Assembly: GCF_963676685.1 (NCBI RefSeq)
Contig: NC_092346.1
Coordinates: forward strand, 18,848,001 to 18,912,000
Length of the DNA stretch: 64,000 bases
Origin: Mytilus edulis
Taxonomy: Eukaryota
Direction: 5' to 3'
How positions within the stretch are numbered: the stretch's first letter is position 1; the number at the start of each line of letters is the position of its first letter. This document shows, piece by piece, positions 1-64,000 of the stretch. Made by a program: the position numbers and the translations under genes. Under the pieces are notes generated by a model. It searched no databases, had not been told where the DNA came from, and saw nothing but the letters and a program-made list of their open reading frames with translations.

Positions 1-3000
1 CTTAATTTAGTAAATTCTTCCAAAAGTTCGAAGTTTATTCAGCATTTAGCACATGTTTATTTTGTAGTGTTTGTTGTAAAGATGTTTTTGTTTGTATATC
101 CCTAACGTCTTAATAAACCTTCAATCAATTCACTAACACCGCGCTAATAAGCAAACATACATTATAAAAGTCCATGTAAACTAATGCGGTCCTAATTGGT
201 TTTCAAAAAAGTCCCAAGATGAAAGATATGAACTTGGACCGTCCATTGATTTCGTGTAATAAGTAAACATGGTCGTTTTCCGGGTAAATATTTGTCAACA
301 TGGACAAACTCTTTATGGAGACACAGGCACCAATTACTTATATATTTACTTAAGACTGGCATTTGTTCTCGTGGCAAAAATTTCTCATGTACTTTTGATT
401 AAAACTTTCATTTTTGAAACTTTCACTTGCTAATATATAAATTTGTTTTATAATGGAATTGAATAGGTATGTTTGCTGTCCATTTATTAATTGCAAACAA
501 AAGTATTCATTTGCTTAATGAAAAAAAACAGGTACATTAAAAAAGACAAAATGAAATGTACCCATTGTGTAATCTTGTAAACGCATTTTAATTGTTGTAT
601 CATTTTTAAATTGGTAGAACAATTTCATACAATTTACTTTTTATATTAGGGGACATTTTCTACTTTGGTAATTGTCAAAGGAATAAACCCTATTAAGAAT
701 TTCCAAAATAAAAAGAATTGCAAACAAGCGAATATTTTCTTTTTGTTTCCTAAACTGAATAAAAGGAAAATTTTCGTAACTCCACACAAAGATATTCTTT
801 CGATTTTCTGCAAAATTACAATAATAAATCTTCTTGAACGGATATTTCAAAAAACCTATAAGTACACATATAAAAGATTGAAAAAGAATAATAATAATAA
901 TAGTCACCGAATAATAATAAAAATAGTAATAATACAATTAAGGCTTTGATAAAGGAATAATAATTTGATTAAATTATGGTAAAATAGAAACCGCAAATTG
1001 GACCGGCTTCCGTATAAGACTGACAAGATAATCCGAAAATCATTTTGAGAACAAAATTAATTTGTAAGTATTCGACATTAAAATCCGAAACAAAAGTTAA
1101 CTATATAATTTCAAAAGCAATTAAAATTTTAAAACATACAGAAGAAATCAGTCAATCCTTAGAGTAAATTGATAAATGTTTTATATGATACGGCTAAAAA
1201 AGTTGAATTTACGAGTTGTACGTCTTCAGATTTTTTTGTAAATTAACACATTTTGACAAACTCTTGACGAAAAAAAATACAATTATTCTTTTGCTGGGTA
1301 TAGTTACTTTGCGTACTTGAGATCCGATATTTATTGTGGTGTTGTTTTGGAATCGGAAGACTAATAATGTAGAATGACACCCATTGAGTGCAGGGTTTCG
1401 AAGAAGAAAATATATTTAGTTGTTTTCAGACACCAATGGGCAATTATTTTGAAAATAAGATAAAGTCACATTAAGTCAAGATAAAGTCATAGTATGGTTC
1501 AATAAAATTATATTCGTTTTCGTTTTGTTAAAAATGAATTATTCATTAAAACAATGAAATTAATTTAAACAAAATACGGGCATTGCTAACTTGTTTTTCC
1601 ACTTATGTGTTTGGTGTTTAGATGTCTTGGCAATAATTATTTTGGACAGAAACAACTTTAGTTTTTAAATGAAATCAGGGAACAGTATATCTATGTTCCT
1701 GATAAAATAAAACGCAAAATTAATATTAAGAAAATTAAATCGTAAATTATATGCACTTTGATGAAAAGTCATAAGGCATTATGTTTAAGAATCCTCACTT
1801 ATAAACTTGTTTCCGCAGGACTTAAAATTACGGAATATAAGTGTTTTGAGGATCAAAATCTGAGCCACTTTTTAAGGGAAAATAGTTCAATTTGAAAACT
1901 GTGACTACGACACTATGACAAACAAAAGTATAGTCGGGTGGTATTGTGTTAGAGTCTAGATCATTCTGATGTAAAAACGCCTCCTTTTCACACATAGATT
2001 AGATATTAGACACAGTTAAAACATGTTTTGTCAATTCTAATTAGAGTCTAAAATCATAGGTTGCACCTATTAAAAAAAGTCACAAAATACCTCATATCTA
2101 TGACAAATATGATAATCCCTGAATACCATGCAGGAATTTAGTTACCTTGCCATTTTCCTCAGTGTATTTGCGAATTGCATAAAAATAGATTTATCTTTAA
2201 AATGGAAATAGAAGCCCATTTCCCCTACCCCCAAAAATAACAATTCCCAAACAAATTATTAAAATGTTAGCAGCCAAATTAAAGAGGACATTCAATGAAC
2301 ACAGTCATACTTACGAAATGAGGAATGCCGAAATCCCAAAATCCAACGAGCTCAAAATTACTAATAGAAGTTTTAAAAGTTTCCGACAAAATCTAAAAAA
2401 CAGATCATAAAAAACAACATAAAAACTCCGTATTTTTGCCTACTTTTAGACAATCTTAAGCCTATGGTTTTTCATTAAACATGTGTTCTGTGCCAATCTG
2501 TACAGAGTACAAATAGAAATTCATATTTACCCAAGACAAACAGCTATAAACAGTTTAAACAATATGATTTAAAATTGTTGTAAAATTCATCTTATACAAA
2601 TTTGTTTGAAATTAACTCTCTGAAAGCAATATTCATTTTTTTCTCATGTAAGTGCATAAAAAAACCTGTTAAGTTTGAGACATTGAGCAAATATGAATTA
2701 TATTACATATTATATATTCATATTTACAGTACACAAGAGAGTTGAAATGGTTAAACATATTTATTTTTAATAAGTTTTTACCTCTATTTGCAGTCTTTCT
2801 GAGGCCAACCACGTTCATGCAAGAAAACAAAGGAACACCAAAAATCCTGACCTAAAATAATAACAATAAACAGGGGTAAAGCATAGGTTATAAAAAATAA
2901 CACCCTCAAAATATATAAATACATTATTTTCGTTATTGATATTTTGAAAAAAATACTTTTACTTTCAAACTACGTCACAGTTTAAAGAACATAAAAAAAA

Positions 3001-3581
3001 TGTAAACCAACAATCTAAACATTCTTGATTCTACCGGTTTTTGACACAAGCTTTTCTTAAATGTCCATATGACAAAACGTTAATTAGTTTATTCCGTCCA
3101 AATTGCAAAAAGAATTCTGTATAAATATTTCCAAAATAAAAGATAGAAAAAGCCTATGACATTTATGAAAAATATGCCAAGACTATCTCGAGACCACACT
3201 GAACTTATAACATTTGGTAAACCGGAATACGCTTATATTTACGATACGCTTTATATATGAACAAAGTGTAGCACTCAGCCGAAGACCAAATTAAACTTCT
3301 GGATGTAAAAAGTTATCTTTTCATACGATATGATGCATCCTGTTAATATTCTAAAAGTAACCTTTATTTACTTGTAAAATAAATGCGCAAATGAAATGTT
3401 TATCTGTGCGACCCCGTATTATATACAGTCAGTGCGCAAATTATAAGATAATGTAATGCGCAAATGCGATAGTAGTTCGCTTAAATGTAATGATAATGAG
3501 CACAAATGCATGTTGTGGTAATACGTGCAACTATAAGTGCACATTTACAACCGTTACATCTATGTTTATATGGTGACATGG

Positions 3582-3745
3582 CAGTGGCGAATCCAGCCAT
3601 TTTCAAAAGGGGGATTCTTCCAAACCAAAGATAAATGGGGTGGGGTGGGGTGGGGGTTACAACCGTATGTTCCCATTCAAATGTGCATTGATCGTCCAAA
3701 AAATGGGGGTTCCAATCCCCGGAACACCCCTCTGAAACAAGCACT
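3582..3745. mobile_element. Degenerate hAT-like MITE
   Basis: Starts CAGTGGCGAATCCAG and has G/C-run body like 41683-41842; right TIR is eroded. Confidence 0.45.
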
Positions 3746-6700
3746 TGGATGTTATATCGTTTGAATATGAAGATTAAACAGGATGGCTAGACAGACAAAA
3801 AATGGTGCAAGGAGATTGGACAGGATGGCTAAACTGACAATGAATGGTGTCAATAGTGGACGAACGCCCCTAGAACTGTCCCAAATTTCTTTCGATGCTG
3901 TAAAAGATTACGAGAATATATTAAGTTTCGAGGTTAAAATAAAAAATGTGCAACTTGGTATCAACAAAAAACAACAGGCAATTCTAACAGTGTTCATATT
4001 CCTTTTTAAAATGAAAAGTCAATCAATTCCCAAAACATCAAAGCAGTTTTACATGTAAGCGACAAGGACCATTTTCTGTCTTTCCTTTAAATCGTCTACG
4101 AGTGCTCAAGTGGTAATCCTTATGATCACGAAAACAACCAGAACGCAGACGACATTACGTATTTAATAATTCTTTCAATTGTGCATTTTCTCTTTATACA
4201 TATAATTGTCCTGTTATATTGATAATATTTACAGTTGTAAGTGTATATGAAGAACAAATAGCTAAAATCATTTTACTTTTTGTTTTCTTTTATTTTGACT
4301 GTATTGTACCGAAGTGGCGAGATATACTATTCTTGTGAAAGTCCTTAGAAAAACATTTAACTGATCTATTATACAAATAATTATTTTCTTCTATTTATTA
4401 ATGCGTTATTTGGATAATAAAAAGGCAGATTTAATACTTTTGAATGAATAAAGGTCATCGACCAAAGGAACCGCCATGTTGAATGGGACATGGATAAATC
4501 ACTGTTTATATATCAGAACCGTTATTTTCAAAATAAGATAAAGATCAAATCAAAGGTGATAATAGGTCTTTATGGGTTAATAACAAAATCTTATTACCCT
4601 GTATCATGTAACTTTAACGTGTTTGCTATCATAAGTATAATCTCGTTTTGAACGAGATGTAACAAGAAATGTTGATTTCAAATAAGCTTATAAGTTGATT
4701 GATAATTTCAGACGACGATTCTGTAAATATTAACAAATCTATATATATAGTGTGAGAAATATTTTGTTCTATAGTATATGTTGCGTTGTTGTTTGATTTG
4801 TTCATTGTCCATAATTGGTAATGTCCAACTTAATCATAATCAGCAGGACTGGAAAACCATAAAATCTTGTCTATCAGGCGGCAATTGGCATACTTTGGGG
4901 TAATTTATTTCAAATAGTGAAGTTACCTACACGGAGAATTTATTCTGACTTCGAGTCGTACAGACTTTGCTGTCAATGCTATAAATGCAACGTATTTGTT
5001 GTAGACAGGAGGAAGAACATACTAATTTTATGACTTTCGATGCTGTTTGGGTCGACCATGCAAGGATAGGATTCCTCCTAGACTCGTGACGAGCAAACTT
5101 TCACTACAGACACCCGACACGTTTGTCCTGGTTGCTAAAAGTGGAATGAGTTAAAATTTCACAACCATTTTCTTTGTGTGGGGGGGGGGGGGGGATGGGG
5201 AGCTATTACCCGTTCGTTACTATTATATATATTGATGTACAATGACTCAATGAACTAATATTAATGGAATGGCGTCTGACCTTTATCTTTTGACCCTTAT
5301 CATTTTTTTTCAGGGCAAAATTTAATGAAATGTTTAAATTGAATAACTTTATATTTTAATGTTTAATCCAATGATTTAGAATAAAACTTTAACGAGATAG
5401 ATTTAACTCCGAATTCGTCCTGTCAAACATGAGCATCTGGAAGGTGCTAACATCCTTAAAGTAAAACAATTGCCATGGTATTTGAAAGCTGACGATTCGT
5501 GACTTGCAATGACCGTTGAGGTTTAAATCCGAAGATGCCCCATAATTCGCCTGTTCACATATGTTGTTAACGAAAAATATTACAATGCAGTTGACAATGC
5601 TTAATAGTTATTTTTATGCAGGTCTTTCATGTTGACCATCTCTACTTAAAATATATTATTGAAAATCTGACATTTTCTACGTGAATAAAATTCATTTCTT
5701 CTTTGTGCTTATATGGTCATCAATTTCTATTATTATCTTCTCTGTTCTTTTATCTTTTTCAGTTACAAACATAGTAATACTACTGAGGCATAACTTTAAC
5801 GTCTCATATATGATTAAGTTTCGGTAACATTTTTTTTCAAAAGTATTTCGACAGTCTTTTTTTTTAGCGTTCAAATAACAATAATATATTAAACTGTAAG
5901 ACTTATTTTTTTTCTATTTTTTTTATTATTCAAATAAAGTTAATTTCCTGATAATTGATTCATTAATAAACGTCAGTTGCGAAATATAGACAAATTCTGA
6001 ACGTGTGTTTATATAATAGACTTTTGCTTTCCGAACTGTTGGTGATGAGCGTATGAGAAACATGCAATTACTATGTGTGCGATGGTTACAAAATAGTCAA
6101 AAATCATTCACGTCTGGTGAACACTTCGGCCCCTGCACATGAAAAATCTTACAATTTACATTGGGTTTTATACTCACAATGTTGTAAGTAAGCGCAGGTC
6201 GCATAGGTTGAATGGATGGCGCAAGTTTAAACAGGAGGGACAACTATATTTTGAAAAAAATTGTCCTACACTTGGGAAAGATATTTTTAACATTGCCCGC
6301 ATAACATCACTCGTATATGTTATAGAAAAAAAAAAGCAATTAAAGCAAACGTACGTTTGAGCTTGAATGAAGAAAAAAACCTCAATCAACATAAAATCAC
6401 CAACTATAAAACGGCTGGTGCCTTTTAGTCTTTAATGGATAAAAGAATGGAATTAGATTAAACATTAGTTTTACTTCGTTCACCTTCACCCCATGTCGTG
6501 TTATAAAGTATATTAATTCATCCTTTCTATTTTGTAATTACTAATTTTAGCCACATTATAAATATGAAAGATCATTTCTTTGAGATTTATCGGTTAACTC
6601 TCTCCATACACGTGCATGGGAATCGGCGTTCCATGAAATTAAACGATCGCACGTGCGCTCAACATCGGCAGTCAATTCAAATCGATGATACATTGACCTG

Positions 6701-9700
6701 GTTCCTGTTTCACATCATCGAACAATAACGTTAATCAAACGATCAGAAACCAGATAAATAATGACAAGTCATCACTTCCGGTTCCTGTCATAATTTTGAT
6801 ATGGTTCCAAGTTAAGTAAGCAGAGGAACCAGATTATCTGTACATGAGACCTCACTTCCGATCGCTGTCATCGGTTTGATTGAACGCCCAGGTAAAGCGA
6901 GTCCGATTGATAAACTTGTTATTTAAAATGATATATACCGAACACTTGAAACAAGACAACACAAATACGTCTTCATATCTTTACAAAATAGGGTCAAACT
7001 TAGATTTACAACGATCAGGTGTTTCTAATTTCCCTAGATAAATACTTCTTCTACCTGGAAAACAGAGATTCTTTTATGAATTTATTGTTTCAAGTTTTAA
7101 ATAGCTTGGATGTCGGACATAAACGACTCCGAAAAGAAGAAAACTATCACTGACTGACTAGATGTAAAGCTTCGCGAATAAAAATGTCTACTTAAACACA
7201 CCAAATAGCAGTAAATCGATTAAAATGGCGAGTTCTATATGGTCATTTTACTTTTAAGTTCACTATGTTTTGTTGCTTACATATTGTTAAGGCGAAAGAC
7301 GTCAAATTAAAAAACAAAGACGAAAAGACAAACAACGTGACTAATCTTAAAACCCTAAATAATGAACAAACCAAAACTCAGGAATAAATGCAAATGCTTC
7401 AAGTCTTAATGGTTTATATTTCTCTAGTTCTAAAATGTATCTCTGACTTTCGACATCCTATGTTGTTCTCGTGGTTTATTGGAGTTCGTTCTGTTTAAAA
7501 CTTATTCTCAGTATTGTATGTTATTTGTCGGGTAGCGATCTCATGTTCACGTTTATCCCAATATTCTTGTTTTTATTTATAATTCATATTAGGGTATCTG
7601 TTTTAAAGGGTATCTCATATTTTTTTATTTTCTTGCAACATAGCCGCTTCGGTAACCCTCTAGATTTACCCAGTACACGATGTTTGGAGCGATAACATTG
7701 CCATGCCGCATTGTCATATCTCAGATGGCAAATTTGATTAAAAACGCTTTAATGGGGTTTCAGTCTGTGTTAAGACTTATTAGTTTCTGCATAATTTATC
7801 ACATTTAGATAAATGTTTTGAGTGACTTTACATTTCCGACATAACAAAGATGGCGATGTTAAGCTTCCTACGATCTAATCACTGACAACGAATTATCCGT
7901 ATTTCCCGTCACGAACCCGAGAAAACTTCGTGTTTAGTCTAAAGCTATTTAATTATCGTTGAGTGTTATTGTGATTGTGCGATGATATTAGCTTGATTGA
8001 AGAACAGACTTTTAATGGCGTTCCTCATTTGTAAACTTGGTAATTTTAACATTATCACGAGGATTATCACGGTATCTTTGTTGATCGATAATATTTTAAA
8101 ACATTTTTGTTTTATTTTTCTTCTCGTGAAATAGTTGTATAGTTTTGTTTTGCTCTCGTTAAAGTCTGTTTTGATGATTGTTTGACGATTGAGTGATGAT
8201 ACATGCTTCTAAACATGGAGAAATAATCATGGTACGCTAGATTTTACTAATTTTGACCGAATTGCTTTTGTTGACCACAGCAAATCATAAACTGGTTTTC
8301 TTTTGTCGGTGACATGTGCTATTCAAATATATTAAAAAAAAGTAGAGGAAATATATGCACAAATCAGATTCCCTACAATTGCCGACTGCCAATCAAAATT
8401 GAACATAGTCTATGTTTCATTTCTTCATCCAATTAGATACTCTCATTTCAAGGTATGTGTCACGTGCAAAAATTGCTAGCATCCACATGCTTCACTTTCT
8501 TATAAGTTTTATCATTATTCTAGTTTTTTTCTTCCAATTTTCCACTTGAATCTTTTGAAAGTAATACAGTAATGAATAATTAAGAAATATCAGAATTGCT
8601 TTTTTCATATTTAATGAATTTGAAACCTTAAAAATTGCGAATAAAGAAATTAATGAAAAAGTAATATTATGAATATTTAAAGATAGCCATATATTTCTTT
8701 GGATAAAAACTTGACGACCTTATACCTCATCTTTTATTGAAAACCCATGTAATTGTAATGCATGATGTAAAACTGGATAGTCAGATGTCGTGTTCCATTG
8801 ATTGAAAAGTGTTCGTTTTCTAAAAATAATCACCCGTATATCAATGCAAATGCAGTGGCTTATACTTTTAATTCACTAAAAAAAACTTTGAAAATCTTAT
8901 CGACTATGCAGTAAAAGAATTTGAAAGTTGGACATCATATCGAAAACGCAACAATTATAGTTAACTAAAAAACAAGTGGGTCAAGGTCGAAGCATATCGA
9001 AAAACCTTGTAACCGTTTCAGTTCGATACCGGATCTGGATAACTTACATTTTTTTCCTCATTCCCATAAAAGAGATAGAAACCCTGTTCTTATATTAAAA
9101 AAAAGTTGATCTACTGAATTTTTTTCATGGTTTAAATCTCAAAATTGGAGTTTACATTCATTGTGGGATGTTGAAGAAAGAACATGCTTGTCAACTGATC
9201 GCAATGTCCGAGGGCACTTGAACTTAAAGTAGAACGAAATGTCATTATTAAAATGCATCTGACAAGTTTTAATGGTAACCATGTAAACTGTTATTGTTAA
9301 AATGAAAACAAACTTATTGAGTCCAATCATCCTATCGTGTAGATTCATCCGTTAATGGCGGTTAAGTGGAGTACTTAGGTTTGACAGATGAATATAGCGT
9401 AGGTTTCTCTCACCTGGCTAAAGGTCATTGTACTTTTTACTTTTATCGCCCGTCTGCTTTGGTTTTTCACCGTTTCATATCACTGTTTTCTTTGGTGAGA
9501 GAAAAGGGAAGACCGTTCTGTTAGACAGACCGTGCATTGGCAAGTGCAAAAGACCACCACGAATTCTTTGTAAAGAAACTAGACTGTAACGTCTAAATGG
9601 AAACATTTACAAAGGAGAAAACTGACGGCTTGGTTTATGATAAAAATCAAAAACAGAAGATGAAAGACAGCGACCAACACAAACCACCAAAATGAACCAT

Positions 9701-10192
9701 TTACAAAGTAGAAAACAGGCGTTTTAGTTTATGATAAAAAAAAACAACGAAAGACAATATATGGTAGACAGCAACCGACACCAACCTCTGAACTACAGAC
9801 TCCTGGCTTAAGTCAGGCACATAAAGGATGTGGCATGATCTAACACTCGTTCGAGAGCTCAATCCTCTCCCGAACCTGGGACAAATGTATGAGAAACAAC
9901 GCAAAAGCAAAAAGCCTCTACTCTATTTTTACAAAAAAATAAAAGACACTATTTCTAACATTGTATAAAAAAATCAAGTAATTCCGAAGTACAAAAAAAC
10001 GAAAACGCATCCGTGTAAGACAAATAAGAATTTAAAGCAGTGTAACAAACGCACTTTAACAGTTTTTAAGCATGGTATTTATCTTTTTAGTAATACACTA
10101 CTGATAAGTACTAGTTACAGAATTAAAAAATGTATGCATGGCATTGCAGTTAACTGATTGCAGGCGGTTTTGTATAAAGGCAACTATAAGCA

Positions 10193-10298
10193 CTAAATAG
10201 TTCTAAAAGTACACAAATCAATACCACACAAGGGATGTACAAGTTCTAAATAGTTCTGAAATACACAAATCAAAACCACATAAAGGGATGTACAAGTT
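10193..10298 (+). repeat. ~53-bp tandem duplication
   Basis: CTAAATAGTTCT...TACACAAATCAA...AGGGATGTACAAGTT twice. Confidence 0.9.
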
Positions 10299-13200
10299 CC
10301 GTGTTTGTACAAAAGTGCATGATGTTTACAAACATAGGTATTTAAGGTAAATCAAAAATAATAAATTACATCTTGTTTAAAAATAAATTGTTTCATACAA
10401 AACACGGATGGGAGTTGGACGAGCAACTACAGCAGCATACGAAAAAAAGAAGAAGGGTGGAATTTATTCATTTATTGTTGTTTACACCATAACTGGTATC
10501 GTGATAAAACAGAATGACGCATAACATTTAGCATTCCATTAAACGTTTCCATTAAACATAAAAGGATAGTTCTTTATACAATTTTACTTGTACTTTTATG
10601 CATGCTTAAAGCCGAGAAACACATTGATACAACAGGAATTTTAGGGATGAGTGGCTTGATTTACCATAGTGAGCTTGCATTTTCTTATACTATTGCACTT
10701 CAGTTTAAAAGAATTGTTCTCAAATTCTTATGCATTACACTCCTAAATAAAAGTTACATATTGTAAGTTTTGCATATAACAAATATTTCTGTACAAATTG
10801 GTTCATTTCAGCGTGTCGAGACTGTTCTTCGAAAAATACATAACAGGGCTCCATCACATTTACCCTGTCGAATTGCTACTAGACGAAGCCCGAAATTAGA
10901 AGTCCCATTTTTTTTTAATAATTTTTAGATTTCGTTATAGGTTATTCCATAATTTACTCTATTTGACCTTCTCTCACTTTTTTAATATTAATTGAGCTCT
11001 CTGCATTGCCATATCTTAATCTTAAGACCATGTGTTCAGTTCTAGTCTTTTTTCAACTCCTTTTTTTTGCGATAATCGTACGAACGTTTCCCCCACAACT
11101 AATTATTATTTTGTTCCCGAAAAATTGAAAACAAATTAATATTTGAACATGGATTTCCTTAAGATAACGTGCATATAATTTCTATGTACAACAGAAAAAG
11201 CTACCAGTTTTTTCAGATGTGGTTTCTAGTTTTGAGCAGACAAAGCCATAAAAGAAACGACAAAGCAATTTTGATTGGATAATAATAAAAAAAAACTTCC
11301 GCTTGTAATTTCCAGTGCAATTGTTTCTAGAAAACATCCCATTGGGTATTATTATCAAATTATTCCAGAGAAAAAGCAATACACATAATATAATAAAAAT
11401 AAAATGTCAAAATTTCTATAATCTGACTTAAGCCAATTTGTCACATGTTAAACACGGAATTGTTTGTGGGCTATTTAATTAGAGCGACAGCAATATTATT
11501 GAGGATCGTGGTTCGTCTCACCAATTTAATAATCTTGTAAAAAATCGCATAAAAGGTCAAATGAATTCATTAATTTAAACAGCAATTTTCCCTCTTCTCG
11601 AGCAATTTTATTAGACTTCTAACCTTGTTTATTCAATAACAACTCTGAAAACTTTGCATTCACTTCCCGCTTGGAGGTGTCACTAAGCACCACTGTTTGG
11701 TCTGGTCGCTGTTTGTTCTTCACGATGCACCCTTTTTAATGCCATATATATTGAAATATTCCTTCGAATATTGTAGTAAACGTTGCTGACTGTCAAACTT
11801 TATAACGGACAGAGGCATAATATAATATATATTCCCACAATCTTAAATCTAAAATCCAAGGAAACATTTTAAGAAAATGAAGAATAAAAGACAGATCTCA
11901 GTATAATTCCCCAAAGAGTCAAACTTAAACAACTGAATGAGTTAAACAGACAACATAAGGATAGAATAGGAGAGGGGCGATAAAATTATATACAAAACAA
12001 ACTAAGACAAAAATCACAGCCAGTCAAATGTACAGGTTTTATTTGTAAAACAATGTTTATATACACACAAAATATTGACTAACTATATTGATCTGACAAT
12101 AAATTTATTATAGACGCACCTCGGCGAAGATAGAGAAGTTAGAGAATGTGGTATGTTGAGTACAGAGATAACGACATAGTCCTATAACTAACCTTACTAC
12201 CCCTTCACAAAGGATTACCCATGTCCGACCAACCCAGGGACACCGGATGGAGACTTAGATATGACCGATATAAAAATTCTAAATTACTCTGAAACCATGA
12301 GCTGCCTGCTTTTTATAAGTTTTTGAGATTTCCTGTCACGGATATAGAGCCCATATGTCATTTGACAAGTTATATATCCCTTCCAATAAAGGCAGTACTT
12401 GAGATCTTGTAAAACCCACCATAAAACCACGGTGTAAATATTGTCCGTTCTTGTTTATTGTTTGTTTATTGCCGTCTTTGGTTTACAACATCTTATCATC
12501 TGACGCTTAGGTAATAAATATTAGAATATTAAAAAGACTTTAAAAATCTTTGTTTCTTGTTAAGAATTCGTGTTTTACAATATTGTTTCAGATAAGGAGA
12601 TCTTCAACCATTATTTAATGCGCGTCATTTTCAAACTTTTTACGGCAAATATTACAAAAAATAAAGAAATATTTCAAGTTTCGCATTTCTGTTAGTCAGA
12701 TGGGTGTGGAAACCTCAACTCGTCAATCATGATATTGCAGAAAGAAAACTTTAACTTGAATTCAGTCGTCTAAATTTCTTGGTTGTGCTTTTCAAAAAGT
12801 TGATAATCCTTAGTAATTAATATATTTCTGATTGTCTATTTAAAATCTAGTAACTCTGTTATCATATAACCAAGACGTGAACTTTGTATAAAGGTGCAGA
12901 TTAGAAACCTGCCAAATAGATATGGCATATCAACTCTGTTCTCAATGCATTTTATATACCCTTAGATAGCGTGGTTTTGTGAACGGAAATTAAGTCTATG
13001 TAGATATAGTTTATAACAGCCATATTGTAATAATATCACTGACACGTTGCTTGGCAGTATAACGTACGTAGTTATGATCGCGCGGGTAATATAAGTCAAG
13101 GGTATAGCAATGAATTTATTACCCAGGGAAGGGCCAGTATAACGTTCAAACGGATTTAAATGGAGAAAATTGGGACAAAATCTAAACAGCGGTATTATAG

Positions 13201-14940
13201 GAGGAAGACATTATCAGTAAAGATTTATCACGAGAGCAAAGTTTTACTGCTATCTTAACGTAGAACGAGATTACAGAACCACCCGGCTGAAGTCCATGTT
13301 GTAAATTAGTTAATACTCTGTCTAAAGTACACAGATATAAACGAGTTCAAACTTCACAAAAATAGAAATTTTAAAATTTTCTCAGGCTTGGTATATAACG
13401 TGATTTTTATCCCTTTTCCGTGATTAAAGAAATCCTTCCCAAATGAATCACAACAGTCTTAAATGAAAACAAAATGGCTGACGGTAAAATACATTTTAAG
13501 AACATAACAGAAAAACACTCAAAAAGATTTTACGACTATTCTGTTCGTTCTATCCGCCGCAGATTTATTATGTAAAAATAGAATAGCTTCATCCGATTAT
13601 AAAATGATTCCAATATCATGCACAATGTTAGCGTAAAACGGAACTCGTGCCATCGTCGTTCCTGAAACGTTTTGTCTATTCAATATGACGTTGTTAGAGC
13701 CACTCTGCTAACCTTAAAATATTAATTGATGAAGTTCGAGATTACACGATTGACACAAGCGTACTTCTAGTAATGTGCTTCTCTGATTGTTTGTCTATTG
13801 TAAATACTGAAAATCTTCACGTTGTTATGTACATAGGGTTTCAAGGGCTGTTTACACCAAGCTGTTTCATCATATCGCAAATTATTAATTTGTCTATTTT
13901 TTATCGAAACAACAAATTTATTTAAGATTGCTTCAATATGACCTTTGACGGTTATTCTGTTGTAAAATGTTTGCTCCTATTCCCTAAATCCACAGAATTA
14001 TCGCCGTTTTTGTGTATTCTAGTTAACAAATACTCGTCACGCGAAATTATTGACTTTTTGCTATTAATCCAAGTTAAATTATACATATAAACAGTGAGAT
14101 GTGTGCTCTGAACAGATAAGATAGAATAAATACAAAAACAGTTTGTGCAAAGTTTTCTCATTTGATTTACAATGTTTAGCTGTCTTAAACAGGTGAAAAT
14201 CAAAACGTCAACAGAATAGATATTTTAAACTAAATACAAATACAACGATATCTTGTTCACACAATCATATTAAACATGCAAACACAATTTATATATACAC
14301 AGATCATTCTAATGTATACATAAATGTTTGAATATTATATGGAATGCTTCCGTGAAAAAACTATATTTACATAATGAAAACTCAGTTTAATTGCACATTC
14401 TAAACACCTAAATATGTGCCATATACGGGTATGCGACAAGCTATACTTCCTAACGACAGTCTGCTTTATCCGGGTTTATGCTGACGATAAAAAATGGTTT
14501 TAAGTAACATAGAACCAACAGAACAGAATAGGGAAATCCTGCAACTTTTGGCCGAAAGTGTGAAATAAGGACGTCCCTTTCTTTTGACGGTTCCGGTCTT
14601 TTTCTTCTATAGTCACGGTGCTTCCCGTCTTTGTTTATAAACTTCTTGTTTTTGATTGCCGCTTGGTATCTTCTTTCATGTTCAATCTTATTTTGGCAAA
14701 TTGATATCAAGGACATATAAGAAAAAATAATCACAATCCAAAAAGCATTTTCAAAAACATCCTAACCTCATCTAAAATACATCACTTCCGGCTACATATG
14801 AAAAACACATACATATGTAACCGGAACTGATATCAACTCTATCGGCAGCACGTGAAGGTCAAAACAATGTCTTTGAAACAAAGTACGTTACTCCCTTAGA
14901 ATAGAAGAAGTTAGGATAATTTGACTCTTTATGTATTGCC

Positions 14941-15014
14941 TCTGATGAATGTAACAAATTGCAGAGAATGTTCCAGATCTGATGAATGTAACAAATTGCA
15001 GAGAATGTTCCAGA
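14941..15014 (+). repeat. Perfect 37-bp tandem duplication
   Basis: TCTGATGAATGTAACAAATTGCAGAGAATGTTCCAGA twice. Confidence 0.95.
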
Positions 15015-17313
15015 AATTATTTTTTATTTTTATAAATAACCGTTCTTTAACTCCTTTCAGTTTTCCCATTTTTGAAGTATTACACGCCTTTTATATTAAT
15101 CATTATGAATCTGTTCCCACGCAGTGTAAAATATGGGACATATTGTAGTTAATCATGCAGTTTAAAAAAAAAAGAAGGAGAAATCGTCAAGATACATGTA
15201 CCAACACCTATATAATTATCATGTCTTAATTTTCGGATCTGAAAAATCCTTTTCGATTTTTAAACTACAAAGTTTTTGAATGAAATTTGTATTTTCTAAT
15301 TTGTCAATAGCGGTATAGATTACTGTTCTGAACTTGGAATAAAACCTGTTCAGAAACACGTCCATTGATTTTCAATTTAATGTTCCATATTTTGAACCCT
15401 TCACAAATTAAAAGTAATGCGACAGCATTTCATATGAATTTCGCAATCAGTTAGTATGATGAAGAGTATAGGAAACAATTCAGTATGAAAATATAATAAC
15501 AGGAGAAGTAAGAATGACCTTTTCCCGCATGTATATCTTTTCCCTCTTTTTAACTTTTAATATAAGGGAACACCTGACCAAAATTTCAACAACAAAAACG
15601 TGACTGATGCAACCAAACTGTCAAAGTGTTTTATCATATACCTTTATATGGCTAATGTATAAAAGAGAAATGGAAGGCCGGAAGTTTTGATAGTTGATTC
15701 TGATATTGGTACTACTTTTCTTTTACTTTTGAAAATTTTGTAAAGACATTTTGCAAATTATATGCAGTATAGAATTTTTCAACCACCCCCACTGAAACTT
15801 CTTTTTGTGCTCCTTCATTTTCTCATGAACGTATTTCGTTTTGTGTTTTTCTGTATACAGCCCAATTTTTTATTATATGACGAGAAAAAAGCAAGATACA
15901 ATTGTAATTTGATTTCATTCTATAAAATTGAAACAATTTAGATCTTGAAACTTGCAAACTTCGGCATCATGAATAAAAACAATAATTTAGTATCAGACTA
16001 TTTTGATCATACATGTTGTCTGTCCTTTGGATGGTTTGTTGTCTCTTTGACATATTCCCCATTTCAATTCTCAATTTAAGATTTTATATTTTTATTTTTT
16101 GGCTAGCATTATGTCCTTTTGAACGTTGTCATGATTTGGACCCCGTGAGATTATCTTGCATTTATTTATCAGATACAATGACCATTAGTTGTAAAATGTC
16201 AATAAATTTTATGTTATCTTATTAGTGACGGGCACAACTATAAATAACAGAAATTGTAGTAATCTGTGAAAAGGATTGGGTCCAGATTTGTCCCTATCTA
16301 AAACATGTACGAGACCGGAATGGTCCTGGTAAACATGCTGTATCTACATACGCGACGATAAGAAAGACACGATGAAATAGAATCAAAATAAGACTTAATG
16401 TGGCATAAACATCAATGAGTCGGCAACCCAACGACAAAAATCCATATCACATCAAGTCTTGTGTTATATATTTTTCTTCCATTACTTTTTAAAAATTAGT
16501 CTTGTTAAATGATCATGCATTTCAGCACATGCCATTTTCTGCGGTATATTTAGTAAGTGTGTAATGTTTTATTTTTATTCTTACGTCTTTGACTTATTTT
16601 TGTCGTTGGTTATGACGTGTTAAATTATTGTATGTCATTTCTTAGTTCATTTTCTTTGATGTACACGTATGTGTGTCTCTTTTTTTTTATGATTCGTGTT
16701 AATTTAGAATATTGCTCTCAGTTGTAACTAAATTTCATATGTACCCGGTCAAGTTCAGACAACTCTTTTACTAAAGCAGCATTCAATACACAGCAGCCAG
16801 CGACGTCCAATTTTGCATTTCACTTTTAAAATAATATAATAAATCTTCAGACATATTAAACAATAAAAAACTATGTTGCATTGTTCTTGAATGTGTCAAA
16901 AGCTTGTTTATTGTAGGGACATTTTGTCATGATTCAATTCACCTTAGTCCTTTTTTTCAAGTAAAACAGGTCTCATAAGATGTTGTACAACCAGCCTATG
17001 ATGTTAATGGCAAGGTAAAACATATCTGCTGCTACGCAGGCATTGCCAAATCATAACCAGGTAAATATACCATGACCAAAAACAAGACAGAATTGGTAAT
17101 ACTGTCAGCTGATATTGAAATTTCATGTAAACCAGAGATAGGACGAATGAAGACCCGAAATCCTTGTTTATTTTACCAATATTCTCCCTGAATCATGAAA
17201 CAGAGGCTCACGATACAAGCGGACCATTACCTCAGCATTGAAGACATTTTTGTAAGATCGAGAACAGTCACAACTTTTTTCTTAGAGAACGTTTTATTTC
17301 AATATTTACATGT

Positions 17314-17352
<39 letters not shown>

Positions 17353-19769
17353 GTGAATGATAATGGTAGTATTGAGAATACGTATATGAGAGGAAGAAAA
17401 TAATCGACAATACCACCAACAAAAACCTCCAGATTAAAAAAAAAAAAAAAAAAGAAATACACATTGCAAATCTATACCAAATACAATGTAGGACGAAAAC
17501 CTTAACAACGTGCTAACTTCAAATTATAGAAAATCAAAAGACAGAAAAAAAATGAGTTAGTCTCATGAAGCCGTAATAGTTTTTCTGACTTGTTGAAGAC
17601 CGCCTGTTGACATGTAGATCTCTTGTTTTATGGGTTGTTGGGTTGCTACATCATCTGTGTATACCTAGCGTACGTCAAATCATGTTGGAAGATTTATTTT
17701 TGTAAGTGTATACTGTTACAATTCAATTATGAACTGTCATACAAGGAGGGAAATACCAATGACAACCTATCTATCAAATTACTTATGAATATATATAGAA
17801 AATTTTAATTTACGTTTAATATGGTAAATAATCGTTTATAAAATTGATATTTTTAAAATACAAAAGTTTTGTGAATTAAGCCTTATAAATCCATATTTTG
17901 AAATTTGAGAGAATAAATTTTCAGTTTAAATAATATCTTAATTTTTGAAAAATGCATGAAACTGAAATTGTTTTCATTTATGTAATCACTTCGAGATTTT
18001 TGTTTTTATTTGCTGTTGAAAAAGTAGTGATGATTATAAACTCATTTTCTTGCTAGTAGACCTAGTTTAAAATTAAATTATTATATGAAATAAAATATAA
18101 ATTATTATATACAGTAAAAATTAAAAAATATATTAGAATATTTACAAAATTCATTTTATACAAAATTGATTTTTATCACTGGTCCATAATTGAATTAATA
18201 ATCGAACTTCCTAATAAAATAAATTTGTCAAAGAATTTTGTTTCTATAAAAATAAAAAGTCCCTTCTCACTAAAGCAGGATAGGAGCTAAAATTTCCTGT
18301 AACATTATATCAAAATAAAACATGTTTAGATTTTTATAAATATTTCTTTAAGAAATTTTATGTCACAGAAAAAAATCGGTTTATCATCGTGGTTAAAGTT
18401 TAAATTTTAATATAAACATCGTGAAATTAGAGAATTATTTTATTGTCAAATAAATGATTAAATTTCCAATGTCATTTAAAAGAAGAATGATAGTTTTGAC
18501 AACATTAAAGTATAACACATACAAAAACTTTCACCTGATCACACCTCATTTAATACTTTCAACACCTGTAAAAATCTAAGTAAAGACCGAAAATCCGCCC
18601 ATAGTGCCCTGAAGTTAGTTTTTTCTATGTATACCTCTACAGTTTGACCAGGTGTACGGCAACTTAAGTAATTTTAAAGTAAACAGTACATTAAAACAGC
18701 TTTAAACTAATGGTAAAGGCCCTATGTTCCGATGCAGATGTGAGAAAATATTTATCTAATTGGAAAGAAATTTCTTGTATTGTCGAAAATTCAAAACATA
18801 TCAAATACCTTTTTCCGAATGGAAACAGAAGTATGACAGAGTTTGCTTTTTCTTAAGTGGAAGATGTTGAATAAGACGAAAATATTTTCCCGTTTTTTAA
18901 CAACAAAATGATTAAATTTAAAACTTGTGGCAGGTACGTGAATTAATGACGAAACTCCTATCTCCTTCTAACGGAGATAAAATATCAAACGTCTTAGTGT
19001 GCGTAGCAACGATATCCCGCTAGTCGCCAGTAACTGATATTACGGACGGGTACATGACAAATCGTAGCGTGGATAGATAGGCCTTGGACATAGCTTGGAT
19101 TCACGCAAAGTGGCGCCATTCTGTGAAGTTTTTCGTTGGAAAGAAATTGAAATATTTCTAAAGTTGTAAAATTTGAAATAATTTGTAAACAGGAAGTTAA
19201 CAGATAAATTCCCAATGATAATTTCCTTTCTATTCAATCTTTTTATCAATAAGCTACGAAATATAATTTCGAATAAAGTTATTATTTATTTTCTTTATCA
19301 AAACGTTTTAATTTCTCTGTAGTCTTCAAGAAATTTTTCCATATCTTCCCAACTTGATATATATAATATATATAAGAGTGTGTTTCAAATAAATAAATAG
19401 CAATCAAGTTTCAATAATATATTTCAACATCTACATGAACATATCTTTTTCTACATTTAATAATTTTACAAAATAACTTACGAAACGATATTCTGTGTCA
19501 CTGTTCAATAAATAATATCATTTTCTACATTAATAAAAATATCACTTTTCCATCAAATAGTTATTTATAGTTAAGAGAAAAAGCACTCTATCTCTTTTGT
19601 CTCTGAATAGTTCCTCTACTTCTTAAAGGACAAAAAGCAAAAATATACAAACTTTTGTTCACCGGCGGCTCGCTATGTTCAAGAAAAAACACGAAGCACA
19701 CATCGCTAACGCAGAACACAAATTATTGATAAATCTTTGGTTTACAGCTATAAAATTGAATGTTATTCT

Positions 19770-20948
19770 CTATAAACTACCAACACTATGAGGTGCATAT
19801 GTTTTGTAATAGCCATTATTGTCCGGTCCTGGCATATGTGATAAGTCTTTAGACATTGGCGGTAGCGCCATAGCATGGGGATTGTAACCTCCGTATCCCT
19901 GCATTTCGTACATTTTCATGTCCATTTTGGCACTGTCTGTGATTAAACTATTTATAGAGAACGGATGATTAAATGAGTGAGGATGATTTAAGTGTCCGGC
20001 GGGATGACCAGCGGGATGATTGTACCCCTGCGAAACTATATCATGCTGCATATGTCGAATGTTCGGGGTCATATCGTGGCGTTCATGTTGCTGGATTGGT
20101 GTTGGCGCACTGTGTTCATTACTTAATGGTTCCGATTTAGTTTCGGGAATCTCATGTCCTGACGGCACGTGATTTTGTGGTGGTGGTGGTGGCGGTGATG
20201 GGGAACATCCATCTCTACTGTCGGGTGACTTACAACTATCATCGTCATCTCCGGAACATGACTGCCTCATCATTTCTTTCTTTACACATTTGAAGCGTTT
20301 CTGTCGTCGTAGGTAACATCCATTTTCGAACATATTACCTGAGTCGGGATGAAGAGCCCAGTAGCTGCCTTTTCCAGGACGGTCGGGTGTTCTCGGAACT
20401 TTAACAAAACAGTCATTAAAAGATAAACTATGTCTGATAGAATTCTGCCATCTCTGTTGATTCTGACGGTAAAACGGAAATAAGTCCATAATAAACTGGT
20501 ATATTTCACTAAGCGTACACATTTTGTTCGGTGACTGTTGAATAGCCATAGTGATAAGTGATATGTAAGAATATGGCGGCTTTGCATGTGTATAACTTCT
20601 ACGATACGTTTTGTCCCGTGCCCTGTTAATAGCCTGGGCCCTGTTAAACGATTCCATTCTCATAGGGCTCGACATGCCATTCATTGGTGGTAGACTTCCC
20701 ATTCCGTTAACTGAAGCTATTGAATTCATAGAATTCATACCGGGTGGCATGGATGCTGCATGCATACCCATACCCATGCTGGACATTGCTTGTGGCGGCA
20801 TACCTCCCATGTTCGGAGGAGAATAGTTCATATTGCTCATAGCCATAGATCCCATAGACATTGTCCCATAACTGTTCATATTCGGCATTGATGTCATAGT
20901 ATATCCACTGCTGCAACTGGGGTCGTATGGAGACTTAGTTGACAACAT
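19770..20948 (-). CDS. FoxA: Forkhead box protein A (FoxA/HNF3/fork head), single coding exon, 392 aa from the ATG at 20948 (MLSTKSPYD...)
   Basis: Complete FoxA-type forkhead domain [104 protein letters not shown], Met/Ser/Gly-rich N-terminus, and C-terminal HPFSINSL (eh1-like region II). The ORF track starts at a non-ATG codon at 21026. The start at 20948 is preferred on similarity to invertebrate FoxA N-termini; an upstream in-frame ATG (MYEKQ, 20999) is also possible. Confidence 0.97.
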
Positions 20949-21029
20949 TGTCAAATAGTCTCCCGACTGCGGGCAATCCAAACTTTGTTTCTCGTACATA
21001 ATTACCAACAAATAGTTGTAAAACACTCT

Positions 21030-21185
21030 TGGTTATATCTGTAAACTGAATTGACCCTGGGTAAATATACCTGGTTCTAGTCAAATTTCTACAACGCCCA
21101 CTTATGCAAATTAGTTGATAAGTGTCAACTGTTATAGAGGAACGTTATAAGCCCCGCCCACTTATTGAACTCAATATTGGTTCTT
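21030..21185 (-). promoter_or_regulatory. Putative FoxA proximal promoter
   Basis: Directly upstream of the CDS: forkhead-type GTAAATA (21061-21067), octamer ATGCAAAT (21104-21111), CGCCCACTTAT repeated exactly 60 bp apart (21095-21105, 21155-21165), GC box GCCCCGCCC (21151-21159), GATAA (21117-21121), and CCAAT on the minus strand (21176-21180). Confidence 0.55.
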
Positions 21186-22535
21186 ATCACTCGAAAATGT
21201 CCATCATCTATTTTAGTGGAAAAATATTAACAATGTCTCGCGACCAATCTTTGTTCAGGTAAAGTATTTTTTTGTTTAACCGATGCTAAAAAATAAAATT
21301 CAAAAAGTACTAAAATCGCTTCAAATTTTTTGAATTGTATATTTTCTATGGACAAAAAATTTTAATTAAATATTTGGATTGAGTAAGGTGAATTTACTTA
21401 TTCTTTAATGAATTATTTTTATAAGTAGAATTATAGATTTTAATTGTTACAAAGTTTATTTTAATTGTTGTAAATAGTTTTTTTTTAATATCATGTTAAT
21501 CTATCAGTTTACTCATCGTTTATCAATAAATTGAATGTGATTGTTAAACATTTCAAGTGCTGCACCTGGGATTATGAAGAATTTACCTTTTATGGTTCGG
21601 ACACAAGGGTTTTACAACTTTAACACCTTGATAAAATATTGTATTCATCAATAAAAAAAATCAAATTTGATCATCAGTAAATAATTCAACGATAAGAAAA
21701 ATATAAAAAGTGAATTTTCCCTGACGTTTTCAATAAAACAATGATAAAAATATGATAAGCACAGGTAGGTTTCTTTTGGGCAATTTACGGAAAAAGTATT
21801 AGTTACCGCGCGGGACATAGTTAATGATTTAATTAATTCATTAGTCAATTAACATGTAAAATTTCATCTGTAGGATTTTAATACAGTGTAAAAGAGTAAT
21901 TTAATACACTTTTTTACTCAGTGCAAACGATTTCCGATTAAAAATATAAATGAAGGCCGAGAGCATTATGGTACGGAAAAGGCTTTTATTCTAATCTGAT
22001 CATTTATGAAATATTGTAATCAATTAGAACTTGATGAAACGGTTTCTAGGTAGCCTTGTAGATTGTCCAGGTGCTACGCTCTTATCTTGTCAGTTAAATT
22101 CATTTACATTCCAAATTAAGCAAAAATTATAGGTCTTCCATCATTTTTGATTGTCATAGTTTTCCCAGAAATATTGGTAAATTGTCCTGGAACTAAACTG
22201 ATTTTGTTTAGAGGATTTCATTGCTGAGATTTTCAGAACGAATAAATATGTAAATTGCCAAAGAATGATATAATAAAAAAATACACCGGGTAGTTTAAAA
22301 GGGGGGCAATATATTAATAAGTATATATCTAATATTCCAATCTCCTTAAAGATTATTTCACAATTTAGAAGAAGTTATTTTTTTCTAATATATTCGTAAA
22401 TTTGTCTATTCTTTTTTTTTAAATACGTATTCTTTTTTTTCTTTCTTTTTTCTTAACAGAAATTCAAAAATAACCGGCATTTTTGACCGAAGAAGTATTA
22501 TATTGAAAAAAGTACTAGTACTTCAATGGTTTGGG

Positions 22536-22573
22536 CTGAGACTACTACAACACATGTGTTATAGTAGTCTCAG
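22536..22573. mobile_element. 38-bp palindromic mini-element with a flanking direct repeat
   Basis: CTGAGACTACTACAACACATGTGTTATAGTAGTCTCAG (one mismatched pair), flanked by GTTTGGG at 22529-22535 and 22574-22580. Confidence 0.75.
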
Positions 22574-23559
22574 GTTTGGGGAAACTATATGAAGTCACCA
22601 AGACATATATCTACACACTAGACACAGTCATTTTAATTATTAAAGTTGCTTTGAATTCATTTTCTGAATTTTTTTGCATAAGAATTGCATTCCTTTATAT
22701 AAATTCTATAACTTTAAACAAACAATAAATAAGAACTTGATTTGTCAACAAAGGGGCACAACAAAGTTCCCAGAACCAGTAAAGGTGCCAAATATAAACA
22801 CACACCTGTGTTACAGGTATACACATACCAGTCCTACTTATCTTCACAGTGTTAATTAGTCGGCATCTATAAACTAGTCAATTTCTTTATGAGGGTTGTT
22901 ATAAACCTCCCTTCTTTTATCTTTATTAATCACCACTTATGTGGTAAATTTTCTTTATTTTACAGCAGAAATTAACACACAATGCAATATTCTAAACGAT
23001 GTCCAAACACCGTAAAAATAAACAAAAGCAGACAGCATTTGGGCAATTAGTGCAAAGCAGTATTTATTTATCCTGATAATATAACGTGCTTTTTTAACAA
23101 TTATTATGCATTATTGCTTTTGCATCACTTTTATTATAACTTTTAATCAACAAAAGTACGATCTGATGATTGTGACAAATGCAATTAAGAACTTCAAAGA
23201 GAGATGCCGAAATAGGAGGAATATAGACAGGTAGATTATTGCAACTTCTTCTAGGTACCTCTCTAGAGAGTTTTAATAAATGAAATTTACTTAATATAAA
23301 ATTGTCATGAAGCATATTTCTACAAGTGCCGATAAACCCTTGGGATGGAACAAATGAAACGTATGCCATCGAGCAGACGATAATGAAAAATCACGCCGTT
23401 TACCTGCGGTCCCTGACGTACAGGTAATCTGATTGTAGGACGATGTGATTTTTACACGTCAATGAAGATTCACTGAAATGAATAAATTTCAGAATATGAA
23501 TTCCAGTTATATGTTTTTTTTATTGGTCCCAATCATTAATTTAGTTTGAAAAGGTTTCG

Positions 23560-23825
23560 TAGGCAAACAAATAAAAATCAACTTCTCTTGAAAAAAACAT
23601 GCATGGAACATCTAAGAGAGAGAAAGAAAGAAAGAAAGAGAGAAAGAGAGAAAGTTGTTAACACCACTATAATCATAGTCAAACAGTAAGGTAAACAGTC
23701 ATTCAAACTTGGTAAACATACAGGAAAACAGTTTTCTGAGGCCATCTTGTTTGTATACCTAATATTCGAAACCCTGAGTAAACAAAATGTTAAAAGAGAC
23801 ATTTGTTGACAGCTTGTTTGTTTGT
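23560..23825. promoter_or_regulatory. Homotypic forkhead-site cluster, candidate FoxA enhancer
   Basis: GCAAACA 23563, GTCAAACA 23678, GTAAACA 23691, 23712 and 23778, TGTTTGT 23748 and 23815, TGTTGAC 23804, all within ~260 bp and ~2.7 kb upstream of FoxA. Confidence 0.45.
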
Positions 23826-26039
23826 GTTGTTTTACTCGTAGATATAAAGGGGTTGGCTCTCAACATACATATAAGCTAATATCTTTTTTCTCTGTTTCCA
23901 TTTAAATTCCATTTTCGATATAGAAGATTGCCATCAGAAACAATCCCAGGAACCCTAAAGAATTTACTTTACTTTATCAAAACTTTGGTAGACATGCATC
24001 TCTAGCTGAAAAAGAATACAAAATATACAATCTAACCCAAAGGAATTCTTATTATATACAAAGCAAATGGGACAGTGCCATACGTCATCCTATATTGGCA
24101 CGCATATAGAATTGTTTCCAAAGCCCGGTCCACAGCTCTCCAGTAAAGAGATGTTCAAGTTGTCATTCCACGTGCCATAACTAACATAAAAAGAAACAAA
24201 TGAGTCCCATATTCATTATTTATAAATAAAATTGTTAATTTGAACCTCAACCACGAGTCCCATGTCATCAACTGTTTACTTAGTTTTATATCATCCTTCT
24301 GTGCTGGTGTCAGACACTGGTCCCCTATCCTCAGACACTCAGTTCTGAGATAGAAAAATCTAATTTACTGTTTACCCAAGACTTATGAAGATAGAATGGT
24401 ATTTTGTTCGAATTTTTATACATTCAAATTGCTAATGGGATTCTTGTCAATCTCGTTAACATTATAAAAAAAAGTCTCCGATACATATGTTTGTTGGTGG
24501 AGTATGAATGACACTTTACATCACGTCATGTGATTATGGCATACAAATTGATGTGTCCAAATACCACCCAAATATAACAATAGCAAAGCACACCTGGCCA
24601 AGGACTTTTAACAATGCCCAAAACTTTCAGGTATTCCTTCGTTTCTACAATTCTTGTTATTTTCCATTCCTTTTTTAAATTAAGACGTATCCATGCCAAC
24701 AAATTTGGGTGAAATTACAAAACATAAGCACCTGGGATTGAGCAATAGAGGTCCATAGAACGTTTTAAAGGATAGGTTATGAAGACATGCTTTTCAGTTT
24801 GTGTCGAAATACAAGTTTTATTGTCAAACAGTTTAGATTGCCTAACATGGATTGAAATTTATTGCATGCATTTATTTTTTAAGAAGTCTGTTAAAACATT
24901 ATAGATAGGAAACCGTTATGAAGCTTTGGGCTTGATTTAACACCAAGGACAAAGTGTCAACACTTCACCTTACTTGTGTAACTGTTACATTTTCTGTTAT
25001 AACGGAAGAAAGTAACAATAACGGCTAAGTGTTGTAACACGATTTGTATTGATATATGCAACTGGAAAACAAATGTATGATAAAATAATAAGTTCATAGA
25101 ATTATAACATTCAAACGAGTGTCAGTTTTAATTTGTTATGTCAACTTGCTTTTTAAAAAGGAAGAAAATAAAAGCGATGAAAAGCTAGAAGTTTTTGATA
25201 TTCTTACTATGTATAAAAAAGGTTCCACACTTTATAGCATCTTAGTGGCTAGTACTTGTTCTGTTTGCAAGGAGAACCAAAAAAAAAAAAAAAAAAAAAA
25301 AAAAAAACAATGCACCAGAAGGGACAGGAAACAAGATCCTTTTGTAGTTAAAAATACCCAAATATGAGATATGCTATAAAAACACAGCCCTACATTCTTT
25401 CTGTATTTTCACAAAATGATCGAGACATTAAATTACCCCACAGAATTATTCAATATTTTCATATTTATGACCATGCAAGAGTATAAAATTCTGCCAATAT
25501 CACTATAGATATTGACCAGTAGATTTCAACAAGATAAAATTTAATAAAAATCTCAATATGTGTTATAAAATGATAAACAATAATTAAAAGATAAAAACCT
25601 TCTTAAACGATTAGAGCGAGATACGACATCTGTTACTTAGAATTTAATGGTTGTTAAGTTTTAATTTTATTTTAGTAATTCATAAACATTCACTCAACAT
25701 ATTGCAATGGATTATGATGTTCTTAAATCACATTTCGACAGTTATTGAGTATATGATTTGATTAAGTAAACAATGTCTTGGAAAATAAAATAGTATGCTA
25801 ATTTTGCACGAATGTGGGCGCCCCTTTGTTTTGTTTTTTGCATCACCATCATCATTAACATCAATGCAGAAAGGAAAATTATATATATATCTTTATTCTC
25901 ATAAACCAAAGTACAATGGTACAGAGACATATACAAATAAATTAACATAGTATAAATTTTAAATACAAATGTAAAAACATCAATGCAGAAAGGAAAATTT
26001 TTGTAACAGTTATATCTGATCTAAATATTAAAAAAGAGT

Positions 26040-26052
26040 AATAAATAAAAAA

Positions 26053-26087
<35 letters not shown>

Positions 26088-26089
26088 AA

Positions 26090-26120
<31 letters not shown>

Positions 26121-26128
26121 AAATAAAT
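26040..26128 (+). repeat. (AAAT)n microsatellite
   Basis: Directly visible in the sequence. Confidence 0.95.
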
Positions 26129-26333
26129 ATGTAGATTTTATGAATCAAAATTGATGATAATGATTATGATATTCTTAAGCTACAAAATTGAAGAATTTAT
26201 ATGTGTTATCAAGTCTCTTTCCGTTATCCGAATAAATAGAATTGAACTTGATCAAATACTAAACAGTGAAGAGTTGTAAAAAATCAGATTTCGAACATTC
26301 TTATTTACATTGCTCCCACTATTTCAACATCGT

Positions 26334-26413
26334 CTGCGTTCGAATGTTTGCTGTGTATTTCATATGATTTGTAACTGCGTTCGAATGTTTGCAGTGTATT
26401 TCATATGGTTTGT
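26334..26413 (+). repeat. 41-bp tandem duplication
   Basis: CTGCGTTCGAATGTTTGC(T/A)GTGTATTTCATATG twice. Confidence 0.9.
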
Positions 26414-28447
26414 TTATGTTGATATTTCATTGTTCTTTTCATATGTTGCATCTCCAGAAACGAGCAAAGCCACGATTCAGGCCTAACCAGGGAGCAGTTA
26501 TTGTTATTATAGTTTAATACTTAAACATTATGCTTGTTTAAACTTAATTGATCACAACAAAAGACAGAAAGAGAACAAAATAAACAACTATATGCTGACT
26601 GTCAATGTAAACATCCTCACTGATTTAGTTATAGAAATGTCTAAAATGTTAAACAATAAAATCAATTTGAGGTTACAGTGTCAGCTTAACTGTACCGTGT
26701 GTACCCAATAAAGGGAACAATGGGGCTATTACAAGCCACTTTACTCGTCCATTTATACCGTGTTAAAATATTATAGGTACTGACACTACAGGACAATAGA
26801 TTTAATACCTTAGGGTCTCAAAGTTTATCTTAGGTGGTATGAAGTAACGGATTATATATAAAAAATAAAATTGGAGAAGTTTTAGAGCACCATTGACGAA
26901 TTTTGACATCTTGATCGCAAGCTGACACGTGCTAAGTGTGGACAAATCCCTTCCGCGTAGCCTTTCCATTTTATATTTTATTTTCAAAACAGGAAATCTT
27001 TTCAAAATTTCAATTAACAAGCACCAAAGATATATATTACCATTTTGTTATTGTACTTTTCTGCAGGCACCTAAACGTTTTTATTTTAATAACCATATAT
27101 GCTTTTGATAAATGTATTGCATATTTCTGTAACAAAATATATTAAATTTAATTAAAAATACACGTGAAATTAATCGGCTCCAATTAGAACTGGGGACAGA
27201 AACAGCTGAATTTGCGATTGTTTTTTTCTCTTCATTTCTATGTATTTATACAATAATTCATGTTTGTTTTGTGTTGAATTAATAATTTGTTTCGAACATT
27301 CAACGTGTTTAAATGACAATAAAGATATTTAATATTGATTTGTTATAAATGACATACACAAATTAAAAAATGAAAGTGTAACTATATACCCTTGTCCGAC
27401 AAACATTAGATCATATTGTACAATTTATATCTAAAAAAAACTTGATAAATGATGAATAACAGTTGAACGCGAAAAACAGAAAGAATTTAACAAAATGCCA
27501 TGCATCTCTTACAATAAGCGCAATGCTTAAGTTATTAAAAATGTATATATGTAAAAATTGGATTGAAACATGATTTATTGGTTATATATATATATAGAGC
27601 AAATCAATTGTTTCTGGTTATGGACTTAATCAAGCACCCATTTTTTTAAAAGAAGACCATAACTTGACATGGGCCAAAAAAGCATGCACCAATACACAGC
27701 AGTTACTTTACTACTACAACATTTTTTAGCACGGCGTCACCAACGAGTTTTTACATCGAAATTACCAACACGAAGGGTACCACAAGTTGGACAAGATAGC
27801 TTACTCTTCAAGCGTACATGAAGTTCTTGACGATTATTGATTAGAGAGAGGTTAAAGAATTCAAAATAACATTTTATAAGTGCTATCCGTCCGAAGCACT
27901 TTTGATCTTCAACCTATATTGAAACGCTTAAAGCAAAACAAAGAACGAAAGCCAAGGATTTATAAGTACCGAAACTTGTGCAGACCTTTAAGGAAGCTAA
28001 AAATACAACCCAAATTCATTTTAGGTCAACTTTACAAGATTGATATGGATCCTGTTTCTTAATTATTTCATTTTCTTAAACAGACAATTTAAAAAAGGGT
28101 TATTTATAAATGTCACGGCAGTACCGAAGCACTTACTACATAATGCTGATGATACAGTTCGCCATACTTATTTATTTTTGTGTGTTCTACCTGCACTGCA
28201 TGTTTTTTTGGTATGTTTTGTTTGTACTGGTTTTTTTGTGTGTTTTGTTTGCACTGTTTTTTGTGTGTGTTCTGTTTGCACTGTCTTTCTTTTCATTGGC
28301 ACTGATATTGTCCATCTTTCTTGCATTACAGTTTTTTTTTTTTATCATAAGTATCTGTGAACTTTTTGTAAGTACATTATTATAGATGAGCGTTCCATAT
28401 TGTTTATTGTATGTATTCTGAAAGGATGTACAAGTAAATACGTCCTT

Positions 28448-28924
28448 AACAAGTGAAACTGCGAGCTACTGCTCACTGATGATACCCCGCCCACATATTT
28501 CAGTAAACAGGAAGTTGTTAAGTGATGAATCTGAAAACTAATCACACGGCACAACTGACTTATATAAACCCTGAAACCAAATTTCAAATGAACTCTGAAA
28601 CCAAATTTCAGAAATCCTTGTATTGTAATTCCTGAGAAAAACGTGACGAAATTTTCAACTTGGCTATCATGTGTAAAATGAACAAGTGTTCTGTAAACAG
28701 AAAGTTGTTGAGTGATGAATCTAAAAACGCATCACACGGTATAGCTGACTTATATTAACCATGCATGAAACCAAATTTCAGAAATCCTTGTAATGCAGTT
28801 GCTGAGAAAGATGCGACGGAAATATTCATGGGACGGACGGACGGTCCAACAGACCGACTGACGGATGGACTGACGGATAGACTGAGGTCAAACAGTATAT
28901 CCCCACTTTTTTAAGCGGGGGTAT
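28448..28924 (+). mobile_element. Helentron-associated (DINE-1/HINE-type) non-autonomous element
   Basis: AACAAG start, two ~190-bp internal repeats (28503, 28693), (GGAC/TGAC)n microsatellite, 3' hairpin ATCCCCAC...GCGGGGGTAT. Confidence 0.7.
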
Positions 28925-31084
28925 ATATTTAAAAAAAAAAAAAACGTCTGGAGTGTGAGCATAAACACAATCATTTTTTCATGAACAGATGAACCAGTTA
29001 TTTAAAAAAAAAACAACAAAAAAACAACGTAGCAAAGCATAAAATTCCCAAAACAGAAGCTTCGGACTGACACATCAGACTTCCTGACAACAATACAACT
29101 CAATGCTGTCACAGCTTAAATTCAATAGATATAAACGCATATAAAGAATAACAGAAATAACAAACACATAATTGAATATTTAAACTGACAAAACTTACTA
29201 TACTTCTTCCAACTAAAATCTGCGAAAAAAAGACATATTAACAAAAGGTACAGTGGCAAATATACCACATCTTCTTATTTTCATAAAGACAAAATAGAAC
29301 GAACAATACTGATCCAGAAAGCCTAAATGTGTATAACGTAGTTGGGGTAAACCAGTTTAAAGTGTGCGCAAAATGCCTACGTTAACTATATAAAAATGTA
29401 TCCAGAATGATGATATATTTGACCTAAGAACAACCATATTATCATTCTGAGAATGTGAAATATTTGATCTGCTGTTAGCCGCATCAGCATAAACGGCAAA
29501 TGTTGGCGGTTTGAACATTTGGACACGATACAAGAATTTTGTTTTTGGCCCAATGAGTTATCGTGGAAAGCAGTTAATGAAACGTTCTTAATTCACATTT
29601 TTGTACCTTTATATAAACTCTTATGGTCAAGAGGCAAGATGGTACTAATCTGATGTTTTACATGGCACCAATTTGGTAAGCTTTCCTGGTTTTCTTCTCA
29701 TGATAGTTTTTGCTTGTATCTTTTTTTTTCTTCAAAATAAATCATTAAAATAGAGACTTGAAGTATAATTTCCTCTTCACAGCAAATGAGCATTCCTCTT
29801 TCGTAATGAATTAGCAATGTAAAGAAATCTTAAGCTTTCAATTTGGGGATAAACTAGTAATTTCTCACGGTTAGTCTGACCGTAGCGCTCAAGCTGGTGA
29901 TTTGAAGTGCCGCGTTCGTTAAAACATCTTTATAATTCAAGCAGGTTTTTTCATTAGCATGGATCACATTTATAACACTTCTTAAGACATCTATTGTAAG
30001 GATATTCATCATGGTCTGTCGACAGTTGCTCGCTTTCTCTTCTCGGGTCAGACACGTTCAGGTGCAGCGTGTAAACCACTCCATCTTTTGGCAGATTTAA
30101 AACCTATTTTAAAACGCAAATTCTCAATGAAAGAATGGTTTCGATTTAATATTCCCTTTTTTCCCGTTTTAACAGATGGGTTGTTGAACTTAAGTTTTCA
30201 TTTAACGTTGTAAAACAAGAGCCATCAGTTCTCTAATTATTGCCGTATTTTGTTTTCTGGTCAGAAATCATTAAATAATCAGGAAAGAACATGCTAAAAT
30301 AACGTTCAAATTAAATCACTCCTTCATTGTTACAACACTCTAAATAGGATTAAGATTAAATTGAGCAGAAATGATTGCTTTATTTAGCATGAAATCAAAT
30401 CTGTGCGCCTCAGCGCACCAAGTGAAAACACTACCATCTTGTGGACGTATAGCGGCTTGTTCTCGCTGTGAAATAGACGAAAACTCTTGTTAAATTAATC
30501 GGAGGGAAACATGGGCGAGTTTTATTAAGTTTTTATTGAATATCATTTCATAAAACATGATCTTATAAGTGACTTTATACCTCAATCACATATCCCGTTA
30601 TATTATAAGTTACAGTTACAAAAGTGATCAGTAAAGGGAAAGACATTCACCTCCCTAAATTGAATAGTGTGTTTTTCCCTCAAATTTTCTGTGGTAATTT
30701 TATATAGACAAAACATAATTTGACTTTTAAGAGGCAAAGTTTCATGAATAAAAAAAATTGAAACAAAATGTGCTTTATAGTATTTTCCAATCCACAAAAA
30801 AAAAACACACAACATTTCGTCGTGTGAATATTACAATGGTGTATGTCCATTTTTTTCATAAATTGACTTATTGGTACTACTTGCATCCTCGTGTAATGAT
30901 CTATCTCCCTATACTTCTATATCTCTGAATCTTGCCCCATTTAGGCCTTAAAAAATACTCTTAGAATGATGTATCTCCACATCTTTAATATTTGAAAAAG
31001 TTATACTGATCTATGTTTTATCCAATGAAAATGTTTGAATTCTGGTCATATGACACAAGCTAGCAAATGGAAAAAGTTTGAAGC

Positions 31085-32138
31085 ATGACAGAAAAGTAAG
31101 TTATATTTTAGCTTTGTAATTCAATTATTTTTCTTAAAATCATTCTAATAATGAATTTATATTGTTTAAATGTGTATTAACTTTGTGATATAAACATATT
31201 TCTGAAGAAGGAAAAAGAGATTAAAGTATAAAGCATGATATATGGAGATACAACATTTTAAAACTTTCTTTTTTCAAGTTAATTTGGAGATACAACATTT
31301 TAAGACTTCCTTTTTTCAAGTTAATTTGGAGATACATCATTATAATCTTTTTTCTTGCACAAAAACACCAATTAAGAAATGATTATACATTTTGATCATT
31401 TACAGGGATGACTGTCATTTGCTGCCAATCTTGAACCTACCCGACGTTCCTCTGATAAGGATATTTTTCTTCTTAGATCTAGAAGATCTCGTGCTTGTAG
31501 TAAATAGGGTTTGTAAAAGATTTTACCACCTAATTAAATCAACACCTGTCTTGTGGAGAGTATTTGAATTTTATTGGCCTCAAGTTATAAAAGAAGAAGA
31601 CTTACCCTACATATTTAGACACTCAAAGAGCTTCAGAGTTTTCAATATTGGATATTGTACCTACTCAGGCCGTCTGTCTGTGTTTGATTATAGTTTCATT
31701 TCAAGTTTGAGCTGTGCAAGAAAACTCACATGGTTGAATTTAACTAGAACTTCAATATCAAGCACATGCTTTTTACAGTACCTTCCAAATCTTGAAATTC
31801 TTGATCTTTCAGAGTGTGAAAATCTGATTGACTGTGATTTTCATGTAGTATCTCAGTGTCATAAACTTCAAAACTTATATCTTTCGTTTGATAAAGTAAA
31901 CCCAAAGACAATCAAAGATATTGTTTCCTGTATACCTCAATTAGAAATTCTAGATATAAGTGGTATATTTTTGAAATTTTTTGAAGTGACATCAATTCTT
32001 GATCAGTGTTACTGGACACTTATGTCTATATACCTTAGTGTTGATTCATCTGTGAATGAAGAGGACTTACACAGGGAGATACACTTTAATTACACAGACC
32101 TTTCCTATCACATATATACACCAATATTTAATAATTAA
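31085..32138 (+). CDS. F-box/leucine-rich-repeat protein (FBXL-like), spliced: exon 1 31085..31095, exon 2 31406..32138, 247 aa
   Basis: F-box LNLPDVPLIRIFFFLDLEDLVLVVNRVCKRFYHLIKSTPVLWR followed by LRRs (LTWLNLTRTSI, LPNLEILDLSECENL, LQNLYLSFDKV, IPQLEILDISGI). ATG ACA GAA AA|gtaagt (donor 31096) joins in frame to tttacag|G GAT GAC (acceptor 31405), giving MTEKDDCHLLPILNLP. An in-frame TGA precedes this ATG. Confidence 0.85.
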
Positions 32139-32140
32139 CA

Positions 32141-34345
32141 ATGGATCCTAATAACTATAATATTGAGGAGATTTGTACAGTATCCAATGATCAAGAATTA
32201 GCTTCTATAATTCAAAACACTGATGACAATTGTACTATTATAATAGTCGATGAAAATAACAATTTTCAGTTTACAGATTCAACTGTAAACAATATATTTG
32301 AAACCAATTTAAATGAAAGTTTTGATTTAAATGAGGAACATAGCACGGAACATATTTATGCAAATGTACAGATTCTAAATCCTACAACCAGTTCTACATG
32401 TTCTAATGAATTGCAAAATGATTCAACTGATAATTTTATATATACTGGAGTAGCATTACCTAATGAAAACAAAACCATAGCTTCAAGAAATGCGGAAGAA
32501 ATTGATGAAGACCCAAGTCATCAAGGTGAAGGTAATGGCAATAATACAACAAGGAAACAAAATGTAAAAAATACAGAAGAGCAAAATGAAGACACAATAG
32601 AAGAACAAAACGTAGAGACAAATGAAAATGATGAAACGATGAGGGGTAGAAAAAGGAAAAGACAATCGGAATTATGGAAACAAAATCTAAGGAAAAGAAG
32701 ACGGCAGTCGGGTATGGAATATGTAAATACTAGAGGTAAAACACAGCGAAAGAGAGAAGTTAAACAAGGAACAAAGGACTGTAAAGGTGGATGCAGGTTT
32801 AAATGCAGTAAAAATATATCAGAAACAGAAAGGAACGCGATTTTTAAAACTTTTTGGTCATATAGCGATTCTGAAAAAAATGCATTTTATGGAAATAATA
32901 TTGAAAAGTTAAAGAAAGAAAGGAAGCGAACAAACAAAGAAATTTCAAGAAAACAATTTACATATAAATATCATTTACCTAAGGAGTGTAGTAAACTCCG
33001 TATTTGTAAAGAGTTTTTTCTTTCAACCTTAGATATAAGTGGCCGTAGGATTCAATGGTTTTTTGATAAAAAGTCTCCACAGTTTGAGGACAAAAGGGGA
33101 AGACATGTTAAGAGGAAAATATCAGATGAGTCTAAAGATAGAATCAGAAACCATATCAATTCATTTCCTCGAATGGACTCCCACTATTGTAGGTCTTCTG
33201 TAAAAAGACAATATCTTGATCCTTGTTTGTCGATAGCAAAAATGTATGAGCTTTATGTTTTAACATGTAATACAACAGATGTTACTCCAGAAAAATATCA
33301 TACATACAAAAACATATTTAATTTTGAATTTAATTTGGGTTTCCACACTCCCAAGAAAGACAGATGTGACCATTGTGAGGAGTACAAATCCAATAAATTG
33401 ATCAATCAAGTTGGTGAAGATTTGAAAATGAAGTATGAACTACACATAGCTGGAAAATCTAATACCAAAGTGGAAAGAGATAACGACAGAAGTTCCGACA
33501 AGGCAGTTCTTTGCTTTGACATGGAAAATGTTATAACCTGTCCAAGGGCAAATATTTCAATTTTTTTTTACAAAAGAAAATTGAATGTGTTCAACTTAAC
33601 TGGACATTTCTCGTTAAATAAATGTGCTTATAATGCAATTTGGCCAGAACATATAGCAGGCAGAGGTGCCAATGAAATTTCGAGTGCCTTATTAAAAATT
33701 TTAGAAAAAGTGCTAGAAGATTTTCCTTCTTTAGAAACCATAACGTTATGGTCGGACTCTTGCATACCCCAGAATCGTAACTCTATAGTTATTAGTGCAC
33801 TGCAGCATTTTATGAGAAGTGACAGATCATATTCACTTAAGTCTGTAGAACAAAAATTTTCTGAGCCAGGCCACTCGTCTATTCAAGAGGTTGACTGTGT
33901 ACACAGTCACATTGAGAAAGCATTGAATCTCAGCGAGATTTTTAGTCCTGTCAGTTTTTTGCGAATTCTGACAAAAGTTCGTAAAAGATCAATGAAAGTG
34001 ATTCAATTACAGCCTGAACACTTCTTTGATTTTCAGACAGCTAGTCGGACATTTAAATATAACTCTGTGCCCTTTACTAAGATTAAGTATTTAAAGTTAG
34101 AAGTTGAGAAGCCGTTACACGTTTTGTATAAGGTATCATTTTCTGATGAGAGTTTCAAAGAGGTTTCCATTGTTGTACAGAATACAAGAAAAAAACAGAA
34201 AACTGTTGTCATGCCAAAAGTTAATATGTTGACCAAATCAAACTTGTTGTCAAAAGAAAAAGTCAAAGATTTGAAAGATATGTTAAAGTATATGCCCCTT
34301 GATGACAGAAAGTATTATGAGACAGTTTTCAAGAGTTACAAGTAA
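32141..34345 (+). CDS. Sola1-like DDD transposase, 734 aa
   Basis: Motifs HINSFPRMDSHYCR, FNLGFHTPKKDRCDHC, CFDMENV (first Asp), YKRKLNVFNL, GRGANEISS, WSDSCIPQNRN (second Asp), GHSSIQEVDCVHSHIEK (third Asp). Acidic/Asn-rich N-terminus, basic NLS-like stretch RGRKRKR. Lies between the TIRs. Confidence 0.88.
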   Translation: MDPNNYNIEEICTVSNDQELASIIQNTDDNCTIIIVDENNNFQFTDSTVNNIFETNLNESFDLNEEHSTEHIYANVQILNPTTSSTCSNELQNDSTDNFIYTGVALPNENKTIASRNAEEIDEDPSHQGEGNGNNTTRKQNVKNTEEQNEDTIEEQNVETNENDETMRGRKRKRQSELWKQNLRKRRRQSGMEYVNTRGKTQRKREVKQGTKDCKGGCRFKCSKNISETERNAIFKTFWSYSDSEKNAFYGNNIEKLKKERKRTNKEISRKQFTYKYHLPKECSKLRICKEFFLSTLDISGRRIQWFFDKKSPQFEDKRGRHVKRKISDESKDRIRNHINSFPRMDSHYCRSSVKRQYLDPCLSIAKMYELYVLTCNTTDVTPEKYHTYKNIFNFEFNLGFHTPKKDRCDHCEEYKSNKLINQVGEDLKMKYELHIAGKSNTKVERDNDRSSDKAVLCFDMENVITCPRANISIFFYKRKLNVFNLTGHFSLNKCAYNAIWPEHIAGRGANEISSALLKILEKVLEDFPSLETITLWSDSCIPQNRNSIVISALQHFMRSDRSYSLKSVEQKFSEPGHSSIQEVDCVHSHIEKALNLSEIFSPVSFLRILTKVRKRSMKVIQLQPEHFFDFQTASRTFKYNSVPFTKIKYLKLEVEKPLHVLYKVSFSDESFKEVSIVVQNTRKKQKTVVMPKVNMLTKSNLLSKEKVKDLKDMLKYMPLDDRKYYETVFKSYK

Positions 34346-34497
34346 GCTTCAAGACGTTGACTCATTATTGATCACTATTGCATTGTCAGACAGTGTAGGA
34401 TGTTATCAGAATTATGGTCTGAAGGGACTTAAAGGATGCTGGACCTTTACATCTTAAATGTTATTTGTGTTTCATTTTTTGTTAAAAAAAAGTTTTG

Positions 34498-35035
34498 AAA
34501 AGAATTCAAAATTCTCATTCACTGGGTTGACTGTTAAATACTTTTTAGTTTTGAGAACTTATATTGAGTTGTTACATTGAATAAACCAACTGTTTGTGGT
34601 TATTGTTTTTTATATACCATTTGTTATTTGTTTATGCTAAATATACAAGAAGTATTTCTTTTATTTATTTTTGCCAATATCTTTCACAATTATGCTTTGT
34701 ATCTTGTATTGAAACAATTTTGTTTTGCGTTCAAATAACAGATTCTATCTTTATGACTTAACGTTTTCCAAAAGAATTCAAAATGCTCATTCACTGGGTT
34801 GACGGTTAAATGAGTTTTAGTTCTGAGAACTTATTGAGATGCTACATTGAATAAACCAAATGTTTGTGATTATTGTTTTTTATATATCACAAATTTTGTC
34901 ATTTGCTTTGCTAAATATACAAGAAGTATTTCTTTAATTTATTTTTGCCAATAATATCTTTCACGATTATGCTTTGTATTTCGTATTGAAACAATTTTGT
35001 TGTGCGTTCAAATTAAAGATTACTTAATGTTTTCC
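34498..35035 (+). repeat. ~270-bp tandem duplication in the 3' region of the transposon
   Basis: AAAAGAATTCAAAAT(T/G)CTCATTCACTGGGTTGAC starts at both 34498 and 34770 and the units stay collinear. Each unit contains an AATAAA (~34580, ~34850). Confidence 0.9.
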
Positions 35036-37042
35036 AGTTAATCATCATTATTGACAAATAATAGTGTCAGGAATAAACGATGATAAAACATATACATTAA
35101 AAATTATATTTTGTAATCCTTTAAAATCTTTTTCCTAATGCATTCATAGTTTATTGGTTTAATGTTATACTGTTTCAAGTCCAGTACCATTTTAATTGTT
35201 GTAAAATATGTGACCAAAAAGATAAAATTGTTCTATCTCCAAATAATTTTTTGTCTTTTTTATTTAAACGGAGTGTGTTTGTTATTATCGGTAACAATAA
35301 AACATCAACATTCATCAATTTGAAATACAAAAAGAATGTATCATCGTTCTTTCATTGCTCCTTGGTAGAAAAACAAGTTATCACTTTTTCAGATGGAGTT
35401 ATCTCCATTTTCAAAAATATGGACATAGACCACTATTAGATTCACACGACGATTTGTTCATTCCGTTCTAATGTCCTTGCAATCAGGAGTACAACATATA
35501 GAGATCAAAACCAAAGAAACATGGCCCAATAAAGCGGGTTTTATTCTCATTATGATATCTTTCAATATTCAATTTTATCTTGTCTTCTTATATATATTTT
35601 GTATTGTGAAATAAATATTGGCATTGAAATTCACTCCAATTTCAAGTTATTTAATATTGTTGACTATTACCACAATAAACAAGCTGTATGTTGACAATGT
35701 AATACCTTTTCATGTGCGGTCCTTTTGTCCGCCATGTTTGCTTACAAGTGGAGCAGAAAAGAACGGTAAACACATTCTACATCAAGTCGATATACTCTCA
35801 CAATTAAAGTTACCAGACTTGTCATGTAATGAGAAGACTATGTAAATATTCGTCATTATACAGAGAAAAAAAAACATGTTCTACATCCCGTAAGCGTTCT
35901 TCTTCAAGTCGACATGAAATAAACATTTGCATATCAATTTTTTCCTAACTCAGTTCAAATACACTCAATTCTATTTGCTTGAATAGGTCAATAAGAAAAA
36001 GGAAAATAATATTTAATTTTGTGTACATATTAAAAATTACATTAAATATCATGATACGAAACAAGTAACTACAATTACATTCATATCCGTCAGTCATATT
36101 ATAATAATGCACAACACACTTGAGTGTATAAGTAGTTAAAAATATGTGTTAGAATTATAAAAAAAAATATTGATGTATATTTTTGTATATATTTACTTAA
36201 AATTTGACAAATTCTTAACGAGGGAAGATACTTAAGGTAGAATTCCAAGTTCTTTTTGTATCAAACAAAAATGATATTTGAAGATTGCGCCTTCGGTTGG
36301 CTTTAATCTTGTTGACAGCTTTAATTACTTTATTGCTGAAATAAACGAATAATAAACAATCTGCGACGGTGTGGAGTTTTTTCTTTGCATCACGAAATGG
36401 TTTGTGGAAAGTTTGTCAACACGAATAAATCTTGCTGAGGAGTATCTCTATTCCTTTATGGCGGCGACGAGAATTCTTTAGATCTCATTATCTGGTGTTG
36501 TTAACAGTGTGATTGATGCTCAACTAAACTGTTTAATTAAATTTAAATATTTCTGCAGATTAAACGCCAACCAAAACAGAAATTAAAGCCAAAGCGTTAT
36601 TGTCTCATTATTGGAATTAATCAGGATTTTATTAAAATATAAATATCTACAAGAGTTTTTATCCTCCGCCGGCCATTCTGTTCTATATAAAACCATTTCA
36701 GCCATTTGATTAATATGGTGTCTGCATTATAAAAATCCCCAATGTAAATATGTGAAAACTGTCCGATAAGCACTGCAATATGCATTACAGATCGAGGAAT
36801 AATTTTTATGTTTGTTTTCTGATGAAATACTACGAGCTTTAGGAAAACAATTATGATATAAATTCGTGACACGTGCTATGCAAAATCATGGACGTTGTGT
36901 TGTAACAGTAAATTTGTCCAATAACAAAAACAGTTGCTTTAGGACCATGTGGCAAAATTAGGTCCAGATTGTCTAATCTTGATTTAGACTATTGATATGC
37001 ATTTGCCTCTAATTTTCGAAATCTATATAAAAAAAAAGATCA

Positions 37043-37179
37043 GGCCTTGCGGTCATAAAACTTTCGAGCACGATTTTTGTACTCAGACTCGAGAATCAAC
37101 CAATCAAAATGCTAGATTTCATGTTTCGAGCATGATTTTTGTGCTCCGAGCACTGAGCAAAGTTTTATGACTTCAACCC
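37043..37179. mobile_element. Short MITE
   Basis: Inverted ends GTCATAAAACTTT / AAAGTTTTATGAC and an internal direct repeat TTTCGAGCA(C/T)GATTTTTGT. Confidence 0.6.
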
Positions 37180-37472
37180 ATGGTATGATTGCCAATTAGA
37201 CAAGTGTCAACTAAAGTTCAAATGATGTAGATTGAGTCTAGATTCATATAGCAAAATGTACATCTCAGTAACAACACAATCGGTTTTAAATAGAATAATT
37301 GTCATAAAGGACTAAACAGATTTTTTTTATTCAAATAATGAAGTATACATCTTCCTATTATAATATCAAATGATATAATTGTCCTCTGTTCTGTATGTCT
37401 TTGTATTAGTCTGGTTAACTGGACTTTTGTAAGAACCGTGTAATAAAAGTGGTTTGTTTTCCATGCCTATGC

Positions 37473-38195
37473 GGGAGAGATCCGTTTGCGCCAAAAATGC
37501 GTCCTTTTGCGCCACAACTTTTTTCTCCACGTTTGCGCCACCTTTTTTAAAATTACATGGTATAATTTGCGCCAAAAATAAAACATACGATTGCGTCAAT
37601 TAGAAGAAAAATGACTTCCCTATTCCTTTATTCGGACTTGAAACCTGCTGTTGCATTGGCATTTCCCAATTCAATGTATGTAGTAGCTTGTAACTTCACT
37701 TTATGGTCCAAAAAGACAAACATTGAAGGATGAAATGCACAAACCAGTTCATAATAATTCCCGTGGAATGCTACTGCTCCATTACTGGTACGTCTTGCAG
37801 AAGATAGAGTTTCAGCCTACACGGATGGCGGGAACAATGCACTGTGTCATCAACATATGAGACTAAAACATAATCAGCAAAAACTTCTTTTTTCTTCTCT
37901 TCTGGTATATCTTGCAATAAATATTCAGCAAAGCAATAAGTTTTCTCCTCTCTCTCTGTACATGGACTGTCTAATGCATTTCAAGTCATTTCTCTCCAGA
38001 TGCTCATCTTCATGGGGAAGTATCTCCGAACATATGATACATTTTAAGACAAAAATAAGAATAAATATTAATCATTAATATTTATGATATATGTGTGTAT
38101 ACAGGTAACTTGGCGCAAATGATACATTTGGAAAACAGAATTTGGCGCAAATGATACCCCTGAAAAACAGTTAATGCCGCAAAAGGACTGCTGCC
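37473..38195 (-). mobile_element. Deleted MULE-like DNA transposon with a transposase remnant
   Basis: Five TTTGCGCCA/TTGCGTCA motifs at the left end and inverted TGGCGCAAA motifs at the right. Minus strand 37845-37660 translates ALFPPSV*AETLSSARRTSNGAVAFHGNYYELVCAFHPSMFVFLDHKVKLQATTYIEL, resembling the MULE C-terminal FPP..W...RTxN..E.FH...HP motif. Confidence 0.65.
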
Positions 38196-38269
38196 TTAGT
38201 TATATGCGACGTCTTCCTAATGTTTTAGACCTTGAACATTCAGAGCGTGTCTATAGTGGAAAATTGGTT

Positions 38270-38580
38270 TTTTTGACCAACCAGCACTGGTTCTTTATTA
38301 CATATTAGGTATTTAGACCAAACATCCGACGTCATAACAAACTAAATGTTTAGACATAGCAGCACTTGTCCATAATCATGATGTTTAAATACAGATTTTT
38401 ACACCAATCAGCTCTTGTCCATATATGAACAAACAAGGTTTTAAGACCAAGCATCACTACGACGCCAGAACTAAAGAGTCATAGACCAATCAGCACTTGT
38501 CTATAACGACAACCAAGAGTTTTAAGACTAAACCATACTTGTCCATAATAAGAAATAAGTTTTTTTAGACCAAGCATTGA
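38270..38580 (+). repeat. Degenerate minisatellite
   Basis: Recurring TTTAGACCAA..CAGCACTTGTCCATAA units roughly every 40-45 bp. Confidence 0.55.
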
Positions 38581-39800
38581 AAACAAATTGGTACTTTGAG
38601 AATAAACAGTGTTTTCCCTGGTGACTTGTACAGCCTAATAAAGATGGCTTTTGACGATCTTCACTCCAGATTGTATACATGTATTTACACTATGTTCACG
38701 ATTTTATTTGAACAATTCTCTTAATAGTATGACTTATTGTATAGAAAATTTATATTATATTTAAATAGACAGTTGTGAATAAAAAGGATTTAAGTTTTTT
38801 TTCTCGGGTTTCTCGTTTTTCTATTCAATACGAGCCGCCGTTTACTTGAATGGAGAACATCGTTTTACAATTATTATTTGTGTTCACGTACAAGAAAATT
38901 TTGTAAAGATCATATGGAATACTTCAAACTCAATAATTACTTTTCTTAAATCATAAATGTATACCTATTTTAAAACGAGGCGTGGTGGTAAAAATTAAAG
39001 GTATAGCCTGCCTACAGTTTTGAGCTATTGAAGTTGACAAATTGAGCCTTACAATATAATTCTATCGGGCTTTTGATCTCCTGCCACCGAAAAAAACTCA
39101 ATGTAAAAAAAATTATGAAAAATAAGGTCAAAATCAATACAGGGCTGATATCTGTGATATAATGCACCCGAGAGGGCGGACCGCATTAAACACCTGCACG
39201 TAGAAGTACCTCGGATATTGAATATATCGGTTCTCTTTTCTCTGACGTTTCAATTAACCACTTCAACTGTATTTTGCTCAAATTGCAAAATTCATAATTC
39301 ATTTGATCTTGTCAACTGGATTGAAAATGATTTTTTATTCAGGGTCTAAGCGGTATTGATAATAATTGTCCTTTAGTGACATATTAACTGTTATTTTTAA
39401 TTAAGCTTTCGTTTTACCGATGTAATATTCAAAGGGTTTATTTTAGGATGGTTGAAATTGAACTGAATATCTAGAAATGTTTTTTTTTGTATTGATAGTA
39501 AGAGAAAAGGTGGAGTAATTGAATATGTCTTAAATCGAAATGCGACTATTGAAAAACTATGAAATTATTAAAAAAAATTAGGAAGATACCCTTGAACTTA
39601 AAAAAACATTGTCGAAGAAAGACAACAAAATAATGACATTGAAAAATAAATCGTGAACACCATGAACCCCACCTAAAACCGTCGGACTCGGGTTCTCCTG
39701 AAGGGTTTTCGATTCCAAATTCATAAGTGACACTAAAAACAACCTGAGCCTTATCTATCGCAATAATCTTGAAACAGTAGACACTTTTAGACCCGTTAAT

Positions 39801-40170
39801 TATTTAAGAATTGAATGCTTCTTTTTGTAAATTTATTGGGGTGTAAAAGCGTTGACCGAAGTACATTTTGTATGAAGCGCGGAAGCGCTTCATTCTAAAA
39901 ATGTACGCACGGTCAACGCTTTTACAACCCTATAAAGTTACAAAAAGAAGCATTCAATACTTATAATTACATTTTTTAGCTATGATCACGAAAACACGAA
40001 TTTTATATATTTTATTATTTAATTCACCTGTGCACTTTATTGTTGGAGCACGTGTTATCATGAATGAAAAGTTGTATTGAGCATTTCAAATGCTTACGGA
40101 ATAACACGTGATGTGCAGTTAGCCAATCAGAATAAAATATTATAATGAAACATACATCTAATGTAATTAT
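39801..40170 (+). mobile_element. Non-autonomous element with a ~165-bp terminal hairpin
   Basis: Arms TTGAATGCTTCTTTTTGTAA...TTACAAAAAGAAGCATTCAA centred on GAAGCGCGGAAGCGCTTC, then a ~200-bp tail with CCAATCAG. TAATTATTTAAG occurs at both ends (39797-39808, 40164-40175). A second copy is at 51601. Confidence 0.85.
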
Positions 40171-40566
40171 TTAAGGACAACACAGAATCAGAGATTTTTA
40201 CACAATATACAAAATTAAAAAAATATAAATAAGCGTCATAAGCTATAGTAGGTCACAATATACGATACTACATGTATACTTACCTAGTTCATTAGTTTTC
40301 AGTTCCCAATATTTTTAATAATATGCATACACATTAATAAAAATAAACCACACCAAATCAACTGCTGCAGCTATACATATATATAAAACAACTATTTTTG
40401 ATACAGATATATGGTGCGCACTAAAAAGTAGGTATTTACTTAAAACAGTAAATGAAAAAAATCAGTACATAAACAGTTCAAATAAAATTGATACACTAAC
40501 AGTACTGACAAAATCTGTACTGAACCATTACTGGTGAAATCAGTACTGAAACAGTACTGAAACCGT

Positions 40567-40925
40567 GAGCCGTGGTGTAGTGGTTAGTGCATCGGACTAC
40601 TAACACAAAGGTTTCTGGTTCAATTCCTGTACCAGGATTAAAAATTTCAGGGACTGAATTTTCGGATCTCTCTTGGCACCATTTGCGGGTATGGTCTTGA
40701 GGAAACGATGATAGTCCGTCGGAAGGGTACGATATATAAATGGCTGACCCGTGTTAAAGGAGAGCCATATCTCTTGCACGATAAAGACACCCTTATAGAT
40801 TTCGAAAAAAAAAGCAGGCTAATGCCGCTACAAAGCAGCACTCGGACCCACAAAGTGGAAAGGGATTAATATAAGTTGCAAAACTTGTTTCCTAATCCAC
40901 TATAAATAAATATGTTTAAATTAAA
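40567..40925 (+). mobile_element. tRNA-derived SINE with a Nin/Deu-like central domain
   Basis: A box TGGTGTAGTGG (40573-40583), B box GGTTCAATTCC (40617-40627), body motifs GTCCGTCGGAAGGG and GCACGATAAAGACACC, AT-rich tail. There is no proper tRNA acceptor stem. The domain name is from recall. Confidence 0.75.
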
Positions 40926-41682
40926 TGTTCAGTACCGAGACAGTACCTATGCAATCCATACTAAAACAATTCTGCCGAAATCACTACGGAACTGAAAAAA
41001 ATCAGAACTGAATTGATAAAATTAGTAGCTATACAGGTATTGAATAATGATAAACAGTACCACAAAAATACAGAACTCCGAGGAAAATTCAAAACGGAAA
41101 GTCCCAACTCAAATAGCAAAATCAAAAGCTCAAACACATCAAACGAATGGATAACAACTGTCATATTCCTGACTTGGTACATACATTTTCTTATAAAGCT
41201 TGAACCTGGTTTTATAGCGCCAAACCTCTCACTAGTACGACAGTTCCATCAATTTCCATTATATTGACAATGATGCGTGAACAAAACAAACAGAAATAAT
41301 GGGTTAAAAAGTCAAAATTAGGATATTGTTTTATAATCTTAAAAACAATAAAAACAAACAAATTTTAAACAAAGAAGTACAAAAAGGCATATTTCAAATT
41401 TAACAACCTAATTCATTGCTTTCTATTTTTGTATTTCATTTATGTATGTTAAATCCTCCCATAAAGTATTGAAAGATTTTAAATACTGGAACCGAATGGT
41501 TAGATTACCATTAACACTGAGGTAGTTAAACATCATTGTCGTGTGTCTGCTTAGTACTGAAAGTGACCTATTCCCGAATATGACTGTTATACCGAGTTTT
41601 AAATAGACTGATACCCAGTCGTTATTGAAATTCTTCTCAACCTTTCAATACCACCATTGTCATATTCCCGAATATGACTGGT

Positions 41683-41842
41683 CAGTGGCGGATCCAGAAA
41701 TTTTCATAAGTGGGGGCCCACTGACTGACCTAAGAGGGGGCCCGCTCCAGTCACGCTTCAGTGATTCCCTATATAAGCAATCAAAATTTTTCCCAAAAAG
41801 GGGGGACCAGGGCCCCCTGGGCCCCCCCTAAATCCGCCTATG
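41683..41842. mobile_element. hAT-like MITE with a 5-bp TSD
   Basis: Ends CAGTGGCGGATCCAG / CTAAATCCGCCTATG. CTGGT at 41678-41682 and 41843-41847. An empty-site paralog is at 41570-41600. Confidence 0.78.
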
Positions 41843-42185
41843 CTGGTATACCGAGTTTGAATTTGCATTGCTATACGACGTGTTTCGGTATTTTGTACAT
41901 CCAACACTTACGTATTCATTTTTGATGTTTCTGTTATGATTTGTTATGGTTTCGGTTGGATAATCTGTTATGTTTTATCGTTTGTAGTCCAAATTATTAT
42001 AAAGTTTCCCTTTCATAACAATATTGTCATGTGTGGACGAGCATTGTGAAAATAATTGTATAATTTTCGAGATTGCATGTAAGTTACGTAAGCGCGTCAC
42101 TGTTTTTGATATCATGAGGTTTTTGTCGTTGGCCAGAGTGTGTTCGTTGTTGTTCTGCGGTTTGCATGTTGTGTCGACTATTATA

Positions 42186-42530
42186 AGTTATATGGTTCGC
42201 TACTGATCCCATACGGATCCATAGAGGGTTAGTAAAATCCATAGGGGGTGAGGCCGGAGGCCAAGTCCCCTATGAATTTTATTCACCCTCTATGGATCCG
42301 TAGGGGGTCAACAGTTAACAGTATAACGAATTTATGGGATGCTGGACTTTTTCTGCGGCGTTTTGTTGAAAAATAAACAATGAAACACAACAACATTAAT
42401 AGATGAAGTCGCCATTAACGCGTCATGAACCCCATATGAAACTTACTAACCCCATACGGTCTCATAGGGGGTCACCACGTGACGGCGTTTAACCAATCAC
42501 AAAGTGATAATTCATCTGTGGTCCGATAAA
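42186..42530 (+). mobile_element. Terminal-hairpin element, second family
   Basis: Arms TACGGATCCATAGAGGGT.../...ACCCTCTATGGATCCGTA centred on GGCCGGAGGCC (42186-42327), followed by a tail with CCAATCAC. Confidence 0.7.
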
Positions 42531-43358
42531 TTATATTATTTGTTTGTGCGTTCTCTGAGATGAATGTTCTTGAGTGTGTTTTTGGTGTATTTCTGTCACG
42601 TAGTGTGCCATTTTAGCGACATTTCTTAACAATATCATCAAGCAGGAGGTTTGGTTAGCGATTAAACCTGGTCCAACCCATCATTTTGTTCTTAAAATGA
42701 CCTGTACCAAGTCAGAAATATGGCAGTTGTTATCTAATAGGTTGTTTCTATATATATATATATATATATGCTGGTTTTTGTTTTTGTTGCACTCCAGTGT
42801 TCCTGTTGTTCTTTGTTTTCCTCTTACAGTTGATGAGTTTCCCTCGGTTTTAGTTTGTAATCGGATTTGTTTTCTATTAATCGATTTATGACTTTTGAGC
42901 ACCGGTATGCAGCTGTAGCCTTGGCTGTAGAGAGATATAAGAACCCCTTGAAACATATCATTTTCTAATGTTTCAGTTTTATTTACATCATTTCAATAAA
43001 AGGTAGATTAAGAAATTTCGTATGATATTATTTTAAAATGTATACAGAAACGTTTCTGCATAATAAAGAATTTAATATATTTTTTTTTATATCAGGTCAG
43101 GGTATTTGTAAGCAAGATACAAGTTATAAAATGTACATTCCATTAAAAAAAATATACATGGTATGCTCAACAATGGAAGTTTGTTATGAGAAAGTAGAAA
43201 TCGTTTCCTTTGTCGTATGTTTCAATTTCCCCATTCTGTAACAATACAGTTTCATGTGCAAAACAGACATTTGACGATTTTTATAAGCCTTATACAGCCT
43301 TTTATATATAGCTGACTATGTGGTATGGGCTTTGCTAATTGCTGACCAATAGCTGTTA

Positions 43359-43798
43359 GAATGAAATTCAAAACAGTGTGGCTGTGGCCATTGATTGACA
43401 CATTAAATTCATCCATTGACTGGGACAATTTAGGTGAACGTTTGTATGTAACGACCACTGCTCACTATGTACTTTTAAAGACACTTAAACTATGGGGTCA
43501 CCAAAGGTTCTCAACACCTTAATAAAGTAATTCGAAAAATTAATCAGAAATAACACGATGTTTTGATTTATATGAATTATAAATCAAAACATAAAGGTTA
43601 TTCCTGATTAATTTTTCGAATTATTTTATAATTAAAGGCGTTAAGAAACCTTTGGTGACCCCACAGTTTAAATGTCTATCGTAGGTACGTCGTGAACAAT
43701 GGTCGTTACAGACAAACGTTCACGTAAACTGTCCCAGTCAATGGATGAATTTAATGTGTCAATCAATGGCCACAGCCATACTGTTTTGAATTTCATTC
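43359..43798. mobile_element. Fold-back MITE, nearly palindromic over its length, TA-flanked
   Basis: ~105-bp TIR GAATGAAATTCAAAACAGT(G/A)TGGCTGTGGCCATTGATTGACAC..., inner inverted repeat GGGGTCACCAAAGGTT...AACCTTTGGTGACCCC, TA at 43357-43358 and 43799-43800. Confidence 0.9.
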
Positions 43799-44813
43799 TA
43801 TTTCTGTGTCATTTTGTCTCATGTGGAGAGTTGTCCCATTGGCAACGATATCCCTTTCTTTTTACATTTCAATATGTTCAATAAAGTGAAAATCAAACGC
43901 ACATGGTGTGCTTGGAGCAAGTCAGGTTATTTGAACCGTGTGTTGTTTGTTGTTGTCTACCTTTGCTTCTGTGTAAAATTAAGAAGATGTGATACGATAT
44001 GAAAAAACATATTTACATGCACCAGAGACCAAATGAGGCAGTAGTTAAGTAATTGTAGGTACCGTAAGACCTTCAACAATGATCAATACCCGTACCGATT
44101 ATAATAATTCAGCGGTTGTTGCTACATATTTTTTTATTGTTGTTTTGTACATAAATCAAGCCGTTAGGTTTCTTGTTTGAATTGTATTACCGTGATTTGT
44201 CATTTTTGCATTTTATGGCTTGCTATGTTGTATTAGTTTTGCTCACAATTGAGGACCATACGGTGACATTCAAAAGTTTAGGAAAACCTGGCATTCTACG
44301 TTGATTGTTCTCTGAGGGAGAGGTGTATCATTGGCAATCATACCACATCTTATTTTCATAGTGGCATATTAGAATGTTAGTGTCAAGCTATCTTGGCAGT
44401 GTTTGTAGTTTTGCATTAAATGTTTTAAGATATTTGAAGCCCTAATTGAAAATCGTAACACAAAATTCCCTAAAAATATACGAAGACTAAATGCATCACG
44501 AAAATGTATATAAAGAATATTATAAGGTAGATTTATAATACCATTAGATTATCGAATTCAAGTGGCCGAACTGAATAATTCTATTTAAGTAACTGTGAAC
44601 ACATATTATTCCATATTGGTATTATTTTAGTAGGTTTCTCTATATGAATTGGATTTTGAATAAAAAAGTATATTCACCTGAGAAAGTGTTATTCACCGCG
44701 CTAAACGTCACGCGCTTTTACATGCAACGTTATGGTAAAATGTTTCATCTAAAAAAAAAAATGGTATATGTTTGTCATTAGATACATTTTCTTCTCTCGG
44801 ACTATGGAATACA

Positions 44814-44960
44814 ACAATTACTGTCTTTTGTTTCGGTAAATATGGGGTTTTATTGACTTTTGAATAACTGATATTCACTTCGGCCGTCGGCCTCAGTGAA
44901 TATCATTTTTTCAAAAGTCAATAAAGCCGCATATTTACCTCATCAAAAGACAGTAATTGT
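44814..44960. repeat. ~147-bp hairpin, third terminal-hairpin family (element probably extends left to ~44540)
   Basis: ACAATTACTGTCTTTTG...TGATATTCACT / AGTGAATATCA...CAAAAGACAGTAATTGT centred on GGCCGTCGGCC. Confidence 0.75.
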
Positions 44961-45274
44961 ATAATATTATGCTAATTTTCCATCCTCCGAAATAACATTA
45001 TTTGTTAAAAGTACTAGTGATAAAACTTTGAAACTAGTCAAAAAATAAAATTAGATTTACATTATTTATTTATAATGTCTATTTAGTCACTCACAATTAT
45101 TTATGTATACCATAAACCTGCACTTACACATATCTTAACACTCCTTCTAAAACCTATACTTAGTGGACTAAGATAAGTACATGTACAAGGACATATATTT
45201 TTATCTTATAGTCTATAGCGGTAATATTCACAAATACATTTATCAGCAGACCATCATCTCAAAATCATTATGCA

Positions 45275-45498
45275 AACAAGAATGTGTACATAGTTCACAT
45301 ATGCCCTCTGTCCAGTAGACCGTAAAATTGGAGTCAAAACTATAATTTGGCATTACAATTAGATAAAAAATATCATAGGGAACAATTGGACTCCAACTTC
45401 ACCGAAAACTACCTTGACCAAAATCTTTAACCTGAAGCGGAACAGACAGACGAACGAACGGACGGAGAAATCTAATGCCCCACCTAAGTACATAAAAA
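45275..45498 (+). mobile_element. Short HINE-type element
   Basis: AACAAGAATGTGT start, (CAGA/CGAA/CGGA)n microsatellite, eroded 3' hairpin followed by an A run. Confidence 0.5.
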
Positions 45499-48400
45499 AA
45501 TGTAACAAAATAGAGTTCACATTTGTTTTAGAATAACTATATTAGATGTCAGTTTCAGATCGAAGGAAGAGAATTATTGAGATCTGGTAATATACTCGTC
45601 CATAATCAGTAACACCGTCAGATGGATCTTCTGGCATTTCTTATTACTTATTTTTTTTAAATTTAGGAATTTGGCTGTGATGGCTTACTTTTGATAGTAT
45701 TTGTTGAATGTATCTACAAATCTTTTTTCAATGCAATTTAAAGCTTGATATATTGTATATCGGGCTGTAAATTGTTAGAAATCTAAATGTCTTTGTTTAA
45801 TTCTCATTGCCATTTACCGCACACCCGCTTTTGCTCGTAACATTCAATTTTTGCTTTTCGTTACAAATATAGGTAACGGTCCTTTTTCTTCTTTTCAGCA
45901 CAACCATATATATCATCATATACAACATCATATACCCCAAAATAAAAAAAAAAAACGTTTTGAAAAAAAACCATGTTTTGGACAGAAAAATAACCATAAC
46001 ATTATTTCCTTATAACTCAACACTAATAAAAGAGATTGTAATTTTTCGTTATCAGATCATTAATCCAAAGCAAATAATTTATTCTATCTAAATGCATATA
46101 AATGCTTTTAACACCTATGAATTTCCAAAATATTTGGTGCAAAATCATCAAAGTGACATTTTTGTGTGTCGTAAAATTTTAATTTATGAGGAGATACGGA
46201 ACCTTAAGGTAAAGTACCCGTTATTGGTTTTTATACTTACCGCAACCAATAGCATGCTTTAAATTTTACTTTCACGTAAGAAGAACCAAAGGTGTGTACA
46301 ATAGAAACAAAGAGCATGTAAAGGTCCAATCGATGGAGACATTACTTCACAGTCAAAACCCATGTTGAACTTTCTTTCCTTGATCAAATACAGAAATTTA
46401 AGAAGTGCTTTTGATTTAAATAATCGCTCTTCACGGAGAAGGCTATTTACGTCAACAATTAAAATCGCCATTGTGCAAGATTACCAATATTTACTCTTGG
46501 TGGAATATAGCCGCCGTACTGTCTACGCTGACCAGTAGTGGACAAAAGATGACCACTTGATGAAGAAACTGGACTAATTAATCAGATCTTAGTTCCCACT
46601 CTTGTGTGGAAGTCATTTACTTTGTTATAACATGTTCTTTTATCTCAAAGCCTTAGGAACATAATATTTATTCATATTATTTCTAAGTTTAACGATGAAT
46701 CAATAAGAAAAGCAATATTTCTTTTTATTTTCTTTGAACATATGCTTTTTGTGTGTGAAGTATCTTACATTCACAAAGAATCAAAAAGGAAAAACAACAT
46801 TTTTCTGTAGGCATATTCTTATGAGGGTCCGAATGATGCCAATTTATGTATTCTTTAATTTTTAGACCATTTTTCTCTTTACATCATGAATTTTGCTAAT
46901 TATTCCATATTATTTATAGTCTAGTACCCATCATTTCCATTCTTTATTTTGTGGGCCTGTTTATTCTCTATTCTTCATTTTTGCCTGATTTCTGTAGTTT
47001 TTGTCCACCCATCATTCTCTTATATGTACAAACCTCATCCAAATTCCACATATGGATATTTATAGATATATACTTTTTTGAGAAAAAATAACTCAATATA
47101 GGTATAGAAATGCATTTTCATAAAACTAATTTGATAAACAACAAAATATTAGACAGGAGGAGCAGAACTCCATTTATTTCATTATGCAAGTAACTTTGTT
47201 CTAAGCATCATAAATTAAAATTCAGACAAATGATAAGTCTAAATGAAATCGGAATACTGATTGGCACGCAGTTGTTAATTAATTAATTGTTGATTTAAAA
47301 AAAACTGTACTATGTATATAATGTAAATGTACTATGTAAAAACTGTATATGATAATGTTATTTAAATATCGAAGTGATTTATATAGATTAGACCGTTGGT
47401 TTTCCCGTTTGAATGGTTTTACAATAGTATTTTTTTAGGTCCTTTATATAGCTTATAATTATTGTTCGGTGTGAGCCTAAACTCTGTGTTGAAGACCGTA
47501 CCTTGACCTATAATGGTTTACTTTAATAAAGTATGACTTGGACGGAAAGTTGTCTTATTGGCACTCGTATCACATCTTCCTATATCTATTAACACTTGAA
47601 TTTTAACTGTACCAATAGATTTAAGTAAAAGTCATGTATGCATTTTACGTTTGTCTTATTTAGAATAACGTCATCATTGATGACATAATTATCGCTATAA
47701 TTCTAACTGATACACAACATCATTTCGATTGATACGAACCGCTTACTTTCCCATAATAGCTGCTTAACTTTTAACAGACATTCGCATTTAAGCTTTCAGA
47801 TAATTTTGCTTCAATGACCTTTTTAAGATTGGCATTTTCAAAAAGTACATAACGGAAAATGCTGAAAATATGGGATCAGATAGGTTTTCTAAATATTGAA
47901 GAAAAAAGACTTAAAGAATTTCCAAAATATATCGAAGGGATAACTAATACTTTCATTATTTTGCTTTCTCATACGCAGTCATTCAACACATATAACACAA
48001 TAACACAATACCACAAAGATAGCGATTAGACAACATTGTTTTACAATATTTTCTCGGTCAGGGTATGATACCAAGAGGACAATCAAAACTAAAGTCAAAC
48101 TCAAAGAAAAAACACACATGCAATACCATTACCATAAAACAAAGCAAAATGACGAAAAAACTAATAAATTAGGTGACTACGTATACTCTTTTGTCTTTAT
48201 GTAAGTAGGTTGTTGTGCCTCGTGCCATTCTGTGGCACGCTCATAAACATGTTTAAAGCCGCTACATTCTATAATAAGTTATAAAAAGATGTGGTATGAG
48301 TGCCAATGAAACAACTCTCCACCCAAGTCACAATTTATAAACGTAAACAATTACAGGTCACAATATGCATGTCCCATGTCTGGAGCCTGTAAATGAGTTT

Positions 48401-49877
48401 TTGCCGTTCGTTTCTCTCTGGTTTACTTGTATTTGTAGTTCATTGTTTCGTCATGAATCAAGCTGTTGATTTTTCAGTTTGAATTTTTTCACATTTTATC
48501 ATGTTGATGCTTTTTATAGCTGACTCTACAGTATGGTTTTTCTCGTTTTTAAAGTCCCGCGCGGTCACATGGCGTAAATCCACTTCATTTTGGCTCTGTT
48601 GGGAATTTTTCTTTGAGGCAAATTATATTTGGTAAATGTTTTATTTCATTTTTTTTAATTAACCCATGGTATTTTTGTAAGTTTGAATATTTTTGGATTC
48701 AAGTAGAAAAAAGAAAATAGATTTGCAATGACTTTATTTTTTACCATGTTTGTCATACTTTGGCATCATTTTTTTTTAACTAGCCCATAATTATATTTAG
48801 AATCGATAATTCTGACTATCTATTATTTCAATGAATATGTAAAAAAAAAATTGGACATACATGTGCCAGTCCCAAGTCAGGAGCATGCAATACAGTCCTT
48901 GCATGTCGTTTGTTGCTGTATGTATCATATCTGCTTTTCGTTTATTGTTTTAAACTTAAGTCAGGCGGTTAGTTTTTTTGTTTTATGTGTTTTACATTTA
49001 CCATTTCTGGGCCTTGTAATGCTTGTCATATGGGTGTTGCTCCGAAGGTCGCACGGTGACTTTTAATAGTAGCTTACCTTCTACGTCATTTGGTCCCTTG
49101 TGGAGTGATGTATCACGAGAGGTTACACTTTTATATAAACACAGGAACAAAACTACTGCATCATTCTTCCCTTTTATACAAATAGATTATTTAAATTAAT
49201 AGGCAGTATGTTTCCAATACATAAAGAGTTGCACACATGGACTATGTTATGTTTTCGTAGAATTGCTATCTTTTGCATTTCGCAGTGCTCCTTTATTTTA
49301 CTCTTATCATATATAGTTGATGTATGTGCTTCAGTTATGGTTTGTAACCCGGATTTGTTTTTTTTTCTCAATCGATTTATAACTTTTCAACACTGCTATA
49401 CTACTGTTTCCATTATTTTCCCTTCTAATATTATTTTTTTTGTAGTTTAAAGTATTATTTCACAAAAATTATATAATATTTGCGATTTTGATAACCATTT
49501 TGGAAACTTTTCAAAAGAATTATGGTAAAAGCAATTTAGAACTGGACTTAGCATTGGAAAACAAAGACTATGGATAATTTCACTTACTGTTCACCAGAAT
49601 GGACCCATTGTTTGATTTTTTTTGTAGTTTTGGACGCTTAACGGGGTGCATGTTTCCAAAAATGTGTATTCGTGAGTTCCTTCAACCAATATATTTTTAT
49701 TAACTTTTAGTAGTATTAAGCATGACAAGTCTTTAAAATTTCTTCGAGCAGGTCTCCATTTTTTTGTATCCTGTGCTGGTTTTTTTTCGTGAGGAGTTTT
49801 CTGCGGTATGGTCAAATAAACAGTCTTAGCAGTTTTCTTATTTGACCTATGAAAGATAACTCTTGTTTCATTTTATA

Positions 49878-50467
49878 ACTTTTAAAGTTTTGAATTTTAA
49901 ACCTGATGCCTTTTGTTATCTATTAATCATGTGTTTCCTTGTCTAATACGTTCTCCTATTTATTTGTATTGTAGTCCTGTAATATTATGTTGTCATTTCA
50001 ATGTTATATTTAACATTGCCATTAAAGTGCGAGGTTTGGCATGCCACAAAACCAGGTTCAACCCACCATTTTTATCTTTAAAAATGTCCTGTACCAAGTC
50101 AGGAAAATGGCCATTGTTATATTATAATCGTTTCTGTGTGTGTAACATTTTAATGTTGTGTTTCCGTTGTGTCGTTTGTTTTCTCTTATATTTGAGTGTG
50201 AATTCACATTACTATAAGACGTGTCACGGTACTTTTCTATCCCAAATTCATGTATTTGGTTTTGATGTTATTAGTATATTTGTTATTCTCATCGGATGCT
50301 GTCTAATGCTTAGTCCGTTTCTGTGTATGTTTCATTTTAATGTTGTGTCGTTGTTCTCCTCTTATATTTAATGCGTTTCCCTCAGTTTTAGTTTGTTACC
50401 CCAATTTTGTTTTTTGTCCATAGATTTACGAGTTTTGAACAGCGGGTTTACTACTGTTGCCTTTATT
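49878..50467 (+). repeat. Interspersed repeat family (CCTGTACCAAGTCAGG ... TACTACTGTTGCCTTTA)
   Basis: Related copies at 42640-42925 and 49240-49410, and reverse-complement copies at 41050-41340 and 58075-58290. Absent from the paralogous site near 51490. Confidence 0.7.
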
Positions 50468-51600
50468 AATGACAAAAGTAACCGGAGTCAACATTTTGTT
50501 TTTCATTGTAAAATATGCAAATAACTCTCAGCTTGGAAAACGATATAATGCACAAACAAAAACAATACTTATTGTATAACTGTATAATTGTAACCTTCAA
50601 TTCAATTCAGAAAATAAGGTTCAATGAATGAAACTAACAAACGTGACAATAAAGATGAGTTTTTCCCCTTTGAACACCAAAGAAAATGACTTAAGTTTTA
50701 TTTCAAACGGTTACAATAAGATATTAGTTCGCTTAATAACAAACGAATTTTTATTAGAAGACAGAGAAGCAATGAAGTTATCTTAGAACAAATATTTATG
50801 CTGCATATAATCTTTTATCTATTTTTACGTCATCGAGTGGCATAGTGCCTTATTCAAAGAATATTACAACTAAAAATGATAATATTATTAAATTATCTAA
50901 CCTTAGTCATCGACAATATCGTCCAATTGTTTTGCAAAAAAGTCATTACAACTGGCGACAGAAATAGCTGGATTTTTCATTTTTTCTATATATATATTTC
51001 TTAAATCATCAGTCATTACGATTCATTGGTATATATCTGTGTATTAAACAACATTTCATTGAGGAGAGATAATATTTTGTTTCACTAGTTTTACAAGAAA
51101 CAACATGATTTACATAAATGCATTAATGCAAATAAATTTGCCCCCTGTTTTTAATAACACGTTATTTTCTCACTTTTAAAATTCTGCCAGAATCTTTTAA
51201 TCATATGCATTTGTTTTACAAAACTTAATCATTGCATCTGTGATGAGTTTATTTGCAGATGAATGTTTTTCATTGGATTATTTTATAGTTTTTCGTAATC
51301 ATGAGTTTCCTCAACTTTCTGTGGTTTGAGTGCATAACAGGATCTAAAAAATGTCTTCGAGCAAGTCTAAATTTTTATTGATCCTTTACTGATTTTTTTC
51401 GTGACGAGTTCGTTGCAATACAATATAATTATAAGTGGTAAGTGGTCTTCTTATTTGACCAACGAAAGATAACTCTTATTTCCATTTATGAAAAGAGTCA
51501 CCGGTGCCTTTTTTTACATTGTAAAGTACGCAAATAACACCTGGCTTTAGAAAAGATAAAAGGAATAAAAAATGAATTGATTGTATAACTGTGTTCTAAT

Positions 51601-51960
51601 AATAATTACATTAGATGTATGTTTCATAATTCTGATTGGCTAACTGCACATCACGTGTTATTCCGTAAGCAATTGCAATGCTCAATAAACTTTTCATTCA
51701 TGATAACACGTGGTCCCACAATAAATTGCACAGGTGAATTAAATAAAACAATAATAAAATTCGTATTTTCATGATCATTGCTAAAAAAATGTAATTATAA
51801 GTATTGAATGCTTCTTTTTGTAACTTCATAGGGTTGTAAAAGCGTTGACCGTGCGCACATTTTTAGTATGAAGCGCTTCCACGCTTCATACAAAATGTAC
51901 TTCGGTCAACGCTTTTACACCACAATGAAGTTACAAAAAGAAGCATTCAATTCTTAAATA
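51601..51960 (-). mobile_element. Second copy of the terminal-hairpin element
   Basis: Reverse complement of 39801-40170. Absent from the paralogous site near 50590. Confidence 0.85.
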
Positions 51961-52023
51961 AAATCCGATTTAGAAAATAAGGATCAATGAATGAAAATAA
52001 CTTGCAAAATAACGTTGAGTTAA

Positions 52024-52654
52024 GGTAGCACAATACAAAGATTTTTTCACTTCCAATCAGACAACTATAAACTGATATAATTCATGTCATCCTTCTTTGA
52101 ATTTTATTGTTATGTAATTAGTTGCTATATTGTGATGTCCATACTTGAGTGAATTTAGCTTCGTTGTTATTCATAGAATCTCAAAATATTTTATAAACTC
52201 TCGTACAACACAGTTTGACCTCCAAAACTGTATCTCAGATTTTTCCTATTGTATTTCATTCTTTCATAAACCTCAAATGAAGTTTGCAACATCAATTCAC
52301 AAGAGATCACTTAATTTAATTGTGTATAAAATTTGTTCGATTGATGTTTTTGGAAATCTGAGACACTGTTTTGGAGGTCAATCTGTGTTACACAAGAATC
52401 TTTAAAATATTTTGAGATGCTATGAAGAACAAAGACGCTAAATTCATTCAAGTGTGGACATCACAATATATCAACTGATTACATAACAATTAATTATGTA
52501 ATAATTAAATCATAATGAAATTATCACAATTTGAAAGATTAATCTTTCCTCTTTCTTTTGGTATCTCATTTATAAAATTCAAAGAAGGAAGAAATTAATT
52601 ATATCAGTTTAAAGTTGTCTGATTTGAAGTGAAAAATCTTTGTATTGTGCTACC
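52024..52654. mobile_element. Kolobok-like MITE
   Basis: ~58-bp TIR GGTAGCACAATACAAAGATTTTT(T)CACTTC, flanked by TTAA on the left and TTAT on the right. Confidence 0.8.
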
Positions 52655-53005
52655 TTATAAGTATATATTACACATAAAATTCATAAGTTTTGATTTAGAT
52701 AAACGGTTACAAAAAGATATTGATTCACAGAATTTTTTTTTATTTGATGGAGGAGCAATCTTGATTTTTGATGCAAATCATATCTTTTTCTAATTTCCCG
52801 TAATCGAGTGGCACAGTGCCTTCTTCGAAGAATAATACACCTATCACACGATAATAACCCTAGTCACCGGAAAATGTGAAATTAATCTGCTGTTCTTTTT
52901 TAAACTGTCATTAGAACAAAGAGCAGAAGCAGCTTAAGATTTTTCATTTTTGTTTTATATATATTTCTTGATTGTATTATTATGATTCATTGATATATCT
53001 AAATG

Positions 53006-53448
53006 GAATGAAATTCAAAACAGTGTGGCTGTGGCCATTGATTGACACATTAAATTCATCCATTGACTGGGACAATTTACGTGAACGTTTGTCTGTAACG
53101 ACCACTGATCACGACGTACCTACGATAGACATTTAAACTGTGGGGTCACCAAAGGTTTCTTAACGCCTTTAATTATAAAATAATTCGAAAAATTAATCAG
53201 GAAGAACCTTTATGTTTTGATTTATATAATTGATATAAATCAAAACATCGTGTTATTTCTGATTAATTTTTCGAATTACTTTATTAAGGTATGGAGAACC
53301 TTTGGTGACCCCATAGTTTAAGTGTCTTTAAAAAGTACATAGTGAGCAGTGGTCGTTACATACAAACGTTCACCTAAATTGTCCCAGTCAATGGATGAAT
53401 TTAATGTGTCAATCAATGGCCACAGCCACACTATTATGAATTTCATTC
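53006..53448. mobile_element. Second copy of the fold-back MITE, opposite orientation
   Basis: Near-identical reverse complement of 43359-43798 with unrelated flanks. Confidence 0.9.
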
Positions 53449-54849
53449 TAAAGGTAAGTGTAGTATACCGCTGTTCGAAAGTCATAAATATGTATATATA
53501 AAACACCATTTCATTGAGGAGGAACAGTACTTTATTTCACTAGTTTTAAAAGAAAAACTAAATTTATAATGCATACATGCATTATAAATAAACATTGCAA
53601 ATTTTAATATTAATTATGTAAAATTGTAAATGTGTCTTTAAAGACTTTCAGAAATATTTTTACGACTGATGCATATATTACAAATGTTTTCATTGTTTTA
53701 TTTGCTATTTTCTGTGAATCGTATTATATAGTATATACAACAAACGAATGTTTGTATGTGTTGAACTCAATTTTATTTGATTTTATCATATTATCATATC
53801 ATAAAATTGAAAACACTTGTTCTCGATCGAGCTTTTTTTCTGTTTTGAAGTAAAAGTGATATTCGCTATTTTTCATACAACCTCTTGGTTAGTCCTAAAG
53901 GTAAAGACTTGTCACTTTACTATTATTCATACTCTATACATGACCTGTCAACACTCTTTGCACTTACTTTCAAATACAGAGTATCTTTCAAAGAATTAGG
54001 CCTTATTCCTTAATATCACGGGCTGGTCCTCCATGACCTGCTATAGTCTTTTCCTGAACACCAATCAAATATTTCCATTTTCGGTTAAATTGTATTGTTT
54101 GGTCTGACTTTCTGAAGTAGACACAGGAGTTTTCATATCCATGTGCCCTCACCGGTAACCACTTCTTGCTGATTTTTTTTCATTTTTTTAAGTATTCAAA
54201 TTAGAAAAACTTGATCAAAATTATTTGAAATTTTGATTTGTTAAAACCACACCTCCAAGACAAAAAGAAAATACATGTGTAATCAGCGTATTTTATATAT
54301 ATATCTTTATTGTTCATGGCTTATGTGAAATAAAACGGATCATACATTTGTCAAGCTTTGATGTAATACACATATATGCACTCTTGTCTAGACTTTATAA
54401 TGTTATAAGAAACAATTACATGTAGCACACGACTTCCTGGTAGAGTTGTTAAATATACTTGTAAAAGTCAAATGTCAAAGTGGATACCGTATATTAATTT
54501 TATGTAAAAGTATATATCAATATATAGGACCATGCGTATTTGATATCAAGGAAAATATGATTTTGAAGAAGCTTTCATTCATGCTTTGGTATTTGTAACA
54601 CTTATGTCTACTAGTATATTGTTAAAAATCTTGGAACACAATCGGGAGTTCTGACAATTAACTTTTATATACTTTTAAATGTCAATATTATTGTTATGCA
54701 AATAATGTATGCAAAATTCATTCTGTAATATATATTAAAATTTTTTTTTAAAAGCCTTTTATATCTTTTATATTATGTTATAGTATACGTACACGGTAAA
54801 TAACTATAAATAAACTCATCATATATACCAGGATCGAAATTATGAATTT

Positions 54850-54893
54850 GCGCCAGACGCGCGTTTCGTCTGAACAAGACTCATCAGTGATGC
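54850..54893 (-). ncRNA. Minimal type-I hammerhead ribozyme, family 1 (intact core)
   Basis: Minus strand reads GCAUCA CUGAUGA GUCU UGUUC AGAC GAAA CGCGCG UC UGGCGC. Confidence 0.8.
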
Positions 54894-54904
54894 TCGAATC
54901 TAAA

Positions 54905-55369
54905 AGGTATAGAACCACTAATTCTGGCCCGGTCTGAAAGAACATACAAGAAAGTAGTACATATTTAAAACAAAATAGTTCCTACACTTAGCTGTAACTT
55001 TTTAAATTTGTAAAATATTTTGGCAATTTCGGTATCAAATGAAAGGTGAATGACTGTGGATCATTGTAGAACCTTTGTTGAATGATTATATTAAAAAATA
55101 AAAAAGTTGTATGAAATTGAAACATGAGGGCCTTTATTGCTCAGATCTGAAGTACCTGTTTTAGTACTTTCGAACTTCGGGGAACCAGTGCATCCTTATA
55201 TGCAATTAAAGGTATGATGATTTTTCCAGCATGGGTTACCAAAAGGTAATGTTTTGACATGGAATGAGTGTCACTTCCTTTGAACTTAAAACGAAAGAGC
55301 TATGAAAGCTTAAAATCAAGGAATTTAACATAGAAAGCAATGGGACAATAAATTAGTGGTTTTATTCCT
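54905..55369. mobile_element. MITE inserted in a retrozyme-like repeat
   Basis: Imperfect TIRs AGGTATAGAACCACTAATT / AATTAGTGGTTTTATTCCT. The host repeat resumes collinearly after it. Confidence 0.72.
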
Positions 55370-55734
55370 AAAAAAGTTCAAAAGGCCAAATAAGAAGTTG
55401 AATAGCATTGAGGACCAAAATTTTCTTAAATTTTTGCTAAATGCAGCTATGGTTATCTATTCCTGCAGTAGAAAATTCTTAGTATTTGAAAAATTAAATG
55501 TTTGTAAACATTTAATATCCATGATAATTCATGTCAACATAGAAGGGCTGACTACTGGGCTGGTGATACCATATAACAGGACTGAAAATCATGTAAATTT
55601 GATTATTCGTTCCATAATTTTAACTTTTTGATGAGGATTTTCCTTTGACACCATCTTACTGTGTTATATTTACACAACTCGTTTGCTGTGACCGTGTAAG
55701 TTGTGACGTTTCAAATTCTAACGGACGTAATCTA

Positions 55735-55950
55735 TGTTTAGTTTTAGTTTCTTGTGTATAATTCGGAGTTTAGTATGACGTCCATTATCACTGTACTATT
55801 ATGCATATTTTAGGGGCCAGCTGAAGGACACCTACGGGTGCGGGAATTCTCGCTACATTGAAGACCCATTGGTTGCCTTCGGCTGTTGTTTGCTCTGTGG
55901 TCGGGTGGTTGTCGCTTTGACATATTCACCATTTCCTTTCTCAATTTTAT
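55735..55950 (+). repeat. Short interspersed repeat ending TTTGACATATTC(A/C)CCATTTC..TTCTCAATTT
   Basis: The 3' ~65 bp recurs at 16014-16077. Confidence 0.55.
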
Positions 55951-56647
55951 TTACTGGTAAATAAGTAAGTCAGGGATTTTGTTATCACAAATGACTCAAA
56001 ACCTATACTATTCTTCCATAGATATAACGATTTGGTTTTGAAGTTCGGTTATTTATACCTGAAGATAACTTATTTTAAACGGGATAATACATCCTTATGT
56101 TTAGGAAGATGTTGTTTACCGAGCACGCAAATTAAGAAAAGATCCTGGTAAAATTATCGATCTTATAAATAAACTTCTTCTAAAAGTCTATCAATTCAAC
56201 ACTGTAATTAGATTTTGAAGATTGTGTTAATTGGTATTAATACTGATTTCGTTATCAGTAAATTTAAAGCAAACTAAATATTAATTTTTATATACATATC
56301 CACTTTTATGGATCAACAATGTGTTGATACCTGGATCTTGGCATTGCTTTGACTTTTTATAACGTCTTTCCGCTAAATCCGCTGGATGTTGTACTGATTG
56401 AAACTTAAGTCTTAGATGCATGCTTTGTTTTTTGTTGTTTCGGCATTGAAATAGCTGCCTGTAACTGCGAGTACTCTGAGATCTGTACTTAGTGTCTTTT
56501 TGAAGTTTAGATGTATAAGTACTCGGTCACATTCACTTTCAGTTTGTTGTTATGTTTTTCCGCTACACCACTGTCTCAGGTTAGGGAAGGGTGGTGAACC
56601 CGCTTACATTCTGAATGTATATGACTGCCCTAAGTCATCAGCCTGTA

Positions 56648-56785
56648 AGCTCATCAACTTCAAACTTCATTTGGCCTTTTTAACTTTTTTGGATTCGAGC
56701 GTCACTGATGAGTCTTTTATAGACGAAACGCGCGTCTGGCGTATGTACCAAATTTAGTCCTTGTATGTATGATGAGTTTATTTAG
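56648..56785 (+). mobile_element. Retrozyme-like repeat, family 1, partial
   Basis: Reverse complement of 57678-57815; contains the hammerhead at 56699. Confidence 0.75.
56699..56742 (+). ncRNA. Minimal type-I hammerhead ribozyme, family 1 (intact core)
   Basis: GCGUCA CUGAUGA GUCU UUUAU AGAC GAAA CGCGCG UC|UGGCGU. Stem I GCGUCA/UGGCGU, stem II GUCU/AGAC, palindromic stem III ACGCGCGU, predicted cleavage after 56736. Confidence 0.88.
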
Positions 56786-57035
56786 TGGCTTTCGTTTGTT
56801 TCTGTGTTTCATATTTGTTTTTTGTTTATTATTTGTACATTAATTTGACCGTTAGTTTTCACGTATGAAATATTTTACATTTGTAATTTGAGGACCTTTT
56901 ATAGCAAAACATGGGGTATGGGCTGTGTTCATTGTTGAAGGTCTTACGGTGAACTATTGCTGTTAAGTTCTTTGTTATTTAGTCCCGTTTGAAGAGATGT
57001 CTCATTGGCAAGAATACCACATCTTCTTTTTTTAT
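56786..57035 (+). repeat. Interspersed repeat family ending CATTGGCA...TACCACATCTTC
   Basis: Related copies at 43255-43865 (split by a MITE), 44110-44360, 47390-47590, 48380-48630, 48880-49120, and reverse fragments at 43980-44100 and 48284-48360. Confidence 0.65.
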
Positions 57036-57283
57036 ATATCTCATTAAGAAATTAAAAAGTGACCGTAACAATAGACATATACCGTAAAGCGGGTTATATT
57101 TGCGGGGTGTTTATTTTAGCTTATATTGGCGGGTATATGGGAATCGCGATATTGAATTCCGCGAAAATTTTTGAAATCATGTACACATTCCTGTAATATC
57201 CTAGAATTTCTACATATCAATTATAAAATAAAGACGAAAGTAGTTTACAATAGTTATCAAAGGTACCAGGTTTATAATTCAAT

Positions 57284-57327
57284 ACACCAGATGCGCGTTT
57301 CGTCTACATAAGACTCACCAGTGACGC
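57284..57327 (-). ncRNA. Degenerate hammerhead motif, family 1
   Basis: Same layout but the core reads CUGGUGA instead of CUGAUGA and stem III is mismatched; probably inactive. Confidence 0.6.
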
Positions 57328-57718
57328 TCAGATCAAACTAGTTGTAAAGCCAAACAAGTACAAAGTTCAAGAGCATTGAGGACAAAAAATTTCAAAAAAA
57401 TTCTACCAAATACGGCTAAGGTAATCTTATCCTGGGATAAGAAAATCCTTAGTTTTTCGAAAAATTCAGAGTTTTTTAACAGGAAATTTTTAGAAAATGA
57501 CCATGTTATTGATATTCATGTCAACACCAGTGTTGCAATCTTGTAGATCGATGAAGAAAAGACAAATCAAGGTAAAAAAACATAATATAAATGAATTCCA
57601 TGAATTCGAAAAAAGAGCGGGACCATGCTCATCGACATTTAAACCGTCTCCCGACATGCAAAAATGACGCACCCTATGAATAAACTCATCATAGATACCA
57701 GGACTAAATTTTGTATAA

Positions 57719-57762
57719 ACGCCAGACGCGCGTTTCGTCTACAAAAGACTCATCAGTGACGC
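57719..57762 (-). ncRNA. Minimal type-I hammerhead ribozyme, family 1 (intact core)
   Basis: Minus strand reads GCGUCA CUGAUGA GUCU UUUGU AGAC GAAA CGCGCG UC UGGCGU. Confidence 0.88.
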
Positions 57763-58387
57763 TCGAATCCAAAAAAGTTAAAAAAAGCCAAATAAAGTAC
57801 GAAGTTGAAGAGCAATAAGGACCAAAATTCCTAAAAGTTATGCCAAATAAAGCTAAGGTAACCTATGCCTGAGGACGAAAAGCCTTAGTTTTTCAAAAAT
57901 TCAAAATTTTGTAAACAGTTAATTTATAAATATAACCATATCAATGATAATTCATGTCAGAACAAAAAGTGCTTACTACTGGGCTTGTTTAATCAATAAA
58001 AATGTCACAATTGGAAAAGCCACAGTTGGTAGATAACAGATTATAGGGTTTTCTGGTATCTAAAAAGTAAACTACACAAAAAAACCGAACTTCGAGGAAA
58101 TTCAAATCGAGAAGTCACTTACAAAATGGCAAAACCAAAAGCTCAAACAATCAAATGAATGCAAAACAACTGTCATATAGCTGACACGGGACAGGCATTT
58201 CCTTATGTAGAAAACAGTGGATATAATTGGTTTTCATAGATAGCTCACTTGTATGACAGCTGCATGAAATTCCTGATCTAAGATTCTGACAACATATCAC
58301 GACTTAGGTGAGACACAGATATATCGTATAGATCAACCCATTTGTTTTTGTTCATGCAATGTCAATTTCACACGTTCTTTTGACTCG

Positions 58388-58662
58388 AGTTATCATTGAT
58401 ATTTTCATAATTATAAGTTAACTGTTAACAAAACATTGAAATTTAAAAAAAAACTAATGTTTCTACCTCAGGAATATATTACCTTAGCTGTATTTGGCAA
58501 AACTTTTAGGAATTTTTTATCCTCAATGCTCTTCAACTTTGTACTTTATTTGGTCCAATAAACATTTTTTGATTCGAACGTCACTGATGAGTCTTTTGGA
58601 GACGAAACGCGCGTCTGGCGTAAATATAAAATTTTAATCCTGGTATCTATGATGAGTTTATT
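58388..58662 (+). mobile_element. Retrozyme-like repeat, family 1
   Basis: Reverse complement of the 57678-57987 unit; contains the hammerhead at 58578. Confidence 0.75.
58578..58621 (+). ncRNA. Minimal type-I hammerhead ribozyme, family 1 (intact core)
   Basis: ACGUCA CUGAUGA GUCU UUUGG AGAC GAAA CGCGCG UC UGGCGU. Confidence 0.88.
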
Positions 58663-58911
58663 ATTATAGACAAAGCATAACCCTGACAAATTTTTTCGAT
58701 TTTTATGTACTGAGGACTTAAATTGCCAGTTTAAAGATATTTTCAAGTTTAATCTTTTGTATGTAACGAAGACCAAAAGTATAAACTAAGGTTGACATTC
58801 ATATTCATAGTAAACTAAATAATAGCTTCGGTCGTCAATAAGTTAAGACTTGCTTGTATTAAAGAAAACCACTAACCAACAAAAACGTGTTTTCATGTTT
58901 ATTTGTGATAA

Positions 58912-59208
58912 TTAACACTCAACAGCAAGACACGGATTTTTCTTCAATATTTCATCATAATAAGTTTTCTTAGGAATACAGTTGACATCACTTTTAGTAC
59001 CATATCTTTTGATTGCGACCTTAGTCTTTCCATTGACATCGACTGCATCAATTCGCACTGCATTTCCCACCGACATGCCAGGACTCTCATCAAAGTAATT
59101 AAACGGTATTAAGAATGTACTGTGCGATTGCCCAGGTGTATGTGTGACAGGTAAGTCCTCTTTCTGTACAACATGATGCATACCCATTGTAACCCACGCA
59201 ACAAGATC
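58912..59208 (-). CDS. Copper-containing amine oxidase, terminal exon
   Basis: tattttacag|GAT acceptor, phase 0, continuing NENIVDK|DLVAWVTMGMHHVVQKEDLPVT...LIPFNYFDESP (third Cu-ligand His). AATAAA on the minus strand at 58903-58898 just after the stop. Confidence 0.92.
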   Translation of the reverse strand, partial: DLVAWVTMGMHHVVQKEDLPVTHTPGQSHSTFLIPFNYFDESPGMSVGNAVRIDAVDVNGKTKVAIKRYGTKSDVNCIPKKTYYDEILKKNPCLAVEC

Positions 59209-59649
59209 CTGTAAAATAGACATTTAGGTTTTTATTAGAAACATTTGAGGAAAATACTGACGAGTGAAAGATTTTAGCTTTATCAATAAAATTAAGGCGA
59301 AGATACCACGCTAATATTCCCAAATCAAAAATTGACAACGCCTCAGAAAAAGAAAAACAACGAACACGACGAAAAACTTCCACAAAACACTAAACAGAAA
59401 AATCAAGATTTGACAATAAGTGATCACACAGGTTATATATAAGACAACATTTCAGTGGTTCTCTTTTTATGATGTCTCTTTGGTACCTCATAAAATAAAC
59501 TACAAATTATATATTTGTTTTTAACATTGTCTCGGACATGTACATGAACGTTAAAAACCAAATATTTGAAAGCGATGAATGTATATAAACATTGAAATAG
59601 TGAAGCGCTGAATGAGTAAAAAGAACCACAGTATTTTAAACTTATTTAC

Positions 59650-61595
59650 CTTGTCTACAATATTCTCATTGTCATCAATAAATTCTTGAAAAGAAAATAC
59701 AGGATTATCTGAGTGGGTATATACTGAGCTGGAATATGGCTCACTGTCCTTATATTTTGTGACTGCTAGTTGGTACTGGGACCAGCTCACAGCTGGGTTA
59801 TTTCCGTCTTTTGGTGGTCTCATAAACTTAGTCATCCCTTTATTTATCAATTTGTAACCAGGGGAGTTTCCAAATTTATCTTTTTTGTTATTGTTTACAA
59901 AAGTCAGTACTTTCGGATAATCGAAGTTGAACTTATAGGCCGCCTCAAGTTCCGTCTGTTTCAATCTTTTTATGAATCTATTTTGAACAATTGTAGAACC
60001 TGGTTTTTTGTGACATACGTTTTCCACAATATCCGGTTCTATGTCGACAGTTTGAAATCTGTTGCTTGTACCTTTGATATCAAGGTCAATTTTGAAATTA
60101 AACAAATGCTGGTGTAATGGCGACATCAGATTTTTATCAACTTGAAAACTGTACGGGTTGTCATGTGTATTCCATGAACTTGTCACTATTCCAGTTGGTG
60201 TTATTTTAACTTCTATGGCGCCATTTTGATAAAATATAAAATCAATGATATAGTCATAAATGTCAATCGTAGGAATGGTTCTGACGATCAAAACTACATT
60301 TGCAACTCCTTCATAAAATCGATGGATATATCGAAAGTAACCGTTATGGCGACGGAGTGGCATTCCAGTATTGTGCTCAAATATACAGAATGCACGCTCA
60401 TTAGTCAAAGGTTCATCTTGTGTGTCAACCTTAAAAGATGAACTTATAAAAGTGGCATCATTTGGACAATCAACACAAGGATGTAAATATTTTGCCCTCG
60501 AACCAATCTTATACATAGAGTCTAAGTAATTAAGTACATGTTCCTGTGGCTTATCTCCGGAATAAAAATTGGCTAGTTCTTGCAGGCTTATTTCATAAGC
60601 AATACGGTCACCTTTGTAGCGAATATCATATAGCCGTGGTCCGTAGAATACAGACATCCCGATATTAAATTCCCAGTACGAATATGACACGTGTCTGTCG
60701 TTGATATTGTAACGTACACCATCTGGAGATACTTGTGATGGGTCTTTTAGAGGTATTTTAAACGATGGTTCGCCTCTAGAACTGATAGTCTTGTTGTTTT
60801 TCTCAGCGTTTGTTGGAAAGGGAATTTTATTGATATATTCCTTGTATGTATTATAGTATGGAACTATTTCCTCCAGGCTATTAAACAATAATCCATTAAA
60901 CCAAATCTTGATTATAGTATTATTACCGTTATTATCTACTTCTCGGAGTACTGCAAAATCTATGGGCCGTAATAAGAAATATTCTGTGAATTGATACAAC
61001 CAACTAAACCACAAACGTTTCCTGACACCAGACAATGGAGTCGTCAATTGGCTGTTGAGATTAAAAACCAAACAGCGATCACCACAGTTGACCAAACGAC
61101 CACCATATAATTCATTTAGTATTTTTCCTACAACTTTATCAATTTGTTCTAGCAATGGCGTGAGATTGTAATCAAAAACGTCAATAGGACGATCAATAAA
61201 TGGAATAGATTTTGGTAGGTAAGGAACATGCCGATAACCAGTCGGGTTTGGTAAAGGACTCACAATAATCTCTATAACATCTGGAGTGGAGATACCGCCT
61301 CGAAGAATCATTACACGGGCTTCACGTTTAGGCTGAACACAATGTGTATCTAAATGTTTCAATACGTCTCTTTTTGGTGGCAAAAATATTTCAGAACTGA
61401 AAATATAGTTTGAATTAATTGCTGCTTTATCTGCGGTTGTAAGGTTTAAATCTGAACGGTTATAAAGGTAATCAAGAATTCCCGCAATTTCCTTTTTCGT
61501 TAAATCACGAAATACAGATGGTTTACTACTTTCCCTCAAGTTAACATTACCATACAATCTTGATTTCCGAGTACACACTAGAATGTTTTTCTTTG
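59650..61595 (-). CDS. Copper-containing amine oxidase (AOC/diamine-oxidase-like), large internal exon
   Basis: VFRDLTKKEI, RIAYEISLQE, catalytic Asp in NYLDS, CIFEHNTGMPLRRH, TPQ region TIDIYDYIIDFIFYQNGAIEV, Cu-ligand HQH. Acceptor ttttttaacag| at 61596, donor AAG|gtaaat at 59649. The upstream exon(s) carrying the start codon and signal/anchor were not identified. Confidence 0.92.
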
Positions 61596-63142
61596 CTGTT
61601 AAAAAAGAGAAAACTATGATAAAGATCAGAAACATTTACAATTTGGGGTCAAATAGTAACAGAAATGTATTTCAAAATTTCCGATTCATATGAGTTATAA
61701 CCATGGAATATGTAACAACTAAGACATTTTTTCTCATATGCATTTCAATTCCATTTGCATGGAGTTTCATTCCACAAATGAAAAAAATTTGTTATATGAA
61801 AAACGATGATTGATCATGGAGTCGAGATCATAAAACATTTTTTTAATATATCGATAAGTTCAAATTGTTGTTTGAGTCCTAATCATTAGTGTTAAGGAGG
61901 ATCAGATGTATCTTTCCTTTAACAAATAGCAGAACACAATCGGTTTTGATCTTTAATAAAATATACAAGTTTTGAGACAGGAGCGAAATTCATTTGCAAG
62001 TCGTTTCTTTAAGATGACGAAAATCATATATTATGTCCCATTTTTTCGACTTTTAAACAAAAAATACCTAACATTATTTTTATTCATTTTATTTTTCAAC
62101 TTTGCCGTTTAGAAATGTGTTCTAGGTAATTTTCTTTTTTTTCTGTATTTACATCATAAAAATTATCTTTTCATTCAGTTTTCTGTTAATCAAATACTAT
62201 TCGTTTTTCCATGTATAATATTAACAAAATTTTACACACAACCTGCAGCTAACAAAACCTCCATGATTGTTGCTATTTATCATATTTTTGAAAAAAGCAA
62301 AAATGGGTTTGAACATTAATAGCTAAATAAACTTAAGACCAGCTTTGCCTGTGAAAGTTGGAATTCAAGCTTCTTTTTTTTTTTTTTTTATACTAAAAGG
62401 CTTATGCAACAAGCGTATACTCCTTACTGAAATACTAAGTTTAAATTTAAAATTTCCATCCTAAAATGTTTGATGAGTTGTTTTTCATCTTCTTGTTATT
62501 TTTAATAAAAATTGAACTAAATTTTACTCTTCTACGTCTAAAAGTGCTCTAAATCAATTTTGGCACACTTAATAATTACGATGCAAAAGAAGATACTATA
62601 ATGTTTCACAATTGTTGTGACAGAGGGTAATTTGTTGTTATTGTATTCTGTATACCATTGTATTCACAAAGGTTATCGGAATAAACTTATTTTATCTATC
62701 ACTTGACGTTCGCAGGTAGGTGCATACATTTATTTGCTCTTCAAAAGTAAAGTACATTTGTACTTGCCTGACTTGGACATCCATTTGTAAAATAGATGGT
62801 TACATTTCCTTCCATTTCCCTGAAAAAAATATTTGAATCATTTATTTTATATAAATGTTTTCATTGATCATCCGAATGCTTTATCCATTTACTTAATTAA
62901 TCCTCGCTTTCACTTTTGTTCTATGATCAGTGTTATAAAACAGCAGAAAAAGGATTAAAACACCAAGCATTTTGTTGTTTATGTTGTCTGATATCACACG
63001 AATAATGGTGACTTGTTTGTACTTGTTTTTAATAGAATTAAAGTGGTACCTTGCAGGTCATGGATAATTTTCGATTATTAATTTTAACAAAAATGTTAGT
63101 GGGTGTATATTGTTATCAAATGTACCAGGATTATAATTTAAT

Positions 63143-63186
63143 ACGTCAAACGCGCGTTTCGTCTACATAAGACCCATCAGTGACGC
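63143..63186 (-). ncRNA. Hammerhead motif, family 1, core variant
   Basis: Minus strand reads GCGUCA CUGAUGG GUCU UAUGU AGAC GAAA CGCGCG UU UGACGU. The last core A is G, so activity is likely impaired. Confidence 0.65.
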
Positions 63187-63350
63187 TTAGATCAAAATAG
63201 TTATAAATCCAAACAAGTACAAAGTTGAAGAGCATTGAGGACCCAAAATTCCAAAAGAAATTGTGCAAATACAGCTAAGATAATCTTTGCCTGAGATAAG
63301 ACAATCCTTACTTTTTTTCGAATAATTTAAAGTTTTGTAAAAGGAAATTC

Positions 63351-63630
63351 ATGAATTTGACCTACCGAATTAGACTATTTACCGGATTTGTAATCACATA
63401 AGCAACACGACGGGTGCCGCATGTGGAGCAGGATCTGCTTACCCTTCCGGAGCACCTGAGATCACCCCTAGTTTTTGGTGGGGTTCGTGTTGTTTATTCT
63501 TTAGTTTTCTATGTTGTGTCATGTGTACTATTGTTTTTCTGTTTGTCTTTTTCATTTTTAGCCATGGCGTTGTCAGTTTGTTTTAGATTTATGAGTTTGA
63601 CTGTCCCTTTGGTATCTTTCGTCCCTCTTT
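63351..63630 (+). repeat. Interspersed repeat, probably a retroelement 3' end or SINE-like
   Basis: GC-richer head (GGGTGCCGCATGTGGAGCAGGATCTGCTTACCCTTCCGGAGCACCTGAG) and T-rich tail. Clearly inserted into another repeat. Weakly related fragments near 7460-7525 and 39655-39710. Confidence 0.55.
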
Positions 63631-63712
63631 TATAAAAATGACCATACAATTGATATATATGTCAACAACGAAGTGCTGACTACTGTGCTGGTGTTACCCT
63701 CGGGGATGAAAC

Positions 63713-64000
63713 CACGAGCATCACTGAAGAGACATGTATTGTCGAAATGCGCATCTGGTGCAAGAAAATTAGTACCGTTAATTTTATTACTACCACTGGG
63801 TCGATGCCTCTGCTGGTGGACTATTAGTCCCCGAGGGTATCACCACCCCAGTAGTCAGTACTTCGGTACTGGCATGAAAATACGGATTTTTTGTGCTATT
63901 AAAATTTACTGTTACAAAATGATAGAAATTATTATAAATTAAGGAATGTATCTCCCTCATGCAAAGCTCTGATTCCTTTCACGGATTTGGCTATACTTTT
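63713..64000 (+). mobile_element. Retrozyme-like repeat, family 2 (runs off the window)
   Basis: Begins with the family-2 hammerhead and shares a ~40-nt block with family 1. Confidence 0.65.
63718..63761 (+). ncRNA. Minimal type-I hammerhead ribozyme, family 2
   Basis: GCAUCA CUGAAGA GACA UGUAU UGUC GAAA UGCGCA UC|UGGUGC. All three stems differ from family 1 in a way that preserves pairing; stem III palindrome is AUGCGCAU. Confidence 0.85.

Follow-up and report, generated by a model that had tools for sequence, protein, structure and literature searches.

Within the window, the stretch of 64,000 nucleotides of Mytilus edulis DNA analysed here, positions 30818-35451 (+ strand) hold a complete DNA transposon of 4634 bp, which carries an F-box/leucine-rich repeat (LRR) gene (FB) and, directly downstream on the same strand, a transposase gene (TP). 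The best explanation overall, to which we assign a probability of about 0.6, is a recently mobile two-gene element of the Sola1 type, with FB as a putative SCF adaptor. This suggests that transposons of this lineage supply the SCF ubiquitin ligase of their host with an adaptor of their own.

Architecture and mobility of the element

The element is bounded by two 44-nt terminal inverted repeats (TIRs) that are ~80% complementary: the 5' TIR (30818..30861, + strand) starts with CGTCGTGTGAAT and bears the block TGGTGTATGTCCATTTT from position 20, and the 3' TIR (35408..35451, - strand) ends with ATTCACACGACG. As read from the sequence, ATTT stands directly outside both ends (30814..30817 and 35452..35455), so that the intact transposon with TIRs and an ATTT target site duplication (TSD) of the preliminary description was recovered. 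Two + strand open reading frames, ORF1 (31392-32138) and ORF2 (32141-34345), lie between the TIRs. Two subterminal GGAGATAsAwCA motifs (30897-30908 and 30967-30978, - strand) are candidate transposase-binding sites: six copies of the motif were counted inside the element versus 0.3 expected across the whole window, and the subterminal copies, like the TGGTGTATGTCCATTTT region of the 5' TIR, are kept in the copies on contigs C2 and C1. Motif search also located a subterminal GGAGATAGAACA close to the 3' end (35229..35240, - strand). The 3' non-coding region (34489..35021, + strand) holds two direct repeats of ~260 bp (34489-34744 and 34760-35021, 87% identical by self-BLAST), each with one AATAAA (34580-34585 and 34850-34855).

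The transposon is recently mobile. Contigs from four public runs break exactly at its ends (30812-30817 and 35453-35457) and then continue into different flanks, while eight related non-autonomous copies (1.6 kb) carry perfect 4-bp duplications (TSDs of related copies: AATT, AAAT, ATAT, ACTT twice and AAGT twice); the exact breaks and perfect TSDs thus put the element beyond chance. Moreover, a second copy on contig C8 is 99.4% identical to that in the window. Only one copy in the assembly is fully intact.

Transposase and Sola1 assignment

TP (32141..34345, + strand) encodes 734 aa. Its RNase H-like core (about 33506-33931, + strand; from the predicted structure) carries an aligned DDD triad, i.e., D460 (33518-33520), D539 (33755-33757) and D585 (33893-33895), which is invariant in 36 relatives; in the AlphaFold2 model its three residues lie on strand 1, past strand 4 and on the next helix. 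Several lines of evidence upheld the initial view of a Sola1-like element with a DDD transposase: i) the TSDs (ATTT here, ANNT-type in relatives) are of the 4-bp A..T type with the AWWT/AWDT preference of Sola1, AWWT duplication being a Sola1 hallmark (PMC3845634); ii) the 44-nt TIRs have a TGGTGTA(T/A)GTCCATTTT block from position 20, and a similar block stands at position 20 in Sola1_NA of Bombyx, Rhodnius and Heliconius (PMC3845634), the extreme termini being CGTCGT here versus GGACCG in published Sola1_NA; iii) the DDD triad sits on a predicted RNase H-like fold. The transposon therefore fits the Sola1 type, as assigned by TSD, TIR block and DDD/fold rather than by Repbase transposase sequences. 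Like Sola1 in the accessible descriptions (Bao et al. 2009 as cited in PMC3845634; PMC10294476), it is a TIR-bounded cut-and-paste element with a 4-bp A..T TSD, a DDD transposase (about 630-730 aa) and a similar TIR-internal block. Those accessible descriptions name the transposase alone, whereas the sublineage in the window adds a conserved, spliced upstream F-box/LRR gene.

Structure and product of the F-box gene

FB is a two-exon gene with a product of about 245-247 aa. ORF1 has no in-frame ATG; the coding part of exon 1 (31085..31095, + strand) reads ATGACAGAAAA (M T E K-) and is followed by the donor GTAAGT, a 310-nt intron (31096..31405, + strand; GT...ttacAG) and exon 2, including the TAA stop (31406..32138, + strand). 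The stretch CATGACAGAAA[A/T]GTAAGT is kept in the C2 and C1 copies while the intron diverges, and annotated proteins of Mytilus coruscus and M. edulis start with MTEK or MTEI and continue with exon 2 sequence. In a public contig of run X4, a run whose label as RNA is a guess, the donor of a host exon (AG/GT) is joined to the FB acceptor at 31404-31406, and this X4 contig then runs through FB into TP, to 33546. The host-exon sequence (C4:29808564-29808593) is unique in the genome, where GT comes next. As the donor in the X4 contig is that of a host exon and not of the element's exon 1, a splice that joins the two exons of the element itself is a prediction from the conserved exon 1 and donor, the annotated proteins and the X4 acceptor. 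Thus the "two uninterrupted genes" first described hold for the main coding exons but not for FB as a whole, because FB is spliced, with exon 1 at 31085-31095. Three GGAGATAC motifs lie in a 42-bp tandem repeat of the intron (31243-31345). In the output of gene predictors, such genes figure as "F-box domain-containing proteins" of the host, or are fused to kinase or transposase sequence.

In Pfam, the scores of ORF1 exceed the cut-offs for both F-box-like (PF12937; 35.9 against 24.3 bits) and F-box (PF00646; 25.2 against 20.5 bits), which puts the domain at 31428-31559 (+ strand), and the signature LPd..l..Il....l..Ll..v.r.Ckr......LW is kept across 64 family members. The ~7 leucine-rich repeats (about 31584-32114, + strand), for which Pfam matches stayed below cut-off, come from the AlphaFold2 model (pLDDT 82, >90 in the LRR part), where strand/helix repeats alternate. 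The top fold matches of this model were SKP2, FBXL2 and FBXL17 (Foldseek also returned COI1 and TIR1), and the best PDB sequence match was SKP2 (8e-6), whose F-box aligns. Both the F-box motif and the C-terminal LRR arc that characterize FBXL-type SCF substrate receptors are therefore present, and the original identification of the upstream gene as F-box+LRR is borne out by Pfam scores above cut-off and a Skp2-like predicted fold. FB has the layout of SKP2, FBXL2 and FBXL17 (N-terminal F-box, then LRR arc), but at only 14-21% identity and in a much smaller protein of ~7 repeats; unlike these cellular proteins it is transposon-encoded and multi-copy, and its role as a Skp1 partner is predicted.

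Conservation of the gene pair

At C8, C2, C1, C7 and two C11 loci, FB and TP share one strand, with FB directly upstream. The FB-then-TP pair thus occurs at at least six diverged loci of the genome, with FB identity down to 43%. The order recurs in metagenome contig L078 and in a gene model of Tegillarca granosa (KAJ8302248), in which residues 466-690 are FB and residues 707-963 the N-terminus of TP, so that the pair is kept in diverged subfamilies and also in a second order of bivalves. In pairwise comparisons, FB identity correlates with TP identity (rho 0.73). Between the window and C2 copies, pN and pS were 0.194 and 0.779 for FB and 0.189 and 0.795 for TP (pS being saturated in both); between subfamilies, FB is under purifying selection as strong as that on TP. 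The proposal that the F-box gene travels with the element thus stood, since the pair recurs at independent loci, i.e., FB is not confined to this copy, FB co-diverges with TP, and its pN and pS are at odds with neutral evolution.

On the other hand, FB was absent in 79 of 80 more distant TP relatives. Therefore it is a lineage-specific accessory gene rather than a general Sola1 feature, and is dispensable for Sola1 transposition in general. Furthermore, two other multi-copy repeats of the genome hold FB-family genes with no TP nearby; therefore FB function may not be tied to TP. Close FB relatives are all short (about 230 aa), and no long host FBXL that could be the source of FB was found among them. 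Judged by sequence, FB is the element's own gene and no one-off capture.

Alternative explanations

Gene capture by DNA transposons is common (e.g., Pack-MULE, Helitron), and FB might be a chance passenger, i.e., a host FBXL gene or fragment that was captured once and has no role for the element; that most TP relatives lack FB and that a single fully intact copy exists in the assembly would agree with this. We regard such a capture as scarcely credible and largely refuted by the retention of the pair at the diverged loci, in L078 and in Tegillarca, by an FB pN of 0.19 that matches that of TP (pS 0.78, saturated), by the conserved exon 1, donor and F-box signature, and by close relatives of ~230 aa with no long host FBXL source among them. 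Drosophila telomeric retrotransposons likewise contain F-box gene sequence (PMC13534243), but as 140-235-bp fragments of a host gene, while FB is a complete, selected gene in a DNA transposon. It is also very unlikely that the element falls outside Sola1, in another or undescribed DDD/DDE superfamily. The assignment was made from TSD, TIR block and catalytic fold, Pfam gives TP relatives DUF7869 only, and the TP model resembles RNase H-like transposases and integrases in general (fold matches to TnsB, IstA and retroviral integrases); yet the 4-bp A..T TSDs and the TIR block are those of Sola1 and published Sola1_NA, the triad is DDD and not DDE, and the size is in line with curated bivalve Sola1 elements, which are unusually long (mean 5445 bp; PMC10294476).

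How the two products are made and what they do to each other allows further readings. FB and TP appear to share one transcript. At their junction (TAA-CA-ATG, 32136..32143, + strand) 2 nt separate the FB stop from the TP ATG, which lies in the context ACAATGG. The two codons overlap as ATGA in the C2/C11a subfamily, and the gap widens to about 84 nt in C11b and to about 200 nt in L078, both more distant copies. Comparable bicistronic RNAs are those of LINE-1 (ORF1/ORF2) and of viruses with UAAUG/AUGA stop-starts, in which a single RNA likewise carries two ORFs with a minimal or overlapping junction; for FB/TP the mechanism is putative. Probably, TP is translated either by termination-reinitiation on a bicistronic RNA or after alternative splicing, which would join exon 1 to a site near the TP start. 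A single gene, yielding an F-box-LRR-transposase fusion by splicing or recoding, would account for the joined FB-TP gene models in M. coruscus (P0122, P0135), M. edulis (P0136) and T. granosa (P0138). This seems quite unlikely, as the point of fusion differs in each of the three Mytilus models, the Tegillarca model bears a LOW QUALITY flag, NCBI models the 734-aa TP alone, the FB C-terminus (NYxDLxYxIY plus stop) is conserved, no more than 2-4 open codons precede the TP ATG in its frame, and the X4 contig is collinear across the junction. Alternatively, FB may serve TP as an SCF adaptor or simple binding partner that sets its turnover or localisation, with no attack on the host. This reading is favoured by the tight translational coupling (a sister subfamily has the overlapping ATGA), by the way FB and TP diverge together, and by the precedent of a Myb-like partner of the PIF/Harbinger transposase. 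We nevertheless consider it rather doubtful, given that linkage alone predicts co-divergence, that FB-family genes do well in repeats that have no TP nearby, and that FB-TP spacing varies in distant copies.

A possible role against host control

In the favoured reading of FB as an SCF adaptor, FB would dock on host Skp1-Cul1 via its F-box, and its LRR arc would present a protein for ubiquitination, to the benefit of the element. The likeliest substrate would be a host factor that restrains transposition, and the second option TP itself, for turnover control. We tentatively propose, as one possible form of this, that FB is an SCF receptor which directs to the proteasome a host protein of transposon control (e.g., a factor of the piRNA pathway, of chromatin or of DNA repair), and which would have been long kept in bivalves and have spun off FB-only repeat families.

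Two-gene DNA transposons include PIF/Harbinger (transposase plus Myb-like protein), MuDR (mudrA/mudrB) and CACTA, in which, as here, a second element-encoded protein is conserved with the transposase. Unlike in these, the partner in the window element has the fold of a ubiquitin-ligase adaptor (F-box/LRR) and is not DNA-binding, and its gene lies upstream with a near-zero intercistronic gap. F-box proteins are also supplied by parasites, e.g., polerovirus P0 (which targets AGO1), Agrobacterium VirF and poxvirus ankyrin/PRANC proteins, which redirect the host SCF, as FB might by analogy. The likeness drawn here is one of function, and the carriers are viruses or a bacterium, whereas FB is carried by an animal cut-and-paste transposon. 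To our knowledge, animal cut-and-paste transposons are generally thought to encode a transposase alone, and very few cases are known, among them VANC of plant VANDAL elements, in which a protein encoded by an element acts on the control exerted by the host. VANC of Arabidopsis VANDAL21 is described as an anti-silencing factor (Fu et al. 2013, cited in PMC13534243) and, as a DNA-transposon accessory protein against host control, offers a functional analogy for the favoured FB hypothesis; but VANC is no F-box protein and acts on DNA methylation, while an anti-silencing role of FB is hypothetical.

No description of F-box cargo of this kind was found in the search, which covered papers rather than Repbase/Dfam consensi. 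For annotation, the finding is of use where FB genes are now misreported as host F-box genes or fusions. The case is tractable, with an element that is intact and polymorphic in Mytilus and an FB that is small and confidently folded in prediction. An F-box/LRR gene that a transposon lineage has conserved under selection is a concrete, testable candidate for ubiquitin-ligase hijacking, with ligase-based self-regulation as the alternative. If degradation of a host factor is true, an animal transposon would here encode a counter-defence that works by hijacking a ubiquitin ligase.

A recently mobile Sola1-type element

The element at window 30818-35451 (+) is a genuine Sola1-type transposon that has moved recently. 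It is bounded by terminal inverted repeats (TIRs) at 30818-30861 and 35408-35451, flanked on both sides by the target-site duplication (TSD) ATTT (30814-17 and 35452-55), and carries on its plus strand an F-box/LRR gene (FB; main ORF 31392-32138, with Pfam F-box matches) and a gene for a 734-aa DDD transposase (TP; ORF 32141-34345). Contigs from four public sequencing runs (three organism labels) match it at 95-100% identity, and these matches end exactly at 30812-30817 and 35453-35457, beyond which lie four different flanks; thus the element is inserted elsewhere in the genomes of other individuals or species. Within this assembly, a second copy lies on contig C8, with 99.45% identity to the window element but without its first 818 bp, and the termini are common to a 1.6-kb non-autonomous family whose copies show perfect 4-bp TSDs (AATT, AAAT, ATAT, ACTT twice and AAGT twice). 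Moreover, one run holds an internal-deletion derivative in which 31191 is joined to 34457.

The fit to Sola1 draws on TSD, TIR block, DDD residues, fold and size. An AWWT or AWDT TSD is "a hallmark of the Sola1 transposons" (PMC3845634), and the TIRs of Sola1_NA end in ...AAAGTGGTGTAAGTCCATTTT (PMC3845634); the mussel TIR carries ...ACAATGGTGTATGTCCATTTTT, the block beginning at position 20 as in Sola1_NA. Residues D460, D539 and D585 are invariant in an alignment of 36 transposases and lie on the RNase H-like core of the AlphaFold2 model (pLDDT 77, core >90), the best fold matches of which are TnsB, IstA and retroviral integrases. Curated bivalve Sola1 elements have a mean length of 5445 bp (PMC10294476). 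No Pfam family matches the TP ORF itself, and its alignment against viral contigs gave no match; its 138 relatives are found in molluscs and insects, some bearing DUF7869, and its best named match is a Mytilus galloprovincialis protein (99% identity), which places the genome in the Mytilus complex of that species. The element holds the motif GGAGATAsAwCA six times (vs 0.3 expected in the window), at both subtermini and in the FB intron, there as a 42-bp tandem repeat. Its 5'-end copies are kept in diverged element copies, and we infer from the sequence that these motifs are candidate transposase-binding sites.

Target sites seem palindromic past the 4-bp TSD, with A[C/T] often before and G[T/N] often after it (window 30812-30817/35452-35457 and loci L022-L030); the window site reads AC-ATTT-GT, and the left flank ACATTT is common to three independent insertions (window, locus L009 and run X1). 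The host genes flanking the insertion are a FoxA/HNF3-type forkhead gene at window 19770-21026 (-) (Forkhead 7e-38, Forkhead_N, HNF_C), with its 5' end ~9.8 kb from the transposon, and a copper amine oxidase gene (4e-90) at 59551-61635 (-).

Pairing of FB with TP and selection on FB

The preliminary description had the F-box gene travelling with the element, and the two genes do co-occur at independent loci. Six-frame searches of this genome located an FB ORF directly upstream of TP, on the same strand, at six other loci (identities relative to the window copy): C8:84.09 Mb (FB 99%, TP 99%), C2:42.36 Mb (65%, 66%), C1:4.01 Mb, which is decayed (78%, 58%), C11:69.59 Mb or C11a, of the C2 subfamily (49%, 63%), C7:56.64 Mb (47%, 60%) and C11:34.29 Mb or C11b (43%, 48%). 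Traces are present too at C2:46.98 Mb and C7:90.00 Mb. The metagenome contig L078 bears the C-terminal part of FB upstream of a TP 42-45% identical to ours, and the Tegillarca granosa protein KAJ8302248 (a "LOW QUALITY" model) combines a kinase, FB at 466-690 (36%) and the TP N-terminus at 707-963 (34-37%); with this FB+TP region as query, the protein homology search found no homologous protein except itself. The FB-like protein P0137 and the TP relative P0014 are each encoded on a 3733-bp ENA contig, which may be the same one, a circumstantial link. Across copies, pairwise identities of FB and TP are correlated (Spearman 0.73, pairs non-independent).

Selection was measured by Nei-Gojobori counts of each copy against the window copy. 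For the C2 copy, pN and pS were 0.194 and 0.779 in FB and 0.189 and 0.795 in TP; for FB they were 0.345 and 0.827 in the C7 copy and 0.382 and 0.800 in C11b. Synonymous sites are saturated and replacement sites are not, and constraint on FB is as strong as that on TP. The preliminary description had allowed that the F-box ORF might be a chance capture, present in this copy only or evolving neutrally; neither holds, and a single-copy capture is rejected in view of the recurrence of the pair in diverged copies together with the constraint on FB.

Structure and transcription of the FB gene

The FB gene is spliced. Its 248-codon frame has no in-frame ATG near the start and is preceded by ttacAG; a predicted exon 1, ATGACAGAAAA followed by the donor GTAAGT (31085-31101), would be in frame with G-GAT-GAC at 31406 and, read from the sequence, would give MTEKDDCHLLP. 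The string CATGACAGAAA[A/T]GTAAGT is kept in copies 70-76% identical over the region, and the intron varies in sequence and length. The same exon join in the C2 copy yields MTEIDGYRWFPIEDLPDV, and annotated proteins begin as predicted, with MTEKDNCHLLPILDLPDV... in M. coruscus and MTEIDGYRWFPIEDLPDV... in M. edulis.

In run X4, a contig of 2173 nt opens with 28 foreign letters, to which window 31404-33546 is joined. These letters have one genomic occurrence (C4:29808564-29808591), followed by AG and then GT; the stretch C4:29808564-29808595 occurs nowhere else in the genome and reads ...GCAGGAAG up to the GT. Judged by its letters, the joint reads as a host-exon donor (AG/GT) spliced to the element's acceptor, which had been predicted beforehand, and would represent a host-transposon chimera transcribed in another individual or species. 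The contig is unbroken through the FB ORF and 1.4 kb of the TP ORF, and the depth of the run is near zero from ~31031 and zero over the intron bin 31208-31384. This is good evidence, from one contig of a run whose RNA label is a guess, for use of the acceptor and for a single RNA bearing the two ORFs. The element's own exon 1-exon 2 joint was not seen in the reads of four runs, three of which resemble DNA or unspliced RNA. Co-transcription of FB and TP is probable, the support for expression being one chimeric contig plus gene models. The X4 copy has single-T insertions at window 33013 and 33058, in the TP ORF, and its transposase would be frameshifted if these are not contig errors.

At the window junction the two ORFs meet as TAA-CA-ATG, with the TP ATG in the context ACAATGG; in the C2/C11a subfamily the FB stop and TP start overlap as ATGA, and the gap is ~84 nt in C11b and ~200 nt in L078. 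The most economical reading would be one RNA with two ORFs, TP being translated by termination-reinitiation. A programmed frameshift fusing FB to TP was rejected as unlikely, since in-frame stops lie 2-4 codons ahead of the TP ATG. FB-TP fused gene models exist in three species, with joining points that differ; probably this transposon family has been misannotated there. TP may alternatively be made from an RNA in which the exon-1 donor is spliced to ttacacAG (32097/32098), a short way ahead of the TP start; as read from the sequence, the upstream ORF would then have 15 codons and stop 9 nt short of the TP ATG. The fused public models are P0122, P0135 (Mytilus coruscus), P0136 (M. edulis) and P0138 (Tegillarca granosa; plus protein kinase), and their database names are "F-box domain-containing protein" or "serine/threonine protein kinase".

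FB as an accessory gene of one sublineage

Among 80 metagenome loci with TP relatives (27-46% identity), many with >1.5 kb upstream, an FB-like ORF was found at L078 only, and no other upstream ORF recurs. Distant TP lineages of this genome (~30-35% identity, several intact) likewise have no FB match nearby. Therefore FB is no general Sola1 feature but an accessory gene that a single sublineage acquired. Since FB is present in both Mytilida and Arcida, its acquisition is old or it has spread by horizontal transfer, which has already been proposed for Sola1 (PMC3845634).

FB-family genes also occur apart from TP. FB236 (L049-L059; for example G000:C1:102837830-102838492, C2:73776600-73777262 and C9:68743845-68744507) has a 236-aa open frame (~1e-40 to 1e-55 vs family profiles) with a TTTTCAG acceptor directly before its F-box. 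It has at least 13 intact copies, 11 of which were compared and are 99.3-99.9% identical over >3.6 kb, with no transposase match nearby; it is a young multi-copy repeat bearing an F-box gene only. A third, multi-copy group has 242-258-aa frames, mostly open (~1e-36 vs the family profile), at G000:C4:11699492-11700184, C2:100503470-100504162, C8:85810762-85811454, C11:51798109-51798801, C11:52425831-52426523 and C11:5274863-5275555, with no adjoining transposase match. In addition, at least five C11 loci (L013-L017, L037-L041) contain a 157-bp segment with 85-87% identity to window 31663-31819 in the LRR region of FB, including an inverted pair (G000:C11:5599481-5599637/5602379-5602535) and C11:8169294, 27080650 and 37700835; on C11 it apparently belongs to another repeat.

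The FB protein and its possible role

In Pfam, the FB ORF scores above cut-off for F-box-like and F-box and just below it for LRR families. Searched with a profile, 1.84 billion representative proteins gave 77 matches <1e-30, ~60 of them clusters of 200-250-aa proteins collinear with full FB (28-45% identity); in the long proteins among the 77, the repeat region alone matched. Across 64 members, no part of the protein is better conserved than the canonical F-box signature. In the AlphaFold2 model (pLDDT 82) the LRR arc exceeds 90 and the F-box is lower, as expected of an F-box modelled without Skp1. Fold matches were SKP2, FBXL2, FBXL17, COI1 and TIR1, the best PDB sequence match was SKP2 (8e-6), and a language-model atlas returned generic F-box/LRR clusters only.

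With architecture, mobility, conservation, selection and F-box/LRR fold established, the mode of action would follow the established behaviour of F-box/LRR proteins: the F-box would bind Skp1, and the LRR arc would bring a substrate to Cul1-Rbx1, where it would be ubiquitinated. That substrate may be a host factor limiting the element (probability about 0.3-0.4), a reading modelled on polerovirus P0, Agrobacterium VirF and VANC of a plant transposon and close to the host silencing or chromatin factor of the preliminary description. The transposase itself is a less likely substrate. A predicted FB+TP complex scored 0.01, which speaks neither for nor against such an interaction. The remaining probability falls to other readings, such as a cofactor role outside SCF.

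Searches of published full texts on Sola1, F-box with transposon or transposase, Maverick cargo and anti-silencing turned up no intact F-box gene described in a DNA transposon, and a bivalve survey with eight curated Sola1 consensus sequences makes no mention of F-box (PMC10294476). In the nearest cases, host F-box genes of nematodes captured a Tc1/mariner HTH domain (PMC12062965), and Drosophila telomeric retrotransposons contain F-box gene fragments of 140-235 bp (PMC13534243), whereas the mussel gene is intact and resides in a DNA transposon. A prior unpublished annotation in Repbase or Dfam is possible; among the texts searched, the mussel element is a Sola1 transposon with an unprecedented, conserved accessory gene.

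Follow-up and report, generated by a model that had tools for sequence, protein, structure and literature searches.

Conserved stop-start spacing between an F-box/LRR gene and the transposase of a Sola1-type transposon in Mytilus suggests translation by reinitiation

The production of two long proteins from one animal nuclear mRNA is rare. In LINE-1 the enzyme is encoded by ORF2, which follows a long ORF on a bicistronic mRNA and is reportedly translated with no conserved signal; LINE-1 is a retroelement whose inter-ORF spacer measures tens of bases and whose ORF1 encodes an RNA chaperone and not an E3 receptor. The cases named in the available text of a review are viruses, the retrotransposon SART1 and candidate human downstream ORFs (PMC10275272). 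In the same text, reinitiation after long ORFs is associated with a stop and start within approximately 20–30 nt of each other, including AUGA overlaps, usually needs extra elements, and reaches efficiencies of 3–20% in viruses (PMC10275272). SART1 is a mobile element in which the ORF of the enzyme comes second and directly follows a long first ORF, as in the element described here, but it is a retroelement and requires an RNA structure downstream of the stop (PMC10275272, available text). The caliciviruses and influenza B, which reinitiate by means of TURBS, are described there with the stop and start within 20 nt and with AUGA overlaps (PMC10275272), arrangements also found in the mussel element and its relatives.

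Sola elements with cargo genes have been described as well. Sola1-1_Ec32 carries a ParB-methyltransferase gene on the opposite strand (PMC12477816), and the cargo of Sola2 is Fanzor1 (PMC3627910), according to the available parts of both sources. Bivalve Sola1 elements have a mean length of 5.4 kb in the accessible part of a survey (PMC10294476), which is near that of the mussel element. As far as Sola1 is described in the available text of PMC3845634, the mussel element shares with it a 4-bp AWWT-type duplication, short terminal inverted repeats (TIRs) and three invariant Asp residues, and differs by an upstream, same-strand F-box/LRR gene that abuts the transposase.

The window is a stretch of 64,000 nucleotides of Mytilus edulis DNA (contig NC_092346.1, positions 18,848,001 to 18,912,000), and all positions are given in its own numbering (Table 1). 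Read directly in the window, the F-box stop codon TAA (32136–32138) is followed by CA and then by the transposase ATG (32141), and the frame of the transposase differs from that of the F-box ORF. The operon-like TAA-CA-ATG junction of the original prediction is thereby confirmed in the letters, in two different frames. The prediction had also placed the first AATAAA motifs after the transposase. Those at 34580 and 34850 do lie there, but two more were found inside the transposase coding sequence (33392 and 33617). No AATAAA occurs within the first 1,250 nt past the F-box stop in the window, an absence that is within chance (0 seen against 1.12 expected in the first 1,200 nt, P 0.2), and depletion of the motif across the transposase ORF was not significant in 3/3 tested.

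Table 1. Features of the element, in window coordinates
Feature	Position	Strand	Remarks
Left target-site duplication ATTT (AWWT type)	30814..30817	.	same 4 bases at 35452-35455
Left terminal inverted repeat, starts CGTCG	30818..30851	+	28/34 bases match right end
Likely promoter core: CCAAT, then ~24 nt, then TCA(C/T)ATG / TGACAT-like word	31022..31056	+	6/6 lineages; putative function
F-box gene exon 1, coding part (ATG ACA GAA AA)	31085..31095	+	in-frame join to exon 2; predicted splice
Phase-2 GT-AG intron, 310 nt	31096..31405	+	phase kept; acceptor 31405 used in RNA (run X4)
F-box gene exon 2, F-box and leucine-rich repeats	31406..32138	+	Pfam, model, fold match, pN/pS
CA spacer, 2 bases	32139..32140	+	identical spacer in C8 and C1 copies
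Transposase ORF, intronless, 734 aa, RNase H-type, D460/D539/D585	32141..34345	+	single frame
3' non-coding tandem duplication, ~275 nt twice	34489..35021	+	AATAAA in each unit
Right terminal inverted repeat	35418..35451	-	C8 copy ends at same place, then AATT
Right target-site duplication ATTT	35452..35455	.	matches left side

A DDD triad is a mark of Sola transposases. Sequence features place the junction inside a 4,634-bp Sola1-type DNA transposon of Mytilus (30818–35451). The 4 bases that flank it on both sides agree with the AWWT preference of Sola1, and the 34-nt TIR shares the inner word TGGTGTAnGTCCATTTT with the TIR of an insect Sola1 in a by-eye comparison with Table 1 of PMC3845634, available in part. 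The element is classed as Sola1-type from this inner TIR word, the DDD triad and the AWWT duplication, which some Sola2 elements are also reported to have in the available text of PMC3627910. Among the other copies, C2a is flanked by ACTT on both sides (matched, not AWWT), C8 has AATT at its right end, and the sides of the insertion are mismatched in C7a and L076. The C8 copy is 99.4% identical to the window element and is without the 5' part. Contigs of public runs from other individuals depart from the window sequence at the two ends of the element (on the left at 30810–30817) and continue into different flanks, a pattern that indicates recent, polymorphic insertions. Transposases nearly identical to that of the element carry the species names Mytilus galloprovincialis and M. 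edulis. The Sola1-type identity of the element, together with the first exon and the intron of its F-box gene, is an addition to the original prediction.

The F-box gene is predicted to encode a 247-aa SKP2-like F-box/LRR protein from exon 1 joined in frame to exon 2, and the NCBI gene model P0122 of Mytilus coruscus has the same start, MTEKD. Five of the six lineages tested have the intron in phase 2, and the sixth copy carries a frameshift further down; in three lineages the intron splits the ATG itself. Pfam finds PF12937 and PF00646 in exon 2 (F-box-like, E 6e-9, above the cut-off). The structural model has a pLDDT of 96 and its best fold match in the PDB is SKP2 (E 1.6e-8, 21% identity), so that the order typical of FBXL proteins, an F-box followed by leucine-rich repeats, is present. 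Compared with FBXL/SKP2 proteins, the mussel protein has the same predicted fold and belongs to a compact, transposon-carried family of 230–250 aa. Exon 2 compared with the sister family gives a pN of 0.16 and a pS of 0.83. In the transposase, D460, D539 and D585 are invariant in 83 aligned relatives, and the predicted model gives weak fold matches to the DDE enzymes IstA, TnsB and integrases (E 6e-4 and above); the sister protein P0002 matches DUF7869. A complex prediction for the F-box protein and the transposase gave a score of 0.01, which is no answer and is counted neither way.

The original prediction had proposed the conservation of the stop-start spacing in related elements as a check, and the spacing is indeed conserved with synonymous sites at or near saturation. 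Seven lineages were resolved from the mussel genome itself and from the three of 80 metagenome transposase loci that have an F-box match; they share ancestry and are not independent events. The spacer is +2 in the window, C8 and C1, −4 as ATGA in C2a and C11a, and +24 in C7a. The metagenome loci L066, L076 and L143 have +3, +2 and −4 (ATGA), respectively, and the decayed seventh lineage, C11b, has +68 or +83 with an ATG inside, which counts against clean coupling. The stop and start thus lie within 5 nt of each other in 5/7 lineages and within 25 nt in 6/7, inside the range of about 20–30 nt described for reinitiation after a long ORF. C2b, which has GAG in place of the homologous stop codon, at a distance of 25 nt from the ATG, was counted with C7a. 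Left out of the count were C7b (no intact ATG), C11c and C11d (other sequence after the stop), and F-box fragments with no transposase nearby. In the Tegillarca gene model P0240, known from the protein model alone, a homologous F-box leads straight into the transposase N-terminus.

The F-box proteins of six lineages are 28–65% identical and occupy several branches of the tree. The pS between lineages is 0.68–0.91 in 6/6 comparisons, five of them saturated, against a pN of 0.16–0.39 in both genes, and both proteins are judged from these sequences to be under purifying selection. In the same six elements the length runs from 236 to 426 nt for the intron, from 333 to 777 nt for the transposase N-terminus (5/6 measured) and from 1,106 to 1,584 nt for the 3' region (4/6 measured). 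The three parts vary by 190–480 nt while the spacer stays short, and the element is therefore not simply compact. The comparison indicates that the spacer was altered several times by small indels and yet stayed short. Searches for further elements yielded no loci with the F-box alignment in metagenome contigs (0/280 stretches) or with the transposase alignment in viral contigs (0/16). The other 77 of the 80 metagenome transposase loci have no F-box match and many are short; most of them appear to be relatives without the gene.

The transposase is probably made by termination-reinitiation on a bicistronic mRNA that has the F-box gene first. A single promoter, likely near the left end of the element, would give one spliced mRNA, which would be polyadenylated after the transposase. 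Ribosomes finishing the F-box ORF would restart at the adjacent ATG with low efficiency, so that transposase synthesis would require that of the F-box protein and stay below it. This reading, already that of the original prediction, is supported because the spacing is conserved while synonymous sites saturate, and of the readings considered coupling alone requires the spacer to remain short. It is the best fitting of them; the element's own spliced mRNA, however, was unseen in the contigs of eight runs, and a reinitiation signal was not found. UGGGA, which we take to be the TURBS motif, complementary to 18S rRNA, is absent from the 150 nt before the stop in all seven sequences, and the mussel element further differs from the TURBS viruses in its nuclear mRNA. 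Unlike SART1, the element belongs to the DNA transposons and its first gene is spliced. A folded window near the stop common to the lineages was not found, 2/54 windows having z < −2, at different places. The values at +50 are −1.7 and −2.2 in two lineages, and −3.1 is reached at +150 in the window only. Two out-of-frame ATGs in L066, at −11 and −7, count against clean coupling. Leaky scanning was rejected because 6–17 ATGs precede the transposase in the F-box region, and trans-splicing because two ORFs in a −4 overlap have no gap in which it could occur.

A second promoter inside the F-box coding exon would instead produce a monocistronic transposase mRNA, with the end of the F-box ORF as its 5' UTR. 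It would need only ordinary eukaryotic translation, and the start context of the transposase is good in 7/7 lineages, each with a purine at −3 of the ATG. An AATAAA at 441–519 nt past the F-box stop, within the transposase ORF, in 3/6 lineages could end a separate, monocistronic F-box mRNA. The candidate promoter upstream of exon 1 consists of a CCAAT, placed 74–110 nt before the donor in 6/6 lineages, and a second word 21–24 nt after a CCAAT, also in 6/6 (in L143 after a farther CCAAT at −200). This pair is conserved only upstream of exon 1. At no shared place in the F-box exon was such a pair or a CCAAT-type motif found, a comparison of low power, and L066 and L076 have no CCAAT-type motif in that exon at all. 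Synonymous divergence likewise shows no dip at the 3' end of the F-box ORF, where the last bins have a pS of 0.55–0.73 and 0.79–0.88 (low power). A second promoter, moreover, would not by itself hold the spacer to a few bases, and we regard it as rather unlikely.

RNA was checked in eight of 23 listed runs, none of them on record as RNA, as contigs of guessed type ranked by coverage. This ranking favours cases in which a TIR is covered with its flank, and uncovered stretches were not counted as evidence. Transcripts of the element's own, as a second promoter would also allow, were not observed: the splice between exon 1 and exon 2 was found in 0/8 runs of contigs. Four joints listed in the runs are not GT-AG and were not read as splices. 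In most runs the contigs span the TIRs together with their flanks; coverage that extends over both TIRs into the flanks suggests host read-through RNA or DNA. A contig of run X4 starts with 28 foreign letters at the acceptor, of which 25 match one place in G000 (C4), where the match continues with AG and then GTATTT, a donor. A host exon is thus spliced to the acceptor at 31405. The contig runs from there across the junction, unspliced, to 33546, and this copy has two frameshifting insertions in the transposase. X4 demonstrates a functional acceptor and that unspliced RNA can extend across the junction; the transcript is host-driven and the contig is not equivalent to one molecule.

Alternative splicing would either omit most of the F-box exon by joining exon 1 to another acceptor close to the start of the transposase, or use a donor in the F-box exon to make a transposase fusion. 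An AG at −43 in the window (score 11 on our own crude scale) would leave a uORF of 15 codons before the transposase ATG, and the predicted gene models P0142, P0122 and P0240 fuse both ORFs. On the same scale, however, true acceptors score 14–16, and the best ATG-free candidates in six lineages score 11, 6, 10, none, 6 and 6, at unrelated places. A GT-AG joint inside the element was not seen in the contigs of the eight runs, which drop rare forms. The N-terminal motif past the transposase ATG, moreover, is conserved among relatives. Splicing of this kind is unlikely.

The closeness of the ORFs could also be inherited compactness without function, the transposase being made from host read-through or chance promoters. 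The RNA-like coverage, mostly across TIRs and flanks, and the host-driven origin of the sole proven transcript are in line with this, as is the drift of one lineage to 68–83 nt. Compactness, on the other hand, does not explain a spacer kept short through several small indels beside parts that changed by 190–480 nt, nor the conservation of a promoter-like motif and of the intron phase, and this reading is very unlikely. Read-through of the stop or −1 frameshifting to a gag-pol-like F-box-transposase fusion, for which the transposase frame (−1 in 4/6 lineages, in frame in 2/6, +1 in none) might speak, is extremely improbable: two modes would be required, each lineage retains its own ATG, in three of the four −1 lineages a stop closes the transposase frame 2, 4 and 4 codons upstream (against 18 in L076), and no slippery heptamer was seen by eye. 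A weak search for longer fused proteins returned five unrelated LRR proteins.

Related F-box/LRR genes (23–30% identical) occur on two other multi-copy elements of the same genome. One has an integrase-core transposase (PF24764) and is presumably IS481EU-like; three compared copies are 99% identical, and the F-box stop lies 1,096 nt before the transposase ATG. The closeness seen in the Sola1-type element is therefore not forced by the cargo. The other is a Harbinger-type element with a Myb/SANT gene, a DDE_Tnp_4 transposase and the F-box gene, in six copies that are 96–99% identical. With a limit of E 1e-30, the F-box/LRR family counts 78 representatives, among them a few long LRR proteins. 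The F-box protein is a predicted SCF substrate receptor. A cargo common to unrelated transposases would more likely have a host protein as its target than its own transposase, and since relatives of this gene are carried by three unrelated types of transposon, we guess that the target is a factor of host silencing or defence.

Sola elements with other cargo are already known, and for F-box cargo and for the coupling of ORFs no precedent was found. The literature searched, to which Repbase, subscription papers and supplements, where such cases may be recorded, did not belong, described neither a Sola element with an F-box gene nor coupled translation in a eukaryotic DNA transposon. A term search of the IS481EU paper (PMC10045372) gave no F-box mention, and the available text of the bivalve survey (PMC10294476) has none either. 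Drosophila telomeric elements are described, in the accessible part of PMC13534243, with only short F-box fragments, and the available portions of PMC5009743, PMC5751038 and PMC9587614 contain nothing further on such a junction. Because gene predictors either fuse these ORFs or split them, current annotations hide such pairs.

We tentatively consider, as a possible but doubtful extension, that the bivalve Sola1 clade has a true eukaryotic operon, in which one spliced mRNA would give both a small, coupled dose of transposase, with no TURBS, and an SCF receptor directed at the destruction of a host silencing factor, and that the F-box family is a counter-defence gene common to three unrelated DNA-transposon types. 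If coupling is true, a cut-and-paste transposon would be an added class of two-protein mRNA, and the natural spacer variants (−4 to +24) would make the rules of signal-free reinitiation directly testable. The amount of transposase would then be linked to a ubiquitin-ligase receptor that the element itself encodes and whose gene is a candidate for an anti-silencing function in animal DNA transposons.

The start codon of the F-box gene is interrupted by the intron as AT|G in three lineages of metagenome loci that carry both the F-box and transposase genes (L066:2074, L076:612 and L143:4712). Unspliced RNA from these lineages would read ATG TAA at the split start, and the F-box protein would therefore be produced only from spliced RNA. 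In the Sola1-type element of the window, two short upstream ORFs of 12 and 4 codons (31050–31088) directly precede the F-box ATG, which the 12-codon ORF overlaps at its end, as ATGA; transcription may begin downstream of both ORFs. A 4-codon upstream ORF also precedes the F-box gene of C2a, a copy or relative of the element.

The word TAT(G/C)TCC / GGAGATA recurs in both ends of the element and three times in the intron (30840–31340 and 35390–35430), and is found in relatives as well. These repeats are candidate binding sites of the transposase. The insertion site reads AC-ATTT-GT (30812–30817 and 35452–35457), and several other insertions, in C8 and in the public sequencing runs X3, X4, X5 and X8, agree through the GT of the target. 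The target thus appears wider than 4 bp, and the agreement suggests a preference for ACAWWTGT. By eye, a GC-richer stretch (30390–30520), some 300 nt beyond the left end, resembles a host promoter. The partners of two MITE-like inverted repeat pairs in the window are separated by 9–12 kb.

F-box/LRR genes are also carried by transposons of other types. In an integrase-core (PF24764) element, with 99% identity among three compared copies, the F-box/LRR gene is located 1,096 nt upstream of the transposase; further F-box matches lie in L054–L064. In a Harbinger-type element (96–99% identity across six copies), the Myb/SANT and F-box/LRR ORFs share one strand, with the DDE_Tnp_4 transposase on the opposite one. 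A more distant transposase relative (L028:499–3204 and L030) has, in place of the upstream F-box gene, a short, Cys-rich, PHD-like ORF on the same strand, approximately 260 nt before the transposase.

Locations of inverted repeats and of other F-box/LRR-carrying elements
Feature	Location	Remarks
Long inverted repeat pair, MITE-like copies	window 39800–40133 / 51629–51961	
Long inverted repeat pair, MITE-like copies	window 43356–43803 / 53001–53451	
Integrase-core element with F-box/LRR gene	L157:3273–6288 (mussel contig G000:C1)	multi-copy, at least 8.8 kb, ends not located
Harbinger-type element with F-box/LRR	L160:2191–9011 (mussel contig G000:C11)	copies L158, L159, L195–L197

In run X4, the F-box acceptor of the element is spliced to a host exon (L166:1501–1527, mussel contig G000:C4). 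Because a stop codon immediately follows the joint, the element works as a gene trap in this individual.

What the first reader, a model, noticed from the sequence alone, without database searches (positions are those of the whole stretch)
54829..64000. Cluster of seven minimal hammerhead ribozyme motifs in retrozyme-like repeats
Seen: seven CUGANGA...GAAA...UH motifs or core variants with stems I and II within 9 kb, on both strands; five have intact cores. Stem III is a short palindrome (ACGCGCGU or AUGCGCAU). Established: such minimal type-I hammerheads occur in Penelope-like elements and non-LTR retrozymes, are thought to cleave as dimers, and can yield circular RNAs; similar elements are known from mussels, so the class itself is not new. 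None was found in the first 54 kb, so the local density is notable.
Basis: partly seen in the sequence, partly recalled or inferred. Interest (0 to 1): 0.7.

Follow-up and report, generated by a model that had tools for sequence, protein, structure and literature searches.

The report
Mussel retrozymes riding Naiad retrotransposons
The seven self-cutting RNA motifs are mostly clipped copies of a very common, already described kind of mussel repeat, but the repeat shares a predicted RNA hairpin and its end point with Naiad jumping genes (a piece of one sits inside this cluster), which likely names the enzyme that spreads it.

Summary
All seven hammerhead motifs are real: five have intact cores, two carry core mutations. 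They are canonical type I hammerheads, not PLE 'minimal' ones. They belong to three related 350-368-bp non-LTR retrozyme families with about 19,700 exact cores in this 1.37-Gb genome, fitting the published Mytilus retrozymes. Six are lone truncated or broken copies; only H7 opens a young trimer that could release unit circles. The density is high but not unique. All lie outside the neighbouring amine oxidase mRNA.

Terminal copies end at a fixed point, about 34-46 nt past the cut site and a few bases before a bulged hairpin. The same hairpin follows the 3' end of three Naiad (Penelope-like) families (8 of 22 pairs covary). A 99.6%-identical Naiad 3' end and the trimer are both nested in retrozyme H6 and absent from a paralogous empty site. 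Naiad reverse transcriptase likely binds the hairpin and copies circular (or uncleaved multimeric) retrozyme RNA.

This scan noted the Naiad link before on other DNA; I took the lead from those notes and re-tested it. I found it in no paper searched. No cleavage, circle or binding was shown here.

The parts
54804..54905 (-). H1: 3' piece of an A1 retrozyme; intact-core hammerhead 54850-54893, one helix I mismatch
55370..55570 (-). Upstream piece of an A1 retrozyme, probably the rest of H1, separated from it by about 465 bp with no match among the loci held
   Evidence: assignment to H1 inferred from collinear monomer coordinates
56649..56784 (+). H2: 5'-truncated A1 copy (about 0.35 unit), intact hammerhead 56699-56742
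57250..57535 (-). H3: 5'-truncated A2 copy; hammerhead 57284-57327 with A6>G and helix III mismatch, predicted inactive
57679..57988 (-). H4: 5'-truncated A1 copy (about 0.83 unit), intact hammerhead 57719-57762
58061..58273 (-). Old 3'-end fragment of a Naiad family-1-like element (74% identity) between the divergent H4 and H5 copies
58376..58662 (+). H5: 5'-truncated A1 copy (about 0.8 unit), intact hammerhead 58578-58621; also present in the duplicated gene copy about 14 kb downstream
58885..62811 (-). Copper amine oxidase gene (PF01179, PF02727); spliced contig covers 58885-59207, 59649-61595 and a short first exon from about 62768; contains no hammerhead
   Evidence: the contig's run is RNA by guess; upstream end approximate
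63109..63347 (-). H6: 3' part of a 1.1-unit A2 copy; hammerhead 63143-63186 with A9>G and GUU, predicted weak or dead
63348..63632 (+). 5'-truncated 3' end of a young Naiad family-3 retrotransposon (284 of 285 identical), inserted into H6, absent from the paralogous site
63629..63712 (-). Middle part of the H6 host copy (its 5' part resumes at about 64487-64556, beyond the window)
63713..64000 (+). H7: young family-B array (2.2 units of 350 bp, three intact hammerheads, runs to about 64486), inserted into H6 without a target duplication
63795..63852 (+). Conserved bulged hairpin shared by retrozyme families A1, A2, B and Naiad families 1-3; likely RT docking and start signal

Best explanation
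The seven motifs are the hammerheads of independent insertions of three related mussel-type non-LTR retrozyme families that are likely copied into the genome by Naiad retrotransposon enzymes. Proposed cycle: (1) Tandem arrays such as H7 are transcribed (family-level sense RNA running round the unit: shown; this locus: not shown). (2) The hammerheads would cut out 350-368-nt monomers that a host ligase closes into circles (published for M. galloprovincialis; inferred here). (3) Naiad RT/GIY-YIG protein would bind the bulged hairpin, nick AT-rich DNA and start reverse transcription a few bases 5' of the hairpin (fixed ends and shared hairpin: shown; binding: inferred, by analogy with internal initiation by a Poseidon PLE). 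(4) The hammerhead lies only 34-46 nt from that start, so nearly every copy keeps it however truncated; longer runs pass the hairpin and cut site and give arrays. The cluster is a pile-up of such copies of different ages beside a tandemly duplicated amine oxidase gene, with no sign of joint function. My odds: retrozyme identity 0.95, Naiad as helper 0.75, circle rather than uncut multimer as main template 0.6.
For: Copy number: 15,117 exact A cores and 4,601 exact B cores, reversed-pattern controls 0. Tandem periods 350-368 bp, GC 36-37%, homologous monomers. Fixed 3' ends: of 50 loci, 35 were terminal; B 14 of 14 at +32 to +38, A1 6 of 6 at +46 to +50, A2 12 of 15 at +39 to +43 (others +23, +30, +33). 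No 5' stop, read by eye from the first 100 listed matches of each search: 0 of 100 B and 0 of 100 A2 start within 3 nt of the cut; 1 of 100 starts at the hairpin. Naiad identity: N-terminal GIY-YIG, CxC, DKA, RT. The hairpin is upstream of the ORF in 23 of 30 family-1 loci (scores 44-52, shuffle maximum 36), 5 of 6 family-3 loci and 3 of 4 family-2 loci printed. In family-3 partial tandems it follows the 3' end directly. All 100 listed of 7,856 family-3 ends leave the unit within 5 nt of that point; the filter excluded read-through copies. Covariation over 4 retrozyme and 3 Naiad rows: 97.4% paired, 8 of 22 pairs changed on both sides, 0 of 500 shuffles as high. Nested Naiad end and B trimer absent from the paralogue. 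Units within arrays differ less than between arrays: A2 1.7% vs 5.9%, B 0.5% vs 3.5%. RNA: 5,595-9,648 reads per run on one A2 unit; reads returning to the unit start are 594/62, 718/89 and 1290/79 sense/antisense.
Against: No experiment. Reads that go round the unit fit uncut multimers as well as circles, and no molecule ends pile up at the cut site. A Poseidon PLE RT uses unprocessed RNA and needs no hammerhead cleavage in vitro (PMC11167929). The hammerhead fold is predicted 8-9 kcal/mol above the ensemble in the monomers. Shared sequence could reflect ancestry rather than present use. Covariation was counted on 7 related rows with a structure drawn from them. Naiads are said to prefer (TA)n targets (PMC8557442), yet few retrozyme or family-3 flanks are (TA)n. 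Target duplications are mostly at chance level: 5 of 41 reach 7 bp against 2.5% in controls. Identity with the published M. galloprovincialis clones could not be checked (supplement unreadable). The raw-read runs carry another organism code than the best DNA holder, and strand direction is assumed.
Confidence: 0.72

Rival explanations
1. Same helper and hairpin, but the template is uncut linear multimeric RNA from existing arrays; the hammerhead and circles are by-products or hitch-hikers.
For: Internal initiation on unprocessed RNA is shown for a Poseidon PLE, and hammerhead mutants insert normally (PMC11167929, main-text passages and part 2 read). No ends at the cut site in three RNA runs. 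Hammerhead fold disfavoured by 8-9 kcal/mol.
Against: Arrays are internally uniform yet differ from one another (the H7 units differ at 1 of 350), as expected if each is copied round one circle, though uniform parents or gene conversion could do the same. Mussel retrozyme RNA is mostly circular (PMC7229834). Hammerhead helices covary between families.
Confidence: 0.25
2. The helper is a hammerhead-bearing C-terminal-endonuclease PLE (Penelope, Neptune or similar), as proposed for vertebrate retrozymes; the Naiad hairpin is only a relic.
For: Xenopus retrozymes group with pLTRs of PLEs (bioRxiv 10.64898/2026.07.22.740005, parts 1-3 of 5 read). This genome holds many such PLEs with long ORFs.
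Against: In 45 GIY-YIG loci or stretches no PLE end resembled the retrozyme monomers; hits were to separate retrozyme-type copies nearby. Apart from a retrozyme-containing locus and one unrelated chance hit (L112), only the Naiad matched the hairpin. Their hammerheads are of the minimal type. The sample was the top 30 of 150 scored hits plus 15 chosen stretches.
Confidence: 0.12
3. The cluster is a targeted hotspot: the Naiad endonuclease prefers to insert into or beside earlier retrozyme or Naiad copies.
For: Two young insertions lie inside H6 and a Naiad remnant between H4 and H5. Five exact-core insertions in 8.9 kb are expected 0.08 times per genome under Poisson; insertions cluster in the sample (21 vs 11.6 neighbour pairs, p=0.0005).
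Against: By eye only a few of 100 listed Naiad ends run into retrozyme or Naiad sequence. The whole duplicated-gene region is rich (11 more motifs in the next 59 kb against 1 in the 95 kb before), and duplication itself copied H5 and H6, which fits relaxed selection. This rival concerns density only and can hold together with the best explanation.
Confidence: 0.15
4. The cluster is a co-opted regulatory array: neighbouring hammerheads pair as dimers, cut the amine oxidase mRNA, or excise long antisense circles (for example H5 to H7).
For: Both strands carry intact ribozymes flanking the gene. H5 and H6 persist in a duplicated gene copy. Palindromic stem III allows dimers.
Against: The spliced contig ends at 58885, just past an AATAAA and about 260 nt short of H5, and begins about 300 nt from H6. 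Two raw RNA runs show almost no reads on either strand of the unique gene body. H3, H6 and both paralogous motifs are decaying.
Confidence: 0.03

Closest known systems
Non-LTR retrozymes of Mytilus galloprovincialis (Cervera and de la Pena 2020, PMC7229834; parts 1-4 of 6 read, supplement unreadable)
   Same: Type I hammerhead in about 350-390-bp low-GC repeats, two similar ribozyme families, thousands of copies, abundant RNA.
   Different: About 19,700 exact cores here against about 5,000 reported from an older assembly. In the parts read the paper gives no fixed 3' end, conserved hairpin or specific helper; the follow-up review (PMC7761336, passages) says no conserved motif points to the helper. 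Sequence identity to their clones not checked.
Naiad clade of Penelope-like elements (PMC8557442; section 6 and passages read)
   Same: 5' truncation, partial tandems, N-terminal GIY-YIG, CxC, DKA in the parent of the 63348-63632 insert; shared hairpin at the unit boundary (shown here).
   Different: Naiads encode protein and lack canonical hammerheads; the retrozymes are non-coding, carry a hammerhead and share only the roughly 60-nt hairpin with them.
Poseidon PAc internal initiation (PMC11167929; passages and part 2 of the main text read)
   Same: Reverse transcription starts inside the RNA, upstream of a protein-binding region, at AT-rich nicks.
   Different: Another PLE clade, autonomous, two start sites in an AC-rich stem-loop; no test with retrozymes or circles in the parts read.
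Minimal PLE hammerheads (PMC4209133; parts 1-2 of 4 read)
   Same: Type I topology, palindromic positions after GAAA, possible dimer activity.
   Different: Those lack helix III and have a long helix II with an unpaired base after position 9; the window motifs have the canonical 6/4/2-bp helices.

Membership tests
Type I hammerhead ribozyme | Core CUGANGA, GAAA, NUH | tested here: met
   5 of 7 intact; H3 and H6 mutated
Type I hammerhead ribozyme | Three helices, open helix I, supported by covariation | tested here: met
   97.8% paired, 4 of 13 pairs covary; RF00163 hits for 4 of 7
Type I hammerhead ribozyme | Self-cleavage after NUH | not testable with these tools
   No read ends pile up at the site; published for a mussel repeat (PMC7229834)
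Minimal PLE hammerhead (min-HHR) | No helix III, 7-8-bp helix II, unpaired base between 9 and 10.1 | tested here: not met
   Helix II 4 bp, no unpaired base, helix III present; PLE-type examples from this genome differ
Metazoan non-LTR retrozyme | 150-450-bp tandem units, one type I hammerhead each | tested here: met
   H7 trimer with 350-bp period; family arrays up to at least 13 units; six window copies are single
Metazoan non-LTR retrozyme | Non-coding, GC under 50% | tested here: met
   GC 36-37%; only chance frames of 100-113 codons overlap the copies; PBS and PPT not searched
Metazoan non-LTR retrozyme | Expressed as unit-length circular RNA | tested here: inconclusive
   Sense-biased reads run round the unit, but multimers give the same reads
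Metazoan non-LTR retrozyme | Target duplications longer than 4 bp when present | tested here: inconclusive
   5 of 41 reach 7-8 bp vs 2.5% in control; none at the B trimer's empty site
M. galloprovincialis retrozyme families | Sequence identity to the cloned circRNAs | not testable with these tools
   Supplement unreadable; GenBank not available
Naiad (parent of the 63348-63632 insert) | N-terminal GIY-YIG, CxC, DKA, C-terminal RT | tested here: met
   family 3 has only a weak RVT_1 Pfam hit, and its EN is 61% identical to the family-1 GIY-YIG region
Naiad (parent of the 63348-63632 insert) | Partial tandems, 5' truncation, no canonical hammerhead | tested here: met
   Tandems L182-L184; no hammerhead hit in family-1 locus L130; family-3 3' UTR checked by eye only
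Naiad-dependent non-autonomous element | Helper protein binds and copies the element's RNA | not testable with these tools
   Inferred from the shared hairpin and matching end point

The most novel reading that the evidence does not exclude
Mussel retrozymes are circular-RNA parasites built from two unrelated modules: the reverse-transcription start hairpin of hammerhead-less Naiad retrotransposons and a canonical hammerhead. The roughly 60-nt hairpin is a portable signal that makes Naiad RT/endonuclease start rolling-circle copying of any RNA circle at a defined base and insert it into DNA. This would identify the helper of animal retrozymes and the cis-signal of Naiads.
Probability: 0.5. Interest if true: 0.78.

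Novelty: new variant of a known kind. Interest (0 to 1): 0.55.

Why it matters
The hammerheads and their clustering are ordinary. What matters is the helper question: the 2020 review states that animal retrozymes show no conserved motif pointing to their autonomous partner. A covarying hairpin shared with three Naiad families, lying right behind the fixed end of both element types, makes that directly testable with one protein and one RNA. It would define the Naiad initiation signal, explain why a bivalve genome is strewn with lone intact-looking hammerheads (they sit next to the copying start, so no selection at each locus is needed), and suggest an RNA-circle-templated insertion system. This window adds a site where host retrozyme, helper fragment and a young array are nested and can be ordered in time against an empty paralogue.

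Tried and rejected
Cleavage of the amine oxidase mRNA or a long antisense circle: rejected; the motifs are outside the spliced contig and the unique region has almost no raw reads. An apparent pile-up of RNA ends at 63102 vanished on an intact A2 unit, so it was an edge artefact. Linear monomer cut at the hammerhead, or a SINE-like unit with a hard 5' end, as template: not supported by the 5' ends. Local duplication as the source of all seven: flanks are unrelated; duplication explains only the copies of H5 and H6 beyond the window. Link to hammerhead-bearing PLE ends: none found in 45 loci. Minimum-energy folding of the isolated motifs does not give the hammerhead fold (z -1.4 to +0.7) and is uninformative. 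The miRNA hits are far below gathering scores and fall on palindromic repeats. No tRNA. One row of alignment A3 was mis-addressed and was replaced in A4. My first flank scan skipped matches and was redone. No RNA holder on record was listed among indexed runs. Literature: 'Naiad + retrozyme' gave 2 distinct papers; 'Naiad + non-autonomous + Penelope-like + bivalve' gave 0; 'Naiad / reverse transcription initiation / Penelope' gave 11 listed. None reports the shared hairpin in what I read. Subscription papers, the Lunse 2017 paper (not held; title only seen) and the supplements of PMC7229834, PMC8557442 and the 2026 preprint were not seen and may bear on novelty.


Full report
OBSERVATION. H1, H2, H4, H5 and H7 have intact cores; H3 has A6>G with a helix III mismatch, H6 has A9>G and GUU. 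A structural descriptor found five intact hits and none in 20 shuffles. Rfam RF00163 scores four of them, one above gathering. Helix I is 6 bp, helix II 4 bp with a 5-nt loop, helix III 2 bp with a palindromic tetraloop; 97.8% of cells pair, and H7 supplies four double changes. This is the canonical metazoan type I shape in PMC4209133 (parts 1-2 of 4 read), not the minimal PLE shape, which this genome's own PLEs do show.

WHAT THEY BELONG TO. The genome (1.37 Gb) holds 15,117 exact family-A cores and 4,601 family-B cores. Natural arrays give three homologous monomers: A1 about 368, A2 about 355-359 and B 350 bp, all 36-37% GC. This fits the Mytilus galloprovincialis retrozymes: about 5,000 hammerheads in two families in 350-390-bp repeats, about 0.1/min cleavage of one repeat, abundant circles (PMC7229834, parts 1-4 of 6 read). 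That the organism is a Mytilus-type mussel is my inference; I could not compare sequences. In the window H1, H2, H4 and H5 are lone A1 fragments and H3 a lone A2 fragment. H6 is a 1.1-unit A2 copy. H7 opens a B array with three hammerheads, 63713 to about 64486. Only that array could release unit monomers.

CONTEXT. A copper amine oxidase gene lies on the minus strand. A spliced contig from a presumed RNA run spans 58885 to about 62811, so every hammerhead is outside it. The gene is duplicated about 14 kb further on together with H5 and H6, and a third paralogue follows. In the duplicate H6 is uninterrupted, giving an empty site: two later insertions, 63348-63628 and the B array, are missing there, and the array has no target duplication.

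DENSITY. In the first 9.5 Mb of contig C1 the 137 listed exact cores collapse to 114 insertions. Neighbours within 8.9 kb are more frequent than random (21 vs 11.6, p=0.0005), and one place holds seven exact cores in four insertions. The window's five exact-core insertions in 8.9 kb exceed that sample's maximum of four and are expected 0.08 times per genome under Poisson, so the density is real and in the tail. The empty first 54.8 kb is ordinary (39% of gaps are longer). The richness continues through the duplicated-gene region: 11 motifs with up to 4 mismatches in the next 59 kb, 1 in the 95 kb before. Relaxed selection plus duplication and nesting is the simplest account (inference).

ENDS. 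Of 50 loci, 15 were internal units and 35 terminal. Terminal copies stop at +32 to +38 (B, 14 of 14), +46 to +50 (A1, 6 of 6) and +39 to +43 (A2, 12 of 15) past the cut site; chance matches lengthen some by a few bases. 5' ends are scattered. Reading by eye the first 100 listed matches of three anchored searches (649, 1,842 and 4,774 in all), none of 200 copies starts at the cut site and 1 of 100 at the unit boundary. The template is therefore longer than one unit or circular, and copying starts at one internal point. Clear target duplications are rare: 5 of 41 reach 7-8 bp against 2.5% in mismatched controls.

THE NAIAD LINK. I had the fixed end before looking at earlier notes; the idea that the following hairpin is shared with Naiads came from those notes, which report it on other DNA of this and other genomes. 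I tested it. A 1,053-residue frame with N-terminal GIY-YIG, CxC and DKA, the marks given in PMC8557442 (section 6 read), has the motif upstream; so do 23 of 30 loci of that family, at scores 44-52 against a shuffle maximum of 36. Two more families (61-68% identical in the endonuclease region) carry it: 5 of 6 family-3 loci and 3 of 4 family-2 loci printed. In family-3 partial tandems the hairpin starts a few bases after the point where terminal copies stop. All 100 listed of 7,856 terminal ends leave the unit within 5 nt of that point; my filter excluded read-through copies. On four retrozyme and three Naiad rows the 22-pair bulged hairpin is 97.4% paired with 8 pairs changed on both sides, 0 of 500 shuffles as high and slid controls at 36-53%; the rows are few and related, and the structure was drawn from them. 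The insert at 63348-63632 is the 3' end of family 3 (284 of 285 identical), and 58061-58273 is an older family-1-like end. So helper fragment, host retrozyme and young array are nested at one site. Nesting shows shared activity in time and place, not dependence. Among 45 other GIY-YIG loci no PLE end matched the monomers.

RNA. On one A2 unit, three raw RNA runs laid 5,595 of 8,710,588, 6,390 of 8,252,136 and 9,648 of 7,335,232 reads. They are biased to the ribozyme strand if the usual library direction holds, 4-7-fold over the hairpin, and many return to the unit start. No ends gather at the cut site. These are family-wide reads from runs under another organism code and cannot tell circles from multimers. 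Units within arrays differ less than units between arrays (A2 1.7 vs 5.9%, four arrays; B 0.5 vs 3.5%, five arrays), which favours copying round one circle but does not prove it.

MECHANISM. Shown: motifs, families, fixed ends, shared covarying hairpin, nesting, family-level transcription. From papers: cleavage and circles in mussel (PMC7229834); internal initiation at AT-rich nicks by a Poseidon PLE, on unprocessed RNA and without need of hammerhead cleavage (PMC11167929, passages and part 2 of the main text read). Inferred: Naiad protein binds the hairpin and starts just 5' of it; circles are the main template. Dimer cleavage is thermodynamically possible, but the review says most invertebrate motifs cleave as monomers (PMC7761336, passages read).

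NOVELTY AND VERDICT. The elements are of a known kind and the cluster has no sign of function. The helper link is not in the papers I could search. The review says no conserved motif points to the helper, and a 2026 preprint (parts 1-3 of 5 read) ties vertebrate retrozymes to PLE pseudo-LTRs without this hairpin. Unseen supplements and subscription papers could change this. Verdict: new variant of a known kind, interest 0.55, nearly all of it from the testable Naiad link.

Noticed in passing
window 59551-61635(-); paralogues in L052 and L053: All three amine oxidase paralogues have Ile instead of Asn before the presumed cofactor Tyr (T-I-D/G-I-Y-D; the usual T-x-x-N-Y-D motif is recalled), while the H-x-H and third His are kept. 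Possibly altered cofactor formation.
   Followed up: partly
window 31383-34345(+): An F-box/LRR frame (PF12937) abuts a 736-codon frame with no Pfam hit that looks, from memory, like a Sola-type DDE transposase: possible captured F-box gene in a DNA transposon.
   Followed up: no
window 19770-21032(-): Intronless FoxA (HNF3) gene; the 95 kb around it holds only one retrozyme motif.
   Followed up: partly
window 43356-43803 and 53001-53451: 450-bp palindromic elements, 97% identical to each other and to copies 21-28 kb upstream of the window: a young MITE-like family.
   Followed up: no
L123, L126, L133: A further hammerhead family related to B with different palindromic stem III (CUAG, CCGG and CUGG loops) and a different 3' tail.
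   Followed up: no
L092:1356-1392: A small-RNA run shows sense reads of about 31-36 nt over the 5' half of the hammerhead, ending 13 nt before the cut site; piRNA-like or decay.
   Followed up: no
window 55700-55960 and 56780-57060: Two more high-copy, heavily transcribed repeats with fairly fixed right ends sit inside the cluster; their parents were not identified.
   Followed up: partly
L013 monomer (family A2): The hairpin's terminal loop region is complementary to the GACGAAAC segment of the A2 hammerhead and could block it; not seen in family B (read).
   Followed up: no
L106-L124, L125-L128: Several young C-terminal-endonuclease PLE families end in (TA)n and carry hammerhead-like cores with departures from CUGANGA.
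   Followed up: no
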